In this document: in pieces, positions 1 to 64,000 of the stretch | Layout of the letters: each line of letters starts with the position of its first letter | Numbering within the stretch: position 1 is the stretch's first letter | Source of the DNA: Verrucomicrobiia bacterium | GTDB taxonomy: Bacteria > Verrucomicrobiota > Verrucomicrobiia > Limisphaerales > JADJPG01 | DNA length: 64,000 nt | Reading direction: 5' to 3' | NCBI GenBank assembly: GCA_035577805.1 | Contig: DATLUX010000292.1 | Coordinates: forward strand, 502-64,501 | The notes under the pieces: generated by a model | Seen by the model: only the letters and a program-made list of their open reading frames with translations | The model's database searches: none | What the model was told of the DNA's origin: nothing | Position numbers and translations under genes: made by a program

Positions 1-741
1 CAATGACTGCGCTTCTCGATACAACTCGGCCTCGCGCCGCTCCAGATCGGGGGCGGCAACCACGGTCACCCGCGCCGTGTCGTGGTATTGATTCTCGACG
101 ATGGCCACGCCAGCCAGGATCGGGGCGGCCTGCAGGGTGACGCGCGCGGCTGTGCGCAACACGTGTTCGTAGCCGAAACGGCTCGAGGCGATGTGATAAT
201 TGGCGGCTCCCAGCCGTTTACCCAGGCCGATCACCAGCATTTTGAGCAGCCCGCTGCCAATAACGTCGCTGCGGAAATCGGTATGGGGTTTAACCCGGTT
301 AATGACGATGACTCCATCAGCCGCCCACGCCGCTTCGCTGAAAAAGACCTCCACCTGATCGGGGGTGGTGCCGATGACGTGCGCTTCCATCGCCGCCTCG
401 AGCGGGATCCCCAAAGCGGCTTCGCTGATCCCGTATTCTGCCAGCAACTCGATCTGGCCTTGCGGTGTCGCTCCGCCATGACTGCCCATGGCCGGAACCA
501 CAAAGGGTTTCGCGCCGGCTGCCTTGAGAAACTCCACCACCGTGGCGACGATGGGTTGCAGATTCGAGATGCCGCGGCTGCCGACGCCCACGGCAATGCG
601 GGCGCCTGCCTTCAGCCGAGGCGCAAGCACGGGTAACTCGGCGCGCAGGACCGCACGCACGTCTACGGCCGCCGGGGCCGGGAAATTCTGGCGCACCGGC
701 ATCATTCGCGGAAAAGCCGGGAGATTCAGGGAAGGTTTCAT
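1..741 (-). CDS. Hypothetical protein, 3'-truncated by the window edge. It may be a distant LarA-N/DUF2088-like fold, but family assignment is uncertain.
   Basis: I translated the minus strand by hand from an ATG at 741..739. It reads MKPSLNLPAFPRMMPVRQNFPAPAAVDVRAVLRAELPVLAPRLKAGARIAVGVGSRGISNLQPIVATVVEFLKAAGAKPFVVPAMGSHGGATPQGQ... The sequence is globular, codon usage matches the neighbours, and there is no stop before position 1. It is absent from the ORF track only because it runs off the window. The + ORFs 82..636 and 488..922 are its antisense shadows. Confidence 0.6.
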   Translation of the reverse strand, partial: MKPSLNLPAFPRMMPVRQNFPAPAAVDVRAVLRAELPVLAPRLKAGARIAVGVGSRGISNLQPIVATVVEFLKAAGAKPFVVPAMGSHGGATPQGQIELLAEYGISEAALGIPLEAAMEAHVIGTTPDQVEVFFSEAAWAADGVIVINRVKPHTDFRSDVIGSGLLKMLVIGLGKRLGAANYHIASSRFGYEHVLRTAARVTLQAAPILAGVAIVENQYHDTARVTVVAAPDLERREAELYREAQSL

Positions 742-750
742 CCGCTTCGA

Positions 751-771
751 GCTATCGGCTATCGGCTATCG
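751..771. repeat. Heptanucleotide tandem repeat (GCTATCG)x3
   Basis: Three perfect copies, read directly, in the intergenic space between the LarA-like start and the sod stop. Confidence 0.8.
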
Positions 772-857
772 GCCATCCGTTTCGCTTGCCCGCCTTCGCC
801 CCACGGCTTCCCGGCTTCGCCTACGGGCTACGCCGTGGCAAGCGGGCGCGACGGCCG

Positions 858-877
858 CTTTCCGCTTTCCGCTTTGT
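858..877. repeat. Heptanucleotide tandem repeat (GCTTTCC)x2.5, the reverse complement of the GGAAAGC repeat at 45387
   Basis: The sequence reads gctttccgctttccgctttg immediately downstream of the sod stop. Confidence 0.7.
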
Positions 878-878
878 C

Positions 879-1592
879 TCAATCTTTGCTTTCGAATCGT
901 TCGGCCACGAAATCCCAGTTAATGATATTAAAAAAGGCGTTCACGTAGTCGGCCCGTTTGTTCTGGTACTTCAAATAGTAGGCGTGTTCCCACACGTCCA
1001 GCCCGAGGAGAACCTTCTGACCTTGGGTCAGGGGATTGTCCTGGTTGGGCGTTGAGACCACGCTGAGTTCGTTCTGGTCCTTGACCAGCCAGGCCCAACC
1101 GCTGCCAAACGTCTTGAGGGCCGCGCCGGTGAATTCCTCCTTGAACCCAGCGAAATTGCCAAATCGACGATCGATCGCGCGGGCCAACCCGCCTTTCGGT
1201 TCGCCGCCGCCGCCATTTTTCATCATCTGCCAGAACAGAGTGTGATTGTAATGGCCACCGCCGTTGTTGCGGACAGCGAGGCGGAGATTGCCTGGAATGT
1301 CCTCCAGGTGCCGCACGATTTCTTCGATGGATTTCTCCGCCAAAGCGCCCTGGCCGGCGAGGGCCTTGTTGAGATTGGTCACGTAGGTTTGATGATGGCG
1401 ATCGTGATGGATCTCCATCGTTTTGGCGTCGAGATGCGGCTCAAGCGCATCGAACGCATAAGGCAACGCCGGCAGCTTGAAGGGCCCCGCCGCCGCCGCT
1501 GGGGCTTGGGCGGACAAGGTTGCGGGCAGCGCCACGGACGCCGCCGCCACAGTCAACGCGGTTTTCTTGACCGCATCACGTCGGGTGATCAT
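879..1592 (-). CDS. sodA: Mn-type superoxide dismutase with a twin-arginine signal peptide (periplasmic or exported)
   Basis: The protein is 237 aa. The motifs [22 protein letters not shown] (GGH is the Mn-SOD-type second shell), FGSGWAWLV and DVWEHAYYL are all SOD hallmarks. The N-terminus [28 protein letters not shown] is a Tat signal (RRD). Confidence 0.9.
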
Positions 1593-1801
1593 GAGGGAAT
1601 TCCTTTCGTTAAATGGTGGAACGTATGGCCGGAAATGTGACCAGCAGCCAGTCAGGATTCAACAGCTATTTTGGGAGAAATGATAGAGAACAGAAAAGGC
1701 CGAGGCGGAGAATAAGGGCAGAAAGATGGAGGGTGGAGCCTTTTTCAACCGTTTCATTTTTCTGCCAGGCAATTTTTCTGCCAACCCTTTCTGGCAAAGT
1801 T

Positions 1802-3010
1802 TCACCAGCTGTTTCTGAGCATTTCCAAAGAAAGCACGGCGTAACTTGTGACGAGCGCGGGATCTTTCTCCCACCAACGCCCGTTCTCGTTGGACCAGGA
1901 GCCGTCGCGTTGTTGCAGGTTAATCAGGCGCAGCGCCAGGTCCTTGCGCCAATCGATCGCTCGGCCATCCGGAAGATCAAGCCGCTGATCGCCGTGGGCG
2001 GTCAGAGCCTTGCTCATGGTGTGGAAATAATAATAAAGCCCCTGCGGCCCCATCCCGGGATTTTCGGCCAAAGTATAGTTGCGGCGCAACCAGTCGAACA
2101 CCGCAACCACCCGCGGGTCATCGGGTTTAAGATCGGCGTAGATATAACTCAACAATCCCGCATAGCTGATGCTCCCGTAGGAACGTAAAGTAACCCGGCC
2201 CGTCGTCTTGTTGGTCTCACCGCCGGCCATGCTTTGCCCCGGATAATAGATAAAGCCTCCACGGTCCTTCGGATCGCTGGAAACCCAGGCCTGCGAATTG
2301 GAGCCCGGCAGATTCTGGCAATTCTGCAGGAACGCCACCGCGGCACCCCAGTTGAGGTCCGGACTGTCGGCGAGCTTTTGGTCGGCCACCAGATAACGAG
2401 TATGATGTAAGGCTTCGAGCGCGGCGGCGGTGTTGGCCATGTCCGAGTGTTCGTAGCGGCTTCCGTAACCGATGCCGCCGTCAAAGACGTCGTCCGTCTT
2501 GCCTTTCACGCCGAAATCACGCTGGAGACTCACCAGAAACCGGCGGGCTTTCCGCAGATAAGGCTCGTATTCGGATCGCTGCGCCGCCAGCAATGCCATC
2601 ATGGAGATGGCGGTGTTGTAAGTAACGAGATTGCTCCGGTGAATCCCGCCGTCCGGTTGGGCGCAACCCAGCACATAACGATAGCCGCGGGTCAATACCG
2701 GCGTTTCTGGTCCGCGTTCCGGGGTCCGGCCTTGCAGGGCCGTCAGGGCCAAAGCGGTGACGGCGGGTTGATCCGGCGTGGACCACCAGCCATTGGAGTT
2801 CTGATTGTTGGATAACCAGAGCAGGCCCCGTTCGATGGCATGATCGATCTCGTGTCCGACCGAGAGGTTCTGGGTGAACGCCGCCGGGGTGGTCGGCCGG
2901 ATTACTTCGGGCTCGGGCGATTGTTCGGCGGCAACCAGCGGCAGCGCGACGGACCAAAGCGCGCAACCCAGAAATGATTTAAGCGAGCGGACCAGGACAA
3001 CGGTTTTCAT
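1802..3010 (-). CDS. Secreted prenyltransferase/squalene-oxidase-repeat (alpha-alpha toroid) protein
   Basis: The protein is 402 aa with a signal peptide. It has repeated QW-type motifs ([17 protein letters not shown]) and aromatic-rich repeats typical of the terpenoid cyclase / protein prenyltransferase superfamily, which is common in secreted PVC proteins. Confidence 0.75.
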
Positions 3011-3167
3011 ACGTGCTGTGACTCAATCGAGCGAACCATTGAAGAATGCCATGGACCCGGGCTTGTTCAAGCAATCAACCTGGCTGTGGCGAGAAGCCAT
3101 CTTTGATCTCGACGAGAACCGGCGACTGAAGGATAGAGGAGGCTTCAACAGGCAGACCGAGAACAAC

Positions 3168-6100
3168 ATGACGCGGATCACGAATCACTTCTTTCCGAGG
3201 CGCTGCTGGAGGCGCGGACTATCTCTTCTGGCGGCTCTGCTGCTTATTAGGACGCCCGCCGGTCCCGCGCAAACGCCAGGGAACGGCCCGATTGGCCCGC
3301 TGCCGCCAGCGGCCGCTCAACCGATCGATTTCGTCCGCGATATCCAACCGATCTTCGCTCGAAACTGTTATGGCTGTCATGGACCGCAACGCCAGGAGGC
3401 AGCTTTTCGGCTCGACGCGAAAGACGTCGCCCTGCAAGGCGGCGATCTGGGAACGGCCATCATTCCTGGGCGCAGCGCGGACAGTTTATTGGTTCAATTT
3501 GTGGCGGGAGCAGTTCCGGACAAGGTCATGCCGCGCAAAGGCGATCGATTAACGGCCGCGCAAGTGGGGTTGATCCGGGCCTGGATCGATCAGGGAGCCG
3601 TCTGGCCCGAGGAAGCCTCGGTAAAAGTTCCCAACAAACGGGATCACTGGGCGTTCAAGACGCCGGTGCGCCCGCCTTGGCCGTCCGTCCAGAACAAAGC
3701 CTGGGTTCGGAATCCCATCGATCAATTTGTCCTGGCCCGGCTGGAACGGGATGGTCTGAGCCCATCGCCCGAGGCGGATCGTCCCACGCTTATCCGGCGG
3801 TTGTCGTTGGATCTGCTGGGGCTTCCGCCCACACCCAAGGAAGTGGACGATTTTGTGAACGAGGCCCGGCCCAAAGCGTACGGAGAGGTGGTGGATCGAC
3901 TATTGCGTTCTCCGCATTACGGCGAACGCTGGGGCCGCCATTGGCTCGATGCAGCCCGTTATGCCGACAGCAACGGGTACGAAAAGGATCGGGCCCGTCT
4001 GATTTGGGCCTATCGCGACTGGGTCATCCGCGCCTTCAACCGCGATCTGCCCTTCGATCAATTCACCAAGGAACAACTGGGCGGGGACCTCCTGCCGGGC
4101 GCCACGCCCGAGCAGGTGACCGCGACCGGATTCCTCCGCAATTCCATGTTGAATCAGGAAGGCGGGATTGAGCCCGAACAATTCCGGATCGACGCCATGA
4201 TCGATCGCATGGACGCCGTCGGCAAAGCCTGGCTGGGCTTAACCATCAGTTGCGCCCAGTGCCACAACCACAAATACGATCCCATCTCCCAGAAGGAGTA
4301 CTACCGGCTCTTCGCCTTCCTCAACAATGACGACGAACCGTTTGTCGAGGTGCCGACTGAGGCGCAACAAAAACAGCGCACGCAGATCCGCGAGCAGGCT
4401 CGCGAGATCGAAAGCCGCGCCCGGCGCGAGTCGACGAACCTGATCGAACGCATGAACGCCTGGGAACGGGGCCTGGCCGATCCCCGTTTGACCGGAAACT
4501 GGACCGTGCTCGACCCGCAGGAAGTGCTGAGCAACCCGGTAAAATACGAAAAGCAATCGGATCTATCGTTGCTTGGGGGTGGCGATGTTTACGCCGAGGT
4601 CACCGCCAAGATCTGGGCCGAAACGCCCTTGACGAATCTGACCGGCTTCCGCTTGGAAGCGTTGCGGCATCCCAACCTGCCTTATGGCGGACCGGGGATT
4701 CTGGGCAAAGCCACGTTTCATTTGGCCGAGTTCACCGTCGAAGCCTACGCCTCGCAGCAGCCTACGGTGACCAACCAACTGAAGTTCCGGCGAGCCCTGG
4801 CGGATGCCCAGGCGCCCGGCTTCGCTGTCACCAATGCCATCGATGGCGACACGGCCAAAGGCGGGTGGTCCAACGAATTTGGCCCGAGCCGGCGTCACGA
4901 CGAGCGCCGGGCAGTTTTCGAATGCGCCGAACCGTTCCCGGGCTTTCCCGGAGGCACGAAACTGGTTTTCACCCTCTACATGCGCGGTTTGAAGGATACC
5001 AAGCTGGATTGCGCCACCATCGGGCGCATCCGCTTGAGCGTGACCACGCAGCCTGCGCCGCTGGCAGTTGACCCCTTGACCACGGCGCAACGTCAATGGT
5101 TGGCCATCCCGGTGGCTGAACGAACGCCGGAGCAAACGCGCGAGTTGTTTACGGTGTTTCGCCAGCACGACCCGGCTCTGGCCGGCGTGACCCGGGAGAT
5201 CGATCAGGCCTACACCAATTGGCCGGACGCGGCGACCACCCTCGTGCTCAAACCACGGGCCGAGCCGCGGCATACGCGGGTCTTCAAACGAGGCGACTGG
5301 CAGAAACAAGCCGAGGAAGTGCAGGCCGACGTGCCGGCCGTCCTGCATCCTTTTCCTGCGGATGCGCCGCGGAACCGGCTCGGCTTGGCGGCTTGGTTGG
5401 TGGATCGGCGCAGCCCGACCACCGCGCGTGTGATCGTGAACCGCATCTGGCAGGCCTATTTCGGCCAGGGCTTGTTCACCACCCCTGAGGACATCGGCAC
5501 TCGCGTCGATCCACCGTCTCATCCGGAGTTGCTCGATTGGCTGGCCTGCGAGTTTATGGACCGCGGTTGGAGTTTTAAGGAAATGCATCGGTTGATCACC
5601 GACTCGGCGACTTACCGCCAGACGTCGCGACTCACCCCCGCGCTGTTGGAGAAAGATCCTTATGACCGTTTGCTGACACGCGGGCCGCGCTTCCGCGTCG
5701 AGGCCGAGATTGTGCAGGATATCGCGCTGGCGGCCAGCGGGCTGTTGAACCCAAAGATCGGCGGCCCCAGCGTTTATCCGCCGATTCCGAGCAGCGTCGG
5801 CGACCAGGTTTACGGTGGGTTCAGCTGGCCGGAAAGCAAGGGAGCCGATCGCTATCGGCGCGGCATGTATACTTTTTGGAAACGTTCATTGCCTTTCCCG
5901 ACTTTGCTGGCGTTCGACGCGCCGCCCGCGGAGACGTCCTGCACGCGACGCACCCGCTCCAACACGCCCCTCCAGGCCTTGGTGACCTTGAACGAAAAAA
6001 CTTACGTGGAAGCAGCGCAAGCGATGGGATTGCGCGTGCTCCGAGAGGGCGGGCCCGACAATCCCAGCCGCGCCACCTACGCTTTTCGTCTCGCCACCGG

Positions 6101-6311
6101 ACGCCTTCCCACCGAGCGCGAATTGCGCGCCCTGCTGGATTTTTGGGAGGAGCAATATCGGTACTTTGAGGAACGCACCGCCGACGCCTTGCAGATCGCT
6201 CTCAGCGATCCAAAGGATGTTCCCAAGGAAGTGAACATTCACAAGGCCGCGGCCTGGGCGATGCTGGCGCGGGCGGTGCTGAACCTGGACGAGACCATCA
6301 CCAAAGAGTGA
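3168..6311 (+). CDS. PSCyt1-DUF1549-DUF1553 (planctomycete cytochrome c-like plus PSD) family protein
   Basis: The track ORF is 2874..6311. I prefer the start at 3168 ([35 protein letters not shown], a signal peptide), because the upstream extension overlaps the prenyltransferase gene. An ATG at 3051 is an alternative. The motifs are [17 protein letters not shown] (PSCyt1 CxxCH), [26 protein letters not shown] (DUF1549) and [28 protein letters not shown] (DUF1553). Confidence 0.85.
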
Positions 6312-6315
6312 CGTC

Positions 6316-9300
6316 TCACCGCAAGGACTGCAGGAACGCGAGCAGGTCGCTGAACTCTGACGCGCTAAGCGCTTGCTCCAGTCCTTCCGGCATGAGCGAA
6401 AGGAATTGCCGGCGCAACTCCAGGATCTCCTCACGCGGGAATCGGCGTTCCCCTCCACTCGTCTCGCGCAGCATCACCCCCTCGGCCGATTGTTCGGCCA
6501 ACCAACCGCTCCATTCCGTCCCGTCCTTGGTCGTCACTGCATAAGGCTCGTAGCCTTGAGCGAAGGTGGCGCTGGGGAACAGGATCGCTTCCAGAATGTC
6601 TCGGCCCGATCGGATTAACCCGAGCCGCGTCAGGTCAGGACCGATCTGTCCGCCGGCGCCACCAATGGCGTGACAGACGGAACATCCAGCTTTGGGACCG
6701 TAAAACACGTTCCGGCCGGCTTCCGGTGAACCGCCCTGAAGCAGCGCGGCAAAACGATCGAACCGGGCCCGCTGCTTCACCGCGAGCGTCTGCGGGACCA
6801 TCCCGCTGCGCATGGCCGTCGCCCGTGAGCGCGACGGCTCCGGTAGCCGTTCCAGGAACACCGCGAATTCGCGCTCCTCGGGCCGCCACCCGGCGTCGAA
6901 CCAATGGCCAACCACCTCCACCAATGCAGAAGCATCCGCGGCTGAAACAGACCGCCGGAAAGTCTGCAGGAATCGCATGGGAGAAACGACCGACGTGTTG
7001 GTGATCGTAGTCAACAGCTGCAGCAACTGGGCATCCGTCAATTGGCATCGTGAAAGTGCATCCGTGGCCGCGAAGGCGAGCACCGGATCTGAACCCGGAC
7101 GCACCAGCCCAAGCAGCCACCCGAACAGATCCGAGGCCGGTTCCGGTTGCTGCAAAAGAAGGGCACGAGCGGCTTCCACGCGGAGTGCGGGCGATTGATT
7201 GGTGTCCCGCGCGAGTTGCCTCAACGGATCGTTCAACCGCCAGGCCGGGGCCGGCCAGCGCGCCGCGGCGCGGGCCGCTAAAAGACGGACCCGGGCTTCA
7301 GGTTGGGCCAGTGCCATGGCCATGCCGTCGATCCAACCGGCCGGCGGTCTTTCCAGCGCGCTACGGGGCAGGACTTCCAATAATGTCGCCACGGTTGAGA
7401 CGGAACCAGTCTGCAGGATTTTCGTGACGGTTTCCTGCACGTTCGTGGATCGCTCGAAAGCCAGGAACAAGGCCTTCCATCCTGCGGGCGGCAGACGCTC
7501 TGGAGCGCGGTCAGTCGAAGTCTCGACCTGTGGTCCGCTCCGAAGAACCGAGCTGGCTTCGAAGGCCCATTCGGGTCGTTGCCGAAGCAGTTCCAACGAC
7601 GTGTTGCGCAGCTGAAGATCAGATCCACTCAGAGTGCTCAGCAACAGGCCGGCGGTCAGGGCAGAGCGCGGTCTGGGCGGTTGCGCCAGCAAACGGAGCG
7701 CGGCTTCCTGAATGCGTGGAGAATCATTCTTCAGGGCCGTGCGCAATGTGCTTTCATCTGCCAACCAATGCGCGGCGTGGACGAGGGCGTGAACGAGCAA
7801 CGGGTCGGGCGCGGGCGCATTGGTCAACGCGTGCCAGATCGCTGAAAGAGACTCCGAGGTGCCGCCATGGGCCAGCGCTTGAGCCGCGGCCAGGCGCAGG
7901 TGCGGCTCAGGCCTCCGCAGCATTTTCTCGAGAGCACGGGCCGCGCCGCGTTCAGGGCGGATGGCCAGCACGCGCGCGGCCGTCGCGGCTACTTCCATAT
8001 CCCCGTCGTCCAGCAACTCGCGCAGAAATTCGCCGGCGGCTGCAGACTTGCAAGCGGTCAACGTCCAGACTCCGCCAAGGCGCGCCACGCGGTTGGTGGA
8101 CTCCCGCAGCCATGAACGCAGCTGGCCAAGGATTGAATCGCCGCCTGCGGCCAGCCGCTGCTGAGCACGGGCTCGGGCGGCTGGACGCACGTCGGCCAGA
8201 TGTTCCAAGGTGTTCGCGACCGGCATCCGCGGCCAATCTTCTTTCAACCCCCACGGATCCGTCACGGGCGCCGCGTCGCGGGCGCGCACACGGTAAATGC
8301 CGCCGGTGGCCGGTGAATTCCGGATTCGGCCGGTTGGACAATGGTGAACGTACCAGCTGCCGGTATCGATCACGAGCAGACTGCCATCGGCATCTTCCAG
8401 AACGTCGGACGGATGAAAGTCCGGGTCATCGCTCGTTACGAAATCCGTGTCTTCGGTGCGGTAGGAGGCCCCGTGTCGGAGCAGTTGGTGTCGGCCAATT
8501 TTGCGCGAATTATGTTGGGCAGAGAAGAGTTGCCCTTGCAGCGATGGGCTGGTGCCGCGGTAGAGCTCGAGTCCGCTTAAGGCGACCGCCGGGAAAAGGG
8601 CAATGGCGGGAAGCGGCGGGCCCGTCACAGGTTGGGGTGTGCCGCGATCGGGCGCATAGGGATAGAGCCCGCCTGCCACGAGATGAACGAGGGCATCCCG
8701 GATGCCGCCCACGGGCCGTTGAAACCAATTATCGGTGCCGATCATTTCGCCTCCCGGGGTGAAGATGAGTTCGACCAGATTTTCGAACCCGCGGCACAGC
8801 ACGGTCACTTCCGAACCGTCGGGTCGGCAGCGCAAGAGAGCTCCGCTGGAGCCTTCCAGGGTTGAACCGTCCGCGCGCCGCAGCTTATAACCGTCCGGCT
8901 CTCCCAGGGTGAAATAAAGCCAGCCATCCGGACCAAAGATCAGGCCGTGCAAGCTACCGTTGTCCGTGTGACCAAAGCCGGTGAGCAGCACCTGGCGTCG
9001 ATCGGCGCGGCCATCCCCGTCGGTGTCCTCGAGCGTGATCAAGTCAGGCGGATCGGCCACGTAGAGTTTGCCGTCGCGCCAAGCCAGGCCCATCGGGAAC
9101 ACGAGCTGATCGGCAAAGACGGTGGCTGATTCGAAGACGCCGTCGCCATCCCGATCTTCGAGCAGTTGGATCCGGCAGCGGCGGGTTAACGCCGAGAGTT
9201 CGGCGTAAAGATCCAGACCCGACGATTCTGCGACGAACAACCGCCCCCGCTCATCGAACGCGGCGAACATGGGAAACTTTACGAGCGGCGCGGCAGCGAC

Positions 9301-9399
9301 CCGCGCGATGGTGAATCCCTCCGGCACGCGCGGTTCGTCGGCATCCGATGATGCCGCGGCCAGGAACACGGCCAGAAGAAACAGTAGAAGAGCGCGCAT
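6316..9399 (-). CDS. PVC-type membrane-bound dehydrogenase-like beta-propeller plus HEAT-repeat plus C-terminal cytochrome c (putative heme-binding domain) protein
   Basis: The track ORF extends to 9495. The signal peptide MRALLLFLLAVFLAAASSDA begins at an ATG at 9399..9397. The N-terminal region is sorbosone/glucose-dehydrogenase-like (DTDGDGRAD). The middle has HEAT/Arm-like repeats. The C-terminus has CSVCHAIGGAGGQIGPDL (CxxCH heme c). Confidence 0.8.
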   Translation of the reverse strand: MRALLLFLLAVFLAAASSDADEPRVPEGFTIARVAAAPLVKFPMFAAFDERGRLFVAESSGLDLYAELSALTRRCRIQLLEDRDGDGVFESATVFADQLVFPMGLAWRDGKLYVADPPDLITLEDTDGDGRADRRQVLLTGFGHTDNGSLHGLIFGPDGWLYFTLGEPDGYKLRRADGSTLEGSSGALLRCRPDGSEVTVLCRGFENLVELIFTPGGEMIGTDNWFQRPVGGIRDALVHLVAGGLYPYAPDRGTPQPVTGPPLPAIALFPAVALSGLELYRGTSPSLQGQLFSAQHNSRKIGRHQLLRHGASYRTEDTDFVTSDDPDFHPSDVLEDADGSLLVIDTGSWYVHHCPTGRIRNSPATGGIYRVRARDAAPVTDPWGLKEDWPRMPVANTLEHLADVRPAARARAQQRLAAGGDSILGQLRSWLRESTNRVARLGGVWTLTACKSAAAGEFLRELLDDGDMEVAATAARVLAIRPERGAARALEKMLRRPEPHLRLAAAQALAHGGTSESLSAIWHALTNAPAPDPLLVHALVHAAHWLADESTLRTALKNDSPRIQEAALRLLAQPPRPRSALTAGLLLSTLSGSDLQLRNTSLELLRQRPEWAFEASSVLRSGPQVETSTDRAPERLPPAGWKALFLAFERSTNVQETVTKILQTGSVSTVATLLEVLPRSALERPPAGWIDGMAMALAQPEARVRLLAARAAARWPAPAWRLNDPLRQLARDTNQSPALRVEAARALLLQQPEPASDLFGWLLGLVRPGSDPVLAFAATDALSRCQLTDAQLLQLLTTITNTSVVSPMRFLQTFRRSVSAADASALVEVVGHWFDAGWRPEEREFAVFLERLPEPSRSRATAMRSGMVPQTLAVKQRARFDRFAALLQGGSPEAGRNVFYGPKAGCSVCHAIGGAGGQIGPDLTRLGLIRSGRDILEAILFPSATFAQGYEPYAVTTKDGTEWSGWLAEQSAEGVMLRETSGGERRFPREEILELRRQFLSLMPEGLEQALSASEFSDLLAFLQSLR

Positions 9400-9426
9400 G
9401 ATGAAAGACCCCACCAACCTAGAAGT

Positions 9427-9577
9427 CATCTCATAAATAGACAATGACGGCCCGCGAAGGATTTTAGCGGCTGGCGAGGCGCGAGGAGGGAGCATATCCG
9501 CAGCGATCTGTGACCGACGAGCAACGAAGCGAGCCGCTAAAAGACTCGCGGGACGACGATGGCTATTTATGAGATGG
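9427..9577. repeat. Imperfect inverted repeat pair (~46 bp arms, ~56 bp spacer) in a divergent promoter region; possibly MITE-like or regulatory
   Basis: The left arm at 9427-9474 is ATCTCATAAATAGACAATGACGGCCCGCGAAGGATTTTAGCGGCTGG. The reverse complement of the right arm at 9531-9577, GAGCCGCTAAAAGACTCGCGGGACGACGATGGCTATTTATGAGATGG, matches it closely (shared AGCCGCTAAAA and CTATTTATGAGAT ends). Confidence 0.6.
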
Positions 9578-9792
9578 CTTCAACGGACCAGAGGCAACCC
9601 GGGGAAGCGCGAACTCGGCCGACCGCCCAACCGTTGAGCTTGCGGCTATTCTCTAATGCCTAACAACAGGGCAGGCATCGGCTTCAGGGCAGTGTCTAAA
9701 CGGCAACGGCGTCCGGGTTGTAAAAAAATGGTAATCGCGGATTACGCGGATGACACGGATGAAGAATGCTGCCAGACTGACGAGGTCGAACT

Positions 9793-11166
9793 GTGAACGC
9801 TTCCGGCTTCCTTTCTATTGCGTCGTGTTTGTGCTTGGTAGCACGCCTGGCCTGCGCCGGGCCTGCGCCTGAGCCTAGGCCGGCTTCAGCGGGGCCCGCT
9901 CCGAGTTCCGATGCGCTTAGGTTTTGGCCGCAATGGCGCGGGCCGCTGGCCAACGGAGTGGCGCCTCAGGCCAATCCGCCGGTGCATTGGAGCGAGAGCA
10001 GCAATGTTCACTGGAAAATTCTTTTGCCCGGGAAAGGGCATTCCACGCCCATCATCTGGGACGATCTAATTTTCCTCACGGCGGCGATCCCGGTGGGCAA
10101 GCCGGTCGAGCCGGTCTACGACCATGCGCCTGGCACCCATGACAATGTGCCGGTGAGCCAGACCCATCAGTTTGTGGTGGTGGCCATCAGTCGGGCGGAT
10201 GGATCGATTGTCTGGCAGCGCAGCGTGCGCGAAGAATTCCCGCATGAAGGCGGTCATCAGACCGGCAGCCTGGCGTCGAATTCGGCCGTCACGGACGGCG
10301 AACGGTTAGTGGCGTTCTTCGGGTCGCGCGGTTTGTATTGTTTGGACCTGAACGGGGCCGTGCAATGGCAGAAGGACCTGGGCCGCATGCAGACGTTGCA
10401 TGCTCATGGCGAAGGCAGTTCGCCGGTGCTCCATGGAGACTGGCTGATCCTCAACTGGGATCATGAGGGCGATTCTTTTCTCTACGCGTTCGACAAGCGC
10501 ACCGGGATCGAACGCTGGAAAGTGGCGCGAGACGACAAGACGTCCTGGTCCACCCCGTTGGTGGTGGAGCAGGCCGGGAAGTTTCAGGTGGTGATCAGTG
10601 CCACCAGACGCGTGCGCGGTTATGAGCTTGAGACCGGCAAACTGCTCTGGGAATGTGCGGGGCTTTCGCGCAATGTGGTGTCCTCGCCGGTGGCCGGCTG
10701 GGGCATGGTTTATGCCGGCAACAGTTACGATTGGCAGGCCATGTTGGGCATCCGACTGGAGGGCGCGCGCGGCGATATTACGGACACCGTTCACGTCGCC
10801 TGGAAACTCACCCGGCTGACGCCCTATGTGTCTTCCCCGTTGTTATACGATGATTCCCTTTACTTCGTGCGCCACAACCAGAACGTGTTCTCGCGGCTGG
10901 ATGCGCGCACGGGCAGACTCCGCGGGGAGCCCGTGCGGCTGGAAGGCATCCGCGAGATCTTTGCCTCGCCGGTGGGCGCGGCTGGGCGCATCTACATCGC
11001 TGGCCGGGACGGCGTCACGATCGTCGTGCGCCACGGCAAACCCGAAGAAACCCTGGCGGTGAATCAGTTGGAGGACGCGTTCAGCGCCTCGCCGGTTTTA
11101 GTGGATCGCGAGCTTTATCTGCGGGGGGAAAAATTCCTGTATTGCATCACCGAAGCGAAGCGATAA
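9793..11166 (+). CDS. PQQ-like beta-propeller repeat protein (BamB/quinoprotein-like fold), secreted
   Basis: The protein is 457 aa with a signal peptide. It has repeated W-containing beta-propeller blades (WPQWRGP, IVWQRSV, VQWQKDL, ERWKV, LLWEC, VAWKL). Confidence 0.7.
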   Translation: MNASGFLSIASCLCLVARLACAGPAPEPRPASAGPAPSSDALRFWPQWRGPLANGVAPQANPPVHWSESSNVHWKILLPGKGHSTPIIWDDLIFLTAAIPVGKPVEPVYDHAPGTHDNVPVSQTHQFVVVAISRADGSIVWQRSVREEFPHEGGHQTGSLASNSAVTDGERLVAFFGSRGLYCLDLNGAVQWQKDLGRMQTLHAHGEGSSPVLHGDWLILNWDHEGDSFLYAFDKRTGIERWKVARDDKTSWSTPLVVEQAGKFQVVISATRRVRGYELETGKLLWECAGLSRNVVSSPVAGWGMVYAGNSYDWQAMLGIRLEGARGDITDTVHVAWKLTRLTPYVSSPLLYDDSLYFVRHNQNVFSRLDARTGRLRGEPVRLEGIREIFASPVGAAGRIYIAGRDGVTIVVRHGKPEETLAVNQLEDAFSASPVLVDRELYLRGEKFLYCITEAKR

Positions 11167-11177
11167 GCAGGTCGGGT

Positions 11178-11912
11178 TCACTCAATCGGGCGTGTGCCAG
11201 TGCAATCCGGATAGGCTGAACAGCCCCAGAATGATTGCCCGGCTCTGCGACCGACCCGGGCGGTGCGCCGGATCATGGGCCTGCTGCAGTGTGGGCAGAG
11301 AGGCGCCGGAGGCTCTGCTTTGGACCGTTGCTGAGTGCGGGCGGCGTGCAGCTTCTCAGTGAACCCGCCGTGTTCAAGGAATTGTTTCTCCAGGCTTTCC
11401 AGTTGGCGCCGGAGCAGATAGGTGGCCTGGTTGATTAGACAAATGAGGGTGTTCGCGGCGGTCACGGGGGAAGCGGCGCGGATCGAAAATGGATCGGTAT
11501 CGCTGGCCACGATGCCGCGTTGGCGGCGCACCGCCAAGGCCTCGGGGGAGTCCTTGTCCCACACGGGAAGCCGGCGATGACGCAGGAAATCGATGTAATC
11601 TTTGAGCAGTTCCTCCAGACTCGCTTGGGCGATCCCCGTGAGCTTGAATTCGATTTTCTTGGAAGTGCCGGACGCCACGCTGCCTTCGGCGATGTTGCGC
11701 ACACCGCTGCGGGCGGCCTGAACCATCTGGTCGTGGGTGCGCGAACGTTTATCGATAAAATGATCGCAGAAAATGACTGTGCAATCGTAGATCAATTGCG
11801 CGGTCTGGTAGCTGCGGAGTTTGGCGTAGCCGCCGTGCTTGGGGATGAGGGGGTCAGACCGGTCCGACGAGTCAGACCGGTCCGACGAGTCGGACGAATC
11901 CTGTCGCTTCAT
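11178..11912 (-). CDS. Four-helix-bundle protein (TIGR02436 / 23S rRNA IVS protein / Avd-like family) fused to a C-terminal topoisomerase-type C4 zinc ribbon
   Basis: The protein is 244 aa. The N-terminus has a low-complexity SDSSDRSDSSDRSD run encoded by an 18-bp DNA tandem repeat. The core LRSYQTAQLIYDCTVIFCDHF...RNIAEGS matches the four-helix-bundle family. The C-terminus CPHCSRPMIRRTARVGRRAGQSFWGCSAYPDCTGTRP is a zf-C4_Topoisom-type motif. Confidence 0.75.
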   Translation of the reverse strand: MKRQDSSDSSDRSDSSDRSDPLIPKHGGYAKLRSYQTAQLIYDCTVIFCDHFIDKRSRTHDQMVQAARSGVRNIAEGSVASGTSKKIEFKLTGIAQASLEELLKDYIDFLRHRRLPVWDKDSPEALAVRRQRGIVASDTDPFSIRAASPVTAANTLICLINQATYLLRRQLESLEKQFLEHGGFTEKLHAARTQQRSKAEPPAPLCPHCSRPMIRRTARVGRRAGQSFWGCSAYPDCTGTRPIE

Positions 11913-12008
11913 ATGCAGGGTCTACTTCCTTTAGTCCTAAGACTGCCCCGAGCATAACCGCTTTGAAACTTTCTTGCACCCAAAAACTGAATCCGGCTTG
12001 ATTGCGTC

Positions 12009-12902
12009 ATGAGTTCCCGCGCTGCCCAAGAGTATCGTTACGAGAAACTGACCTGGCCCGAGATCAACGATGCGATCGAATTGGGCAAAGTCTGCATCGT
12101 GCCGTGCGGCGCGGTGGAACAACACGGGCCGCATCTGCCGCTCGATGTCGACATGGTGTGTCCGTCCGGGATCGCGCGCGGTGCCGGCCAACTGCAGCCC
12201 GACCAGATCCTGGTGTTACCCACGGTCTGCTACGGATACACCGGACACGTGATGGATTTTCCCGGCACGATCAACAATCATTTCGAACATTTCATCGCGC
12301 ACGTTCTGGATATCACCAAGTCGCTGGCCTATCACGGCTTCAAGAAGATCATTCTGTTGAACGGGCACGGATCGAACATGCCTAACCTCGATCTGGTCGC
12401 GCGCCGCACTAATCTGGAGACCGATGCCGAATGCGTGCTGGCCGCGTGGTGGAACCTTCTCACGGTCGACAAGGAATTCCTGCCTCGCTGGCGGGAAAGC
12501 AAGTTCCCTGGCGGCTGCGCGCATGCCTGCGAGCTGGAGACCTCGCTTTATCTTTACCTGGACGGTGAGCATGTGCGCAACGATCTCATCGAGAATGGGA
12601 CCATCTCCTTCAACGAGGAGAACAGCCCATTTAACTGGGTCGATTTGTTTGCCGCTGGGCCGGCCACGTTGATCTCCTGGACCAGCAGCTATTCGGAGAC
12701 GGGCGTGCTGGGCGAAGCCAAGCTGGCCACGGCCGAAAAAGGTCGCCTGGCCTATGAGGAGGCCGTCAAGCAACTCGTCCGGTTCGTGAAGTATTTTCAT
12801 GGACGTCCGTTGGACCTCCGCCGGGATCGGCATCGGCGGGCTCCGACCATGCCGATGCCCTGGAATCAGCGCAGCACCAGCCCACCGTCCCGAAGCCCGT
12901 AA
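12009..12902 (+). CDS. Creatininase-family amidohydrolase
   Basis: The protein is 297 aa. It has CGAVEQHGPHLPLDVD and LLNGHGSN, the metal-binding motifs of the creatininase family. Its TAATG stop overlaps the next start. Confidence 0.8.
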   Translation: MSSRAAQEYRYEKLTWPEINDAIELGKVCIVPCGAVEQHGPHLPLDVDMVCPSGIARGAGQLQPDQILVLPTVCYGYTGHVMDFPGTINNHFEHFIAHVLDITKSLAYHGFKKIILLNGHGSNMPNLDLVARRTNLETDAECVLAAWWNLLTVDKEFLPRWRESKFPGGCAHACELETSLYLYLDGEHVRNDLIENGTISFNEENSPFNWVDLFAAGPATLISWTSSYSETGVLGEAKLATAEKGRLAYEEAVKQLVRFVKYFHGRPLDLRRDRHRRAPTMPMPWNQRSTSPPSRSP

Positions 12903-14284
12903 TGAATGCTTCCCAAGCGCCCGACGCCTCAGGCATACTCCCGGGAGCCATGAGCAGGCTGACGCATAATTGCGCGGGAATGGCGCGACGTGATTTTCTG
13001 CAGATCGGAATGGGCGGCGTTCTCGGGCTGGGTTTTTCGGATCTGCTGCGGTTGCGGGCGAACGCAGCGGGCACACCGATCGGGCAAGGGCCGCCGGTGA
13101 ACTGCATTCTGATTTGGCTGGATGGCGGACCCTCGCACTATGAATCGTTCGATCCCAAACCGGATGCGCCCTCAGAGATCCGCGGTGAATTCAAAGCCAT
13201 CCCGACCTCGGCTCCCGGCGTGCAATTCTGCGAAATGGTGCCCGAATTGGCAAAGGTGGCCCACAAGCTGACCATCGTCCGGTCCATTTGCCACAAGGAC
13301 CCCAACCATGGCGGAGGCAACCATTACATGATGACCGGGGCGCCCACGCCGGTGCCGGTGGCGTGCGGGGCTTTTGTCACGTTCCATCCGTCGTTCGGTT
13401 CGGTGGTGTCCTATCATCGCGGGATGCGCGATGGATTGCCGGGGTATGTTTCCATGCCGCAGGTTTCGCGCAGCGGCGGGCCGAACTTTTTGGGAGGCAA
13501 ACACGCGCCGTTTGTGATCGACGGTTATCCGAACAGCGACAGCTTCAAGGTGCGTGACGTTGTTTTGCCGGCGGAAATCAGCGAGGGACGCGCCGCCTCG
13601 CGCCGGGATTTGCGCGGCACGTTGGATCGGATGAAGCGTTACGCCGATCGGCTGGCGGAAGATCCGGCGGTTTCCTTTGACCAATATTATCAACAAGGCG
13701 TGGATCTGGTCTTATCGCCCAAGGCCCAGGCGGCTTTCGACATTCAGCGCGAAGATCAGAAGGTCCGCGAGGCTTATGGCCGGAATGATTTTGGCCAGCG
13801 CCTGTTGTTGGCGCGCCGTTTGGTGGAGGTGGGAGTCTCCTGGGTCACGGTCTATAACGGTGGCTGGGATCATCACACCAAGATTTTCACGGCGTTCAAA
13901 GGCAGCCAGGGGAAACAAATGGATCAAGGGATGGCCGCGCTCATCTCGGATTTGGATCAACGCGGGTTGCTCGAGCGGACGCTGGTGATCCTGCTGGGCG
14001 AATTCGGGCGCACGCCCAAAGTGAACAAGGACGCCGGCCGCGATCATTGGCCACACGCGATGTCGATCTTGATGGCCGGAGGCGGCATTCCTGGCGGGCA
14101 GGTGGTGGGCGCCACCGATGCCAAAGGTTATTACGCGTCCGAGAACGTTTATCGGCCGGAAGATTTCGCCGCGTCGCTTTATACCAAGATGGGGATTGAT
14201 CCGGCGCAGGTGTTGCATACCAACACGGGCCGTCCGGTGCAATTGGTCAATAACGGTCGCTTGATCAAGGAACTGTTTGTCTAG
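12902..14284 (+). CDS. DUF1501 (sulfatase-like fold) protein with a Tat signal
   Basis: MARRDFLQIGMGG is a twin-arginine motif, so the true start may be Met17 or Met27 of the track ORF. GGPSHYESFDPKP, DHHT and GRDHWP are DUF1501 hallmarks. Confidence 0.85.
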   Translation: MNASQAPDASGILPGAMSRLTHNCAGMARRDFLQIGMGGVLGLGFSDLLRLRANAAGTPIGQGPPVNCILIWLDGGPSHYESFDPKPDAPSEIRGEFKAIPTSAPGVQFCEMVPELAKVAHKLTIVRSICHKDPNHGGGNHYMMTGAPTPVPVACGAFVTFHPSFGSVVSYHRGMRDGLPGYVSMPQVSRSGGPNFLGGKHAPFVIDGYPNSDSFKVRDVVLPAEISEGRAASRRDLRGTLDRMKRYADRLAEDPAVSFDQYYQQGVDLVLSPKAQAAFDIQREDQKVREAYGRNDFGQRLLLARRLVEVGVSWVTVYNGGWDHHTKIFTAFKGSQGKQMDQGMAALISDLDQRGLLERTLVILLGEFGRTPKVNKDAGRDHWPHAMSILMAGGGIPGGQVVGATDAKGYYASENVYRPEDFAASLYTKMGIDPAQVLHTNTGRPVQLVNNGRLIKELFV

Positions 14285-16094
14285 CAAACTGGGTCCCAGA
14301 CCGAACCCTGGCTTCATTCTGGTCATGAGCGATCAGCACCCGCTCCGTTCCCGCCTTGGTTTGCGGCTTGTTCCTGTTCTAATCATCCTGAGCCTGACAA
14401 GTCTGGGCCGCTGGCCTGCCGCCCAAGCCGCTGCGCCGACCTTCGATCATTTATTTCCCGTGGCGTTTCAGGCCGGCACCACCGGCGCGGTGACGGCGAT
14501 CGGCAAATTCGATCCGTGGCCTCCGCAAGTTTGGCTGGACGCACCTGGAATCACCTTCCGCGCCGCGACCAACACGGGCCGGTTCACGGTGGAGGTCAGC
14601 GCCGCCGCGCCCATCGGGCCACATTTGGCGCGACTCTATAACGAGGAGGGCGCGAGCGGCCCGCGCTTTATCGTGGTGACCAGCGAGCCGCAACTGGCCG
14701 AGCAAGAGCCGAACGATGATTTCAACAAACCGCAGGCGATCGAGATCATGCCCGCTTCGATCAACGGGCGGCTGGAAAAGGCGGGGGACGTGGATTCGTT
14801 TCAGGTCTGGCTGGAGACGGGACAAAGTCTGGTGGCCTGGCTGGAGGCGTATGTGCTGGCGTCACCGATCGACGCGGTCCTGCGGGTGATCGATACGGAA
14901 GGCCGGCAACTGGGTTTGAACCATGATGATGGCCGCACACTCGATCCGTTTCTGGCCTACACGGCGGTCAAGGCCGGGTTCTATACGGTGCAGGTGTTCG
15001 GATTCGCTTATCCGGCCGGCTCAGACGTGCGTTTCGCCGGCAGCCCCAGCAGCATCTATCGTCTCCACCTGTTCCGCGGACCTTATGTGCATTACACCTT
15101 GCCCTTGGGCGTCAGTCGCGGTCGCGCGACTGAGCTGCAATTAGTGGGTTGGAATTTGGGTTCCGCTTCGCAGGCACGCACCTTCGATGGGATGGGGCTG
15201 GATCGCGACTGTCGTCAGACCACTTGGTGGCCGGAGAAGATCGAGAACGCGATCCTGCTGCCTGTTGGCGACGGGCCTGAGGAACTGGAACAGGAGCCCA
15301 ATGATGAAATCGGTCAGGCCCGGTTATTGTCGGTTCCCGGGGCGGTCACCGGCCGGATCAACCGCCCTGGCGACGTGGATCGCTACCGGCTCAGCGTCAA
15401 GAAAGGCGAAGAACTGCGGTTCGAAGTGCAATCGGCTGCGCTCGGCTTTCCGCTCGATGCCTGGCTGCGCGTGGAAGATCAGGACGGAAAAGAGTTGAAG
15501 AAAGGGGATGATGCCGGAGGCGCTGACCCCAGGCTGGACTGGAGCGCGCCGGCGGACGGCAACTTCCTGCTGGCGGTGGGCAATGTGCTGCATCGCGGGG
15601 GCCAGGAGTACGTCTACCGGCTGAAGGTGGAGCGACCGGTTCCAACCGTGCGGGCGCGCTTGGGAGCGAACGTTCTGGTGATCGAGGCCGGCAAAACCAA
15701 CGAGATTAAACTCAACGTCAAGTTCACCTACGGGGCCAAGGGCAAATTCATCGCGAGCACGCGTGGAGTACCACCGGACGTCCAGGCCGCTCCGGTCGAG
15801 GTGCCCGAGAAAGGCGGGGAGCTGACCTTGAAGATAGCGGCGGCTCCGGACGCCAAAAGTTTCAGCGGCCCGATCCAGATGGCTGTGCGCGATCAAGAAA
15901 GCGGCCAGGAACACCGCGTGCTTTCCGATCTGATCGCCACCGGTGCCGACAACGGTGTGCCCAACGGATTCAACCGCCTCTTGATCGAATCGGTCGATCA
16001 CTTGTGGTTAACCGTGCGCGCGGCGAAGGCGGGGACAACCAACGCCGCGGTCAGCGCCGGTCCGCCGCCGAAGACCAGGTTGGCCGGACCCTGA
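14277..16094 (+). CDS. Secreted protein with two bacterial pre-peptidase C-terminal (PPC) domains
   Basis: Two copies of the PPC signature are present: EPNDDFNKPQAIEIMPASINGRLEKAGDVDSFQV and EPNDEIGQARLLSVPGAVTGRINRPGDVDRYRL. There is a signal peptide. The start may be the internal Met at about 14325. Confidence 0.7.
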   Translation: MSSKLGPRPNPGFILVMSDQHPLRSRLGLRLVPVLIILSLTSLGRWPAAQAAAPTFDHLFPVAFQAGTTGAVTAIGKFDPWPPQVWLDAPGITFRAATNTGRFTVEVSAAAPIGPHLARLYNEEGASGPRFIVVTSEPQLAEQEPNDDFNKPQAIEIMPASINGRLEKAGDVDSFQVWLETGQSLVAWLEAYVLASPIDAVLRVIDTEGRQLGLNHDDGRTLDPFLAYTAVKAGFYTVQVFGFAYPAGSDVRFAGSPSSIYRLHLFRGPYVHYTLPLGVSRGRATELQLVGWNLGSASQARTFDGMGLDRDCRQTTWWPEKIENAILLPVGDGPEELEQEPNDEIGQARLLSVPGAVTGRINRPGDVDRYRLSVKKGEELRFEVQSAALGFPLDAWLRVEDQDGKELKKGDDAGGADPRLDWSAPADGNFLLAVGNVLHRGGQEYVYRLKVERPVPTVRARLGANVLVIEAGKTNEIKLNVKFTYGAKGKFIASTRGVPPDVQAAPVEVPEKGGELTLKIAAAPDAKSFSGPIQMAVRDQESGQEHRVLSDLIATGADNGVPNGFNRLLIESVDHLWLTVRAAKAGTTNAAVSAGPPPKTRLAGP

Positions 16095-16113
16095 CGAGGT
16101 CTGGCGGCGCCGC

Positions 16114-17592
16114 TTAGGCGAACAATTCATGCACCGGCTGGGCGCCTTCGAAGCCGGTGAGCCGCTGGTCGAGGCCTTGAAAGCGGTACGTCAAATGTTC
16201 GTGATCCAGGCCGAGGGCCGCCAGGATGGTGGCATGGAAATCACGCACATGCACCTTGTTCACCGCCGCTTTAAATCCGATCTCGTCGGTTTCCCCATAA
16301 TGAGAACCGCCCCGCGCGCCGCCGCCCGCCAGCCAGACCGTAAACGCGTGCGGATTATGATCGCGACCGGGTTTGTCTCCCTTTTGGGAAACCGGCAGGC
16401 GCCCGAATTCGCCCCCCCAGATGACCAGGGTCTCGCCCAGTAACCCGCGGCTCTGTAGATCCTCGAGCAACGCCGCGACGGGCTGATCGGTCTCCAGGGC
16501 GAACCCGCGGTGATTGCCGATCAAATCGGCATGGCAATCCCAGCTGAGCTGGTTTTCCATGCCGCCGGAGTAAATCTGCACAAAGCGCACGCCGCGTTCG
16601 ACGAGGCGCCGGGCCATGAGACATTGGGTGGCGAAATGGGCGCAATGTTTTTGGTCCAGGCCGTAGAGGCGGCGCGTTGCTTCGGATTCGCGGGTGACAT
16701 CGAACGCCTCCGGCGCCGCCGTCTGCATGCGATAAGCCAGCTCAAAGCTCTGAATGCGGGCGTTCAACTCGTTTTCGGCGGCGCTGTGCTGGGAGTGTTG
16801 TTGGTTGAACCGGGCCAATAGATCCAGCTGCGCGCGTTGCCGCTGATCAGTCAGAGCCGGCGGCCGCTTCAGGTTGTCGATCGGTTCACCTTGTGGCCGC
16901 AGCCAGGTGCCCTGGAAAACGCCAGGAAGAAAGCCCGCTCCCCAATTGTTGGCATTGCCCTTGGGCAGACCACGGTTCAAGGGGTCGCTCATGACCACAA
17001 AAGCCGGCAGGTTCGCGCTCTCGGAGCCGAGGCCATAGGTGGCCCAGGATCCAACGCACGGAAACCCCATCCGCGTTACCCCGGTGTTCATCATGAACAA
17101 GGCCGGGCTATGGTTGTTGGACTGGGTCCAGCAGGAATGAATGAACGCCATCTTGTCCACCTGCCGCGACAATTGCGGAAACAAATCGCTGACCCACGTC
17201 CCGCTTTGGCCATGCTGCCGCCATTGGAACGGCGATTTCATGAGCGGCCCAACTGCGTCCTGAAAGAATCCGGTCTTGTTATCGAAGCCTTCGAGCTTCT
17301 GACCATCGCGTTTGGCCAGCGCCGGTTTGTAATCCCAGGTATCGACCTGACTCGGCCCGCCATTGGCGAAAATCCAAATCACGGCCTTGGCCCGAGCGGG
17401 GACATGCGAACGTTTAGGGGCCAGAGGCAACAACGCAGTCGCGCTGGCGGCGCTGGTGGCGTGCAGCAACCGGGACGGCTGGAGCAAAGTGCTCAGCGCG
17501 ATCCAACCCAGCCCGCCACCCGCGCGGCGCAACAGTTCGCGCCGGCTCAGAGCGAGCCCGTGCTGACGGCGAGCAAACATCGTCGAGTCCAT
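16114..17592 (-). CDS. DUF1501 protein with a Tat signal
   Basis: The protein is 492 aa. It has SRRELLRRAGGGLGW (Tat), ANGGPSQVDTWDYKP and GRDHNPH. Confidence 0.85.
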   Translation of the reverse strand: MDSTMFARRQHGLALSRRELLRRAGGGLGWIALSTLLQPSRLLHATSAASATALLPLAPKRSHVPARAKAVIWIFANGGPSQVDTWDYKPALAKRDGQKLEGFDNKTGFFQDAVGPLMKSPFQWRQHGQSGTWVSDLFPQLSRQVDKMAFIHSCWTQSNNHSPALFMMNTGVTRMGFPCVGSWATYGLGSESANLPAFVVMSDPLNRGLPKGNANNWGAGFLPGVFQGTWLRPQGEPIDNLKRPPALTDQRQRAQLDLLARFNQQHSQHSAAENELNARIQSFELAYRMQTAAPEAFDVTRESEATRRLYGLDQKHCAHFATQCLMARRLVERGVRFVQIYSGGMENQLSWDCHADLIGNHRGFALETDQPVAALLEDLQSRGLLGETLVIWGGEFGRLPVSQKGDKPGRDHNPHAFTVWLAGGGARGGSHYGETDEIGFKAAVNKVHVRDFHATILAALGLDHEHLTYRFQGLDQRLTGFEGAQPVHELFA

Positions 17593-17619
17593 TTAATGAT
17601 TCAAATATCCCAAGGCGGT

Positions 17620-20600
17620 TTAGTTTTCGTAAGCAAATTCATTCAGGCCAAACAGCACCTGACAATAATCGGCCAGGGCCAGCCGGGCGGCGTTAGCGGA
17701 AGCGTCCTGTTGATAACTGGCCTCCTGGGCCGCCAGAAACGCCAGCGCGTCGCGGCTTTCCTCCGCCGTCGGCATCCGGCCCAACGCCAAAAGCATGGCT
17801 CGCTGCACGCGAGCGGTGGCGGTAAGCGGCGCAGGTGTTTCGCGCCACACCCTTTGGGCGAATGCCTCGGCCCACTCGCGCACCGCGGCGGCGTTGAGCA
17901 GAAACAACGCCTGCGGCGCCACGGTGGTGACCGGACGCGCGCCCTGGCTCACCAACGGCTCAGGTTGATCAAAGGCCACCATCGACCCGATCAGTTCGCT
18001 GCGTTTGATTGTGAAATAAACGCTGCGGCGTCGGCTGCGTTCGTCCCGCGTCCCTTTTCCAAACATCCTCCGATCCAGCTGGCCGGAGACGGCCAGGAGG
18101 CTGTCCCGCAGGGCCTCGCCCTCCAGCCGCCGGGGGATTCGCCGGGCGAAAAATTGATTGGCGGGGTCAGTCTGTTCGCGGGCGGCGTCCGGGGCGGCCG
18201 ACTGCTGGTAGGTGGCGCTGGTCATGAGCAATTGTTGGACGCGCTTCAGTTTCCAGCCCCCGCGAATAAGCTCTGCGGCCAGCCAATCGAGCAATTCCGG
18301 ATGGATGGGGAGCGCGCCGGTGTGCCCGAAGTCGCTGGGCGTCGTGACCAGGCCCTGGCCAAAATGATGTTGCCACAAACGATTGACCGCCACGCGCGCC
18401 AGCAAGGCGCCTGCGCCGTTCTCCGGGTCGGTCATCCAATTCGCCAAAGCCCGGCGGCGCCCGGAGTATTTGGCGCCGGCGGGTGGCGTCCAACTCCAGC
18501 GGCTGATGGTGCCGGCAGCCGGCATCAGCACCTGAAGAAAACTTTGCTCGGCCACGCCGTTTTTCAGGTCCGCATTGCCCCGCTTCAGCACATACGTCTC
18601 TTGGAAAAAGTCCGCGCCCTGCGTGTGCATCCGCAAGGGTGGATAACCTTCGGCGCAGACCAACACTTTGGTGCGGGCGTCGGGTTTTTTGGCGGTATGC
18701 GTTTCGAGGGCCGCGCGACGTTCGCGCCATCCCGCATCGCGGGTTTTCCACCAGTCGAACAGGTTACTTCGCTCCTTTTCGGAAAGTCGGCTGCCATGAC
18801 CAGGCTGGCTGACTTCGCGCCAGAGGCCGGCGATGGAGCCGGGCAGGACGTCTCCTTCCAACGCTGGCGATGGTTCGGTGCTGATCGCCAAACGAAGCCG
18901 GCCGATGTTATGGCGGGTGTTGACGTGGAACTCGAGACGCCCCTGCAACCTGTCCCCGGCGTGGAACGGGACCGGTTCCGCAAAGGTGAACACGGCGCTG
19001 TGATCTTTGCCAAATTGCGGATCAACGGCCCAGCCGCTCTTGGGATTGTCATCCAGAGCCGCCGCGATGGACAGGTGCTCGTGATTCTGTTCGAAATCCG
19101 CCACCGCCTTGGCCAGGCGCACTTCCTGCGTGCCGCCGCCTGCGCCCGCCACCGCATAGACGCGGATGCGGCTCAATCCGATGTTGCCGTTGTCGGCGCG
19201 GCCCGGGCCGTTTTTCTTGAGCGACGGATCGGCCAGGGCGTCGAGACGCAGGCCACTGAGGAGCATGGCGTTGGTCGACAGCACGGCCGGCGCGGCCATG
19301 AAAGTGTAATCGTCTTGATCGCCGTTTTTGCCTTCGGCCAGATAGGAGCCATCGTCCAGGCGTTTGAATTGGGCCCCGGCGCTGGAGACCAGACTGGTGG
19401 CTTCAAGCAGAGTCCAGGTGGCAGGGCCTGACATCGGAGGAGCTCCCTCTTTGAGCCACGCGCCAAAGCTCGGCTGCAAGTGTTCTTCGTAACGTTGCAG
19501 GGCGGCCTGGAGCGGTTTCAGTCCGGCTTCCCACTGGCGGGTTTGTTCCTGAGTCGCCTCCGGGTTTACATCGAGGTCAATCACACTGCGGGTGGTGGTG
19601 GTGAAGGTGCTGAGAAGCCGATAGTAATCGAGGCTGGGAATGGGATCGAACTTGTGATCATGGCACCGGGCGCAACCGATGCTCAGCCCAAGCAACGCGG
19701 ACCCCGTGGTGGAGAGCATGTCGTCCAGGGCATCGTAGCGCGTGCGTTCAACCTCATTGGCGGTGATCTGAGTGGGGAATACGCCCGCGCCCAGGAAGCC
19801 GGTGGCAGCCAAGGCCAACGCATTATCCGGGTCAAACTCGTCTCCGGCCAATTGCCAGCGCACAAACTGATCGTAGGGCAGATCCGAATTGAACGCTTTG
19901 ATCACGAAATCGCGGTAATGGAATGCTCCTTCGCGATCATAATCGTGCTCGAAACCCGAACTCTCTGCGAAACGGGCCAGGTCCAGCCAATGCCGAGCCC
20001 AGCGTTCCCCATACTGCGGCAAGGCCAGGAGTCGTTCGAGCAGGCGAGGCCAGGCATCAGGGGAACGGTCCGCCAGAAAATCGTCAATCGCCTCGGGCGG
20101 CGGCGGCAGCCCGAGCAGGTCGAGATAAGCGCGCCGAACCAGCGTGCGTCGGTCGGCCGGTGGCGCCAGCTCGAGATGATTGGTGGCGGCTTGGGCGGCA
20201 ATGAAGGAATCGATGGGATGGCCCGGGCCGGCGCCCTTCCCGCTGCCGCCTGCGCCTACAGGCGGACGGACCTCCTTGAGCGGGCGAAACGACCACCATT
20301 GGCGATCCGCGGCGGTTACCACGGACCTGTCTCGCGCCGTCGCCGGTTCACCCACCAACGGCCGCTCGTACGGGGCCCCATCGTTGATCCACGAAATCAC
20401 CCGGGCAATCTGGTCGGGGGTCAACGCAGGCTTCTTCTCCGGCATGTAAGGTTCCTCGGCGTGTTGAATGAGCCTGACCAAGCGGCTGGCCGCAGCCTGG
20501 AAAGGGATGACCGCCGAGCCGTCATCGCCACCTTTCAGCAAGCTTTCACGCGTGGCCAGGTTAAATCCGCCCTTGGTCTTCTCGCCGCCGTGACACGGCA

Positions 20601-20823
20601 GGCATTGCTCGTTCAACAGCCCGCGAATCGCGCTCCGGAAGGTGTCCAGCCCGCGGGCAAGGCGTTCTGCATGGTCGGCCGGCACGGGAACGCCCGCCTG
20701 TTCGGCGGCCGCGCCCTGCCAGCCGGCCCCCGCCAGACCCAGCCCAAGCAGCAGCATGCAGACGGTTCCACCCGCGTGTCCACGGGACCGGCGTAAGCTC
20801 AGTGCTGCCATCCAGCTCAGCAT
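17620..20823 (-). CDS. PSCyt2-DUF1549-DUF1553 family protein
   Basis: The track ORF extends to 21006. The signal-peptide Met (MLSWMAALSL...) is at 20823..20821. The motifs are [42 protein letters not shown] and CARCHDHKFDPIPSLDYYRLL. Confidence 0.85.
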   Translation of the reverse strand: MLSWMAALSLRRSRGHAGGTVCMLLLGLGLAGAGWQGAAAEQAGVPVPADHAERLARGLDTFRSAIRGLLNEQCLPCHGGEKTKGGFNLATRESLLKGGDDGSAVIPFQAAASRLVRLIQHAEEPYMPEKKPALTPDQIARVISWINDGAPYERPLVGEPATARDRSVVTAADRQWWSFRPLKEVRPPVGAGGSGKGAGPGHPIDSFIAAQAATNHLELAPPADRRTLVRRAYLDLLGLPPPPEAIDDFLADRSPDAWPRLLERLLALPQYGERWARHWLDLARFAESSGFEHDYDREGAFHYRDFVIKAFNSDLPYDQFVRWQLAGDEFDPDNALALAATGFLGAGVFPTQITANEVERTRYDALDDMLSTTGSALLGLSIGCARCHDHKFDPIPSLDYYRLLSTFTTTTRSVIDLDVNPEATQEQTRQWEAGLKPLQAALQRYEEHLQPSFGAWLKEGAPPMSGPATWTLLEATSLVSSAGAQFKRLDDGSYLAEGKNGDQDDYTFMAAPAVLSTNAMLLSGLRLDALADPSLKKNGPGRADNGNIGLSRIRVYAVAGAGGGTQEVRLAKAVADFEQNHEHLSIAAALDDNPKSGWAVDPQFGKDHSAVFTFAEPVPFHAGDRLQGRLEFHVNTRHNIGRLRLAISTEPSPALEGDVLPGSIAGLWREVSQPGHGSRLSEKERSNLFDWWKTRDAGWRERRAALETHTAKKPDARTKVLVCAEGYPPLRMHTQGADFFQETYVLKRGNADLKNGVAEQSFLQVLMPAAGTISRWSWTPPAGAKYSGRRRALANWMTDPENGAGALLARVAVNRLWQHHFGQGLVTTPSDFGHTGALPIHPELLDWLAAELIRGGWKLKRVQQLLMTSATYQQSAAPDAAREQTDPANQFFARRIPRRLEGEALRDSLLAVSGQLDRRMFGKGTRDERSRRRSVYFTIKRSELIGSMVAFDQPEPLVSQGARPVTTVAPQALFLLNAAAVREWAEAFAQRVWRETPAPLTATARVQRAMLLALGRMPTAEESRDALAFLAAQEASYQQDASANAARLALADYCQVLFGLNEFAYEN

Positions 20824-20990
20824 GATCCGCCCGACGACGGCGGGCAAGCCTGTCCTGCGCGCGGCCCCGCAAGCCAGGCACTCGGGGAATCCCCTAGAGC
20901 CGGGCCGCACTTTCTCGGGAACGATGTTCCGTGGAAAACATCGCGCGCGGAGATTGAATGCGGGCCGGCGTGTGGCACTGATCACATACG

Positions 20991-21329
20991 ATGATGCAAA
21001 CGTCACAGACTACGCCGAACACGGACCAAACGATCAACCTCAACGGCGAATGGATCGGGCATTATCGCGGGCATTACGACCAGGTTGTGCGGATCACCCA
21101 GCAAGGCGACGAAGTGGTCGCCGTCAAGATCACGGGTGACGAACATGTGCCTGGCGGCGCGGTGACGTTTCGGGCGAACATCAAGACCGGTGTGGGCGAA
21201 GGGCAGGTGGCAGAGAAGGAATTTCGCAACGCTTGTTTTGTGCCGGGCAAACTGGAGGTCGTGAACGCCGAACGGATCGTGTTTGTCTGGGAGAACTGCG
21301 GGAAAGTGGAATTTCGCAAGGACGATTGA
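20991..21329 (+). CDS. Small hypothetical protein (112 aa)
   Basis: The composition is globular (NGEWIGHYRGHYDQVVRITQQGDEVVAVKITGDEHVPGGAVTFRANIKTGVGEGQVAEKEFRNACFVPGKLEVVNAERIVFVWENCGKVEFRKDD). The competing minus ORF 21003..21413 looks like His/Arg-rich antisense noise. A strong stem-loop follows the stop. Confidence 0.5.
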   Translation: MMQTSQTTPNTDQTINLNGEWIGHYRGHYDQVVRITQQGDEVVAVKITGDEHVPGGAVTFRANIKTGVGEGQVAEKEFRNACFVPGKLEVVNAERIVFVWENCGKVEFRKDD

Positions 21330-21331
21330 TG

Positions 21332-21442
21332 GCGGGTTGGCTGGCGGCTGGTGGTGAGTTGTTGAGCGGTGGTGCCTGACTAAGTCGTGCCTGACTTTGG
21401 CATTAGAGTTCAATCACCAGCCGCCGGCCAACCCGCAATCAA
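21332..21442. promoter_or_regulatory. Long imperfect stem-loop (~22-bp arms, ~55-nt loop) with a tandem 10-mer GTGCCTGACT x2 in the loop
   Basis: The arm at about 21335-21358 (ggcgggttggctggcggctggtg) pairs with about 21417-21442 (caccagccgccggccaacccgc), with one mismatch. The loop contains gtgcctgactaagtcgtgcctgact. A TTTTTGGG run follows at 21460. Confidence 0.5.
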
Positions 21443-23101
21443 GTGTTGAGTTTACGCCCATTTTTGGGCTCTCTTTCGGCTTCGCCGATGGCGAAACCGA
21501 ATCCAGAGCTCATCCGAATTGAGAATGTCGACGTCGCCCTTGACGGGCGCCGGGTCTTGGCGGGCATCCAGTGGTCACTCCGGGCGGGGGAACATTGGGC
21601 CATCCTGGGCCGAAACGGGTCCGGCAAGAGCACCTTTTTGAAGCTGGTTCGCGGTGAGTTGTGGCCGGCGCCGGGTTGTCGCGGGCGGCGGCTCTATGCG
21701 TTCAGCGGCCAAGAGCAGACCACCGCGGTGGGGATCAAGGAATTGGTCGCCCTGGTCTCCCCCGAATTGCAGGCCCGCTATCTCCAGCAGGACTGGAAAC
21801 TCACTACCCACCAGGTTATCCGCTCGGGTTTTCATGCGGGCGATTACGTTTATCAACGGCTGAGCGCCGCCCAGGAAGAGGCGGCGCTGGCTGTGATTGA
21901 ACTGGTCGGCATTCAGGATTTGTTATCGCGCGACGTCCAAACGCTGTCGACGGGCGAACTGCGCAAGGTGCTGGTCGCCCGAGCTCTGGTCGGCAAACCG
22001 CGCGTGCTCGTCTGCGACGAAATCTGTGACGGCTTGGACAGGTCGGCGAGGGAGTCCTTGTTGTCAGTGCTGGAACGGCTGGTCCGGCAGGGAACACAAT
22101 TACTCTACACCACTCACCGTGAGGAAGAGTTGTTGTCCGGACTAACCCATCGGCTGGCGCTGGAGCAGGGGCGGATCGTTTTCTCCGAGGCGATTCCTCA
22201 CGAGCAAATCGCGCAACGACCCGCTTCGCGATTGCCGGCGCTGGAGCCCTCAGCGCCAACCCAGCGGCGGGCCGCGACGCATTCGGTTCCAAGAATCTCG
22301 AACGCGGTCGGACGCAGCAACGGCATGGTCACGGCCCCCACCCGTTTTCCGGTCTCGCTCCGTCTCGGACTTAACCCAGCCAGGCTACGGATCGATATTC
22401 GGGCGGCCACCGTTTATCACGATCAACGGCCTGCGTTGCGCGACGTCACCCTGCAGATTCATGAAGGCGAACATTGGGCGGTGGTGGGACCGAACGGATC
22501 GGGCAAGACGACCTTGCTGAAGCTCATCGTTGGAGATCTTCATCCCAGCCTGGGCGGGCAGGTGCGCCGCTTCGAACTCGCCTCGGGCCACACCATCTGG
22601 GATGTGAAACGACGGATTGGCTGGGTCTCCCCGGAGCTGCAGTCTCTTTATCGGGAGCCCTTGACGGCCGCCCAGGTGATCGGGTCAGGATTTTTTTCCA
22701 GCGTCGGGTTGCGGCAAAAGCTGAGCCTGACCCAGCGCCGGCGCGTGGCGGAGATCGTGGATGGCCTCGGCCTTCAGGACCTGGCCGACCAGAACGCGCT
22801 CAGCCTGTCCTATGGCGAGTTCCGAAAGATCTTGATCGCGCGCGCGTTGGTGCATCGCCCGGAACTGTTGATTTGCGACGAACCCTTCGACGGCTTGGAC
22901 ACCGCCTCGCGCGCCGCGATTGGACGCACGCTCCTGCAGGTGGCGGCTCAGGGGACGGGCTTGGTCGTGGTCACGCATCATCCGGCCGATCTCCCGTCCT
23001 GCACGACTCACCTGGCCGCACTGGATTCCGGCCGGGTGATATTTCAGGGACCGGTCGCTCAATACCCTGCGCTGAATCAGCCGGCGGATTTACGCCGATG
23101 A
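21443..23101 (+). CDS. Tandem-duplicated ABC-type ATPase (two nucleotide-binding domains, no TMD), ModF-like
   Basis: The first domain has GRNGSGKSTFLKL (Walker A), LSTGELRKVLVARAL (signature) and VLVCDE (Walker B). The second domain has GPNGSGKTTLLKL, LSYGEFRKILIARAL and LLICDE. A fused two-NBD architecture like this matches ModF-type proteins. Confidence 0.8.
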   Translation: MLSLRPFLGSLSASPMAKPNPELIRIENVDVALDGRRVLAGIQWSLRAGEHWAILGRNGSGKSTFLKLVRGELWPAPGCRGRRLYAFSGQEQTTAVGIKELVALVSPELQARYLQQDWKLTTHQVIRSGFHAGDYVYQRLSAAQEEAALAVIELVGIQDLLSRDVQTLSTGELRKVLVARALVGKPRVLVCDEICDGLDRSARESLLSVLERLVRQGTQLLYTTHREEELLSGLTHRLALEQGRIVFSEAIPHEQIAQRPASRLPALEPSAPTQRRAATHSVPRISNAVGRSNGMVTAPTRFPVSLRLGLNPARLRIDIRAATVYHDQRPALRDVTLQIHEGEHWAVVGPNGSGKTTLLKLIVGDLHPSLGGQVRRFELASGHTIWDVKRRIGWVSPELQSLYREPLTAAQVIGSGFFSSVGLRQKLSLTQRRRVAEIVDGLGLQDLADQNALSLSYGEFRKILIARALVHRPELLICDEPFDGLDTASRAAIGRTLLQVAAQGTGLVVVTHHPADLPSCTTHLAALDSGRVIFQGPVAQYPALNQPADLRR

Positions 23102-23110
23102 AGTGAGGGC

Positions 23111-23156
23111 CCGCAGATGGGTGCAGATGCGGGAGGGCCCGCAGATGGACGCAGAT
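23111..23156. repeat. Imperfect repeats of GGGCCCGCAGATGG / GCAGATG (x4) in a convergent intergenic region
   Basis: The sequence reads cgcagatgggtgcagatgcgggagggcccgcagatggacgcagat between the ModF-like stop and the MBL-hydrolase stop. Confidence 0.6.
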
Positions 23157-23207
23157 AAAAGGCAGCTTTACTCCGCCACCATCGAAACCCCGCTCCTGGC
23201 TGCCTCG

Positions 23208-24158
23208 TTAGAAGAATCGATCCTGGAACAAACGCGGTTCGGGAGACGGCCCTACCGGCCACGGGGCGGCGAAAGCCTCCTTGAGCCGAGCGGGCAGGGC
23301 CCCCAGCTCGCGATTAGGGTCGTCGGGTGAGGCTGGTTGCGGCGGGGCGGTGGGCGCGGATGGCGGTTGGCCCCCTTCCAAGGCGAGGGTCGGGCAGGGA
23401 GTATCGGGTGAAGCGGCCTCGATCCGCACATGCTGGGCGCCGGCCCGGGTGAGCACCGTGCTCACGGCAGCATGGGCGAGTTCAGGGCGATTGCAATCGC
23501 TGCTGAGATGGCCAAGGTACAAGTGCCGCAGCTCGGCGGAAACGATCTGTCCGGCGAGTTGGGCGGCGGCTTCGTTGGAGAGGTGGCCGTGCCGGCTAAG
23601 AATGCGCTGTTTGGTGCTCCAGGGCCGCCGCAGATCGTCTTGCAACAGTTTCACATCGTGATTGGCCTCCAGGACGAGGGCGTGCGCGGGCCGAACCCGT
23701 TCGATGACCAGGCGGGGGGCATGCCCCAGATCCGTCAGAAACCCGATGTTTCCGGAGGGTGTGCGGAGAAGGAACCCGACCGGGTCATAGGCATCGTGCG
23801 GGATGGTGAAGGTTTCGATCAGGACATCGCCGATGTCAAAAGTGCCGCCGGTGCTGAAGATGCGGAAATCCAGGGGCTGCCCGAATTGCAGTTGGATGGC
23901 TTGTTTGGTGAGGCGATTGCAGTAGATGGGGATGCGCAGTTTGCTGGCGAGCACGCCCAGACCCTGAATGTGATCGGTGTGCTCATGTGTAACCAGAATT
24001 CCACTTAAGTTTTCCGGAGTTCGTCCGATTCCCAGCAAGCGGTGTCGGATCTGGCGCGCGCTCAATCCCGCGTCGATCAACAGTCGCGCGTCCTCGGTTT
24101 CCAGGTAAGCGCAGTTGCCGCTGGATCCGCTGGCGAGAATCGTGAACCGGGCAGGCAC
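23208..24158 (-). CDS. MBL-fold metallo-hydrolase
   Basis: HEHTDH is the HxHxDH metallo-beta-lactamase motif. The N-terminal fold is YycJ-like, and the C-terminal tail is Pro/Ala-rich. Confidence 0.85.
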   Translation of the reverse strand: MPARFTILASGSSGNCAYLETEDARLLIDAGLSARQIRHRLLGIGRTPENLSGILVTHEHTDHIQGLGVLASKLRIPIYCNRLTKQAIQLQFGQPLDFRIFSTGGTFDIGDVLIETFTIPHDAYDPVGFLLRTPSGNIGFLTDLGHAPRLVIERVRPAHALVLEANHDVKLLQDDLRRPWSTKQRILSRHGHLSNEAAAQLAGQIVSAELRHLYLGHLSSDCNRPELAHAAVSTVLTRAGAQHVRIEAASPDTPCPTLALEGGQPPSAPTAPPQPASPDDPNRELGALPARLKEAFAAPWPVGPSPEPRLFQDRFF

Positions 24159-24465
24159 CTGGCGACGTTAGGAAGAGCGACACGAATGGGCAATCCGAAT
24201 CGTACAAAAACCCCACGATCCGCTCAGTGCATGAACGACGGGAAGAAAGGAATCGCGGCGACATCGGCCAGGGCTCCCGGGCGCCGGTCGATCAGTGAGC
24301 CGCCGTTTTCGCGGGCGACGCGGCCATTCGCCCGGAGCCCGCTGAAGAAAAGTCGGAAAAGTCGGGACATTGACAATGAAATTCTAAGCGCGACCGCCCG
24401 GGAAAAAGCACGTCCCGTTCCCATTTGCCCTTGTCTTCTCAGTTTTCCCCGCATTTAATCCGCAC

Positions 24466-25968
24466 GTGGCACAAGGCCTCTATTTATCGCAGAAGATGTC
24501 GTTGCAGCAGGTGCTGGCACCCCAGCTCCAGCAGTCGCTGGCCCTGTTGCAGGCCCCCACCCTCGAACTCAAAGCCCTCGTCGAACAGGAACTCCAGCAA
24601 AACCCGCTCCTTGAAGAGGTCCAGGCCGAAGACCAGGAGCAAGTCGAAAAGCCCGAACGCGAAGGCGATACCGCCCTCATCAGCCAGGCCGACCCCGCGG
24701 AACCCCCCGCCGATGTCAACTTTGACCCCGCCACCGAAAAGGCTAATAGCGAGCCCGTCGACGATTTTCAGGCCGAGTTCGAACGGTTGACCCAGTTGGA
24801 CCAGGAATGGCGCGATCACTTCGCCGAAACCAGCATCCCCATGCGCACCTCCCCCGAGGAGGAGGAACGGCGCCAGTTCATGTTCGATTCCCTGGCTTCA
24901 GGCACTTCGCTCCAGGAACATCTCCTTGAACAAGTGCGCCTTTCGGAGGTCACCGATGACCAACGGCCGGTCGCCGAGATGATCATCGGCAACATCGATG
25001 ATTATGGCTACCTCAAGGCGACCATCGAGGAAATGGCCTTGGGCACCGGTCTGCCCACCGAACTCATCCTGGGCGTGCTCAACGTCATTCAGACCTTCCA
25101 CCCCGCCGGCGTCGGTGCACGCGACCTGCGCGAATGCCTCCTCCTTCAGCTCGAACGACAAAACAAACAGCACACCAGCGAATACCGCATCGTCCACGAC
25201 TTCATGGAAGCCCTCGGCAAACGGCGCATCCCTGAGATCGCCCGCGGCTTGGGCCAGGACGTTGTCGATGTCCAGAAAGCCATCCAACGCATCGGCTTGC
25301 TGGAACCTCGCCCCGGACGCGCCTTCCTCCCCGATAACGATCAATACGTTCTGCCGGAAGTGTTCGTGATCAAGTCGGGCGAAGATTTCGTCGTCTCCAC
25401 CAATAATGAGCAGATCCCGCATCTGCGCATCAGCAACACCTACAAGGATCTGATGGCGCAGGCGGATTCTTCCTCCGAAGTTCGCGAATATATCCGCGAA
25501 AAGATCCGCGCCGGGAAATTCCTCATCAAAAGCCTCCACCAACGCCAACAAACCATCCGCAACATCGCCACTGAGATCGTCAATCGGCAACGCGAATTCA
25601 TGCAGAAAGGCGTCGCGTACCTCAAGCCCTTGACCATGGTCCAGGTCGCCGAAGTCGTCGGGGTCCACGAAACCACCGTCAGCCGCGCTGTTTCCGGCAA
25701 ATACATGCAGACCCCGCAGGGCATCTTCGAGATGAAGTATTTCTTCACCTCCGGGATCCAGACGGCCACCGGCGAAGGCATGTCCAATACCAGCGTCAAG
25801 GACATGATCGCCGATATCTTCAAAGCCGAAGACCCGGGCAAACCGCTCTCCGACCAGGAAGTCGTCCTCATGCTCTCCGAACGCGGCATCGTCATCGCCC
25901 GCCGCACCGTGGCCAAGTACCGGTCCGAATTGAATATCCTGCCTTCCAACCTGCGCAAGGTGTATTGA
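24466..25968 (+). CDS. rpoN: RNA polymerase sigma-54 factor
   Basis: The N-terminus MAQGLYLSQKMSLQQVLAPQLQQSLALLQ aligns with RpoN region I. There is an HTH at QVAEVVGVHETTVSRAV, and ARRTVAKYR is the RpoN box. Confidence 0.92.
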   Translation: MAQGLYLSQKMSLQQVLAPQLQQSLALLQAPTLELKALVEQELQQNPLLEEVQAEDQEQVEKPEREGDTALISQADPAEPPADVNFDPATEKANSEPVDDFQAEFERLTQLDQEWRDHFAETSIPMRTSPEEEERRQFMFDSLASGTSLQEHLLEQVRLSEVTDDQRPVAEMIIGNIDDYGYLKATIEEMALGTGLPTELILGVLNVIQTFHPAGVGARDLRECLLLQLERQNKQHTSEYRIVHDFMEALGKRRIPEIARGLGQDVVDVQKAIQRIGLLEPRPGRAFLPDNDQYVLPEVFVIKSGEDFVVSTNNEQIPHLRISNTYKDLMAQADSSSEVREYIREKIRAGKFLIKSLHQRQQTIRNIATEIVNRQREFMQKGVAYLKPLTMVQVAEVVGVHETTVSRAVSGKYMQTPQGIFEMKYFFTSGIQTATGEGMSNTSVKDMIADIFKAEDPGKPLSDQEVVLMLSERGIVIARRTVAKYRSELNILPSNLRKVY

Positions 25969-25974
25969 GCGGTT

Positions 25975-26310
25975 CAGGGTTACCGGTTCACGGTTCACGG
26001 TTCACGGTTCACGGTTCACGGTTCACGGCTTGAGGTTCAGCGAAGCCTGCGCAGCGGTGGAAGGTCCAAATGACTGAATCCCTTGAAGCAGGAAGATTGT
26101 GAGGAACCCTGAACCCTGAACCCTGAACCCTGAACCCTGAACCCTGAACCCTGAACCCTGAACCCTGAACCCTGAACCGTTGAACCCTGAACCCTGAACC
26201 CTGAACCCTGAACCCTGAACCGTTGAACCGTGAACCGTGAACCGTGAACCGTGAACCGTGAACCGTGAACCGTGAACCGTGAACCGTGAACCGTGAACCG
26301 TGAACCCACT
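25975..26310. repeat. Composite heptanucleotide microsatellite: (GGTTCAC)~7, then (GAACCCT)~15 and (GAACCGT)~12. The first block is the inverse complement of the last.
   Basis: This was read directly. The block at 25983-26035 (ggttcacggttcacgg...) is the reverse complement of the block at 26222-26305 (gtgaaccgtgaaccg...), so a long hairpin is possible. Track ORFs 26009..26326(-) and 26037..26381(-) are artefacts of this repeat (GSRFTVH repeats). Confidence 0.9.
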
Positions 26311-26311
26311 T

Positions 26312-26327
26312 TGTGAAATGTTTCACA
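26312..26327. promoter_or_regulatory. Candidate CRP/FNR-family binding site, TGTGA-N6-TCACA
   Basis: TGTGAAATGTTTCACA is a perfect match to the CRP consensus half-sites. It lies about 47 nt upstream of the ATG of the cupredoxin/oxidase cluster and directly abuts the CGTGAAC repeat array. Each repeat unit carries a GTGAA half-site-like core. Confidence 0.4.
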
Positions 26328-26373
26328 AATCCCTTGCAGGCCCGTAAAGTCGAGTGCTAGCCTGCCTCTGCTC

Positions 26374-27108
26374 TTGTTCATGAACTATCCGATTGCATCT
26401 ATGAAAATGTCGCTTCCCTGTTTGTCCCTGTCCCTGGCGTTCCTGGCCGGTTCAGTACCCGGGTTGTTGGCGGGTGAAATCACCGGCAAGGTAGTCCTGA
26501 AAGGCACCCCTAAGCCGGAGATCAAGATTGATCTGGTCCCGATGTGCGGTGCGGCGAACCCCAATAAGGATAATGTGACCACGCGCCATTACGTGGTCGG
26601 GCCCGGCGGCGGGTTGGCTAATGTGTTTGTTTATTTGAAAGACGCCAAGGCGGCTCCGGCCAAGGGACCGACTCCGGTGTTGGATCAGGTGGGTTGTATG
26701 TATGAGCCGTACGTGTTTGGGCTGGTGGTGAATCAGCCCTTCAAAATTCACAACTCAGATGCCCTCCTGCACAACGTGCATGCCACTCCGAAATTGAACA
26801 AGGAATTCAACTTCGGCCAGCCGCTCAAAGGCCAGGAGAACGAAAAAAGCTTTGATCAGGCGGAAGTAATGGTGCGCGTGAAATGCGACGTGCATCCGTG
26901 GATGTTGGCCTACATCGGGGTATGCGATCATCCCTACTTTGCCGTGACGGACAAAGACGGGAACTACAAGATTTCGGACGTGCCGGATGGCAAGTACACG
27001 ATCGTTGCTTATCATGTGAAGACCCACGGCGCGACCAACCCCGGCCTGAGCAACCCCATCGAGGTCAAGGGAACAGCCAAAGCGGATTTCACCATCGAAA
27101 TTCCGTGA
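26374..27108 (+). CDS. Secreted cupredoxin-like (amicyanin-type ligand pattern) blue-copper protein. It is a probable electron donor to the downstream aa3 oxidase.
   Basis: There is a signal peptide. LHNVHA resembles the amicyanin PHNVHF first-His region. KCDVHPWM is Cys-x2-His-x2-Met, the same spacing as amicyanin CTPHPFM. A C-terminal DGNYKISDVPDGKYTIVAY beta-sandwich motif is also present. Confidence 0.55.
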   Translation: MFMNYPIASMKMSLPCLSLSLAFLAGSVPGLLAGEITGKVVLKGTPKPEIKIDLVPMCGAANPNKDNVTTRHYVVGPGGGLANVFVYLKDAKAAPAKGPTPVLDQVGCMYEPYVFGLVVNQPFKIHNSDALLHNVHATPKLNKEFNFGQPLKGQENEKSFDQAEVMVRVKCDVHPWMLAYIGVCDHPYFAVTDKDGNYKISDVPDGKYTIVAYHVKTHGATNPGLSNPIEVKGTAKADFTIEIP

Positions 27109-27163
27109 ACCGCGCCCCAGCCGACGTCGGGAGGCCTGTGTTGCCCTCAGGGCGAAAAGCGGA

Positions 27164-28276
27164 GTGCCAGAAGCGTTTCTCGTGAAACGTTGCGCTCACC
27201 ATCGCTGGCTGCATCGGTTCGCTTTACTGACGGCGTTGGTCACCTTTTGCCTGATCTGGGTAGGCGGCTTGGTGACGAGCCACGGGGTCGGCATGGCCGT
27301 GCCGGATTGGCCGACGACCTATGGGTATAACATGTTCTTCTTTCCGGTCTCACAATGGCTGGGAGGGATCTTTTACGAACACACCCATCGGCTGGTGGCT
27401 TCCGGCGTGGGCTTCCTCACGATCATCCTGGCGATCTGGACTTGGGCGCAGGAAGAACGGCGCTGGCTACGGAACCTGGGCTGGATCGCGCTGGGCGCAG
27501 TCGTCTTGCAAGGCGTGTTGGGAGGACTGCGGGTCACGCAGATGAAGGATGAGATTGGGATCTTTCACGCCGCGCTGGCGCAGCTTTTCTTCGTGCTGAC
27601 AGGGGCGATCGCCTTGTTCACTTCGCCGTGGTGGCAACGCGGCAGCCCCGGAAAGATGACTATTTACGCAGGTGGCCGCTTCCGATATCTATTCGCGGCG
27701 GTGACCGGCCTAATCTTCGTGCAACTCGTCCTCGGCGCGTCCATGCGTCATCAGCATGCGGGCCTGGCCATCCCGGATTTTCCGCTGGCTTATGGGAAGG
27801 TCTGGCCGTCGGCGGATGAAGCTTCGGTGGAACGCTACAACCGGGACCGGCGCGAAGTAACGGCGTTGAACCCGATCACCGCGGGACAAATTCATTTGCA
27901 GATGACTCATCGTTTGGCGGCGGTCGCGATTCTGGCGGCAGTGGCGTGGGCAGCCGGGCGAACGCGCCAACGACTGGGTTGGGGCTCTCCCTTGGCGCGC
28001 CTGGCGGCGGTGTGGCTGGGGCTAATCGTCGTGCAAGGTGCACTGGGCGCTTTCACCATCTGGACCAACAAAGCCGCGGATATCGCGACAGCTCACGTGG
28101 CGGTGGGGGCATTAAGTTTGATGACGGGCTCGCTGCTCGTTTTGATGGCGGCTCGCCTCGAGCTCGGGGCAAGTGAGTGTGCCGGCAGCGCCACGCCGGC
28201 CGCGGCCGCAGCTGGCGAGTTGGCCGCGAGCGCCCGCGTCACGCCATCCGGCTCGGAACTCCCTGCTGGCCGATGA
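27164..28276 (+). CDS. ctaA: Heme A synthase (COX15/CtaA)
   Basis: It has 8 predicted TM segments with conserved His pairs (EHTHR, MTHRLAAV, ATAHVAVG) typical of CtaA. Its stop overlaps the ctaB start as ATGA. Confidence 0.85.
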   Translation: MPEAFLVKRCAHHRWLHRFALLTALVTFCLIWVGGLVTSHGVGMAVPDWPTTYGYNMFFFPVSQWLGGIFYEHTHRLVASGVGFLTIILAIWTWAQEERRWLRNLGWIALGAVVLQGVLGGLRVTQMKDEIGIFHAALAQLFFVLTGAIALFTSPWWQRGSPGKMTIYAGGRFRYLFAAVTGLIFVQLVLGASMRHQHAGLAIPDFPLAYGKVWPSADEASVERYNRDRREVTALNPITAGQIHLQMTHRLAAVAILAAVAWAAGRTRQRLGWGSPLARLAAVWLGLIVVQGALGAFTIWTNKAADIATAHVAVGALSLMTGSLLVLMAARLELGASECAGSATPAAAAAGELAASARVTPSGSELPAGR

Positions 28277-29187
28277 AAGCCACTGCTTCTCTGAGTCCCT
28301 CAAAATCGTCGACGGCCCCGGCGGAGAAGGCGCTGTTGCAGGTCTTGGGTGAACTCGTCAAAGCCAGGCTGACGTTCCTGGTGCTGCTCACCACGGCGGT
28401 CGGCTTTTATTTGGGCTGGCGTGGCACGCTGGATGGGTGGTTGCTGGCGCACACGCTGCTGGGCACGGCGCTGGTGGCATGCGGGGCGGCCGCGCTTAAT
28501 CAATTGAGCGAACGCGAACATGATGCGCGAATGCGGCGCACGGCGGATCGGCCGCTGCCTTCAGGCCGGCTGCAACCCGAGACGGTGCTCATCCTGGGCG
28601 GGGCGAGTTCCGTGGTGGGTTTGATTTACCTGGCGTTGGCGGTGAACGCGTTGACCAGCCTGCTGGGCGCCGTGACGTTGGGCAGCTATCTGTTTGTCTA
28701 CACGCCACTCAAGCGCGTGACTTGGCTGAACACGGCGGTCGGAGCGGTGCCTGGCGCCTTGCCGCCGCTGATGGGCTGGACGGCTGCTCGGGGCCAATTG
28801 AGCGGGGAAGGCTGGGCGTTGTTCGGCATCCTCTTTTTCTGGCAGATCCCGCACTTTTTGGCGATCGCCTGGTTATACCGGGAAGAATATGAGAAGGCCG
28901 GCTTCGTGATGTTGCCATCGGTGGATCGGGGCGGAGTACGGACGGGCCGCCAAGCCGTGAGTCATACGATGGGGCTGTTGATCGTGAGCTTGACGCCTTT
29001 TTTGTTGCACCTGACGGGCGTGGTTTACGTCTGCGGGGCGTTGTTGTTGGGCGCGATATTTCTGGTGTGCGCCGCGCAGTTCTCTCGGCAACTCACCGCG
29101 GGTCGCGCGCGCCAGTTATTTTTTGCTTCGATCCTGTATCTGCCATTGTTATTGGGGTTAATGGTACTGGATAAACTTAAGTATTAA
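28273..29187 (+). CDS. ctaB: Protoheme IX farnesyltransferase (heme O synthase)
   Basis: I placed the start at MKATASL (ATGA overlap with ctaA). The track ORF starts at 28177, inside ctaA. The UbiA-family motifs are present: ALNQLSEREHDARMRRTADRPLPSG and YREEYEKAGF. Confidence 0.85.
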   Translation: MKATASLSPSKSSTAPAEKALLQVLGELVKARLTFLVLLTTAVGFYLGWRGTLDGWLLAHTLLGTALVACGAAALNQLSEREHDARMRRTADRPLPSGRLQPETVLILGGASSVVGLIYLALAVNALTSLLGAVTLGSYLFVYTPLKRVTWLNTAVGAVPGALPPLMGWTAARGQLSGEGWALFGILFFWQIPHFLAIAWLYREEYEKAGFVMLPSVDRGGVRTGRQAVSHTMGLLIVSLTPFLLHLTGVVYVCGALLLGAIFLVCAAQFSRQLTAGRARQLFFASILYLPLLLGLMVLDKLKY

Positions 29188-29338
29188 CGCGCCGAAATTG
29201 ATGAGCGCGGCCGGATTCTGCCGTTGACACCCGGAATTCACGGCAGCTAGCTTTCGAGCTTGATCTGAGTTTTGTGAGCCTGGCCGGGCGGGGACGTCCC
29301 GGAGCGACACTTTTTAGAGCAACCTACGCTAGAAATTA

Positions 29339-31168
29339 ATGAGCGCCACGACACACGCTGGGCAACTGCACGACGTTCACCAGGTTGAGCATCATCACGA
29401 GCTCAACTTCTGGCAGAAATACATCTTTTCCACGGACCACAAGATCATCGGCATTCAGTACGGCTTCATGGCGTTGCTGTTCTTGTTCTTCGGGTTTTGC
29501 CTGATGCTGATGATGCGCTGGTCGATCGCCTTTCCGGACAAGCCCATCCCGGTGGTGGGCGGACTCCTGCAATGGGTCCTGGGCAAGGAAGCAGTGCCGA
29601 ACGGGACGATGGGGCCCGATCTTTACAATTCCTTCGGAGCCATGCACGGCACGATCATGGTGTTCCTGGCCATTGTGCCCCTGGCCTTCGCCGCTTTCGG
29701 CAATTACGTGGTGCCCCTGCAAATCGGCGCCCCCGACATGGCGTTTCCACGGGTGAACATGGCCAGCTTCGATTGTTTTTTCCTGGGCGGCGTGGTGATG
29801 TTCTCGAGCTTCTTCATTCCGGGCGGCGCGGCCAAGTCCGGGTGGACCTCCTATTCACCGCTGGCGACGCTGGCGGAGCGCACGTATCTGGTGAATGGCC
29901 AGACCTTCTGGATCATCGGCATGGTGCTGCTTATCACCTCGTCGTTGTTGGGCGCGGTGAACTTCATCGCGACTATCATCCAGTTGCGGGCCCCAGGCAT
30001 GACCTGGATGCGGTTGCCCTTTTTCTGTTGGGCTCAATTCGTGACGGCGTTCCTGCTCTTGCTGGCGTTTCCGCCGCTGGAAGCCGCCGGCGTCATGCAG
30101 TTGATGGATAACCTGGCCGGCACCAGCTTCTTTCTGCCCAGCGGTCTGATGGTGGCCGGCACCACGCCCATCCCGATCAGTGGCGGAGGCAGCCCGTTGT
30201 TGTGGCAGCATCTGTTCTGGTTTTTGGGGCATCCGGAGGTTTACGTGCTGATCTTGCCGGGTATGGGGGTGGTGGCGGAAGTGATCGCCAACAACACGCG
30301 CAAACCGCTCTGGGGATACAAATCGCTGGTTTACTCGGTGCTGGCCATCGGGTTCATCTCTTTCATCGTGTGGGCCCATCACATGTACCTCACCGGCATG
30401 GGCACCAAGATCAGCACCTTCTTCCAGACGACCACGATGATCATCTCCATCCCTTCGGTGATCATTCTCACCTGCCTCTTCATCTCCCTTTGGGGCGGGT
30501 CCATCCGGTTCAACACCCAGATGCTCTTCGCCCTCGCATTCCTCCCCATGTTCGGCATCGGCGGACTGACCGGGTTGCCACTTGGGTTTAACTTTTCGGA
30601 TCTGCATTTGCACGACACCTATTATGTGATCGCCCATTTCCATTATGTGGTGGCGCCGGGCACGATCTTCGCCTTGTTTGCGGGCATTTATCATTGGTTC
30701 CCAAAGATCACGGGCCGGCTGATGAACGAAACGCTCGGGCGCGTGCATTTCTGGCTCTCGTTGATCTTCATGAATGCTGTGTTCCAACCCATGTTCCAGC
30801 AGGGCATGGCGGGCATGATCCGGCGCATGTATAACGGCGGCGCCACCTATGCGGCCACTCCCACCGAATCAGGGTTGTCTCCGCACATCCTGGGCCTGAA
30901 CAAATATGTTTCGATGGCCGCCTGGTTCCTTTGCCTGGCCCAGCTTCCATTTATCATCAATTTCTTCTGGACCCTCTGGCGCGGCAAAAAGACACCGGAA
31001 AATCCGTGGCACGCCACCACCGTGGAATGGGATACGCCCACCCCGCCGCCGCACGGTAACTTCAGCCGGCCTGTGCAAATCCATCGGGGTCCATACGAAT
31101 ACAGCGTGCCCGGACACAGCGCCGATTTCACCATGCAAACGCAACCTGAAAAAGGTGCCAAGCACTGA
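29339..31168 (+). CDS. ctaD: Cytochrome c oxidase subunit I
   Basis: WFLGHPEVYVLILPGMG, HHMYLTG, YYVIAHFHYVV and the 12-TM layout are canonical COX1. Confidence 0.95.
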   Translation: MSATTHAGQLHDVHQVEHHHELNFWQKYIFSTDHKIIGIQYGFMALLFLFFGFCLMLMMRWSIAFPDKPIPVVGGLLQWVLGKEAVPNGTMGPDLYNSFGAMHGTIMVFLAIVPLAFAAFGNYVVPLQIGAPDMAFPRVNMASFDCFFLGGVVMFSSFFIPGGAAKSGWTSYSPLATLAERTYLVNGQTFWIIGMVLLITSSLLGAVNFIATIIQLRAPGMTWMRLPFFCWAQFVTAFLLLLAFPPLEAAGVMQLMDNLAGTSFFLPSGLMVAGTTPIPISGGGSPLLWQHLFWFLGHPEVYVLILPGMGVVAEVIANNTRKPLWGYKSLVYSVLAIGFISFIVWAHHMYLTGMGTKISTFFQTTTMIISIPSVIILTCLFISLWGGSIRFNTQMLFALAFLPMFGIGGLTGLPLGFNFSDLHLHDTYYVIAHFHYVVAPGTIFALFAGIYHWFPKITGRLMNETLGRVHFWLSLIFMNAVFQPMFQQGMAGMIRRMYNGGATYAATPTESGLSPHILGLNKYVSMAAWFLCLAQLPFIINFFWTLWRGKKTPENPWHATTVEWDTPTPPPHGNFSRPVQIHRGPYEYSVPGHSADFTMQTQPEKGAKH

Positions 31169-31183
31169 CCAAGCCCACGGATC

Positions 31184-31993
31184 ATGGAAATTCCCTACGT
31201 TGTTAAAGCGCGCCCGGACACGGGCTTATTCAACGCCAAGGTTGGCATCTGGCTCTTCCTGGCCTCCGAGGTCATGCTTTTCGGCGCCTTGTTTTCGGCC
31301 TACATCCTGTTGCGAGTAGGTGCCGATCCGGGAAGCTGGCCCCAGGGTCTGTTGAATGTGCCCATCGGCACGTTCAACACCACTGTGCTCATTTCCTCCA
31401 GCGTCACCGTCGTGCTCTCCTGGGCCGCCTTGAAAATGGGCCGCTTCAACACCTACCGAAAGTACCAGGCTATCACCATCCTTTGCGCCCTGGGCTTTCT
31501 CGGGATCAAATCGTTCGAATACCGCGATAAATGGACGCACTACGAGATCTGGAAGACCGACGGCACGCGCGTCACCGGGCACATCGAGGGCTCGCCCTAT
31601 TTTTGGAATACCGCCACGCTGACCAAGAAGAAGCTTGACCAAATCATGTTCGCGCCGGATGCCCGGCATTACAATGACCCGCCAGCCGAACACCATGTCG
31701 AAGCGCATGCCAAGCATGAGTTTGCCCCGGTCAAGACTTCGGACATCAAAAGGCTTTCGGCCTTCGTGCCGTCGCACAGCACCTTTTTTGCGATCTACTT
31801 CACGCTGACGGCCCTGCATGGTCTGCACGTGTTGGCAGGCGCGCTGGTGATCGCCTATATTTGGGGTCCGGGCGCGCGGATGTGGAAGACCGACCCGGAA
31901 CGCTACACCAACCGCGTTGAGGTCTCGGGCTTGTTCTGGCATTTCGTCGACTTGGTTTGGATCTTCCTCTTTCCGGTGCTCTATTTGCTGTGA
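31184..31993 (+). CDS. ctaE: Cytochrome c oxidase subunit III
   Basis: FLASEVMLFGALFSAYILLR, HGLHVLAG and WHFVDLVWIFLFPVLY are COX3 signatures. Confidence 0.9.
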   Translation: MEIPYVVKARPDTGLFNAKVGIWLFLASEVMLFGALFSAYILLRVGADPGSWPQGLLNVPIGTFNTTVLISSSVTVVLSWAALKMGRFNTYRKYQAITILCALGFLGIKSFEYRDKWTHYEIWKTDGTRVTGHIEGSPYFWNTATLTKKKLDQIMFAPDARHYNDPPAEHHVEAHAKHEFAPVKTSDIKRLSAFVPSHSTFFAIYFTLTALHGLHVLAGALVIAYIWGPGARMWKTDPERYTNRVEVSGLFWHFVDLVWIFLFPVLYLL

Positions 31994-32067
31994 TCTGAAC
32001 CGGTTTGGGAATGTGCCGATGATCGATTGACCGACTGAGCTGAAATTAAGAAAAAGAAAAAGAGTCT

Positions 32068-32436
32068 ATGAGCGACGCCCATTCGCCTGAGGCCATCAAA
32101 AAGCATGTCCGTACCTACTTGGTGATCTTTGGGGCCCTGTTGGCCGGGACCATCGTGACGGTTTGGTTGCGGTCGATCCATTTTGGCGATTTCTGGATCA
32201 CGGTGGCCATCGCGCTGACCGTGGCCACGATCAAAGCCAGCCTGGTGGCCGGATTCTTTATGCATTTGATCTCCGAGCGCAAAGCCATCTACGCCACGCT
32301 CGCGACCACCGTGTTCTTCTTTGCCGCGATGATGTACTTGACCGTGTGGGCGCGGGTGCAGGTGCCGAGGGGTTCGGAATACCTCATGCGCCAGGAAGTG
32401 CCCCACCCGGCTGTGCGCAACGGAGGTGCGCTCTGA
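32068..32436 (+). CDS. ctaF: Cytochrome c oxidase subunit IV (bacterial CtaF/COX4_pro family)
   Basis: The protein is 122 aa with three TM helices. The opening HVRTYLVIFGALLAGTIVTV is typical of the prokaryotic subunit IV family, and it is positioned right after coxIII. Confidence 0.55.
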   Translation: MSDAHSPEAIKKHVRTYLVIFGALLAGTIVTVWLRSIHFGDFWITVAIALTVATIKASLVAGFFMHLISERKAIYATLATTVFFFAAMMYLTVWARVQVPRGSEYLMRQEVPHPAVRNGGAL

Positions 32437-32452
32437 CGTTGAGGACTTCGTC

Positions 32453-32659
32453 ATGTCTTTGAAAGCGTTCCATGTCTTGTTCATCGCTGTCTCCATCCTG
32501 CTGGCGTTCGGGTTCGCGTTTTGGGAGCTCAAGCTTTACGCGGAACAACGCGGCTGGATGGAACTCGGGTTCGGCTTGGGCTCGTTCGTTTCGGGCGTAG
32601 GCTTGATCGTTTACGGCCGTTATGTCCTGAAGAAACTTAAACACATCAGTTACCTGTGA
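32453..32659 (+). CDS. Small 2-TM membrane protein in the oxidase operon
   Basis: The sequence is MSLKAFHVLFIAVSILLAFGFAFWELKLYAEQRGWMELGFGLGSFVSGVGLIVYGRYVLKKLKHISYL. A GAGGA RBS sits 8 nt upstream. The track ORF starts at 32426. Confidence 0.5.
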   Translation: MSLKAFHVLFIAVSILLAFGFAFWELKLYAEQRGWMELGFGLGSFVSGVGLIVYGRYVLKKLKHISYL

Positions 32660-33114
32660 ACCGCAGTGTGTTCCATCAACCTCGTAGCAGCCGGCGTCAG
32701 GAGGCTCACTGGCAGCCTGGAGATCAGAGCCTCGTGACCCGCCTGCGCCCTACGGGCTACGGCGGGCAAGCCTCGGCTGCTATCAGGGGTGGCGCCACGC
32801 TCCGTTGGGCCCGGGGGTTCGTCGCGGTCACCGTCTCGCTCCTGGCGGTTTTGCCCACCCCGGTCTGGGCTTGTGCTGCTTGTTTCGGCAAGTCCGACGA
32901 CGCCATGGCCCGCGCCATGAACATGGGCATTTTCTCATTGTTAGTCGTGGTCTTGTTTGTGCTCGGCGGGATTGGAGCGTTCGCGATCTTCCTGATGCGG
33001 CGGGCCGCTCAGTTCCCGTCTTTGCCTTTGCCGGAGGAACCTGCGGTGGAGCCCGGCGCTGCGCCTGGTCCCATGCCCGAGGCACTCTCTGCGCTTTCTC
33101 AACCTTCCCAATAG
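32656..33114 (+). CDS. Hypothetical 2-TM membrane protein with a periplasmic CAAC motif, translationally coupled to its neighbour (GTGA overlap)
   Basis: A GTG start overlaps the previous stop. The layout is an Arg-rich N-terminus, then TM (FVAVTVSLLAVLPTPVWA), then CAACFGKSDD, then TM (IFSLLVVVLFVLGGIGAFAIFLM). The overlapping track ORF 32805..33332 looks spurious. Confidence 0.4.
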   Translation: MNRSVFHQPRSSRRQEAHWQPGDQSLVTRLRPTGYGGQASAAIRGGATLRWARGFVAVTVSLLAVLPTPVWACAACFGKSDDAMARAMNMGIFSLLVVVLFVLGGIGAFAIFLMRRAAQFPSLPLPEEPAVEPGAAPGPMPEALSALSQPSQ

Positions 33115-33126
33115 CTCCTTCAACTC

Positions 33127-33909
33127 ATGGACAAAATCCTAGGACTTCCCGAGCTTGCCTCCAAACACGGCGTCGACGTGGACCGGTTTATCATCTACAT
33201 CCATTATTTGATGATCGCTTTGTTCATCGGATGGACGGCCTATTTTCTCTACGCGATTTGGCGCTTTCGCAGCAGTCGTCATCCCAAAGCCGATTATGTG
33301 GGTGTGACCAGCCACGCTTCCAGTTACCTTGAACTGGCGGTGGCCGCGGTGGAAATCCTGCTTCTGGTCGGGTTTGCCATTCCCATGTGGGCGAAAGTGG
33401 TTGATCAAGGGGAGTTGGACGTGTCGAAAGCGCAGTTGATCCGGGTGACCGCCCAGCAGTTTGCCTGGAGCGGCCGTTATCCTGGACCGGACGGCAAGTT
33501 TGGCAAACAGGACATCAAGTTGGCGGCCCCGAGCAACAAACTGGGTTTGTGGCAAATGGATGACAAACTGAAGAAGGAAGATCCTGACGGCAAGGACGAC
33601 GTGGTGCTGGCTGACAGCGTGGAGATCGTGGCGCCGGTGGATACGGATGTAATCGTCTCGCTCAGTTCGTTGGATGTGATTCATTCGTTTAAAGTGCCCG
33701 CCATGCGCATGACGCATGACGCCATCCCTGGCATGCGGATCCCGGTTCATTTTCATCCCACCAAGACCGGCACCTTCCAGATCAATTGCGCCCAGCTTTG
33801 CGGTGTCGGTCATTCCACCATGAAAAGCACTTTCAAGGTGGTTTCGACCAATGAGTTTGAGGTCTGGCTGAAATCCAAGGCCGGCTCGGCTCCAGTGAAC
33901 TTTGAATAG
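33127..33909 (+). CDS. ctaC: Cytochrome c oxidase subunit II (CuA site, no fused cytochrome c domain)
   Basis: There are two N-terminal TM helices. HSF...CAQLCGVGHSTM supplies the CuA ligands (H, C-x3-C, H, M). There is no CxxCH motif, so this is aa3-type rather than caa3-type. Confidence 0.85.
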   Translation: MDKILGLPELASKHGVDVDRFIIYIHYLMIALFIGWTAYFLYAIWRFRSSRHPKADYVGVTSHASSYLELAVAAVEILLLVGFAIPMWAKVVDQGELDVSKAQLIRVTAQQFAWSGRYPGPDGKFGKQDIKLAAPSNKLGLWQMDDKLKKEDPDGKDDVVLADSVEIVAPVDTDVIVSLSSLDVIHSFKVPAMRMTHDAIPGMRIPVHFHPTKTGTFQINCAQLCGVGHSTMKSTFKVVSTNEFEVWLKSKAGSAPVNFE

Positions 33910-33936
33910 GGCGTCGCCAGCCGACGGTTTGCGCCC

Positions 33937-34626
33937 ATGAACGGCCCGGCGCGTAGTCTGCAGTGGATCGTGTGGGGAGGAATGGCGGTGACGATGGCGA
34001 TAATCCTGGCCGCGTTTGTCTTGCAGAACCGGCGTGCGCGCTCTGCTTCCGCTTCCACCTCCGCCGCGGCTGAATTCAGTGAATCGGGGCTCGCTGCCCG
34101 GGGCCCGTTGCCGGTCTTGTTCCGTGTCCCTGACTTCGCGTTGACCAACCAGGACGGGCAACCCATCACTTTGGATTCCCTGCGCGCTCAGGTTTGGCTG
34201 GCCGATATCATTTTTACCCGCTGCAGCGGTCCCTGTCCGGCGATGGCCCGTCGCACCGCCGAATTGCAAGGTCTCATCAACCCGCAATGGCCGGTGAAAT
34301 TTGTCACCCTGACGACTGACCCGGATTACGATACGCCGGCAGTGCTTCGCGCTCATGGACAACGGTATGGCGCTCAATCCGGTCGCTGGCATTTTCTGAC
34401 CGGGCCAAAGAAGGACGTGGTGCAGTTGGCCGTGCACGGGTTGAAACTGACGGCCCTGGACAAGGACGCCGGGCAACAAGAGACGCCGACGGATCTGTTC
34501 ATTCATTCCACCCAATTCATCCTGGTTGATGGCCAAGGCCAGGCCCGCGCGGTGTTTGAGAACGAAGACGCCGAGATGCCGGCAAAAGTGATGAAGGCCG
34601 TGCAACGGTTATTGCAGGAGAAATGA
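33937..34626 (+). CDS. SCO1/SenC copper chaperone
   Basis: It has an N-terminal TM segment. FTRCSGPCP is the thioredoxin-like CxxxC, with a downstream His (FIHSTQF). Confidence 0.85.
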   Translation: MNGPARSLQWIVWGGMAVTMAIILAAFVLQNRRARSASASTSAAAEFSESGLAARGPLPVLFRVPDFALTNQDGQPITLDSLRAQVWLADIIFTRCSGPCPAMARRTAELQGLINPQWPVKFVTLTTDPDYDTPAVLRAHGQRYGAQSGRWHFLTGPKKDVVQLAVHGLKLTALDKDAGQQETPTDLFIHSTQFILVDGQGQARAVFENEDAEMPAKVMKAVQRLLQEK

Positions 34627-34627
34627 A

Positions 34628-35077
34628 ATGAATCTCGCGGTTTTGCCCCCGTTAAACGCGGCCCTCAACGGCTTTAGTGCCTGTTGCCTGGTCGCCGGCT
34701 TGATTCTAATCCGGCGCGGTCGCCGCGATGCCCATCATCGTTGCATGTTGGCGGCCGTCACGGCTTCCGCCCTCTTCCTGGTTTCCTATCTCTATTACCA
34801 TTTCCATGCTGGCCGCACCGTGTTTCGGGACCCGGCTTGGTTCCGGCCGATTTATCTGACGCTGCTGCTGACTCACACGGTCCTGGCGGTGACGATCCTG
34901 CCGATGATCATCGTCACCCTGTTGCGGGCTTTACGGGGCGCATTCGATCGTCATAAGAAGATTGCGCGCTGGACCTGGCCGCTCTGGATGTATGTGTCTG
35001 TAACCGGCGTGCTCATCTATTTTTTGCTTTATCAGATCTTCCCCCAAGCCGGAGCGGCCAGCGTGGGCCCGCGCTAG
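34628..35077 (+). CDS. DUF420-type 4-TM membrane protein (commonly linked to SCO/oxidase genes)
   Basis: The protein is 149 aa with 4 predicted TM helices. It sits immediately after SCO1 with a 1-nt gap. Confidence 0.5.
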   Translation: MNLAVLPPLNAALNGFSACCLVAGLILIRRGRRDAHHRCMLAAVTASALFLVSYLYYHFHAGRTVFRDPAWFRPIYLTLLLTHTVLAVTILPMIIVTLLRALRGAFDRHKKIARWTWPLWMYVSVTGVLIYFLLYQIFPQAGAASVGPR

Positions 35078-35316
35078 TGCTAGTGATGTGTCCCTTATAT
35101 AGGGGACACATCACACAGATCGAGCGCGATGCCAGTTTTCCTGACCCAAGGAATTGTGGTGGTTTTGCGGTCACCCCCTTGGAATGGGCACGTTGGCGGT
35201 GTGGTCGCAATACGTCTGAACGGCCTTCTTCCTGCTTTTCCAGCTCACCAAACCCTCAAAATAAGGGCTTTACAGCGCCAGCCTGCGTTTCGCAAACTGC
35301 TCTGGTGTCCGTGATA

Positions 35317-37350
35317 ATGCACGAAAGGGATCGGCTGAGTGGCCAGCCGAGCACAACCGAACTGTCGTCCAGCCAGCAACAGCTTCTTGAAACCGCCATC
35401 CAGCGGTCCCAAAACTACCTTTTAGGCATCCGAAAACCTGAGGGATTTTGGGTCGGCGAACTGATGGTCGATTCCACCCTGGTTTCCGACACGGTGGCGT
35501 TTCATCATTGGGACGGCAGCGTCGACCCGGAATGGCAGCGCAAAGCGGTCAATCATATCTCCTCGATGCAACTGCCCGATGGGGGTTGGAACATTTATTA
35601 TGGGGGCCCGTCCGAGGTTAATGCGACCATCAAAGCGTATCTGGCCTTGAAGTTGGCCGGTGTGCCGGTGACGGATCCGCGGATGTTGAAGGCGCGGGAA
35701 GTGGCGCTGAGTTTGGGGGGTGTTCCGCGCATGAACACGTTCTCCAAATTGTATCTGGCTTTGTTGGGGTTATTTCCCTGGGATTACGTGCCCACCATTC
35801 CCAGCGAGGTCATCCTGATCGGCAAATGGTTTTATGTGAACTTCAACGAGATGAGCAACTGGAGCCGGTCCATGCTTGTCCCGTTGGCCATCATTAACCA
35901 TTTCAAGCCGACGCGTCCGGAGAATTGTCCCGTGACGTTGGATGAGCTTTATCCTGAAGGGTTCCACGAGCGCGACCTGGCCCTGCGGCCCGATCCCGAA
36001 CGGTACACGTGGCGCAACTTCTTCCTCTGGCTCGATAAGCTTCATAAGTTTGTCGAGAACAACAATCTTCGGCCATTTCGCAAGCTGGCCTTGAAGAAGG
36101 CGGAGCGTTGGATGTTGGAACGCTTCGAGGGCAGCAATGGATTGGCGGCCATTTTCCCGGCCATGCTCAATGCGCTCATCGCGCTCAAGGCGTTGGGTTA
36201 TGCGCCCAACCATCCTGAAGTCATTCGCGCCGTCCGTGAACTCAAGAACCTCGAGCACGAAGAAAAGGATTCCGTGCGCATCGAGCCTTGTTTTTCGCCG
36301 GTATGGGATACGGCCATCGTCACGATTTGCCTCCGCGAATCGGGCATCCCGGCCGAGGATCCGCGCATGAAACAGGCCGTGGATTGGTTGATCAGCAAGG
36401 AAATCCGCGTCCGCGGCGATTGGTTCTACAAGAATCCGGCCCACGTCGAGCCCAGCGGCTGGGTCTTCGAATACGAAAATAAATGGAACCCGGACGTCGA
36501 CGATACCGCCATGGTTTTGTTGGCTTTGCGACAGGTGCCGACCGATGATCCGGGGCGACGCGACGCCTGTTTCCAACGGGGCCTGAAGTGGATGATGACT
36601 TTCCAGTGTCGGGACGGCGGCTGGGCGGCCTTCGACAAGGACTGCACCAAAGGCGTGCTCGAGAAGGTGCCTTTCGCTGATCACAACGCCATGCTGGACC
36701 CGGAATGCGCCGATATCACCGCGCGCATCCTGGAGTTGCTGGCGTATGAAGGTTATTCCCTGACGCACCCGCAAGTGCTCAAGGCCGTTCAATTCGTGCG
36801 CGATCACCAGGAGGAAGACGGTTCCTGGTATGGACGCTGGGGCGTCAACTACATCTATGGCACCTGGCAGGTTCTCCGCGGCCTGCGCGCGCTGGATTTC
36901 AAGATGAACCAACGCTGGCTCATCAAGGCCCGCGATTGGCTGGAAAGCGTGCAGAACCCCGACGGCGGCTGGGGCGAACGCTGCAATACCTACGATGACC
37001 CCGTCTTCAAAGGCAAAGGTCCCAGCACCGCTTCTCAAACCGCTTGGGCCGTCATGGGCTTATGCGCCTTCGACGATCCCAATCGCCCCAGTATCCGGCG
37101 CGGCATCGATTACCTCGAGCGCACCCAAAACCAGGATGGTTCCTGGACCGAACACGAAACCACCGGCACCGGGTTCCCCAAAGTCTTTTATCTGAAATAC
37201 GACATGTATCGCAACGCCTGGCCGTTGCTGGCTTTGGCCACCTACAAGAAACTCCTCGAAGGATTCGCCGGACGCGTCAATGGCCACGCCCATGCCCATC
37301 TGAATGGCCATTCCCAGCGGCTCCACGAAGAGATCGCTGCCCACCGGTAA
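35317..37350 (+). CDS. shc: Squalene-hopene cyclase
   Basis: The track ORF begins at a GTG at 35077 that overlaps the previous stop. I placed the start at MHERDRL (Met81 of the track ORF). NPDVDDTAMVLLAL is the DxDDTA catalytic motif. There are several QW motifs (QNPDGGWGE, QNQDGSW, EEDGSWYGRWG). Confidence 0.9.
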   Translation: MHERDRLSGQPSTTELSSSQQQLLETAIQRSQNYLLGIRKPEGFWVGELMVDSTLVSDTVAFHHWDGSVDPEWQRKAVNHISSMQLPDGGWNIYYGGPSEVNATIKAYLALKLAGVPVTDPRMLKAREVALSLGGVPRMNTFSKLYLALLGLFPWDYVPTIPSEVILIGKWFYVNFNEMSNWSRSMLVPLAIINHFKPTRPENCPVTLDELYPEGFHERDLALRPDPERYTWRNFFLWLDKLHKFVENNNLRPFRKLALKKAERWMLERFEGSNGLAAIFPAMLNALIALKALGYAPNHPEVIRAVRELKNLEHEEKDSVRIEPCFSPVWDTAIVTICLRESGIPAEDPRMKQAVDWLISKEIRVRGDWFYKNPAHVEPSGWVFEYENKWNPDVDDTAMVLLALRQVPTDDPGRRDACFQRGLKWMMTFQCRDGGWAAFDKDCTKGVLEKVPFADHNAMLDPECADITARILELLAYEGYSLTHPQVLKAVQFVRDHQEEDGSWYGRWGVNYIYGTWQVLRGLRALDFKMNQRWLIKARDWLESVQNPDGGWGERCNTYDDPVFKGKGPSTASQTAWAVMGLCAFDDPNRPSIRRGIDYLERTQNQDGSWTEHETTGTGFPKVFYLKYDMYRNAWPLLALATYKKLLEGFAGRVNGHAHAHLNGHSQRLHEEIAAHR

Positions 37351-37456
37351 AGAACGAGTGATTTTCGATATTTTCGATTGGATTAGTGTGCCGAATCGAC
37401 CAACAGGCCAACAGGAGCATCCCGAACTCAGAAAAGCTGGTCGCACGTCCTGGCGA

Positions 37457-38761
37457 CTACCGAACGTCGAACTTCACCCGCACCCAGGTATTGCTTAAGT
37501 GCCGTTGCACGCCTTCGAGCACATCGACTTCAAACGGTTTGCCGATGTTATTGCCGGCCAGATCTTCGATCGTCGAGCGCACCACCAACTGATGCGGTCC
37601 GCGCTGCCACGGCTCCGCTGGCCTGAGAGTCCATTGCCGTTCTTCCTCGCCCAACGCGATTGTGCCTTCCACCCGATGTTCGGATTTGTCGGCGCCGCGT
37701 GTGACGTGAATCATCCGCAAGGCCAGCGCGTGATCCATCGGATCGGAAAAGGTCACCTTTAAAGGTTCGCTTGAACTTGCCCGGGGTGTGTCCAGGCGCC
37801 ATTGGGCCGGATCCGGTGGGGTCCGATCGGGCGGTCCCACGGCAAAATGTTTTTCAAACCCGGCGCGCAGCGGCCGGTCCCGACCATCACGCCAGCCGGG
37901 ATCCACCTTCAGAGTATAACGCCGACCGTTGACCAGGGACGGCCCGACTTCCTCCAGGGGCTGGACCCCGCGCTTAATCCGTCCGGGATCAATGAACAAC
38001 GTTAGCCGCTTCAAGTCCGGGTCCCACAATTCTTCGTCAATCTCCAGGAAAGGCAGTTCCACCACCTGCCCTGTGTCGTTGAGCAGCCGGATATGATCGT
38101 AGATATGCCCCCGGCTCATCGGCGCGGAGAAATGGATGTAAAACTTCAACAGATTTTCCGGAACCAACGGCGTGGTGGGATAAATCTGGGTGACCACCGT
38201 CGTCGCGTTCGTGGCCCGGGCCGGCAAACTAAAGACCTGGGTCAAAGCCGGCGTGCCTTGGGGGCGTGCGTGCCACAAGGCATCCGGATAAAAGACCGCC
38301 CGATACCGGACGCCCGCCACCAGCGGGTACCCTGGCGTGAACGTGAGCGACTTTGGTCCAACCCGATATTCACCCGCCATGGCCGGCAGCCCAATCTGTG
38401 CCGCAAGGTCATCCTGTTCGACCTGCACGGCCAGGAGCTGCTGCCATTGGTCCAGCGTCCGGTGAGCGCGTCGCAGTTCACTCAATTCGCTGGCCGTTAG
38501 TTCGCCAAGCTGGACGGTGGAAGATTCCGGGGCATCGGGAGGGCTCACCCAATGGAGGGAGGCCCCAGACGCGCATGAGAGAAATGAGCTGAGTGAAATC
38601 AACCAGGCCAGGACGCAACGGCCCAGACGAAGGGCCCGGTGGCACTGAGCGACTGGAGAAACGAGCACTCTGTGGCCCTGCGCACCGCTCACGAGCGCGG
38701 CCCGGCGCGAGCAACTCCGATTCATCGCGCCGCGCACCGTCTTTCCAGGTTGACCGATCAA
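37457..38761 (-). CDS. Hypothetical exported protein
   Basis: The protein is 434 aa. A signal-like segment CVLAWLISLSSFLSCASGA follows a long N-terminal extension, so the true start is probably internal or non-ATG. I recognise no family. It overlaps the upstream gene by 4 nt. Confidence 0.55.
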   Translation of the reverse strand: MIGQPGKTVRGAMNRSCSRRAALVSGAQGHRVLVSPVAQCHRALRLGRCVLAWLISLSSFLSCASGASLHWVSPPDAPESSTVQLGELTASELSELRRAHRTLDQWQQLLAVQVEQDDLAAQIGLPAMAGEYRVGPKSLTFTPGYPLVAGVRYRAVFYPDALWHARPQGTPALTQVFSLPARATNATTVVTQIYPTTPLVPENLLKFYIHFSAPMSRGHIYDHIRLLNDTGQVVELPFLEIDEELWDPDLKRLTLFIDPGRIKRGVQPLEEVGPSLVNGRRYTLKVDPGWRDGRDRPLRAGFEKHFAVGPPDRTPPDPAQWRLDTPRASSSEPLKVTFSDPMDHALALRMIHVTRGADKSEHRVEGTIALGEEERQWTLRPAEPWQRGPHQLVVRSTIEDLAGNNIGKPFEVDVLEGVQRHLSNTWVRVKFDVR

Positions 38762-39885
38762 GGCAACGGGAGCGATTCGAGCGTCAGCGAACCGCTATCC
38801 TGTTGCCGCAAGACCAGAGCGTGCTGAGCATCCAGCTTGTCCAATTGGGAAACGCCTTTCCAGGCGGTGATCGTCTCGTACGGCAACCCTTTGGTGCCAC
38901 CGTCCGGCACATGTTTTTCGATCGATTCCGCTTTCTCGATGGAGTCGGTGCTGATTTTCATGATGCCACGGCTTTGGTTGGCCAGGAGCAGATAATCTTT
39001 GCCGTCCTTTTGATAAACGATCATGTCAATCGGCCGGTTGCGGTTCCCGAGTTCGGCGATGGTCTTGCCCTTCAGTTTGGCGCCCGGCTTAATCGCCTGG
39101 ATGGGGAATTCCACCAGAGGCGTGCAAGTGTAGGCAGCTAACAGATGCGGTTCATTGCCGATATTAAACGGAACGAAAGTGCGGATCGGCGCGCGCGTTT
39201 CAAAGGCGCCGTGGGCGCTATGATAGATCTCCAGGCTCGTTCCGGCGGCGACCGTCTGAAACGGAAACGCAATCGCACGCAACGCGGAGGAAAATTCTTC
39301 ATTCGAAAGACCCGCCACCAGCACCCGGTTCTCCAAAAAGGCGATGTCCGTGATGGATTCGCGGCGGGGATTACTCTGACGACGGCCTTCGCCGGCGACC
39401 TTGTCCGCCGGCGCATCGGGCAGGTCGGCGCGCGAGAACTGGACCTGACCCAGATCGACGACTTCAAGGCTCCCGCTGGTCTTGACCCGCACCAGCACCG
39501 GCGTGGCTTCCGGGCCGCGTCCGCGTGATACGGCCAGATACGCCTGGCGTGAGATGGGGTTGACGGCCAGATCTTCGATCAGCAGTTGATCGGCGGTGGT
39601 GCCCAGCAGGCTGGCGATCTTTTGGTTGAGCGCCTCTACTTTGATCGTGGTCTCGCCAGTGGCCGGCTTGGTGTCGCCGGTGGCTACGGCCACGATCGCG
39701 GCGGCCTGGGCGTCGGCGATGAACAGAATCCCCTCGGGACCGAAGGCCAAGGGCCCCATGGATTTGAATTCGGCTTTCCCTTCTTTCATCCCGGCCGTCC
39801 ACTGGGCGGATTGCAGGCTAAGAGATAGAGTGAGGCTGCCCAGGATGAGGGCGTGCGCGATAGACATGCGGTTCCTGATTTTCAT
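38758..39885 (-). CDS. Hypothetical exported protein (beta-rich, possibly propeller-like)
   Basis: The protein is 375 aa with a signal peptide MKIRNRMSIAHALILGSLTLSLSLQSA. It has repeated hydrophobic strand-like blocks (LFIADAQ, VLVAGLS, LLAAYTCT, LLLANQS). It is unassigned. Confidence 0.55.
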   Translation of the reverse strand: MKIRNRMSIAHALILGSLTLSLSLQSAQWTAGMKEGKAEFKSMGPLAFGPEGILFIADAQAAAIVAVATGDTKPATGETTIKVEALNQKIASLLGTTADQLLIEDLAVNPISRQAYLAVSRGRGPEATPVLVRVKTSGSLEVVDLGQVQFSRADLPDAPADKVAGEGRRQSNPRRESITDIAFLENRVLVAGLSNEEFSSALRAIAFPFQTVAAGTSLEIYHSAHGAFETRAPIRTFVPFNIGNEPHLLAAYTCTPLVEFPIQAIKPGAKLKGKTIAELGNRNRPIDMIVYQKDGKDYLLLANQSRGIMKISTDSIEKAESIEKHVPDGGTKGLPYETITAWKGVSQLDKLDAQHALVLRQQDSGSLTLESLPLP

Positions 39886-39992
39886 CGCAGTATGCTGGTT
39901 CTCGATTGGTTGCTGAACGTTCTTAAGGCACGCAAACCGACGCCCTGGTTACGGAGAAAATCGGTTCTCTATTCCCAAACCCAGCCGGCTGT

Positions 39993-40646
39993 GTGTATCC
40001 TCCGCCCATGGCTATCTTTTCTGTTCCCCTCGGCCGCTGGGGCGGTTCCCTGGTGTTGTCAATGTCTCTGCTGGCGGGCTGCTCCGATCCCGCCAGCAAA
40101 GTCCCGCAATCCTCCGCCTCCGCCCCGCAGTCGGCGAGCTCCAGCTCGGACGGCGCCGGCAAACCGTATGTCATTCGCCCCGGGTCCACACTTCAATTCA
40201 CCGGTTCGAAAGTGACCGGAAGCCACAATGGCGGGTTCACGAACTTCTCCGGAACCCTGCCCGTGAGCGGCGGCAAGATCGTCGGCAATCCGACCATCCA
40301 AATCGATATGGCCTCCACCTGGGCCGATGTCGATCGGTTGACCGGCCATCTCAAAAGTCCTGACTTCTTCGATGTGGCCAAGTTTCCTCAGTCCTCCTTC
40401 GCCGTCACTTCCGTGGAACCACCGGGCCCCGACGGAAAATCCAAGGTTACGGGCAACCTCACCTTGCATGGCGTGACCAAGAGCATCGCTTTCCCCGCCA
40501 CCATCCAAGTCTCCGACGAAGCCGCCACCGTCAAAGCGGACTTCGCCATCAACCGCAAGGATTTCGGGATCGTTTACCCAGGCAAACCGGACGATCTTAT
40601 CCGCGACAATGTGGTCATCCGATTTGATCTCCGCGCTAGTCCCTGA
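39993..40646 (+). CDS. YceI-family lipoprotein
   Basis: There is a lipobox LLAGCSD. The YceI-like core is TLHGVTKSIAFPATIQV...ADFAINRKDFGI. Confidence 0.75.
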   Translation: MYPPPMAIFSVPLGRWGGSLVLSMSLLAGCSDPASKVPQSSASAPQSASSSSDGAGKPYVIRPGSTLQFTGSKVTGSHNGGFTNFSGTLPVSGGKIVGNPTIQIDMASTWADVDRLTGHLKSPDFFDVAKFPQSSFAVTSVEPPGPDGKSKVTGNLTLHGVTKSIAFPATIQVSDEAATVKADFAINRKDFGIVYPGKPDDLIRDNVVIRFDLRASP

Positions 40647-40888
40647 CCGCACCACGCCCCAACCAGACCCCACTCCATGAACCGACCCTCAGGTAGCAGC
40701 CGACGTCAGGAAGCCTGCCCTGAGCTTGTCGAAGGGGCTCACTCTACCCCAACGCGTTCTCCGGGAAAAAGACCAGAGCCCTTCGACAAGGCTCAGGGTG
40801 TACCTCGTTACCTCGGCTGCTACGTGAGATTGGGTTGGGTTCATGGCCCCAATGTTCGTGCACATGACGTGCAGGTGAAAGCTCTCTC

Positions 40889-41569
40889 ATGAACCACACC
40901 ACTCATCCCCATCTCCAACTCGCGCCCGCCAATCGGCGCGCGTTTCTGCGGCAGGCTGGTTTTGCGGCCGCATTTTTCACCACAGCCGGCGCCTTTGCCG
41001 AAGCGCTCATTACCACGCCCGCCCAGACTGAAGGCCCATTTTATCCCGATCATCTCCCGCTCGACACGGATAATGATCTGCTCGTGATCAACAACTCCAT
41101 CACTCCGTCGGTGGGGGAAGTCACGTATGTCAGCGGGCGCATCCTCGATGCCCAGGGCCATCCGATCCGCAATGCCGTGGTCGAGATCTGGCAGTGCGAC
41201 GCCCACGGCGCCTATCTGCACAGCAGGACCGGCAATTCCGGCCAACGCGACAAAAACTTCCAGGGCTTCGGCCGGTTCATCACCGGGTCCACCGGTGAAT
41301 ATCTCTTTCGCACCATTAAGCCCGTCCCGTACCCGGGGCGCACCCCGCATATCCATTACAAGATCAAACGCGGCGGGAAAGAATTGCTTACCACCCAGTG
41401 CTACATCAAAGGCCATCCCGGCAACGAAAAGGATGGCATCTGGAAAGGTATCAAGGACGAAAAAGCTCGCGCGGCTGTGACCGTGGATTTTGTCCCGCTC
41501 AAGGGCAGCCGGGCCGGCGAATTGGCGGCCACCTTCGACGTCGTGCTGGGAATTACGCCGGAAGCATAA
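40889..41569 (+). CDS. Intradiol ring-cleavage dioxygenase family protein with a Tat signal
   Basis: NRRAFLRQAGFAAA is a Tat motif. TEGPFYP, the His/Tyr ligand region (AHGAYLHSRTG) and TPHIHYKI are characteristic of protocatechuate/catechol intradiol dioxygenase folds. Confidence 0.75.
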   Translation: MNHTTHPHLQLAPANRRAFLRQAGFAAAFFTTAGAFAEALITTPAQTEGPFYPDHLPLDTDNDLLVINNSITPSVGEVTYVSGRILDAQGHPIRNAVVEIWQCDAHGAYLHSRTGNSGQRDKNFQGFGRFITGSTGEYLFRTIKPVPYPGRTPHIHYKIKRGGKELLTTQCYIKGHPGNEKDGIWKGIKDEKARAAVTVDFVPLKGSRAGELAATFDVVLGITPEA

Positions 41570-41657
41570 TTGATAAGTGGCCGCACCGCTTGGTGCATGG
41601 CTGGCTCCGGCCGGGCCGGTCCTCTATGAGACACGTCACTAACGTCTGTTTGCCCGA

Positions 41658-42098
41658 TTGAGTGGGCGCCTGCGCCTATTGCTTCGCCGCTTGGGGCGTT
41701 GGGTTCGCCATGGCGTCAACCTCGAATCCGGCCCCGGTCCGCTGCTTTCCGAGCCCGCCCCCGCCAGCGCCGCGGCGGCGGCGACGCGCGACGCGGAGCA
41801 ATCGCGCCGACGCCTGGACGCTTGCAATCAGGCCCTGGCGGCCGCCATCAACGCTCGGGATCAACTCCGTGAAACGGCCGCGGCGGTCCTCCGGGCTCGT
41901 GACGAGTGTCAGGCGGAGTTGCGGCGTCTCACCGAAACCGGGCACGAGGAATCTGGGGCCGCAGCCGCGCTCCGGCTCCAGGAACTTCTCGCGGAGGAAC
42001 ACGATCTTCAGGAACAACTGCAGGCGGCGCAGACTCGAGTGGATGATCTGAACCGCTTGCGCGAACAGCTGCTGGGCCGCCTGCGGCCGGACATTTGA
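41658..42098 (+). CDS. Hypothetical coiled-coil protein (146 aa). It has weak resemblance to the PspA/IM30 N-terminal region.
   Basis: It is Arg/Glu/Leu/Ala/Gln-rich with heptad character, and the third codon positions are GC-rich, consistent with coding. The overlapping frame 41662..42051 is junk. Confidence 0.35.
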   Translation: MSGRLRLLLRRLGRWVRHGVNLESGPGPLLSEPAPASAAAAATRDAEQSRRRLDACNQALAAAINARDQLRETAAAVLRARDECQAELRRLTETGHEESGAAAALRLQELLAEEHDLQEQLQAAQTRVDDLNRLREQLLGRLRPDI

Positions 42099-42510
42099 TT
42101 GGCAGGCGCTGGCAATGCGCCCAGTTCCAGGGCCCGACCTGACGAGGACACTCCCCCCCGGGATCGCGGCCTTTAGCCGCTTCGAGATGGGGATCGGAGG
42201 AAGCCCCTCGACAGGCTCGGGGCGGGCTGTTGGGTAGTGCCTTGGTCCTCGAGCCGACGGACGATGAAGCGGCGTAAACGCCGCGCACCAAACTGCATTG
42301 TTCGGGGGCAGTGCCTAAATACGCCCCCCTGGAACTGGGGGTAGGGGAATTAGTTCCACGCGAAGGAGCGTCTGTATAAAGCCCCGAGGATTTTGTACGT
42401 GCCTGATGCGGGTCGAGCTGGTTGAATAGCAGTCGTCATGAAAAGGGAGTTGAGCGAGACCTGCCTGACTGATCGAAAACCCGCTCATCTCCGGCAACTG
42501 GGGGTGGCTC

Positions 42511-43308
42511 ATGATTGAAGTCCTGACCGAGGCCATCGCTTTGCCCAACCTGCCGTTCACGGTTTTGTTGGGCGGCGTGGTTGCCTATTGGATCCTGGTC
42601 GGGATTGGGTTGTTGCAGTTCGATCACGGCGGGGGCGATCTGCATCACGATTTTTCCCATGACCTTTCGCATGATCTTTCGGCGGATGGCCATCTCGCCG
42701 TGGAACACGGCGCCGACGGGCATTTCGATGGGGATGCGCTGTCGGACGGACCTGGCGGCAGCGATGGCGCGCATGCGCATGGGGATGGGGATGGGGATGG
42801 GGATGGGGCCGAAGCCGGGGCCAGGGAGCATAGCCATGGCTTGTTCAGTCACGCGTTGCATTTTGTCAATGCGGGCCAGGTGCCGGCGATGATCGTGCTG
42901 AGCGTCTGGATGCTGGGCCTATGGTTCCTCTCGATGCTCGCGAATCATTATTTTGGGCACGGCTCGTTGGGTTGGGCGCTGGCGCTGGTGGTGCCCAATC
43001 TGTTGATTAGCGCGGTGGCGACCCGTTATCTGACCTGGCCGCTGGCCAAATTCTTCGGCGCACTGAACCGCGAATACGAGGAACATCAGAAATTAATCGG
43101 CCGCACTTGCGTGGTGGCGACCAGCGAAGTGAACGAGAACTTCGGCCAGGCGCGCATCGATCGGCGCGGCTCGCCGCTCTTGATTAATGTCCGGGCGTCG
43201 GACTCCACGCCGCTGCGCAAGGGCGAGACGGGTCTAGTGGTGCGTGAAGATAAAACCAAGAATGTGTATTACGTCGTCAAAGTTACCCCGGAAACGGAAA
43301 GGACCTGA
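42511..43308 (+). CDS. NfeD-like membrane protein (YqiJ-like): TM, a His/Asp-rich loop, TMs, and a C-terminal OB-fold
   Basis: The N-terminal TM is followed by DHGGGDLHHDFSHDLSHDLSADGH...GDGDGDGDGD. More TM helices follow. The C-terminus TCVVATSEVNENFGQARIDRRGSPLLINVRA...GETGLVV is the NfeD OB-fold. It is positioned immediately upstream of a flotillin gene, as in yqiJ-yqiK. Confidence 0.75.
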   Translation: MIEVLTEAIALPNLPFTVLLGGVVAYWILVGIGLLQFDHGGGDLHHDFSHDLSHDLSADGHLAVEHGADGHFDGDALSDGPGGSDGAHAHGDGDGDGDGAEAGAREHSHGLFSHALHFVNAGQVPAMIVLSVWMLGLWFLSMLANHYFGHGSLGWALALVVPNLLISAVATRYLTWPLAKFFGALNREYEEHQKLIGRTCVVATSEVNENFGQARIDRRGSPLLINVRASDSTPLRKGETGLVVREDKTKNVYYVVKVTPETERT

Positions 43309-43311
43309 TCT

Positions 43312-45384
43312 ATGTTCTTATTCATTGAAAGTCTCGTCTGGCTCGGCAGCGTCTTGCTGCTGCTGATCGTCGTGGGCGGCATCGTCAGCTTCCTTACTTG
43401 CTACCGCAAGGTGCAGCAAGGCAAGGCGCTCGTCCGCAATGGCATGGGCGGCACCAAAGTATCCTTCTGTGGCATCGCGGTGTTCCCCGTCGTCCATAAA
43501 TTCGAAAGCATCGATATCTCCGTCAAACGCGTGGAAATCGATCGCAACGGCAAGAACGGCCTGATCTGCATGGATAACCTGCGCGCCGATATCAAGGTGG
43601 CTTTCTTTGTCCGCGTCAATCAAACCCCCGAAGACGTTCTGCGCGTGGCCCAATCCATCGGCTGTGATCGCGCTTCCAGCCAGGCCGCCATGGTCGAATT
43701 GTTCGATGCCAAATTCTCCGAAGCCCTCAAAACCGTCGGGCGCCAATTCCATTTCGTCGATCTCTACAATTCCCGGGACAAACTCAAGGAAGGCATCCTC
43801 AAGGCGATCGGCACCGATCTCAACGGCTTCGTCCTGGAAGATGTCGCCATCGATTATCTCGAACAGACCCCGGTCAATTTGTTGAACCCCGACAACATCC
43901 TCGATTCCGAAGGCATCAAAAAGATCACCGAACTGACCGCCACTCAGAAGGTCCTCGCCAACAAGATCGACAACGACCGCGAAAAAACCATCACCAAACA
44001 GAACGTCGAGACTCGTGAAGCGGTTCTCGAAATGCAAAAGCAGCTGGCCGAAGCGGAGGAGAAACAAAAACGCGAAGTGGCCACGATTAAAGCCCGCGAA
44101 GAAGCCGAAGCCCGCAAGGTCCAGGAAGAACAACGCCTCAAAGCCGAACAAACTCACATCGCGGTCGAAGAAGAGCTTCAGGTCCTCAACCAAAACAAGG
44201 ACCGCCAGATCATCGTGGCGCAACGCAATAAGGAACGCACCGACGCCGTGGAAAAGGAACGCGTCGAGAAGGATCGCCTGATGGAAGTCACCGAACGCGA
44301 ACGCATCGTTTCCCTCGCCCGCATCGCCCGCGATCGGGAGATCGAAACCCAACAAAAGGGTATCCAGAACGTCATCCGCGAACGGCTCGAGGTGGAAAAA
44401 ACCGTCGTCTCCGAACAACAACGCATCAAGGACACCGAAGCGTTCGCCACCGCGGACCGCGAAAAGAAAGTCATCCTCACCGCCGCCGAACGCGAGGCCG
44501 AAGCCGCTTTGGTCAAAAACATTAAAGCGGCCGAGGCCGCCAAACGCGCCGCGGAACTCAAAGCCGAACAGGATCTGATCACGGCGGTCCGTCACGCCGA
44601 AGCCGACCGGCAAGCCGCCGAGAAACATGCCCAACAGAAACTCATCACGGCTGAAGCGGAGGAAGTTTCCGCGGTCAAGCTGGCCAGCGCCAAGAAGCAA
44701 CTGGCCGATGCCACCGCTGCCGAAGCCGCCGCCGCCGGTTTGGGCGAGGTCCGCGTCCTGGAAGCCAGAGCGGCGGCCACAGAGAAACAAGGCACGGCCG
44801 AGGCCAAAGTGGCGCAGTTGAAGTTCTCCGCCGAAGCCCAGGGCATCACGGACAAAGCCGAGGCGATGAAGCAATTCCATGAGGCCGGCCGCGAACACGA
44901 GGAGTTCAAACTTCAATTAAACAAGGAAAAGGACATTGAATTGGCGGCGATCAAAGCCCGGCAGGACATCGCCTCCAGCCAGGCGCTGGTTTTGTCCGAA
45001 GCCGTTCGCCATGCGCGCATCGAGATCATCGGCGGCGAGAGCGAGTTCTTCGATCGCATCACCGGCGCCGTCGTCGGCGGCAAAGCCGTCGATCGCTTGC
45101 TCGAAAACAGCGCCGTCCTGCGCGATGTCAAAAACACCTTCTTCAACTCCGATCCGGACCATTTCAAGCATCAGTTGAGGGATTTCATCGATCGCTTCGG
45201 CATGAGCAGTGAAGATCTAAAAAACCTCACCATTTCCGCCGTGCTGGCCCGCATGATGTCGGACGCTGATGACGGCACCAAGAGTGTCCTGGGCGCTTTG
45301 CTCGGCCAGGCCAAACGCATGGGCTTGGCCGATACTCTGGCTGCCAGTGTAACCGGCAAAGATGGCGCCAAGGTTAGAGGCTAG
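43312..45384 (+). CDS. Flotillin / SPFH (band 7) domain protein with a long C-terminal E/A/K-rich coiled coil (YqiK-like)
   Basis: There is an N-terminal TM. The SPFH core is VHKFESIDISVKRVEIDRNGKNGLICMDNLRADIKVAFFVRV, followed by about 350 aa of coiled coil. The antisense ORF 43318..44916 was rejected. Confidence 0.88.
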   Translation: MFLFIESLVWLGSVLLLLIVVGGIVSFLTCYRKVQQGKALVRNGMGGTKVSFCGIAVFPVVHKFESIDISVKRVEIDRNGKNGLICMDNLRADIKVAFFVRVNQTPEDVLRVAQSIGCDRASSQAAMVELFDAKFSEALKTVGRQFHFVDLYNSRDKLKEGILKAIGTDLNGFVLEDVAIDYLEQTPVNLLNPDNILDSEGIKKITELTATQKVLANKIDNDREKTITKQNVETREAVLEMQKQLAEAEEKQKREVATIKAREEAEARKVQEEQRLKAEQTHIAVEEELQVLNQNKDRQIIVAQRNKERTDAVEKERVEKDRLMEVTERERIVSLARIARDREIETQQKGIQNVIRERLEVEKTVVSEQQRIKDTEAFATADREKKVILTAAEREAEAALVKNIKAAEAAKRAAELKAEQDLITAVRHAEADRQAAEKHAQQKLITAEAEEVSAVKLASAKKQLADATAAEAAAAGLGEVRVLEARAAATEKQGTAEAKVAQLKFSAEAQGITDKAEAMKQFHEAGREHEEFKLQLNKEKDIELAAIKARQDIASSQALVLSEAVRHARIEIIGGESEFFDRITGAVVGGKAVDRLLENSAVLRDVKNTFFNSDPDHFKHQLRDFIDRFGMSSEDLKNLTISAVLARMMSDADDGTKSVLGALLGQAKRMGLADTLAASVTGKDGAKVRG

Positions 45385-45386
45385 GG

Positions 45387-45441
45387 GAAAAGCGGAAAGC
45401 GGAAAGCGGCGGGTCCCCCTCTCCCCTCAACGGGGAGAGGG
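45387..45441 (+). terminator. (GGAAAGC)x3 heptamer repeat followed by a perfect 10-bp GC-rich hairpin (CCCTCTCCCC-TCAAC-GGGGAGAGGG)
   Basis: This was read directly, 3 nt after the flotillin stop. No U-tract follows, so terminator function is uncertain. It could instead be an attenuator or processing structure. Confidence 0.4.
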
Positions 45442-45527
45442 CCGGGGTGGGCAAACCCAACGCGTCCGCTGTTCAACCGGAGTAGCAATTTGAACATTGA
45501 GAATGTTGCCAGCCTTAATGGATCGTT

Positions 45528-48500
45528 ATGAGCGCCGTTCTTGATGCTCCTGCGCCCGCGCCTGCTCCGGCACCTCCGCCGGCCCTCGATCAGGGCACTT
45601 ACGAAATTCTTCGCGCCCGCCTGGCCGCGCACAGCCGCGAGTTGCAGGCGCGTCTGGAGAAACTGAACCGCGCCCGGCAGGAAGTCTTTGGAGCCATTGA
45701 AACGGCGCTGGTGGCCACCGAACGGATCACCACCGGGAACAACTGCATCCCGCGGGACATGATTCCCGTGGGCCAAAACCGGTTTTTGTTTGGATATAAT
45801 GTGCACCTCGGCCTGCGCAGCGAAGTGCAGTTGGCGGACGTGTTCGCGGTTTACCAGCACGAGGCGCATCGCTTCGTTGAGCTGCCGTTGGATCTGATTG
45901 CCGATCGCCAGTTCGAAGTCGATTTCAAGAATCTCTACCGCTACTATAAGCATGCTGTTTTCTCCAAATTTTCTCTCAATGGCCCGCACCTGTTCATGGA
46001 GTTCCGGGTCGGCAAAGCCGTCACCGACATCAAAACCTTCAAATGGTTGTGCACCGAGCAGGGGCCGAAATATTTGGGGAACCGTTTCGATCACGAATAC
46101 ACGTATCCTCCATGCCACGAATTCGATTGGACCCGGACCCATCGGGAATTGCATCGACACGGGCTGCATCCGCACATCTCCATTCGCGATCGGGTCTTTG
46201 TGGAATGCATCGGAGGCGATCTTACGATCAAGGTCGAAGACAACACGGACACCGGCGAAGGCATCTACGCGGAGCCCGTCGAACAACGCGACCAGACCCT
46301 GGACGATGCGGAGATCTTTTACGCCACGGTCGGCAGCTTGATCCTGCTGAAAGTCCGGCCTTACCAGGAAAAGGACTTTCGTTACCTCGTTTTCAACGAG
46401 AAAATCAAACAGGTGCGCCGGATTGATGCGATTGCCGACGCCTGTGTGCTCCTGCCGGACGGGCAGGGGATTGTATTCCCGCGCGGTTATTATCTGCAGA
46501 ACGGGGAGTTCAAGCTGTTCGAACTGCCCCTGACCGACATGGTGTTCAACAAACGCGTGCACTCACCCGACGGCGAGAATGTGCTCTTTGTCTTTTATAA
46601 CCGCGACCGGGGTGATTACGTCCTGCTTTCCTACAACCTGATCTCGCGAGTCATCCAGACGCCCATTTTGTGCGGCGGTTTCTCGTTGTTCGACAATGGA
46701 GAAATGGCGGTGTTCCGCCACGAGCCGGAACCGCAGCGGCACCACGTGATTCAGGTCTGGCAGACTCCTTACGTTTCGAGCAGCTGGCAGGCTCCGGTGC
46801 GTTCCGATTCGTTCCTCTACAAGGTCGGCAACCCGGCGCTGGTGCGTTGTCTGGCCGAATGCCAGGAGGTGATCGCCCTGGCCGCCAAAGACGACACTTT
46901 TGCCGGTCTGTATCATGATCTGATTAAGCGTTCCGGCGACGTCCTTGACAGTTACTTCTGGCTGGATCGCCCGGATGCCTTCCAGTTGCACGCGCCGTTG
47001 GCGGAGATTCGCGCCACCGCCGTCGCCGCGTTGGCCGAATTCGACAAAGTGATCCATTTGCGCCGTACGGCGGCGACGCAGGTGCAACGGTTGGCTGGCA
47101 AGACGGCCGCCGCTTTGCGCGCGCTGGCCACCGAACGTTTTGATGCCATCGGCCGATTCACGGAGCGCCTGGCGGAGTTGCGTGTGCTCCGAGGGGAACT
47201 GATCGCACTTAAAGACCTGCGCTACGCCGATCTGTCGGTCGTGAACAAATGCGAGGCCGAAGTAGCGGCGGAAGCCGATCGGTTGGCCCAACGCACAGCG
47301 CAATTCCTCCTGCAAGCCCAGGCTCTGGCTCCCTTCAGTCAGCGTCTGGCCGAATTGCAGCAGCGCATTCCCCGCACCGGCAAGGTGACGGAAGCCCGGG
47401 CGCTGGAAGACGAGCTGCGCGGCGTCGGCAAAGAACTTGATCTACTGATCGAGACTGTCACCGCCCTCAAGATCCAGGACGCCACGGAAACCACCCGGAT
47501 CGTCGAGGCGGTCTCCGGACTCTACGCAGTCTTGAACCAGGCCCGGGCCGCCCTCAAGCAGCGGTTGCTCGAACTGCGCGGCGCGGAAGCCGTGGCGGAA
47601 TTCGCCTCGCAGAGCCGGCTGCTCGAGCAAGGTCTGGCCAGCCTGCTGGACCTCTGTGGCACGCCCGAACAGTGCGCCGAATCGCTCAACCGGCTGCTGG
47701 TTCAGGTGGAAGAATTGGAGGCGCGCTTTGCCGACTTCGACGAATTCGTGGTGCAACTCTCCGAGAAACGGGCCGCTTTCAGCGCGGCCTTTGAAGCGCG
47801 CAAACTGGAATTGATCGAAGCCCGCCATCGTAAAGCCGGCGGGCTCCTGGCTGCCGCCGAACGCATCCTGAACGCCATCCGGCATCGCGCTGAACATCTC
47901 GGTTCCGCCCAAGAAATCCATGGTTACTTTGCCGGCGACCCCATGGTCGACAAGGTCCGCGGCACCATCACGCAACTGATTGAACTGGGTGATTCGGTGA
48001 AAGCCGATGACATCCAGGGACGCCTCAAAGCGGTGCGCGAGGAAGCGCTGCGCCAGTTGAAGGATCGTCAGGATCTCTTCGCCGGCGGCAAAGAGATCAT
48101 CCAATTAGGCCGCCACCAGTTCCGCGTCAATACCCAGGAACTCGACCTCACCATCGTCCCGCGAGAAGGCCGGATGTGTCTGCATCTGGCCGGCACCAAC
48201 TTTTTCGAGCCGGTGACCGATGCCGATTTCCTGGCCACCCAGGATGTGTGGGATTTGGAAGTGTCATCCGAATCGCCGCAGCTCTATCGCAGCGAGTACC
48301 TGGCCGGACGAATGTTTGGCGCGCTGGAAGAAGCCGGGCGCCTGGAGGAAGCCGCCCACTGGACGGAAACCGAGCGCCTGGATCAACTGCGCGCCTTCAC
48401 GCACACGCGCTTCACGGAAGGATACGTGAAAGGCGTGCATGACGCGGACGCGGCCCTCATTCTGGGCGCGCTGTTGGAACTGCACCGGACCCTGGGCCTG

Positions 48501-50699
48501 TTACGCTACGCTGGCCAAGCCCGGGCTTGTGCCGGCGTGTTCTGGCACCTGCTGGGCGACGGCGAGACCAAAGCGCTGCTCACCGCCAGGCTCCGCGGCG
48601 GCGGCGCGTTGCAGCAATTGTTTCCCGTGGCCGCCTCCTCCATCGCCTGCCGCCAGGAATTGCGTGAAGCTCTGACCAAGTTTGTCCGCCTGTCCGGCTT
48701 GTTCCCGGAAGAATTGGTCGAGGACGCCGCCCGGTTTCTTTACGACCAAATTCGGCAGGGCAGTCCCTGGACTGCCAGCGCCGCGGCCGTGGAGTTGCGT
48801 GATGGGTTTAAGCGTCATCTCACGGCGCATCGGTTTACCGACCGCTTCCAATCCGCGTGCCACGCGGCGCAAAACGACGGTGCCGCGCTCTACGGCTTGC
48901 TGCGCGACTGGATGCGGGCTTACGCGCTCACCATCGCTCCCGTTCACTCGGCCACTGGCCCGGATTCGGACACGCTGCCGCGCGCGGACGAAGCGGCCTG
49001 GTTGCTTCTGCTGGATCCGCAATCGCCGCTGGAGATTGTGACGGCCCAAGCGCAGCGCGAACTCACCGGGTTGCGCGGCAGCCACCCGAAGATTCGTGAG
49101 GGCCGGCTTTGCCTGCAGTATGTCGATTTCATGCAACGTTTCCGGCTCCATCAAAGCCGTTGGGCCCCTGCCTTCGCCCGTTGTCGTGAGGTCAAGAAAC
49201 GTTTGATTGAAGACGGACGGGCCCGTCTGCGGCTGGACGAGTTCAAGCCACGCGTGCTCACCACCTTCGTGCGGAACCGGCTCATCGATTCCGTTTATCT
49301 GCCGTTGGTCGGCGACAATCTGGCCAAACAAATCGGCATCGCCGGCGAAACCAAACGGACGGATCGCATGGGCTTGCTCCTGCTCATCTCGCCGCCCGGC
49401 TACGGGAAGACCACCCTGATGGAATATCTGGCCAACCGGCTCGGGCTGGTCTTTGTGAAAATCAACGGGCCGGCGATCGGCTCCAAAGTGACTTCCCTCG
49501 ACCCAGCCGAAGCGTCCAACGCCGCGGCCCGAGAGGAGTTGACCAAACTCAACCTCGCCTTCGCCATGGGCGACAACGTGATGATCTGTCTGGATGACAT
49601 TCAGCATTTGCATGCAGAATTCCTACAGAAATTCATCCCCTTATGCGACAGCCAGCGCCGGATCGAAGGACTGCACCAAGGCCAGGCCCGCACCTACGAC
49701 CTGCGCGGACGCAAGGTCGTGATGGTGATGGCCGGCAATCCGTATACGGAAAGCGGCGACAAGTTTCAGTTGCCCGACATGCTGGCCAACCGCGCCGATA
49801 CCTACAACCTGGGCGACGTGCTGGGCGGCCACCTCGAGGCTTTTAAGCTGAGTTACCTCGAAAACGCCGCCACTTCCAATCCCACCCTCGCCCGGGTCGT
49901 CACGCGCAGTCCTCAGGATCTAATCGCCGTCGTGCGCTTGGCCGAGCGGGGTCCCGAGGGGGTTGATTTCGAAGGCACGTATTCGCCTGAGGAACTCGCC
50001 GAGTTCGTCGGCGTGATCCGCAAACTCATGCGCGTGCGCGACGTCGTCCTGCGCGTTAATGAGGAATACATCCGATCTGCTGCGCAGGCGGATGCGTATC
50101 GTTCCGAGCCCCGCTTTCAGCTCCAGGGTTCGTATCGCAACATGAACCGGCTGGCGGAAAAGATCTCGTCGGTCATGAACGATGCTGAGATCGAAGCTCT
50201 CCTCCATGATCATTATCGAAATGAAGCCCAAACCCTCGCTCAAGGGGCTGAGGCCAATCAGCTTAAGTTCAAAGAATTGTTGGGGACCTTGACCTCCACG
50301 GAAGCCGCTCGCTGGACGGAGATCAAAAAGATCTTTCGCAAAAACCTCCTCCTGCGCCCGGGGGAAGACCAGGACCCGGTCGGGCAAGTCGTGCAGAAGC
50401 TAGCCGCGTTCTATGACGGACTGGATTCCATCAAGGAAGTGCTGGCGGCGGGCCTGCGGCAGCTCGATCAAAAACGCCCGGAACCGCAACCCGGTTCCGT
50501 GGCCATTGTCATGCCCACGACGGCCGTTGCCTCCCCTGCGCCGACCCCCGCCCGCACCGAAACCCCGCCAGGTTCCAGCGGAATTGTCCGCGAGTTCAAG
50601 GTCACCCCTGAGACTTTGCAGAAAATATGGGAAGTCTTGCGGCAACAGCCCCTAGAGGCGGGCTCTGAACCAACCCCGCCACCCCCGGATTTGACATGA
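45528..50699 (+). CDS. Giant (1723 aa) uncharacterised protein with an AAA+ ATPase module (MoxR/AAA_5-like) at about residues 1280-1450
   Basis: Walker A is LLLLISPPGYGKTTLMEY. Walker B is VMICLDDIQH. The sensor-1-like motif is VMVMAGNPY, then RADTYNLGD. The N-terminus has an APAPAPAPAPPPA low-complexity run. There are about 1250 aa of uncharacterised, partly coiled-coil sequence before the ATPase, and about 270 aa after it. The antisense ORFs 45381..46562, 46563..47315, 47442..48104 and 48501..49613 were rejected. Confidence 0.85.
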   Translation: MSAVLDAPAPAPAPAPPPALDQGTYEILRARLAAHSRELQARLEKLNRARQEVFGAIETALVATERITTGNNCIPRDMIPVGQNRFLFGYNVHLGLRSEVQLADVFAVYQHEAHRFVELPLDLIADRQFEVDFKNLYRYYKHAVFSKFSLNGPHLFMEFRVGKAVTDIKTFKWLCTEQGPKYLGNRFDHEYTYPPCHEFDWTRTHRELHRHGLHPHISIRDRVFVECIGGDLTIKVEDNTDTGEGIYAEPVEQRDQTLDDAEIFYATVGSLILLKVRPYQEKDFRYLVFNEKIKQVRRIDAIADACVLLPDGQGIVFPRGYYLQNGEFKLFELPLTDMVFNKRVHSPDGENVLFVFYNRDRGDYVLLSYNLISRVIQTPILCGGFSLFDNGEMAVFRHEPEPQRHHVIQVWQTPYVSSSWQAPVRSDSFLYKVGNPALVRCLAECQEVIALAAKDDTFAGLYHDLIKRSGDVLDSYFWLDRPDAFQLHAPLAEIRATAVAALAEFDKVIHLRRTAATQVQRLAGKTAAALRALATERFDAIGRFTERLAELRVLRGELIALKDLRYADLSVVNKCEAEVAAEADRLAQRTAQFLLQAQALAPFSQRLAELQQRIPRTGKVTEARALEDELRGVGKELDLLIETVTALKIQDATETTRIVEAVSGLYAVLNQARAALKQRLLELRGAEAVAEFASQSRLLEQGLASLLDLCGTPEQCAESLNRLLVQVEELEARFADFDEFVVQLSEKRAAFSAAFEARKLELIEARHRKAGGLLAAAERILNAIRHRAEHLGSAQEIHGYFAGDPMVDKVRGTITQLIELGDSVKADDIQGRLKAVREEALRQLKDRQDLFAGGKEIIQLGRHQFRVNTQELDLTIVPREGRMCLHLAGTNFFEPVTDADFLATQDVWDLEVSSESPQLYRSEYLAGRMFGALEEAGRLEEAAHWTETERLDQLRAFTHTRFTEGYVKGVHDADAALILGALLELHRTLGLLRYAGQARACAGVFWHLLGDGETKALLTARLRGGGALQQLFPVAASSIACRQELREALTKFVRLSGLFPEELVEDAARFLYDQIRQGSPWTASAAAVELRDGFKRHLTAHRFTDRFQSACHAAQNDGAALYGLLRDWMRAYALTIAPVHSATGPDSDTLPRADEAAWLLLLDPQSPLEIVTAQAQRELTGLRGSHPKIREGRLCLQYVDFMQRFRLHQSRWAPAFARCREVKKRLIEDGRARLRLDEFKPRVLTTFVRNRLIDSVYLPLVGDNLAKQIGIAGETKRTDRMGLLLLISPPGYGKTTLMEYLANRLGLVFVKINGPAIGSKVTSLDPAEASNAAAREELTKLNLAFAMGDNVMICLDDIQHLHAEFLQKFIPLCDSQRRIEGLHQGQARTYDLRGRKVVMVMAGNPYTESGDKFQLPDMLANRADTYNLGDVLGGHLEAFKLSYLENAATSNPTLARVVTRSPQDLIAVVRLAERGPEGVDFEGTYSPEELAEFVGVIRKLMRVRDVVLRVNEEYIRSAAQADAYRSEPRFQLQGSYRNMNRLAEKISSVMNDAEIEALLHDHYRNEAQTLAQGAEANQLKFKELLGTLTSTEAARWTEIKKIFRKNLLLRPGEDQDPVGQVVQKLAAFYDGLDSIKEVLAAGLRQLDQKRPEPQPGSVAIVMPTTAVASPAPTPARTETPPGSSGIVREFKVTPETLQKIWEVLRQQPLEAGSEPTPPPPDLT

Positions 50700-50724
50700 T
50701 TAACTCGGCAGTAGAACAATTCGC

Positions 50725-51510
50725 TTGCGATTAGACCCGCGAAAGGCAAACACATTGGCTGCCCAATGCCAAGAGCCGATCGGCGCGTTCATGAACGGCA
50801 CACCGGAGTTTCTTACCACGCACTGGAGCATGGTGCTGACGGCGCGCAACCAAGGTTCCCCGCAAGCCGCGCAGGAAGCCCTCGCCAGACTCTGCCGCGT
50901 CTATTGGTATCCCATTTATGCGTTTGTCCGACGGCGCGGCTATGATCCACACGAAGCGCAGGACTTAACCCAGGATTTCTTTGTGCACGTCCTGGAAGAT
51001 GAAATCCTAAAGTCTGTGGATCCCGTAAAAGGCAAGTTCCGCTCATTTTTGCTGGTATCAGTCAGGAACTTCCTCGCCAAAGCCTGGAACCGGCAACAGG
51101 CGGCTAAGCGGGGAGGACAGTTCACTTTTGTGTCGTGGGATGCAGAGTCCGCTGAGAGTTGCTACCAGCAGGAGCCATCTCATGATTTGACTCCGGAAAA
51201 GATTTTCGAGCAGACGTGGGCGGCGGTGTTGCTCGACGAGGTGCGGAAGAAACTCAGCTTGGAATACGCAGCGGAAGGAAGGGGAGGGCTGTTTGAGGCC
51301 GTGGAAGGCTGCCTGGCGGGAGAGAAAGCCGGTCCTTATGCGAAAATGGGCGCACGGCTGGGGATGACGGAAGGAGCAATTAAAATGGCCGTTCTGCGCA
51401 TGCGCAAACGCTATCGCGAACTACTCCGAAGCGAAGTCGCGCATTCGGTCGGCCGTCTTGACGAGGTTGAGGAAGAGCTGCGCGATCTCCTGGCCTGTCT
51501 GAGCAGATAG
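50725..51510 (+). CDS. ECF-type RNA polymerase sigma factor (PVC-type)
   Basis: Region 2 is TTHWSMVLTARNQ...YWYPIYAFVRRRGYDPHEAQDLTQDFF. Region 4 is GMTEGAIKMAVLRMRKRYRELL. The start may be the internal MNGT at 50791. Confidence 0.85.
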   Translation: MRLDPRKANTLAAQCQEPIGAFMNGTPEFLTTHWSMVLTARNQGSPQAAQEALARLCRVYWYPIYAFVRRRGYDPHEAQDLTQDFFVHVLEDEILKSVDPVKGKFRSFLLVSVRNFLAKAWNRQQAAKRGGQFTFVSWDAESAESCYQQEPSHDLTPEKIFEQTWAAVLLDEVRKKLSLEYAAEGRGGLFEAVEGCLAGEKAGPYAKMGARLGMTEGAIKMAVLRMRKRYRELLRSEVAHSVGRLDEVEEELRDLLACLSR

Positions 51511-51548
51511 CTGCTGAAGGCAGATGAAGTCCAAGTTGACCGTTACCT

Positions 51549-53696
51549 TTGTCTCTTTTGCCGGTTGTATCCAGCAGAGCCAGTGGCAAGAACATGCCGC
51601 AAACTACCAAATGTAAGAATTGCGGCGCGGCCGTGCGGATGGATGCTCCCTTTGGGCATTGTTCGAAATGCCTGCTCGAACTGGGCTTTGGACCGTTCCC
51701 AGAAGAAGCAAGGTCGCCGGCAGCGGCTCCGCAGGACCAGGCTCGATCCTTCGGCGATTACGACATCATCGAGCGGATCGGCCGCGGCGGAATGGGAGTT
51801 GTTTTCAAGGCGCGGCAACGTCGTCCTAACCGGCTGGTGGCCTTGAAAATGGTTCTGGCTGGCGAATTGGCGTCGCCCACGCTCGTTCAACGGTTTCGAA
51901 TTGAGGCCGAGGCGGCCGCCAATTTGGACCATCCCAACATTGTCCCGATTTACGAGGTCGGTGAGTCGGCGCAGCGCCATTATTTCACCATGAAGCTGAT
52001 CGAAGGGATCAGCCTGGCCCAACTCATCTCAAAATTTGGCTTTCATGATGGAAAAGAACTCAGCACTGGACCGCCCGGCAGAAATGTTCAGAAAAGCATC
52101 GCCACCCTCATGGTGAAAGTGGCTCGTGCTGTCCATTACGCTCATCAGCGAGGGGTGCTTCATCGGGACATCAAGCCCAGCAATATTCTGGTGGACGTTC
52201 AGGGTGAACCCCACCTGACGGATTTTGGCGTGGCAAAAATGGTCGCGCACACGAGCGAGTTGACCCTCAGCGGGGCGGTCATTGGGACGCCAAGCTATAT
52301 GGCGCCCGAACAGGCCGCCGGAGACACCAAGCACCTGACCACGGCCGCCGACATTTACAGCCTGGGCGCGGTTCTTTACGAGTTGCTCACGGGGCGTCCG
52401 CCGTTTCGTGGGGAAACGCCGGTGGAGACCTTGCGAAAAGTCGTCGAACAGGAACCGGAGCGGCCACAAAGTCTGAACAAAATCGCCGACCCGGACCTGG
52501 CTACCATCTGTCTAAAATGCCTGGAGAAAGACCCGCGCCAACGGTATGGCTCCGCTGAGGCGCTGGCCGAAGACCTTGAACGCTGGTTACGCGATGAACC
52601 GATCTTGGCCCATCGCGCCAGCCGCGCCGTCCGCTTCAAGCGATGGGCGCGAAGAAATCCTCTGTTGACCGCGACTTCCGCAGGTCTGGTCATGCTCATG
52701 GGGGTCGCGCTGATTTTGATGGTGCTGATGTTCGCCGAACGGCGAAGAACGGAAGAGCTGTCCGCCGAATGGCGAAGAACGGAAGAGATGCGCCTGGATT
52801 GGAGAGAAAAGAAGGCCCTCGAAATGGACGACATGGCTGCCAATCCTGGCAAATATCCCTCGGTGAAAATTGACTCGCGAGAACGACATTTCATGACGGG
52901 CACCCTTGCGCCGAAGGTTATCCCGGGCCAGAAGCCCATTCGTCTTCTTTTCGGCGTTTACCCTCACCTCAAACCGACCGAGATGGTGGAGATGTTTGCC
53001 CCGACTTTGGACTATTTGGAGAGAAGCCTGGCCCAACGGCTGTCCAAGCCGGTGCTGATCGATTTCGTGGTCTTCAATTCCTACGCGGCCGGTGAGCTGG
53101 CTTTGGAGAAAGGCCAGGTTGATTTGATGCGGGTGGGGCCGGGTTCTTTCGTCCTCGCCCGCAGAAATAACCCAGGCATTCAATTGCTCGTGGCCCAAAG
53201 ACATAACGACTTTGGTGCGGTCATTTTTGTTTCCACCAACAGTGGAGTTCTGGCGATTGCTGAATTAAGGGGCCGGCCGATCGTCTTTGGAGACTCAAAC
53301 TCCACCGCTACCATCCTGGCAAAAGCGTTCCTGTTGGAGAGTGGACTTTCGAAAAAGGACTTCTCCAGCGTGACCCACCGCGCGGGTCACTCGTTGGTGG
53401 TTGACGCAGTCAAATCCAACCCCAACCATCCGGCGGGTGTGGCCAAGGAGACCGCCGTGGGAAAGGACATGCGAGTGCTTCACCGCTATCCAATCGTTGG
53501 CATGCCGTGGGTGGCCAGGAGTGACCTTGACCCTGAGATCGCAAAAGCGCTTAAGCAAATCCTGCTCACCCTCCAGGACGAGAGCATTCTGGACAAATTC
53601 AAAGACGGCGTCACCGGATTCAAAGAGGAATCTCTGGAAGCCTATCAGCCGATTGAGCCGGCCATTGAAAAGGCGATACTCTTTGGAGCGATGTAG
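51549..53696 (+). CDS. Ser/Thr protein kinase with an N-terminal zinc ribbon, one TM, and a periplasmic PhnD/SsuA-like solute-binding domain
   Basis: The zinc ribbon is CKNCGAAVRMDAPFGHCSKC. The kinase motifs are IGRGGMGVVFKA, HRDIKPSNIL, DFGVAK and APE. The TM is LLTATSAGLVMLMGVALILMVLMF. A duplicated ERRRTEELSAEWRRTEEM motif follows. The C-terminal region (LLFGVYPHLKP...VVFNSYAAGELALEKGQVDLMRVGP...) resembles a phosphonate/sulfonate-binding PBP fold. Confidence 0.85.
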   Translation: MSLLPVVSSRASGKNMPQTTKCKNCGAAVRMDAPFGHCSKCLLELGFGPFPEEARSPAAAPQDQARSFGDYDIIERIGRGGMGVVFKARQRRPNRLVALKMVLAGELASPTLVQRFRIEAEAAANLDHPNIVPIYEVGESAQRHYFTMKLIEGISLAQLISKFGFHDGKELSTGPPGRNVQKSIATLMVKVARAVHYAHQRGVLHRDIKPSNILVDVQGEPHLTDFGVAKMVAHTSELTLSGAVIGTPSYMAPEQAAGDTKHLTTAADIYSLGAVLYELLTGRPPFRGETPVETLRKVVEQEPERPQSLNKIADPDLATICLKCLEKDPRQRYGSAEALAEDLERWLRDEPILAHRASRAVRFKRWARRNPLLTATSAGLVMLMGVALILMVLMFAERRRTEELSAEWRRTEEMRLDWREKKALEMDDMAANPGKYPSVKIDSRERHFMTGTLAPKVIPGQKPIRLLFGVYPHLKPTEMVEMFAPTLDYLERSLAQRLSKPVLIDFVVFNSYAAGELALEKGQVDLMRVGPGSFVLARRNNPGIQLLVAQRHNDFGAVIFVSTNSGVLAIAELRGRPIVFGDSNSTATILAKAFLLESGLSKKDFSSVTHRAGHSLVVDAVKSNPNHPAGVAKETAVGKDMRVLHRYPIVGMPWVARSDLDPEIAKALKQILLTLQDESILDKFKDGVTGFKEESLEAYQPIEPAIEKAILFGAM

Positions 53697-54107
53697 GGAT
53701 TACAGAAGGAGCATGTTTTTCTGACCCGCATCCAGCTTGCGTCCCTGAGCGGTGGCTCCCGCCACCACAAGCAGCGGTAAAGAATTGCCAACCCGACCGT
53801 GCAGTATTTTTCGGTCACTTCCTTGTCCAGTCGCTGCGCAGCGCATCCGTTGCGCCACGAGTTCACGCCGTGTCGCGTCCGCGCCCAGGCCCTTCCGCCC
53901 GTTGGCACTTCACCCAGAATAGCTGTGACCTTTGCGGCCAGTTCAGTTTGTACCCAGTAGCGGTAAAAAAGCCTCGTTGTGTTTGGCAGGGAGCGCTGAG
54001 AAGGCGCTGAGCGCGCCAACGACTCTTTGCCGCCGAGTGGCACCACGTTGGCCGCACCAGCAGAAAACGAGGTAACTCAACATCAGCAATCAACATTAAC
54101 AATCACC

Positions 54108-54953
54108 AAAATGAAAAAATCCCCAAATAACATCCCTACCAGTTGTATACGCGTGATCAACGTCTCGAAGGTGTTGGCTGGAATGCTGGGAGCAGTCTTT
54201 CTGTTCATCGCAATATCGGGCTGGTCGGACGCGCCCCAGTCCCAATCCCCGCAGACGACCATCATCTACTTCCTGCGCCACGCGGAGGACTCGATGGAGC
54301 TGGTGGGATTGGATCCCAGCTACACGGTCACACTCAACAACTGCAACGCGGACCGATCGTGTTGCGAGCAGGTTCTCACTCCGCTTGGCCGGGAACGAGC
54401 TGCCCGATTGGCCGATTGGTTCAAGGACCGACGCATCACCGACACCCTGACCCACGTCATCGCCAGCCACAAGATCCGCACCCGCCAGACAGTCGAGAAG
54501 ATCGCATTTCTGGCAGGCTTGGGCGGTGATCTCGATGGTGACGGTGACCTCGACGGCACCGACATTGACCAAGCGCCTGGCGACGGCGTGATCAACGTCC
54601 CATCTACCCCGCTGGAGTGCGATCCGGGGTTCACGTCGTCATCCTCGGCCACGCAGCCGCAGATCAATTACCTCAAGACCCTCCCCCTGGGCAGCCGGGC
54701 GGTCGTCTGTTCGCACAGCATCCTGTATTCCATAATGCAGGCCTTTGGCATCGACACGAGCGATCCCGTCAAGTTCCCTAAAGACAGCAGGGGAAGGGTG
54801 AGTGGATTCAACAACCTGTGGATTGTCCGGTTCGACTTGGTGGATGGCGTGTATCAGGGCCGGCTTCTCGAACACGTTTTTCTCAACTTGAACATCGAGA
54901 CGTCCGGCATCAACCGCGAGTTCGGCAGAGGGGATGAAAACGACGAGGAGTAG
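54108..54953 (+). CDS. Histidine-phosphatase-superfamily (phosphoglycerate-mutase-like) secreted protein in a lower-GC segment
   Basis: The track ORF begins at 54027. A signal-peptide start at MKKSPNN (54108) is more plausible. IIYFLRHAE is the RHG-type catalytic motif. VVCSHS contributes the second His. There is a [14 protein letters not shown] Ca-binding-like insert. The local GC is visibly lower than the surroundings. Confidence 0.65.
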
Positions 54954-55460
54954 TGATCCTCGGCGTTTGGCCAGTACCGCCGAAGACCCTGTGAATCCTC
55001 CCTTTTCCTGGGTGCGTTGCCTGGCCGTCCAAACGGACGGGAAGATTCTGGTGGGGGGCTGGTTCACCACGCTGGGCGGTCAGAGCCGCACTAATATTGG
55101 CCGCCTCAATGCCGACGGCACGCTGGACACCAGCTTCAATCCGGGGGCGGGAACAGGTCCAAACTCGTTCGTGTCGGCTATGTAGCGGGCAATTCGGGGG
55201 GTTCCGGCTGGTTTGTCGAATCGCTATTGCGCCCGCCACTCACCATTTCCGATCTCCTCTCCTCCGCCACCAATGGCCAGTTCGGATTCAGAGCAACGGG
55301 TCCAGCTGGCCAAGTGCTGGTGATTGAGGCCTCGTCGGACCTGAGGACCTGGACCCCGCTATCGACCAACACGCTGATGGGTGCTGCCCCGCTTTCCTTC
55401 CGCGATCCCCAGGCGCCCCTCTTTCCCACGCGGTTTTATCGTCTCCGATCGGGGCCGTAG
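54934..55460 (+). pseudogene. Remnant fragments of a delta-60-repeat / beta-propeller secreted protein with a verrucomicrobial-type C-terminal domain
   Basis: Two short ORFs in different frames carry [39 protein letters not shown] (delta-60 repeat) and LVIEASSDLRTWTPLSTNTL...FPTRFYRLR (a C-terminal sorting-like beta-sandwich). They lack the N-terminal bulk expected of such proteins. Confidence 0.5.
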
Positions 55461-55476
55461 CAGTAGGCCAAAACCT

Positions 55477-55504
55477 CCGAATGCCGAATGCCGAATGCCG
55501 AATG
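55477..55504. repeat. Heptanucleotide tandem repeat (CCGAATG)x4
   Basis: This was read directly downstream of the pseudogene fragments. Confidence 0.8.
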
Positions 55505-55612
55505 AGCACTCGGAGCACAGGGATTTCCCGGGGCCCAAAGCCGTGATGGCATCCAGATGAAAGTGGACGTTAACGAGTTCAAGACCCATGCTAATCCGGC
55601 TCGGCGATTCGA

Positions 55613-58591
55613 ATGGACACTATCTTGGAGCCCACATCATTAGCCGCGTTCCAGGCGACGGATTGCGAGGTGCGCGCTGACGCTGTCACACGCCAACTCT
55701 ATGCGACGGACGCGTCCATTCATCGAGTTGCTCCCCGCGCCGTGGCGTTCCCCCGCAATGCCGAGCAGGCGCGCGCCGTCATTCTGGCAGCAGGCGACGC
55801 GGGGCTGTCCGTTACTCCGCGCGGCGCGGGCACTGGATTGGTAGGAGGCGCTCTTGGTGACGGGTTGATCATCGACTTTGCCCGACATAACCGCGCCATT
55901 GGCCGACTGGATCTGGAGAAGCGCACTGTCCATGTCGGGGCGGGCGTGGTGCTCGATTCGTTAAACGCGTTCCTCAAGCCGTACGGCTACTGTTTCGGGC
56001 CGGATGTAGCCACCAGTTCACGCGCCACCATCGGGGGCATGATCGCCAACAACTCCTCCGGTTCGCACGTGCCGATCTATGGCACCACCGCCGATCACGT
56101 GCGGCACTTGGAAATTGTGCTTGCGGACGGACGGATTGAAACGATTGGCCGCGAACAAACCGGCTTGCTCAAGGAACGCCGGGATCTGACGGCCCTGATT
56201 CAACAGCATGGACCCCTGATCACGCAGCGTTTGCCCCGCGACTTGTTGAAACGGTGGCCGGGTTACGGGATCGATCGGCTTTTCAATGAGCCTGACAATT
56301 TCAGCCACCTGCTCGCCGGGAGCGAAGGCACCCTGGCCGCCATTATGTCCGCTGAGCTGCAAATCGTGCCCCTGCCACGCACTCGTGGAGTTGGCCTGAT
56401 CTTCTTCGCCTCCATTGCCGAGGCGATGCAGGCTACAGTCGAATTGCTGGATCTGAAACCGGCCGCCATTGAACACATCGATCGCGTTCTCTGCGATCAA
56501 ACTCGGGGGCAACTCGCCTTCCAAGCCGCCCGCGATCTGCTCCAACTCGATGCCAAACCTTGTGAAAGCATTTTGATCGTTGAATTCTTCGACGACGCCG
56601 TGCCGGAACGGCTCGCGGCCCTGGACGCCAAACGGCTCGGCCAACGCACGCACCTGCTTCAAACCGGCGCAGAGGCTGCGTTGCTTTGGAACATGCGCAA
56701 AGCCGGAGTCGCCTTGCTCACCGGCTGCCGCGGCGATGCCAAACCCGTTACTGGCATCGAGGACGCTGCCGTGCGGCCCGAACAACTCCCCGAGTACGTC
56801 GCGGCTCTGCAAGGTCTCCTGCGTCCCTTGCAGTTGGAAGCGTGCTTTTACGGACATGCCGCCTCCGGCTTGCTCCATGTGCGGCCGGTCCTTGATCTGC
56901 ACGCCGCGGCCGATCTGAAAAAGTTCCGGCAGATCATGCAGGATGTCTCCGCGCTCGTGCGGCAATTCAAAGGATCGTTGACCGGCGAACACGGAGTCGG
57001 GATCGCGCGCACCGAATTCATCCGCGACCAGCTCGGCGATGAGCTCCACGCCGTCATGCAACAGGTCAAGGATACCTTCGATCCCGGACGGCTCTTTAAT
57101 CCCGGAAAGATTCTCGGCGACGGCCGTTATCGTTGCGATGCCGATATGCGGCTCGGGGCCGAGCCCTCGCACGAATTGCCTTTCACGCCCGTGCTCGCTT
57201 ACGCCGCCAAAGACGAATCTTTCGTCCGGCATCTCGAACAATGCAACGGCTGCGGCGGTTGTCGCAAAGAGACACCTACCATGTGCCCGACCTTCCTCGC
57301 CACCGGCGAGGAAATCATGTCCACGCGCGGACGCGCCAATGTGATCCGCGCCGTGCTGGACGCCCAGCGACGTGCGGCCGTTAAACAGTGCGTTCATCCC
57401 GACGCCGACGGCGGGCCAAGCGCTCCCAGCGAACTCGAACTCAGTTGGGTGGAGGGCGCATCACCGGATGGTAGAGCCGCCTTTGATCCAGGTGCCTTGC
57501 TGGAATCCGCCGCGTTGGCCGACGTGCTCGAGCATTGCCTGGGTTGCAAAGCGTGCGCCGCCGAATGTCCCTCCAATGTAAACCTTGCGTTGCTGAAAGC
57601 TGAACTGTTGCACGCCAAATATCAGCGCTGCGGTCTGCCCTTGCGCACGCGGCTGGTGGCGTCCGTTGATGCCTTGGGCCGCCTGGGTTGTTTGGCTCCG
57701 GAGCTGGCCAATGCCGCCTTGGGCTGGCCCTGGTTGCGCCGGTTGCTTCGCCAGCATCTCGACCTCACCGATCGGCGCCCATTGCCACCTTATGCCCAAG
57801 AACGTTTTGATGCCTGGTTTGCCGGCCGGCTCGCCGCCCGCAAAACTTTCGCCCCGCGCGGACGCGTCTGGTTATGGGACGACACCTTCGTCCGTTACCA
57901 CGAACCGCATATCGGCCAGGCCGCCGTGCGTGTGTTGGAAGCAGCGGGCTTCGAAGTAGCCCTGGTGCAGCAGCGCCGTTGCTGCGGCCGCCCGGCGTTC
58001 AGTCAGGGCGATCTCGACCGCGCGGCTCGCCACGGCCTCCATAACCTGACGGTGCTCTCGGCCGGACCGGGCCACGAACCGATCCTATTCCTGGAACCGT
58101 CTTGTTATTCGATGTTCGTCGAAGACTATCGGGAGTTGAAACTGCCGGGAGCCGCCGCCATCGCCCAACGGTGCCATCTATTCGAATCTTTCATTGATCA
58201 ATTACTCGAGCGTGAGCCGTCCGCGCTTGAATTTGTGGAGCAACCCGAACGGCTCCTCATTCACGGCCATTGTCATGCCAAGGCGTTAGTCGAGGTCAGC
58301 TTCCTGGCCCGCCTGGGCCGGCGCTTGCCGGGTCGAACCGCCACCTTGCTCGAGACGGGTTGTTGCGGGATGGCCGGCGCCTTCGGCGCCTTGGAATCCA
58401 AATATGATCTGTCCGTGCGCATCGCCGCGCCGCTGGTCGCGCTCCTCAACGCCCAGCCCCCTCATGTCACCGTCGTCGCTTCCGGAACCAGCTGCCGCCA
58501 TCAGATCGAACATCTCACCCCGCGCCGCCCTCGCCATATGGCCGAAGTGCTGGCCGAGGCGCTGCTTGAAGAGCGGGCGAAGGGCGGCTGA
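55613..58591 (+). CDS. FAD-linked oxidase fused to a 4Fe-4S plus CCG-domain module (YdiJ / D-2-hydroxyglutarate-dehydrogenase-like, GlcD-GlcF fusion)
   Basis: The N-terminus has the FAD_binding_4/PCMH fold (RGAGTGLVGGA). The 4Fe-4S motifs are CNGCGGCRKETPTMCP and CLGCKACAAECP. Two CCG motifs are present (RRCCGRPAF and TGCCGMAGAFG). A 992-aa size and this domain order match YdiJ-type enzymes. The antisense ORF 56018..57397 was rejected. Confidence 0.85.
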   Translation: MDTILEPTSLAAFQATDCEVRADAVTRQLYATDASIHRVAPRAVAFPRNAEQARAVILAAGDAGLSVTPRGAGTGLVGGALGDGLIIDFARHNRAIGRLDLEKRTVHVGAGVVLDSLNAFLKPYGYCFGPDVATSSRATIGGMIANNSSGSHVPIYGTTADHVRHLEIVLADGRIETIGREQTGLLKERRDLTALIQQHGPLITQRLPRDLLKRWPGYGIDRLFNEPDNFSHLLAGSEGTLAAIMSAELQIVPLPRTRGVGLIFFASIAEAMQATVELLDLKPAAIEHIDRVLCDQTRGQLAFQAARDLLQLDAKPCESILIVEFFDDAVPERLAALDAKRLGQRTHLLQTGAEAALLWNMRKAGVALLTGCRGDAKPVTGIEDAAVRPEQLPEYVAALQGLLRPLQLEACFYGHAASGLLHVRPVLDLHAAADLKKFRQIMQDVSALVRQFKGSLTGEHGVGIARTEFIRDQLGDELHAVMQQVKDTFDPGRLFNPGKILGDGRYRCDADMRLGAEPSHELPFTPVLAYAAKDESFVRHLEQCNGCGGCRKETPTMCPTFLATGEEIMSTRGRANVIRAVLDAQRRAAVKQCVHPDADGGPSAPSELELSWVEGASPDGRAAFDPGALLESAALADVLEHCLGCKACAAECPSNVNLALLKAELLHAKYQRCGLPLRTRLVASVDALGRLGCLAPELANAALGWPWLRRLLRQHLDLTDRRPLPPYAQERFDAWFAGRLAARKTFAPRGRVWLWDDTFVRYHEPHIGQAAVRVLEAAGFEVALVQQRRCCGRPAFSQGDLDRAARHGLHNLTVLSAGPGHEPILFLEPSCYSMFVEDYRELKLPGAAAIAQRCHLFESFIDQLLEREPSALEFVEQPERLLIHGHCHAKALVEVSFLARLGRRLPGRTATLLETGCCGMAGAFGALESKYDLSVRIAAPLVALLNAQPPHVTVVASGTSCRHQIEHLTPRRPRHMAEVLAEALLEERAKGG

Positions 58592-58627
58592 TTTCCAGAC
58601 ACGTACGATTCCTTTCGGTAGGTCCGT

Positions 58628-59401
58628 TCATCGGTCCCGAACTGCCACCAGGAAAGAGTTGAACATGTCATAACGCCATGGGCCGAGGTTGAGGAGAAAA
58701 TCTATCGGCTTGGCGACATAGCGATCGCAACAAGAAACGCTTTCTACGCGACAACCGGAGCGCGTGAGGAAAAATTCCATCTCCAGCGCGTTCGTCGCTA
58801 CGACCGCATCATCATCAGGAGTGAACGGTTCCTTAACGATCGGCGGCATGCGATCGAACCGGACGGATTGTGGGTGGGAGTGTATCTGCTGCTGCTTTTC
58901 GCGCAAACGTCGCCAGTTGCGCCATTTGTTGCCTACTCCGCGCATGCGCGGATGATAATCCCGGAAGCCGAGGACGCGGAAAAAGTTGGGGCTGGAAAGC
59001 ACAATGCGGCCGCCAATCTCGGCGACGCGGACTAATTCTCGAATGAACGTTTCAGGTTCGTCCACGTGCTCCAGGACATTCAGGGCGCCGACACTGGCGA
59101 AGTGCGCGTCGGGGAAAGGCAGGACGCGTCCGTCGTAGAGCTGGCAATGCGGACAGAATTGGCGGGCTCGGGCTATGTTGGGTTCGGAGACATCCACGCC
59201 GTGCGCCTCGAAGCCGGCTTCCTGAAGGCGGGCCACGACCTGGCCGACGCCGCAACCGACATCCAATGCGCGCGCGCCGGGCCGGCGCGGCTTCAGGGTA
59301 TCGGCATATTTCGCGTAGAACCCCGCATCCCATCCGGCGAGAAAGTCTGCGTAAGCTTCATTCTGCCGATAGTAAGAGTCCTGGTGGCTTGGGGTGCTCA
59401 C
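58628..59401 (-). CDS. Class I SAM-dependent methyltransferase
   Basis: LDVGCGVGQ is the glycine-rich SAM motif I. ALNVLEHV is motif II-like. Confidence 0.8.
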   Translation of the reverse strand: MSTPSHQDSYYRQNEAYADFLAGWDAGFYAKYADTLKPRRPGARALDVGCGVGQVVARLQEAGFEAHGVDVSEPNIARARQFCPHCQLYDGRVLPFPDAHFASVGALNVLEHVDEPETFIRELVRVAEIGGRIVLSSPNFFRVLGFRDYHPRMRGVGNKWRNWRRLREKQQQIHSHPQSVRFDRMPPIVKEPFTPDDDAVVATNALEMEFFLTRSGCRVESVSCCDRYVAKPIDFLLNLGPWRYDMFNSFLVAVRDR

Positions 59402-59437
59402 GGTGCTTCGGTCGTTGCCTTCGGCGGTGCGACAGCG

Positions 59438-62041
59438 TCACGGGCTTCCTGGCTGCCGCCGCTCGGTCACCCATAACACCACACAAAGAGCGAGGCCGAA
59501 CAGAGTAGCCCCGAGGCTGATGAGGAAAACGTTCGACGGTGGTTCATAGCGAAACTCGACCGTGTGCTGTCCGGCGGGGAGCTGCACGCCGCGCATGAGG
59601 AAATTACAGCGCAGGATTTGGGCGGAGTGCCCGTCGACCGTGGCTTTCCAATTCGGATCGACTTTGTCATTAAGCAGCAAAATGGACGGCGCGCCGGCGT
59701 TGGCTTTCAGCACGACCTTTTTGGATGAGTAATTGGAGAACTCAACGCTACCCGCGGCCGCGTTGGGCGGTTGATTCGTTGCGGCCGGGATTGCGCCGGC
59801 GACGATAACTTCCTGGTGTGGATCAAAGGTGGGATTGGCCAACGTGGTTAGAGTGGCTTGGTCATTGGTGCTGACCTGCCAGCGGGTATACAGGCTGGCG
59901 CGTGGGAGAGCCCCGGTGAATTCGATTAATGCGAAGGACCCATTGTCATCGATTCGAGCTGCAATGTTGCGGTCTGCGTCTTGAGTCACGCTAAATCGCG
60001 TGTGCACTCGGAACCGCCGCTGAGTGGGATCGAGTTGTTGATTGAGCACTTCCACAAAGTTGTTGGCTGTGCCGAGGATAAACCGGGTGTTGGTCAGCTC
60101 CCAAAGCCGCACGATGTTGGTGCCCAGAGCGGTGCGATAAGCCACTTTGTCGGCTGGTGGCCGCGGATCCTGCGGTTGGTCCAAAGATTGGATGTTGTAA
60201 TAAGGAAACTGGTTTTGGAGCCACTCCAAGCCGTAGACAAGCTGATAGAGGATGCTGTAGTTGCGGTCCCATTGGATGGCGGGGGCGGTGACGCGATGTT
60301 CGTATGGTTTGTCCGCAAGAAGCTTCAGGACGCCGTTATTGGCATACTTGGTCTTGTAGTCGTAGTACTTGATCCAAGGCGCGTTGGCCCGACCCAGATC
60401 GGCTACGAGGATGACGGCCAGGAGCACGCCGGCCCAAACGGCGCGTGGGCCGACGAAAGTGCCGCGCGTGATCAGGAACAGCAGCGCCGCCGAAGCGCAC
60501 AGGAAAAACACTGACCACCCTACTTCACCGCTGCTGAATTTGGCGATGGCGTTGGCGGCGTCCGATTCGTAGGCCAGGTTTTCGACTAGATGCCGTGACA
60601 GGGCAGTTTGCGCGGAGGCATAAACCAGCCAGCTCAAGATGGACACTCCCACGACCACGGTGCCGACGATAAACCAACGCTTCTCGGCCAGGGCTGCCGG
60701 GCCTTTGAACTTGCCCACCGTTCCGGCGGCGGGTTCCAGGTAGCGTCGCCAGATGCCTTGAAGCCCGTAGGCAAACAGGATCATCACAGCCATGTGAAAC
60801 GGATGCATGAACTTCATCGGATTCCGGATCGTCGAGAAGTAAGGCAACGCGTAGATGAATTGATAAAAGGGCGCGTCACGGCCCCACGACAAAAGCAATG
60901 CCACCAGCGCCGCGCCGCCCCAGAACCAGATCATGCGCCGTTCTATCGATGTGAAGGAACCGCCTGGGGCTACGAACGAGCGGACCAAGGCCCACAGAGC
61001 CACCAACACGACCAACACACCGGCATACTCGCCCGCCCCCGAATGACGCGGGAACGCATTCGGATGCGCTTTGACCCAGGCCGGATCCTTGTGGCCTTCC
61101 TCCCAACCCGCCTCTTGTCCTACGCTGCCCCAGTAATCGCCTCCGCCGGGCGTATCGAGCCGGTAACCGTACAGGCCGGGCACAACCACGCGCAAACTCT
61201 CCATCTTGGGCAAGCTCCACTGTGTCGCCCAATTCCAACGCTCCGCCTTGCCCATGGCCGCCGGGTTGTCCACCAACGTGCCTTTGACGTCCTTGGTGAG
61301 AAACACCGCCACGGTCTGCGCAGCCAGAATCGCCGCGAACAACGCCATCACCGCCACGGTGGCTATACCCTTGATGACTCTGGCTTTGGTGTCTTGAATC
61401 AACCACCCAAAGAATGCGTAGGCAGCGATAAACAGACTAAAAATAGCTCCGTTATCGGCGCCTTCGGCGATTGAAAGTCCGATCGCCAATCCGGCCAAGA
61501 TCACCTTAATACCGGCCCCCAGGATGGATCGGCTAGTGAATGCGCTGTGGACTGCGGTTAGCGCCAGGAAAGCTGCCGCCAGGGCAAGCCCTCTGGTAGC
61601 CAATCCCCAGCATGCGTTGGAAAAAAAGTTCGAGTTGAGCGCTGCCGCAATCCCGCCCAAAAGGCATACGACGGGAGTGAACCCGAGCTTGCGAAAGAAA
61701 AACCAGGCGCACAATCCCAGGATGAACAGCGTGAAAGGAACATAGAACTTGGCGAATCCTACGGGACCCAACACCCACAGGAGGAGGTAAGTAAAACCGA
61801 TGGCGCCGTTTCCGCCCGGAGACCCCAGCCAATTTGTATCCATCCACATCCCCCCATAGGCCTTCGGCATTTTGAGTGAATCTGAGGCAAGCACTCCCAG
61901 GGGGCCATCGTTGGCAAAGAGTACCTGCGCCGGAGACAGGCTTTTGCTGAAGACAAAGGTCGTGATCAAAAGGAGCACGAACGCTGCCGTTAAGAGTGCC
62001 CGATTTGATCGTGCCGGCTGTGAGCTACGCATGGAGTTCAT
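59438..62041 (-). CDS. Large polytopic membrane protein, YfhO-like / glycosyltransferase-like (about 14 TM, a C-terminal soluble domain, and a final C-terminal TM)
   Basis: The protein is 867 aa. There are many hydrophobic helices over the first ~520 aa, then a soluble region, then a terminal TM (VFLISLGATLFGLALCVVLWV). This topology fits YfhO-family proteins. The family assignment is tentative. Confidence 0.5.
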   Translation of the reverse strand: MNSMRSSQPARSNRALLTAAFVLLLITTFVFSKSLSPAQVLFANDGPLGVLASDSLKMPKAYGGMWMDTNWLGSPGGNGAIGFTYLLLWVLGPVGFAKFYVPFTLFILGLCAWFFFRKLGFTPVVCLLGGIAAALNSNFFSNACWGLATRGLALAAAFLALTAVHSAFTSRSILGAGIKVILAGLAIGLSIAEGADNGAIFSLFIAAYAFFGWLIQDTKARVIKGIATVAVMALFAAILAAQTVAVFLTKDVKGTLVDNPAAMGKAERWNWATQWSLPKMESLRVVVPGLYGYRLDTPGGGDYWGSVGQEAGWEEGHKDPAWVKAHPNAFPRHSGAGEYAGVLVVLVALWALVRSFVAPGGSFTSIERRMIWFWGGAALVALLLSWGRDAPFYQFIYALPYFSTIRNPMKFMHPFHMAVMILFAYGLQGIWRRYLEPAAGTVGKFKGPAALAEKRWFIVGTVVVGVSILSWLVYASAQTALSRHLVENLAYESDAANAIAKFSSGEVGWSVFFLCASAALLFLITRGTFVGPRAVWAGVLLAVILVADLGRANAPWIKYYDYKTKYANNGVLKLLADKPYEHRVTAPAIQWDRNYSILYQLVYGLEWLQNQFPYYNIQSLDQPQDPRPPADKVAYRTALGTNIVRLWELTNTRFILGTANNFVEVLNQQLDPTQRRFRVHTRFSVTQDADRNIAARIDDNGSFALIEFTGALPRASLYTRWQVSTNDQATLTTLANPTFDPHQEVIVAGAIPAATNQPPNAAAGSVEFSNYSSKKVVLKANAGAPSILLLNDKVDPNWKATVDGHSAQILRCNFLMRGVQLPAGQHTVEFRYEPPSNVFLISLGATLFGLALCVVLWVTERRQPGSP

Positions 62042-62068
62042 ATAGAATCGGTGCTGAGCATGCCCAGC

Positions 62069-62857
62069 CTATAATTCGGATGGCTTGATCGCCATGCGGG
62101 CACTGTAATCCATGCGGCAGAACAGGGGCTGGAGCTTTTGTTTGGCGAAGTATTCATCTGTGGCTTGGCGGGCCCCTTCCCAGTGGCCATAATCGTCAAT
62201 GATAAGGACACCCTGCGCCGTGAGTCGCGGGTAGAGGTGAACCAGTTCGTGCGCGGTCGAGTCGTACCAATCCGTGTCCAAACGCAGCAAGGCGATCTTC
62301 GCTGGCGCATGCTGAGGGATGGTCTGTTCGACTTTACCCTGGATAAAGTGAACTCGCTCCTTCGGATATCCCGTTGAGAGCACGTTTTTCCGCACATCGT
62401 CGAGGCTTGCAACACACCAGTTGTGGTCCTGGCCAAAAGTTGCCTTGTCTCGATCAATCAGGGATTTGGCGGCCTGGCCGTCATACATGACGTCCTTCTC
62501 GGTCGGTTCAGTCATTCCTTCGAAGGTGTCGAACAGATGGAAGTGCCGAGTGAGGTCTCCCATTTTGATCAGTGCGTGCATGGCGGCCATGATGCTGCCT
62601 CCGCGCCAAACACCGCACTCCACCACATCGCCTTCGATCCGGTTGGCCGACACGTACCGGACCGCATCAACGAGTCCCACCAAACGTTCGATGGTGGTCG
62701 CCGTGTATTCCTGCACTTGCTGATAAGTTTCCAGCTCCGGGCGACTGAAACCCAACTCTGTGCGCACTATCCTGTAGCCCAAAGAATTGAAAAGTCGCGC
62801 GATGCCAGCTTTGATCATCTTCCTGAAAACTTGGCGTGAATCCGTCAGGCAGAGCAA
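62069..62857 (-). CDS. TylF/MycF-family (macrocin O-methyltransferase-like) class I methyltransferase
   Basis: VECGVWRGGS (the SAM-binding loop), LLRLDTDWYDST and IIDDYGHWEG match the TylF/Methyltransf_24 family. Confidence 0.75.
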   Translation of the reverse strand: MLCLTDSRQVFRKMIKAGIARLFNSLGYRIVRTELGFSRPELETYQQVQEYTATTIERLVGLVDAVRYVSANRIEGDVVECGVWRGGSIMAAMHALIKMGDLTRHFHLFDTFEGMTEPTEKDVMYDGQAAKSLIDRDKATFGQDHNWCVASLDDVRKNVLSTGYPKERVHFIQGKVEQTIPQHAPAKIALLRLDTDWYDSTAHELVHLYPRLTAQGVLIIDDYGHWEGARQATDEYFAKQKLQPLFCRMDYSARMAIKPSEL

Positions 62858-62964
62858 TAGGAAAGTAACAATTTACCGAGACGAACCACCGCCTTGGGAC
62901 CGCCTGCAAAGAGAAAGATGACCAGATCGTAGAGATTGGCCGGCAGGCATCTGCAGGGCGTGCC

Positions 62965-63747
62965 TCAGCTTGCGCCGCGACCCGACCTGCGACGATTCAA
63001 CATCCTCCAAGTCACCAGGGCCAGCCCAGCGCAGCTCAAAAGCAGCACCGCCGAAGGCTCGGGGACAGGAACGACATCAAGCTCAAACTCGCTCAAGACA
63101 AAGTTGCCGTTCGATGGGTACCGTCCAGGGCCATTAAATGGCAGGGACGCGTCCTCCATGACTTCCAACCGGATTCCGGTGATATGCTCCATGGTTGTTC
63201 CAGCGGTGACCGTGTAGACCGAGTTGTTCGGGTTGGCTCCGCTGGCCAGAATGGAGCCGTCGCTAAGCGCGTCCAGCTGGATTCCACCCGTAGCCAGAGC
63301 AGTTGACGGAGCAAGTACCGTCCAGGTGGCACTCACGTCTCCACCATTAGCCAAGCCGTCGGCAAAATTATCCCTGCTGTCGGTAGTCACTGACAATCGA
63401 AACCGTCCGATCGTGTGTTGAGGGTTATGGTTGACTTGAGAAAGCCGAAAGGTAAACAAGCTGCCCCCAGCAAAGCCGACATCCGCAGACGTCTCGAACA
63501 CGGCGGTCTCTGCTTGCGCCTGATTGAGAGAGAAATTGTAGACCGCCCAACCCACCTCGGCGTTGATCACTCCGTCGATCACGGTGCCCACATTCCAGCC
63601 GCCAGCCTGGGACAACGTGGCTGTGGCATTCTGCAGCGCAACGGTCGCTCCACATGCGCGGGCGGCGAAGAGAAGGGTTATCCAAAGTGCTGACCGTTCA
63701 AGGACAAAAAGACTAGGGAGTAAATTAAAGCTCATTGGTTCCTCCAC
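62965..63747 (-). CDS. PEP-CTERM sorting-domain secreted protein
   Basis: The C-terminus VPVPEPSAVLLLSCAGLALVTWRMLNRRRSGR is a PEP motif, then a TM, then a basic tail. There is an N-terminal signal peptide. The start is probably MSFNLLPSLF. Confidence 0.75.
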   Translation of the reverse strand: MEEPMSFNLLPSLFVLERSALWITLLFAARACGATVALQNATATLSQAGGWNVGTVIDGVINAEVGWAVYNFSLNQAQAETAVFETSADVGFAGGSLFTFRLSQVNHNPQHTIGRFRLSVTTDSRDNFADGLANGGDVSATWTVLAPSTALATGGIQLDALSDGSILASGANPNNSVYTVTAGTTMEHITGIRLEVMEDASLPFNGPGRYPSNGNFVLSEFELDVVPVPEPSAVLLLSCAGLALVTWRMLNRRRSGRGAS

Positions 63748-64000
63748 TGTTTGCTCTTACTATGCACTGACAGTCGCATCGGGTTTGAACTTCTCCTCGC
63801 GCCGGTCCGCAATGACTCGAGCGCCCGCCGGCGGTTGAGGTGGTGATGGCGCATCTTATCGGTGGGCGGCGACTCCGTGCAACCCTTAGTTTGGTGACAA
63901 TCTGGAGTCATTCGGCAGTGGTGCCGTGACCCTGCCGCGCCGCGCCGCGCGCTGCCGTTCCATCTTGACTGCCTGTCGCGGCCCATTAGGATGCGTTACC

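Follow-up and report, generated by a model that had tools for sequence, protein, structure and literature searches.

The palindrome upstream of a cluster of heme A and aa3-type cytochrome oxidase genes is a real, conserved operator, that is, a putative regulator-binding site of this respiratory cluster. The DNA analysed is a 64-kb stretch, referred to here as the window. We lean towards the view that it carries two independent features upstream of the oxidase genes. The first is the operator, which is likely to be a target of Rex-type repression. The second is a separate hairpin element that is built of heptamer repeats.

Conservation of the putative operator and its promoter

Region 25969-26400 forms the spacer between rpoN and the co-oriented respiratory cluster, and the features of the locus are listed in Table 1. 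The sequence of RpoN (490 aa from the ATG at 24496) is identical on two public contigs. A preliminary description of this DNA had named a cupredoxin/heme A/aa3 oxidase cluster. The heme A and aa3 oxidase part (ctaA, ctaB, COX1-4, SCO1, and DUF420) was confirmed. In the product of the first gene, however, no Pfam or NCBIfam model recognised a cupredoxin. When the AlphaFold model of this protein (pLDDT 78.6) was compared with the PDB, the best matches were amicyanin, pseudoazurin, and plastocyanin, with weak E-values. Its invariant residues are C49, H63, C99, H124, H127, C162, H165, and M168, and a C-x2-H-x2-M motif is invariant.

Table 1. Positions of the genes, repeat arrays, and putative control elements in the window.
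Feature	Position	Strand	Basis or remark
rpoN (sigma-54)	24496-25968	+	Pfam Sigma54_AID, CBD, DBD; stop 1-2 nt before left array
Left array, left hairpin arm: GGTTCAG GGTTACC (GGTTCAC)x6	25970-26028	+	TRF period 7, 8.4 copies
Unique centre: GGCTTGAGGTTCA + ~64 nt (75 nt in all)	26029-26103	none	Opposite orientation in near-identical strains
(GAACCCT)n array: x10.7 (26104-26178) and x5.9 (26181-26221), split by GAACCGTT	26104-26221	+	
Right hairpin arm: (GAACCGT = GTGAACC)x11.9	26224-26306	+	Ends 5 nt before operator
Putative operator TTGTGAAATGTTTCACAA	26311-26328	none	Centre 26319/26320, ~-50.5 from inferred start; unique in window
Inferred -35, TTGCAG	26334-26339	+	6 nt past TCACA; conserved among relatives
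Inferred extended -10, TGcTAGCCT	26355-26363	+	18-nt spacer; conserved among relatives
First gene, secreted 235-aa protein	26401-27108	+	Cupredoxin-like N-domain and transthyretin-like C-domain; alternative in-frame ATG 26380
ctaA	27164-28276	+	Pfam; gene calls and Pfam on public contig L001
ctaB	28273-29187	+	Pfam; gene calls and Pfam on public contig L001
COX1	29339-31168	+	Pfam; gene calls and Pfam on public contig L001
COX3	31184-31993	+	Pfam; gene calls and Pfam on public contig L001
COX4	32068-32436	+	Pfam; caa3 subunit IV
Two small ORFs	between COX4 and COX2	+	Gene calls
COX2	33127-33909	+	Pfam; gene calls and Pfam on public contig L001
SCO1	33937-34626	+	Pfam; gene calls and Pfam on public contig L001
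DUF420	34628-35077	+	Pfam; whole cluster spans to 35077

As the preliminary description had reported, TGTGAAATGTTTCACA at 26312-26327 is an exact TGTGA-N6-TCACA palindrome. Its symmetry extends to TTTGTGAAA-TG-TTTCACAAA (26310-26329), with arms of 9 nt. The reported distance of about 47 nt to the first gene holds for the TTG at 26374, the start of a mechanical open reading frame. Two ATG codons, at 26401 and 26380, are the other candidate starts. Gene callers chose ATG 26401 (235 aa) on six same-strain public contigs and ATG 26380 (242 aa) on two, and these starts place the palindrome 53-74 nt upstream of the ATG.

The exact motif occurs once in the window, where dinucleotide shuffles give a mean expectation of 0.01; it arose in one of 100 such shuffles. 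Allowing up to one mismatch, there are two occurrences against 1.16 expected, which is unremarkable, so the exactness of the palindrome alone is a thin argument. This count at expectation, together with the GTGAA that the neighbouring heptamer units have in common with the half-site, would agree with a palindrome that arose by chance in AT-richer intergenic sequence or as a side effect of the adjoining repeats. We give this explanation practically no weight. The low expectation for an exact match speaks against it, and it is refuted by 32 diverged loci without repeats, in which the site is kept and its centre varies.

The conservation of the site was followed through 80 genome loci, 12 site-carrying metagenome loci, and several close relatives of the window. 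Metagenomes of Verrucomicrobiota contain many homologues of the first gene. Sites were anchored on TGTGA-N6-TCAC only, and collapsing near-duplicates left 32 non-redundant sites. The site is present in 22 genome loci (with up to one mismatch), in the 12 metagenome loci, and in three close relatives, and the 18-mer TTGTGAAANNTTTCACAA is found at the orthologous position in 32 non-redundant Verrucomicrobiota loci. Within MAGs, it lies 80-140 nt upstream of the orthologous first gene, even though the first-gene products at site-bearing loci are only 42-60% identical to the protein of the window. All core bases, the T at -1, and the AA and TT inside N6 are invariant (32/32), and an A follows TCACA in 29 of the 32 sites. 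The two central bases of the 18-mer vary freely. Invariant arms around a free centre are the signature of a putative dimeric protein that would contact two 8-base half-sites.

A promoter with fixed geometry follows the site. The -35 element (TTGCnn/TTGAnn) is conserved, with its TTG at a 6-nt gap from the site in 26 of 31 non-redundant loci. A -10 element (TAnnnT) occurs at a spacer of 16-18 nt in 29 of the 31, and 25 of these 29 have the TG-extended form (TGnTAnnnT). With promoter and start site placed by conservation only, transcription is inferred to begin near 26370, which would put the operator centre near -50.5. Another promoter, TTCACA-17-TAAAGT, was called by a tool and was rejected since neither L003 and L004 nor the distant loci conserve TAAAGT.

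The site goes together with the oxidase genes. With up to one mismatch, it was found in 22 of 51 genome loci that have ctaA/ctaB/cox1 downstream and in none of the 29 loci that lack them (Fisher p = 1e-5). The preliminary description had named conservation upstream of orthologous oxidase operons as a check, and the site is indeed kept there in these 22 loci. The other 29 of the 51 oxidase-linked loci have no site, so regulation by the putative factor appears to be limited to certain clades. CP170459.1 (L046) is one of the genomes with the site, while OY969763.1 (L031), L007, and L009-L012 are without it. As an upstream neighbour, rpoN is found only in close relatives of the window. Since the site tracks the oxidase genes while rpoN adjoins it only in these relatives, the element belongs to the oxidase cluster, not to rpoN. 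The proposed role as an operator of the respiratory cluster is thus upheld by the 32 loci, the fixed 6-nt gap to the promoter, and the restriction to oxidase-linked loci. Each locus showed a single site, which leaves no regulon to compare.

The regulator expected at the operator

In the proposed mechanism, the cupredoxin-like gene, ctaA, ctaB, and the cox/sco cluster would be transcribed from the inferred promoter, with TTGTGAAATGTTTCACAA as its operator. A regulator binding to TTGTGAAATGTTTCACAA as a dimer would lie against the -35 element and the upstream (UP/alpha-CTD) region. The promoter has a good -35 element and an extended -10 element of its own, and it therefore looks repressible rather than activator-dependent. 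The promoter looks self-sufficient, and repression is the most likely action. A Rex-type repressor that senses NADH/NAD+ is the most likely factor, and it would release the oxidase and heme A genes as NADH accumulates. The strict spacing between the operator and the -35 element would equally suit an activator.

The bases of the site point to Rex. TTGTGAAANNTTTCACAA (26311-26328) matches the Rex operator consensus TTGTGAA-N4-TTCACAA with no mismatches, and the 14 bases of this consensus are invariant or nearly so in the 32 non-redundant orthologous sites. The bases that are invariant here and yet unspecified in the CRP core are exactly the Rex-specific ones. In S. aureus, the Rex operator is TTGTGAAW4TTCACAA and was first described as TGTGAn6TCACA; its sites lie inside promoters or a few bp away (Pagels et al., PMC2883068). 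According to Liu et al., Streptomyces Rex has the same consensus and targets cytochrome oxidase, heme, nuo, and atp operons, and operons of these kinds are repressed by Rex in Streptomyces and Bacillus (PMC5355995). We favour a Rex-type NADH/NAD+ repressor over a CRP/FNR-type regulator with modest confidence, judging from these bases.

The preliminary description had proposed a CRP/FNR-type operator. In this alternative, a cNMP- or redox-responsive member of the CRP/FNR family binds the site and activates or represses the oxidase cluster. We regard it as possible, if doubtful. The CRP consensus is AAATGTGATCTAGATCACATTT, and the exact TGTGA-N6-TCACA is a perfect CRP-type core, which is the part of the proposal that stands. 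The invariance of the AA and TT within N6 (32/32) and of the flanking T and A (32/32 and 29/32, respectively) nevertheless fits the Rex consensus and not AAATGTGATCTAGATCACATTT. The FNR box (TTGAT-N4-ATCAA) is absent from the site sequence and was ruled out. CRP activators bind with class I or class II centres, and a centre near -50.5, calculated from the inferred start site, fits neither (-41.5 or -61.5, nor -71.5). The spacing from operator to -35 is as strict as an activator would need, but the good -35 and extended -10 elements do not suggest dependence on one. CRP/FNR proteins are near-universal, and the genome is therefore likely to encode a cognate one. There is also a precedent for the control of aa3 oxidase genes by a CRP-type protein, namely GlxR-cAMP at ctaCF, ctaE-qcrCAB, and ctaD of Corynebacterium glutamicum (PMC7026483).

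Other families of regulators take the small share of probability that the Rex-type and CRP/FNR-type factors leave. A LacI-family operator (TTGTGAGC-GCTCACAA-like) is unlikely since the central dinucleotide is variable and not a conserved CG. A sigma-54 promoter within TTTCACAAATCCCTTGC was rejected by inspection because the spacing of GG and GC does not fit.

Genes for the regulator were sought in the neighbourhood. Pfam detected neither Rex (PF06971/PF02629) nor CRP/FNR domains in about 30 ORFs of the window. The preliminary description had suggested a search for Crp/Fnr-family regulators. Using phmmer, B. subtilis Rex (identical to PDB 2vt2) and E. coli CRP (threshold E <= 1) were compared with the six-frame ORFs of the window and 205 loci (1.56 Mb), and no homologue of either was returned from this set, which is a small fraction of any genome. 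Broader searches concerned the distribution of Rex. A search with Thermus Rex returned only Deinococcota. A Rex profile searched against 1.84 billion representatives matched 1184 clusters at E < 1e-30, which came without names; among ten clusters that were looked up, one carried a name, Armatimonadota. In a search with a 73-sequence Rex profile, the named phyla were only Gemmatimonadota, Methylomirabilota, and Eisenbacteria, with no Verrucomicrobiota among them. Among Gram-negative phyla of the soil, annotations of Rex thus occur in Gemmatimonadota, Methylomirabilota, Eisenbacteria, and Armatimonadota. We found no paper in the literature that links Rex to Verrucomicrobiota.

The heptamer arrays between rpoN and the operator

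The preliminary description had placed repeat arrays beside the palindrome. TRF and a repeat scan located them as a left and a right heptamer array. (GGTTCAC)x6 starts right after the rpoN stop codon, and the perfect part of the left array, (GGTTCAC)x6.4, covers 25984-26028. Past the centre, GAACCCT is repeated about 16 times and GAACCGT 12 times. The right array reads as the reverse complement of the left, a relation that the preliminary description had missed, and the inverted arms reach 59 nt at 95% complementarity. The RNA hairpin predicted for the arrays has a free energy of -158 kcal/mol (z = -11.5), and hairpins are predicted in all three array-bearing relatives. The minus strand of the GAACCCT array, (AGGGTTC)n, fits the G-quadruplex pattern G3N4 as a sequence pattern only.

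No promoter-like or terminator-like site was found in the centre (26029-26103), and no T-tract terminator was detected. A comparison of 24000-28000 with Rfam gave no match (E <= 1). Within the window, the arm sequence GAACCCTGAACC is confined to this locus; its single match among the other loci, in L104, is an ordinary terminator hairpin. The centre was also considered as a decayed copy of the operator and -35 element. The resemblance (12 nt with one mismatch) was reached in 77 of 2000 shuffles and is too weak. In the window as a whole, heptamers are by far the commonest form of repeat: among perfect tandem arrays of at least three copies, period 7 accounts for 8 of 11, at five loci, and several of the arrays start within a few nt of a stop codon.

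Heptamer-built inverted arms are confined to the nearest relatives of the window, L004 and L003. L004, a 98% relative, differs at 33 of 1556 nt downstream of the operator, and L003 has 84% protein identity. The arms of both are short and imperfect and still fold into a long hairpin that spans from the stop codon to the operator. Units of GGTTCAC, GGTTCAG, GGTTCGG, GGTTTGG, and GGTTACC make up the arms across contigs, and contigs with identical RpoN or an identical first protein have arms that differ in unit composition. In L004, the units are mostly GGTTCAG and GGTTCGG, not GTGAAC.

By sequence comparison, the arrays are not part of the putative operator and are not needed for the site. Four loci (L187, L149, L151, and L112) keep the operator and promoter with unrelated spacers and no heptamers, and in L130 there is nearly no spacer, the rpoN stop codon being 11 nt from the operator. 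We propose that the arrays are a separate, lineage-specific element that fills the spacer between rpoN and the operator. The inverted arms of GGTTCAN units would form a long hairpin, which may, as a conjecture, serve as the rpoN 3' end or as an insulator. The arms would change by slippage, and recombination between them would have inverted the enclosed segment. The hairpin element would not set the function of the operator.

The copy number of the repeats was compared between strains, as the preliminary description had recommended. Next to the operator, L210-L212 have exactly four GTGAACC copies and the window has 12. L206 and L208, two public same-strain contigs, start inside the GTGAACC array and still contain at least 11. 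The 4-copy and 12-copy alleles are at least 99.8% identical downstream, and their operator and promoter are unchanged.

The preliminary description had raised the possibility that the array tunes the spacing or occupancy of the site. The arrays would then modulate the operator in the manner of a contingency locus, either through spacing or through GTGAA/TTCAC units that serve as decoy half-sites. The difference in copy number between near-identical strains would be in keeping with this, as would the GTGAA within the units and the weak binding of Rex to half-sites (PMC5355995). We nevertheless consider such modulation very improbable. The array ends at 26306 and the operator starts at 26311. 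Operator and promoter are both downstream of the array, so its copy number cannot alter their spacing, and the distances from operator to -35 to -10 are untouched. Of the seven half-site bases, the units match only five, and no two units are arranged as an inverted pair with the spacing required. Most lineages with the operator have no arrays, and the promoter is the same at four and 12 copies. Because the arms of L004 consist mostly of GGTTCAG and GGTTCGG, the half-site resemblance is recent and probably accidental, and the GTGAA common to the units and the half-site is most simply a coincidence. Copy-number polymorphism, as in contingency loci, is found here, with the repeats outside the promoter, operator, and reading frame. 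The proposed tuning was not supported.

The whole block is inverted between strains that are about 99.9% identical, judging from alignments. Positions 26010-26125 of the window align to L212, L210, and L211 only as the reverse complement (alignment scores of 103, 98, and 98, respectively, vs. 14). Over 1655 nt downstream, L212 and the window differ at 2 positions, and contigs with the 4-copy array and the inverted centre show 2-4 differences in 900-1650 nt. The other state has its centre flipped and, on the sense strand after the rpoN stop codon, a G-rich (GGGTTCA/GGGTTCG)n array. The window carries an array of this kind beyond the centre, as (GAACCCT)n; because of the inversion, its G-rich strand is antisense. 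The pattern G3+N1-7 x4 is accordingly found only on the minus strand in the window and only on the plus strand in L212, L205, L204, and L210. L004 carries the orientation of L212, and the orientation of the window is therefore probably the derived state.

Two inverted arrays around a short segment could be an active, inverton-like switch that flips a promoter, a terminator, or a G-quadruplex strand. This is unlikely. It is true that both orientations occur in contigs that are 99.8-99.9% identical downstream, that inverted repeats of 40-60 nt flank the segment, that the G-quadruplex-prone strand switches with orientation, and that short-read contigs break repeatedly inside the arrays. However, each sample showed one orientation and none showed both, and which orientation a contig has follows the handful of SNPs by which the sub-strains differ. 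The arrays, too, are composed differently in the two states, which are therefore more than mirror images of one another. The segment contains no promoter-like site, its only oriented property being the G-rich strand, and Pfam detected no recombinase domain among the surrounding genes scanned. In L003, and apparently in L204, an unrelated sequence takes the place of the centre, and other relatives lack the element altogether. The inversion looks like recent recombination between the inverted arrays, combined with slippage, and not like a demonstrated fast switch.

A recombinase-independent flip might instead transfer the long (GGGTTCA)n tract, which is prone to G-quadruplex formation, from one strand of the rpoN 3' region to the other (sense or antisense) and thereby toggle read-through or insulation towards the oxidase operon. 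Such a role is improbable. If it proved true, it would be a new kind of phase variation, in which the tandem repeats themselves are the inversion sites.

Significance and comparison with known systems

Transcriptional control in soil Verrucomicrobiota of the Pedosphaerales/Limisphaerales type, which are abundant and mostly uncultured, is almost unstudied. The present analysis provides a concrete putative cis-element, consisting of an 18-bp operator, a -35 element, and an extended -10 element, for an aa3/caa3-type oxidase and heme A cluster in dozens of MAGs. The sequence points to sensing of NADH/NAD+ by Rex and not to sensing of the cAMP or oxygen type. Confirmation of Rex would add Verrucomicrobiota and aa3-type oxidases to its documented range. 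The calling of a perfect CRP site from five-base cores alone can hide a Rex site, and the same confusion of CRP and Rex sites has been recorded for S. aureus (PMC2883068). The repeat element, in turn, is a clear case from nature in which heptamer arrays act as inverted repeats. Its copy number and orientation change at 99.9% strain identity, and it repeatedly breaks short-read assemblies.

The putative operator is the same 18-bp inverted repeat as the Rex operators of Streptomyces, Bacillus, and Staphylococcus, with no mismatches. It shares with them the placement in or beside a promoter and the kind of target, terminal oxidase and heme genes (PMC2883068, PMC5355995). The differences lie in the phylum, Verrucomicrobiota, in which no rex gene was found within the window or the fetched loci, and in the regulated genes, which are those for an aa3/caa3-type oxidase, heme A synthesis, and a cupredoxin-like protein, instead of cydABCD, ldh, and adhE. 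The site also lies just upstream of the -35 element, whereas known Rex sites lie over the -35, the -10, or the start. The GlxR sites of C. glutamicum have the same TGTGA-N6-TCACA core upstream of aa3 oxidase genes (PMC7026483). Here, in contrast, the inner AA and TT and the outer T and A are invariant, the centre lies at about -50.5, and the promoter looks self-sufficient.

The STRR of cyanobacteria are heptameric intergenic repeats. Rehm et al. (2015) described another, GGGNATC, in Xanthomonas and Nostoc, with variable copy number and G-quadruplex potential (PMC4692102), and the heptamer TAACTGA occurs in Beggiatoaceae (PMC4679880). The element described here is a variant of these known heptamer repeats. 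It has in common with them 7-nt units, a variable copy number, and a location between co-oriented genes. The start within a few nt of a stop codon is shared with the Xanthomonas and Nostoc type (PMC4692102), and this placement, relative to the rpoN stop codon, is that of the sense-strand (GGGTTCA/GGGTTCG)n in L205, L204, and L212. Like that type, the GGGTTCA unit with its G3 fits the G-quadruplex pattern, at the level of sequence. The element differs in the sequence of the unit, in the inverted pair that would form a hairpin, and in the inversion of the enclosed block. The longest array here has about 29 copies. The inverted arrangement and the flip are its unusual features.

Both of these features recall invertible DNA. 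Known cases include invertons, such as fimS and the invertible promoters of Bacteroides and Clostridioides, and the inversions of non-coding hairpin loops in plastids. As in these systems, inverted repeats surround a short segment, and both orientations occur among very close relatives. Unlike invertons, the element has no promoter inside and no recombinase nearby, and its repeats are tandem heptamer arrays instead of a fixed recombinase site. The inversion thus resembles the passive flips of plastids more than a programmed switch.

The first gene of the oxidase cluster

The first gene (26401-27108) encodes a 235-residue secreted protein whose N-terminal 150 residues matched no family in Pfam or NCBIfam. 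No sequence match to the product was found in PDB. Its homologues are very widespread (2831 hits), and the protein contains invariant Cys, His, and Met residues. In the predicted model, a part similar to amicyanin, pseudoazurin, and plastocyanin precedes a transthyretin-like domain. One possibility is that the product donates electrons to the oxidase as a cupredoxin-type protein that has yet to be classified.

Gene callers disagree on the start of this gene, which has two in-frame ATGs, 26380 and 26401, separated by 21 nt. The upstream ATG and the codons between the two are kept at the nucleotide level in L003 and L004, the nearest relatives of the window, and in the related locus L187. In two other related loci, L130 and L149, they are kept in position (M-x5-S-M-K). 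If transcription starts near 26370, as predicted, this leaves a leader of just 10 or 31 nt.

Repeat arrays and other features of the window

In short-read assemblies (k133-k141) from at least six samples, contigs begin or end inside the heptamer arrays that lie between rpoN and the operator. The same-strain public contigs L001/L206 and L208 start there, as does L212, and L204 and L205 end there. These breaks suggest either that array length is heterogeneous within samples or that arrays in the L205/L212 state, with the invertible centre in the opposite orientation to the window, exceed k. The array copy numbers in the window are best regarded as assembly-dependent. Within the invertible centre, AATCCCTTGAAG (26075-26088) differs by one mismatch from AATCCCTTGCAG (26328-26339), which spans the predicted -35 element of the oxidase promoter. 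Shuffled sequences reached this score in 77 of 2000 trials. The resemblance may be left over from a duplication of the promoter region or may have arisen by chance.

Period 7 accounts for eight of the 11 perfect arrays of three or more copies in the window; related genome loci totalling 798 kb contain just seven period-7 arrays. The AAAGCGG unit occurs 3' of two different stop codons and is sense-oriented both times. One belongs to the minus-strand SOD gene (array 855-875), and the other to a 690-aa ORF ending at 45384. Further arrays and genes are listed in the table; the ORF that contains the Met-Gly repeat had no match in Pfam.

Other short, perfect heptamer arrays, a coding repeat, and further genes in the window
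Feature	Position	Copies	Remark
GCTATCG array	751-777	3.3-3.9	
CCGCTTT array	855-875	3	
AAAGCGG array	45389-45409	3	
CCGAATG array	55477-55504	4	
ATGGGG repeat	42779-42808	5	encodes a Met-Gly repeat; within ORF 42511-43308
Squalene-hopene cyclase (SHC)	35077-37350		directly 3' of the oxidase cluster
Second SHC-like ORF	near 1802-3010		
DUF1501 gene	12902-14284		
DUF1501 gene	16114-17592		
Ser/Thr kinase	51549-53696		carries a fused periplasmic binding domain of the phosphonate type

The operator and its surroundings in related lineages

Two related loci, L013 and L026, carry a degenerate operator about 90 nt upstream of the first-gene homologue (TTGTGAAAAATTCATCAT and TTGTGAAAACTTTCCAAG, with four and three mismatches, respectively), each retaining one good half-site. 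The site is absent altogether from 29 oxidase-linked loci. Some members of the family have therefore either lost the operator or never acquired it.

Short tandem repeats of other kinds lie 10-30 nt upstream of the operator in other lineages. The 10-mer GTTAAACCNN is present four times in L089 (about 2340-2395) and L166, and three times in L128. Two copies of TGGTGGAT occupy the corresponding region of L120 (about 150-185). The 10-bp period and the GTTAA core are reminiscent of direct-repeat sites for response regulators.

Follow-up and report, generated by a model that had tools for sequence, protein, structure and literature searches.

Operons in which a small membrane protein gene of the NfeD2 type precedes an SPFH2 (flotillin) gene are known from Escherichia coli (yqiJ-yqiK) and Bacillus subtilis (yuaF-floT) (Hinderhofer et al. 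2009, PMC2636767). That SPFH and NfeD proteins can form a cage at the cytoplasmic side of the membrane has a structural precedent in QmcA-YbbJ (PDB 8z5g); this cage represents another SPFH subfamily (stomatin-like SPFH1, together with a long NfeD1b) and lacks an ATPase partner. Furthermore, Ravi et al. (mSystems 2024, PMC11237479) reported from in silico analysis an operon encoding CesT/Tir, PspA, YqiJ/YuaF, band-7/flotillin, and a protein with beta-propeller, coiled-coil, and AAA+ regions, together with an "abbreviated" form; the authors proposed that the operon proteins mediate sub-membrane dynamics, suggested that abbreviated operons may use PspA encoded elsewhere, and likened the links between PspA and AAA+ proteins to Snf7-Vps4. 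Comparative genomics had thus already linked the gene trio described below to the PspA membrane-stress system as its partner. The passages of that paper dealing with the operon contain no experiment, no counts, and no link to DUF3686 or DUF7902, and mention neither a C-terminal extension of the flotillin nor an intergenic stem-loop. The literature that we found on the family of the large ATPase consisted of in silico description only, with no interaction, localization, or phenotype for any member.

The locus of this study lies in a stretch of 64,000 nucleotides from a Verrucomicrobia bacterium (the window), in which a YqiJ-like gene (ORF1), a flotillin gene (ORF2), and a gene for a giant AAA+ protein (ORF3) follow one another on the + strand (Table 1). 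An earlier note on this DNA had proposed three co-oriented genes with tiny gaps between them: all three ORFs were recovered as proposed, while only the ORF1-ORF2 gap (3 nt) was tiny, that between ORF2 and ORF3 being 143 nt. As in yqiJ-yqiK and yuaF-floT, the small NfeD2-type membrane gene is located upstream of the flotillin gene in one operon. On the other hand, E. coli has no third ATPase gene, and yqiK is followed by sib/ibs genes, whereas the window has the giant ATPase gene. The trio corresponded to the abbreviated operon of Ravi et al. (PMC11237479), with adjacent PspA and CesT genes missing, and no PspA gene was found in the 64-kb window. With moderate confidence, we read the trio of the window as the abbreviated form of a three-gene membrane cassette that is widespread (yqiJ-like, flotillin, and DUF3686 AAA+ genes).

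Table 1. Features of the cassette (feature, position in the window, strand, and basis).
ORF1, YqiJ/YuaF-like (NfeD2-type) 3-TM membrane protein, 265 aa	42511..43308	+	ORF call
ORF2, YqiK-like flotillin (SPFH2), 690 aa	43312..45384	+	ORF call
SPFH/Band_7 domain of flotillin, aa 34-180	43411..43851	+	Pfam Band_7 1.7e-9, 38.4 bits
Flotillin C-terminal ~210 aa, family-specific	44752..45381	+	YqiK alignment ends at aa 444
Perfect 10-bp GC-rich stem, 5-nt loop, no U tract	45417..45441	+	Sequence and fold
ORF3, giant cytoplasmic AAA+ protein, DUF3686 family, 1,723 aa	45528..50699	+	ORF call
DUF3686, aa 38-477, N-terminal helix and all-beta domain of beta-propeller fold	45639..46958	+	Pfam E = 3.6e-181, full model length
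Long helices (coiled-coil or spectrin-like bundles), ~420 aa, including DUF7902	46812..48077	+	
DUF7902, aa 598-679	47319..47564	+	Pfam E = 8e-24
AAA+ core, aa 1251-1430	49278..49817	+	AAA_5 3.5e-7, AAA 1.1e-6

The assignments of ORF1 as YqiJ/NfeD-like and of ORF2 as a YqiK-like flotillin were both borne out. ORF1 scored 22.6 bits with Pfam YqiJ_N, narrowly below the cutoff of 23 bits, and this model was matched by four of ten members of the ORF1 family (best E-value, 9.6e-7); identity to E. coli YqiJ by BLASTP was 25% (E = 4e-5). Hydropathy revealed three hydrophobic (TM) segments (aa 12-38, 122-145, and 151-174), with an acidic/His-rich loop containing D-x-D between the first two and a beta-rich C-terminal domain. 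The sole PDB match of the ORF1-family profile was the OB domain of YuaF (2k14), at a weak E-value of 0.83. Over aa 10-444, ORF2 shared 31% identity with E. coli YqiK (E = 7e-46); it consisted of an N-terminal membrane anchor (aa 1-34, its single hydrophobic segment), the SPFH domain, a long Ala/Glu/Lys-rich coiled coil, and a conserved C-terminal extension. The Band_7 match (cutoff, 23.6 bits) was obtained by scanning the N-terminal 222 aa alone; with the full-length protein no Band_7 match was obtained, for which the low-complexity coiled coil is probably responsible. The sole PDB sequence match of the flotillin-family profile was QmcA-YbbJ, in the coiled-coil region (E = 0.0023).

The flotillin of the window is 137 aa longer than E. 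coli YqiK and differs from it at the C-terminus, where the Pfam "Flot" match was non-significant (E = 0.6). Among 59 orthologues, ORF2 was conserved over nearly its whole length, with a mean column identity of 0.41-0.65 at aa 481-660. When the C-terminal segment alone was used as the query in a reciprocal test, a DUF3686 gene followed the flotillin gene in all five retrieved loci. The extension, which is lacking in E. coli YqiK, marks the subfamily of flotillins that occur together with the giant ATPase.

The giant family was large, with more than 4,330 homologues, the best 120 matches being 1,579-1,895 aa in length; it formed 958 clusters at 50% identity (E <= 1e-10) and occurred in at least 589 species genomes. 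The NCBI name for the protein is "DNA repair ATPase", for which no supporting evidence was found. The earlier note had written of a "1.7-kDa-scale" protein, a slip for one of 1,723 aa, and had recognized in it only an AAA+ module about 1280 residues in, with no described family. That module was confirmed (GYGKTT, hhhhDD, and AGNPY, at about aa 1284-1407); however, DUF3686 and DUF7902 were matched as well, so that a Pfam family does exist, and the operon had been described in the relevant passages of Ravi et al. The overall architecture comprises a beta-propeller and long helical arms, with only one AAA+ module, and no hydrophobic segment was detected by hydropathy. The AF2 model of DUF3686 (pLDDT ~90) showed ~27 strands within aa 60-412, and its Foldseek matches in the PDB were Sec12, Ycf48, the clathrin terminal domain, prolyl oligopeptidase, and WD40 propellers (E-values from 1e-6 to 1e-3); this region is, as modeled, a beta-propeller fold. 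In the AAA+ core, Walker A (GYGKT, 1291-1295), Walker B (D1356-D1357), sensor 1 (N1404), and the Arg finger (R1422) were invariant in 30 sequences, down to 31% identity, in keeping with a competent ATPase. The DD of Walker B, instead of DE, may indicate slow or switch-like hydrolysis. The AF2 model of the core (pLDDT 83 overall) had a beta-hairpin before sensor 1 (model residues 278-291), and its Foldseek matches (E ~1e-6) were MCM, RuvB, and the MoxR proteins NorQ and CbbQ.

RuvB and MCM among these structural neighbors, together with the Pfam description of DUF3686, the NCBI annotation, and weak RuvB_N and RuvB-equivalog matches over the P-loop region, would fit a DNA-repair ATPase whose adjacency to flotillin has no functional meaning. 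We regard this as extremely unlikely: the RuvB matches covered ~50 residues at Walker A and scored 22 bits against curated cutoffs of 282-299 bits, domain searches of the protein gave neither a nuclease nor a DNA-binding domain, no repair genes recurred nearby, the conserved partners are membrane proteins, and no published support for the label was found.

MoxR AAA+ chaperones (RavA-ViaA, NorQ-NorD, and CbbQ-CbbO) were also among the nearest structural neighbors of the core, and NorQ and CbbQ were the best target-normalized matches (TMt 0.49-0.53). The giant protein could, therefore, be a chaperone of the MoxR type that acts on membrane proteins held as clients in the flotillin microdomain, by maturing, inserting, or extracting them, namely, a protease-free analogue of HflK/C-FtsH. 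The AAA_5 match agrees with this, as does AGNPY...P..L.NR, which we take to parallel the motif pattern of MoxR; a VWA partner is a hallmark of MoxR systems, and none was found among the recurrent neighbor clusters of the loci. Beta-propellers often bind peptides or partner proteins, and S. aureus FloA-NfeD is cited in the literature as stabilizing unfolded proteins. Nevertheless, the neighborhood contained no conserved client gene, and we consider a chaperone of this kind quite unlikely. The giant protein also differs from MoxR chaperones in its 1,250-aa N-terminal extension and DD Walker B. HflK/C-FtsH, in which an AAA+ protease is enclosed by an SPFH cage, is cited as coupling such a scaffold functionally to an AAA+ machine in the cytoplasmic membrane, and in this it resembles the proposed cassette; HflK/C is cited as facing the periplasm, and the giant protein, unlike FtsH, has neither a protease domain nor a TM segment, its AAA+ module falling outside the FtsH/classical clade.

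Among 80 loci, each from a species-representative genome and together covering at least six phyla, 70 had a flotillin orthologue directly upstream of the giant gene on the same strand. Five of the ten flotillin-negative loci had less than 700 nt of upstream sequence, and among the informative loci only two (L016 and L046) were true orphans. Of the 60 loci that were testable for it, 55 had a YqiJ-like gene before the flotillin gene; at five loci, the flotillin accompanying the giant gene was more divergent and YqiJ was missing, indicating that YqiJ is dispensable for the pairing. The trio also occurred in Streptomyces and on plasmid pQBR103 of P. fluorescens. Chance adjacency, on which the grouping might have foundered, was thus refuted: the arrangement is far more frequent than chance would give, the three genes have been inherited as a group in different phyla, and, since homologues recur beside flotillin/NfeD genes, the co-oriented trio is a genuine conserved module.

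The earlier suggestion of a defense module gained no such support. An anti-phage or conflict system might be read from weak similarities to defense NTPases (PADLOC mad8 and IetA, E ~3e-3; nSTAND, E ~0.05), a STAND NTPase adjoining one orphan giant gene, and rtc RNA-repair genes near the cassette at two loci (L003 and L093). However, the PADLOC matches were non-significant and confined to the P-loop, no recurrent defense genes were present among the neighbors, and the flanks were metabolic or housekeeping genes unrelated between loci. The family was rare on plasmids (13 of 72,556 records, megaplasmids or chromids only), and identities of 43-53% across phyla gave no suggestion of rapid diversification. 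A defense role is very unlikely.

The proposal of a membrane-associated stress module, by contrast, was strengthened. PspA_IM30 (2e-41) and CesT_Tir_1 (1.6e-56) genes were located directly upstream in the same orientation at 17-18 Bacteroidota loci of the 80, and likewise at L092 and L093 of the reciprocal test; seven Flavobacteriia loci (L050, L055, L066, L073, L081, L092, and L093) had the same gene content and order as the operon presented by Ravi et al. (PMC11237479). The gene string on pQBR103 also included YjfI and PspA, and a divergently transcribed PspA gene adjoined the cassette at the Verrucomicrobiota locus L003; the window and most PVC loci had no adjacent PspA. PspA and CesT in the Bacteroidota operons point to membrane stress rather than defense or DNA repair.

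The same loci (18 of 80, L092, L093, and pQBR103) raise the alternative of a Vps4-like disassemblase of ESCRT-III-like PspA/IM30 polymers, with the role of flotillin and YqiJ limited to that of a membrane platform recruiting PspA. The long cassette indeed resembles ESCRT-III/PspA-Vipp1 and Vps4 in placing the gene of a membrane-remodeling polymer alongside an AAA+ ATPase in one operon; the SPFH protein YdjI is cited as recruiting PspA in B. subtilis, and Ravi et al. (PMC11237479), in the relevant passages, discussed distant PspA and the Snf7-Vps4 parallel. On the other hand, the giant AAA+ module belongs to a different clade from Vps4, its N-terminus comprises a beta-propeller and coiled coils, not MIT domains, and most cassette loci lack PspA. 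Aromatic residues are missing from the conserved loop past strand beta-2 (NGPAIG..VTSLDPAEA), and with them an aromatic pore loop, so that classical substrate threading of the Vps4 or ClpX type is not obviously supported. We consider PspA as the dedicated substrate unlikely.

The GC-rich hairpin proposed between the flotillin and giant genes was confirmed as a perfect stem beginning 33 nt past the flotillin stop codon, and occurred once in the window (0 expected). The best local hairpin of the spacer had a z of -4.3, and strong stem-loops after the flotillin gene were enriched in relatives over control spacers (Mann-Whitney p = 0.001; 17 cases, with control spacers from crude ORF calls), lending support to differential expression of the two genes. 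The recurrence of this stem-loop is a new observation. The element is a candidate attenuator or mRNA-stabilizing element between the scaffold and ATPase genes, and its recurrence is consistent with expression of the ATPase below that of the scaffold.

Remodeling or disassembly of the flotillin scaffold by the giant protein, as first suggested, is plausible, and ATP-driven remodeling of a flotillin/PspA scaffold appears to be the likeliest mechanism of the cassette. YqiJ and flotillin would together make up an SPFH scaffold or cage at the cytoplasmic side of the membrane, to which the giant protein, probably a hexamer, would be recruited by its propeller and helical arms, most likely through the C-terminal extension of flotillin. 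There, its ATPase activity may drive scaffold assembly, remodeling, or breakdown under membrane stress; PspA polymers and clients held on the scaffold are alternative targets. The stem-loop past the flotillin gene would reduce expression of the ATPase relative to a scaffold present in many copies. In this explanation, to which as a whole we give about an even chance, the longer cassette (CesT/Tir, PspA, YqiJ, flotillin, and AAA+) belongs to the PspA envelope-stress network.

The third gene of the cassette encodes a 190-kDa protein (the giant), identical to a Verrucomicrobiae MAG protein named 'DNA repair ATPase' by NCBI. In Pfam scans, two families other than the ATPase were assigned to this protein: DUF3686 (aa 38-477; E = 3.6e-181, 603 bits against a cutoff of 25) and DUF7902 (aa 598-679; 84 bits against a cutoff of 26). 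The earlier note had located the AAA+ module and read its motifs correctly, but was mistaken in taking it for the only recognisable module. In AlphaFold2 models computed from an alignment of 77 sequences (mean pLDDT of 85 for aa 1-1200 and 83 for aa 1101-1723), the chain begins with a helix and an all-beta domain (aa 60-412), continues with very long helices over approximately 420 residues, followed by a small beta domain and then a helical one, and leads through one AAA+ module, in which a beta-hairpin precedes sensor 1, to a C-terminal helical region and a disordered tail. In these models, the module has the alpha-beta-alpha core and lid fold of AAA+ proteins, and Foldseek matched the core to MCM, RuvB, NorQ, and CbbQ with a probability of 1.0. 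No hydrophobic segment was detected in the giant by hydropathy, and the protein is presumably cytoplasmic. A (Pro-Ala)n low-complexity run near the N-terminus (aa 7-18; window 45546-45581; APAPAPAPAPPP) was not conserved in relatives, and was modelled as disordered.

Features of the cassette region (positions in the window)
Feature	Position	Strand	Remarks
ORF1, YqiJ-like protein	42511-43308	+	265 aa; 3-nt gap to the flotillin gene
ORF2, YqiK-like flotillin (SPFH2, YqiK-FloT type)	43312-45384	+	690 aa
Stem-loop	45417-45441		Perfect 10-bp GC-rich stem, 5-nt loop, no U tract; unique in the window
ORF3, giant AAA+ protein	45528-50699	+	1,723 aa; 143-nt gap after the flotillin gene
Protein of 261 aa (sole domain Sigma70_r2), and 715-aa Ser/Thr kinase	50725-53696		Immediately follow the giant gene

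Among 30 sequences, down to 31% identity, G1291-Y-G-K1294-T1295, D1356-D1357, N1404, and R1422 were invariant; Walker B was the DD variant and not DE, and N1404 and R1422 corresponded to sensor 1 and the arginine finger, respectively. The invariance of Walker A, Walker B, N1404, and R1422 suggests that the giant is very likely catalytically active. The class of the AAA+ module was less distinct: AAA_5 scored 30.7 bits (cutoff of 22) and generic AAA nearly the same (29.6 bits), and the structural neighbours of the core were a mixture of MCM, RuvB, and MoxR proteins. A sequence comparison of the giant with the PDB matched only the P-loop region, to p97/VCP. A role as a MoxR-like client chaperone appears quite unlikely because no VWA partner gene recurred among the neighbours at 80 loci; the sole vWA gene seen near a cassette was of the Ro60 type, in the rtc locus of a Verrucomicrobiota relative (L003).

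The 'DNA repair' label had no reproducible basis. RuvB-type matches covered approximately 50 residues around the P-loop with scores far below curated cutoffs, domain scans of the giant found no DNA-binding or nuclease domain, and no repair genes recurred in the neighbourhood at the 80 loci; a true DNA-repair ATPase is, therefore, extremely improbable. A function of the trio as a defence system, which had been raised from the sequence alone, is very unlikely since PADLOC gave no significant defence-protein match, only matches confined to the P-loop (E of about 3e-3). PADLOC and NCBIfam scans both returned no informative family for the giant.

More than 4,330 homologues of the giant were scored. 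The top 120 matches ranged from 1,579 to 1,895 aa in length, with identities of 51% or more, and an architecture of PF12458, PF25472, and AAA was common to the best 120 homologues. The family formed 958 clusters at 50% identity (E <= 1e-10), extending down to 27% identity, and at least 589 species-representative genomes carried a copy. Verrucomicrobiota, Planctomycetota, Bacteroidota, Desulfobacterota, Clostridia, and Fibrobacterota were among the matches listed, and further carriers were found in Actinomycetota, Deinococcota, and Gammaproteobacteria. In the best 80 species loci, which served as the synteny sample, an orthologue of the flotillin (36-60% identical) was located upstream of the giant on the same strand in 70; at five of the ten remaining loci, the sequence available upstream was shorter than 700 nt, at three more it was only 1.5-1.9 kb, and the only clear orphans (L016 and L046) had unrelated neighbours. 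A YqiJ-like gene preceded the flotillin at 55 of the 60 testable loci (tblastn detected it at 49, and a profile at 6 others), and at the five loci without it, the giant was mostly paired with a more divergent flotillin. Flanking genes were completely different from locus to locus, and the trio was also found in Streptomyces and in plasmid pQBR103 of P. fluorescens. Adjacency of the flotillin and giant was, thus, overwhelmingly conserved. In the reciprocal direction, using the C-terminal 210 aa of the flotillin as a query, a DUF3686 gene came next in all five of the long-contig contexts sampled (5/5), in three of which the giant gene was broken by frameshifts (poor assemblies); this test rests on these five contexts, since the search gave mostly fragmentary gene calls.

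Several other features of these loci were observed. In three long-read or low-quality assemblies (L089-L091), the flotillin and giant genes were split by frameshifts into several called fragments, and, together with the fragmentary calls in the C-terminus search, this suggests that fragments of the family are common in databases as 'hypothetical proteins'. The two orphan giants (L016:9935-15532 and L046:7660-12534) had no flotillin within 7-10 kb; one adjoined a STAND NTPase and TPR pair, and the other Uma2 and TonB_C genes. The flotillin-giant spacer ranged from 7 to 2,411 nt, and genes inside long spacers were rejected as cassette components because they were heterogeneous, non-conserved insertions, which inspection of the sequences by eye identified as lipoproteins, a PIN-like toxin/antitoxin pair, an IS200-like transposase, and arrays of REP-like repeats. 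Mobile or selfish insertions of this kind (L071:426-1479, L024:5662-6186, and L041:9000-10000) indicate that the spacer tolerates insertions. An upstream 146-aa ORF in the window (41658-42098) was also rejected, having no homologue near any relative and no Pfam family, as were the downstream sigma-like and kinase genes, which recurred at only one locus (L048), upstream of the cassette and on the opposite strand. The kinase contained a phosphonate-binding-type periplasmic domain.

Both partners of the giant were membrane-anchored. The ORF1 protein contained three hydrophobic segments by hydropathy, and BLASTP aligned it with E. coli YqiJ (E = 4e-5). YqiJ_N (PF21001) scored 22.6 bits in the Pfam scan, just below the cutoff of 23, and matched 4 of 10 orthologues (best E = 9.6e-7). 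Its family profile gave a single weak match in the PDB, the OB domain of B. subtilis YuaF (2k14; E = 0.83), in the C-terminal region. ORF1 was located directly upstream of the SPFH2 flotillin in the same operon, an arrangement kept in 55 of 60 relatives. The loop between TM1 and TM2 (aa 40-110; window 42628-42840) consisted of D-x-D/H-x-D repeats rich in acidic residues and His; the repeat varied in length (DVDVDVD in Flavobacteriia), and its composition suggests possible cation binding.

The flotillin was anchored by one N-terminal hydrophobic segment (aa 1-34). A Pfam scan of the full-length protein gave no matches, and the SPFH domain was found only when the N-terminus was scanned alone (Band_7 on aa 1-222: 38.4 bits against a cutoff of 23.6, E = 1.7e-9). 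E. coli YqiK was 31% identical over aa 10-444 (443 columns, E = 7e-46). The anchor was followed by a long Ala/Glu/Lys-rich coiled coil; Ala and Glu each made up 17% of aa 200-480, and Lys 11%. The last ~240 residues did not align with YqiK, and the 'Flot' domain (PF15975) reached only 10.7 bits (cutoff of 27; E = 0.6) on the C-terminal fragment; Flot matched only one of seven aligned flotillins (6.4e-41), presumably E. coli YqiK. A sequence search of the PDB with the flotillin gave no matches. Mean column identity among 59 paired orthologues was 0.41-0.65 over aa 481-660. Judged by its sequence, the C-terminus is a family-specific extension, and its conservation among the paired flotillins makes it a candidate docking site for the ATPase.

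The spacer following the flotillin gene contained, directly after the stop codon and upstream of the stem-loop, a tandem repeat of GCGGAAA (2.6 copies; 45392-45409). In relatives, a long perfect stem-loop of unrelated sequence was very often present at this place. The best local hairpins of 17 cassette spacers (40-250 nt) had a median z of -3.9 and median energy of -20.8 kcal/mol, compared with -0.7 and -12.2 kcal/mol, respectively, for 90 same-strand control spacers from the same loci (Mann-Whitney p = 0.001); the case sample was small, the control genes were crude ORF calls, and the shuffles kept mononucleotide composition only. Only the local hairpin was significant, the fold of the whole 143-nt spacer in the window having a z of -1.3, and scans for sigma-70 promoter and intrinsic-terminator consensus sequences were at background level. 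The proposal in the earlier note that the flotillin and giant may be differentially expressed was, thus, supported by this enrichment, taken at face value given the small sample and crude controls. Such a difference would fit a cage made of many copies and an ATPase present in few.

Clustering of all neighbouring ORFs at the 80 loci revealed three further recurrent genes, every one in Bacteroidota. PspA/IM30 was present at 18 loci, at 17 of which it lay immediately upstream on the same strand; a CesT_Tir_1/YbjN-like gene and an XRE-type HTH regulator, the latter transcribed divergently, each occurred at 16 loci. The CesT/Tir-PspA pair was found in 18 of the 80 relatives. No PspA was detected anywhere in the 64-kb window, in which the genes upstream of the cassette were unrelated. 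In Ravi et al. (mSystems 2024; PMC11237479), a full operon with adjacent CesT/Tir and PspA genes is distinguished from an abbreviated form, consisting of YqiJ/YuaF, band-7/flotillin, and beta-propeller/coiled-coil/AAA+ genes in one orientation. The window locus lacked the former pair and contained the latter set; in these terms, it is an instance of the abbreviated form. That study also describes abbreviated operons without PspA as 'more widely distributed', and suggests that they may work with PspA encoded elsewhere. The giant acting as a PspA-specific disassemblase appears unlikely.

Some individual loci combined these elements differently. In the megaplasmid pQBR103 (L086, 1-13184), a 10-gene same-strand string (YjfI, PspA, rhomboid, DUF2491, DUF350, DUF1190, glutathionylspermidine synthase, a hypothetical protein, SPFH, and ATPase) ended with the trio, merging two PspA operon classes treated separately by Ravi et al. 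Directly upstream of the Verrucomicrobiota cassette of L003, a PspA_IM30 gene and a gene for a 558-aa AAA protein were divergently oriented (L003:3151-5750, - strand); they resemble the separate 'PspA + AAA+' pair mentioned in that study, here placed beside the flotillin cassette. At two unrelated loci, rtc genes adjoined the cassette: RtcR, a Ro60-type vWA protein, RtcB, and RtcA at L003:16444-23389, and RtcB at L093:13679-15070. They were not recurrent among the 80 species loci; in a 2026 paper, PaFlo8, an SPFH protein of P. aeruginosa, was embedded in an rtc locus.

The conserved cassette combines two membrane-anchored partners with a soluble, probably active AAA+ protein bearing propeller-tipped helical arms. 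Three precedents led us to propose scaffold remodelling by the ATPase: SPFH-NfeD cages such as QmcA-YbbJ; HflK/C-FtsH, an SPFH-AAA+ pairing; and PspA, a polymer like ESCRT-III, of the kind that AAA+ ATPases remodel in archaea and eukaryotes. In this mechanism, to which we give about an even chance, the giant would be recruited to the flotillin scaffold; under membrane stress, it would use ATP to assemble, remodel, or dismantle the scaffold itself, or else PspA and clients attached to it. A simple threading model is disfavoured by the conserved loop after beta-2, which contains no aromatic residue, and by the DD Walker B, which may confer switch-like hydrolysis. The Walker B of DnaA is likewise DD. 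A more specific version of scaffold remodelling is possible, but doubtful: the DUF3686 protein may be a dedicated flotillin-cage remodeller driven by ATP, a ring-shaped AAA+ hexamer whose six helical arms, tipped with propellers, would dock on the subfamily-specific flotillin C-terminus and open, close, or recycle the scaffold, the transcriptional stem-loop setting scaffold-to-motor stoichiometry. If this is true, the protein would be the first non-protease enzyme known to control an SPFH/flotillin assembly.

The linkage is strongly conserved, and the module is already catalogued in silico. The gene order of the Dokdonia donghaensis example in the supplement of Ravi et al. was the same as that of the Flavobacteriia loci in the present study, and, together with the operon they described, this indicates that the association has already been described computationally. 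A 2009 survey of SPFH proteins (PMC2636767) listed NfeD2-SPFH2 operons without the ATPase, and mutants of YqiK and several Pseudomonas SPFH proteins had little phenotype. Literature searches on 'DUF3686' and on flotillin with 'DNA repair ATPase' found no papers, and no experimental work on any member was found. The window locus itself is one more case of an operon catalogued by comparative genomics. New in the present study are the quantification of synteny in both directions, the link with DUF3686/DUF7902, the fold-level architecture of the giant, the C-terminal signature of the flotillin, the recurrent stem-loop after the flotillin gene, and the challenge to the 'DNA repair' label, through which a misleading annotation carried on thousands of proteins is corrected. 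In hundreds of species, this 190-kDa ATPase is tied genetically to a single flotillin subfamily, which makes it the most direct experimental handle on flotillin platforms: mutation of the motor, or its imaging together with the scaffold, could show whether these platforms are actively assembled and dismantled.
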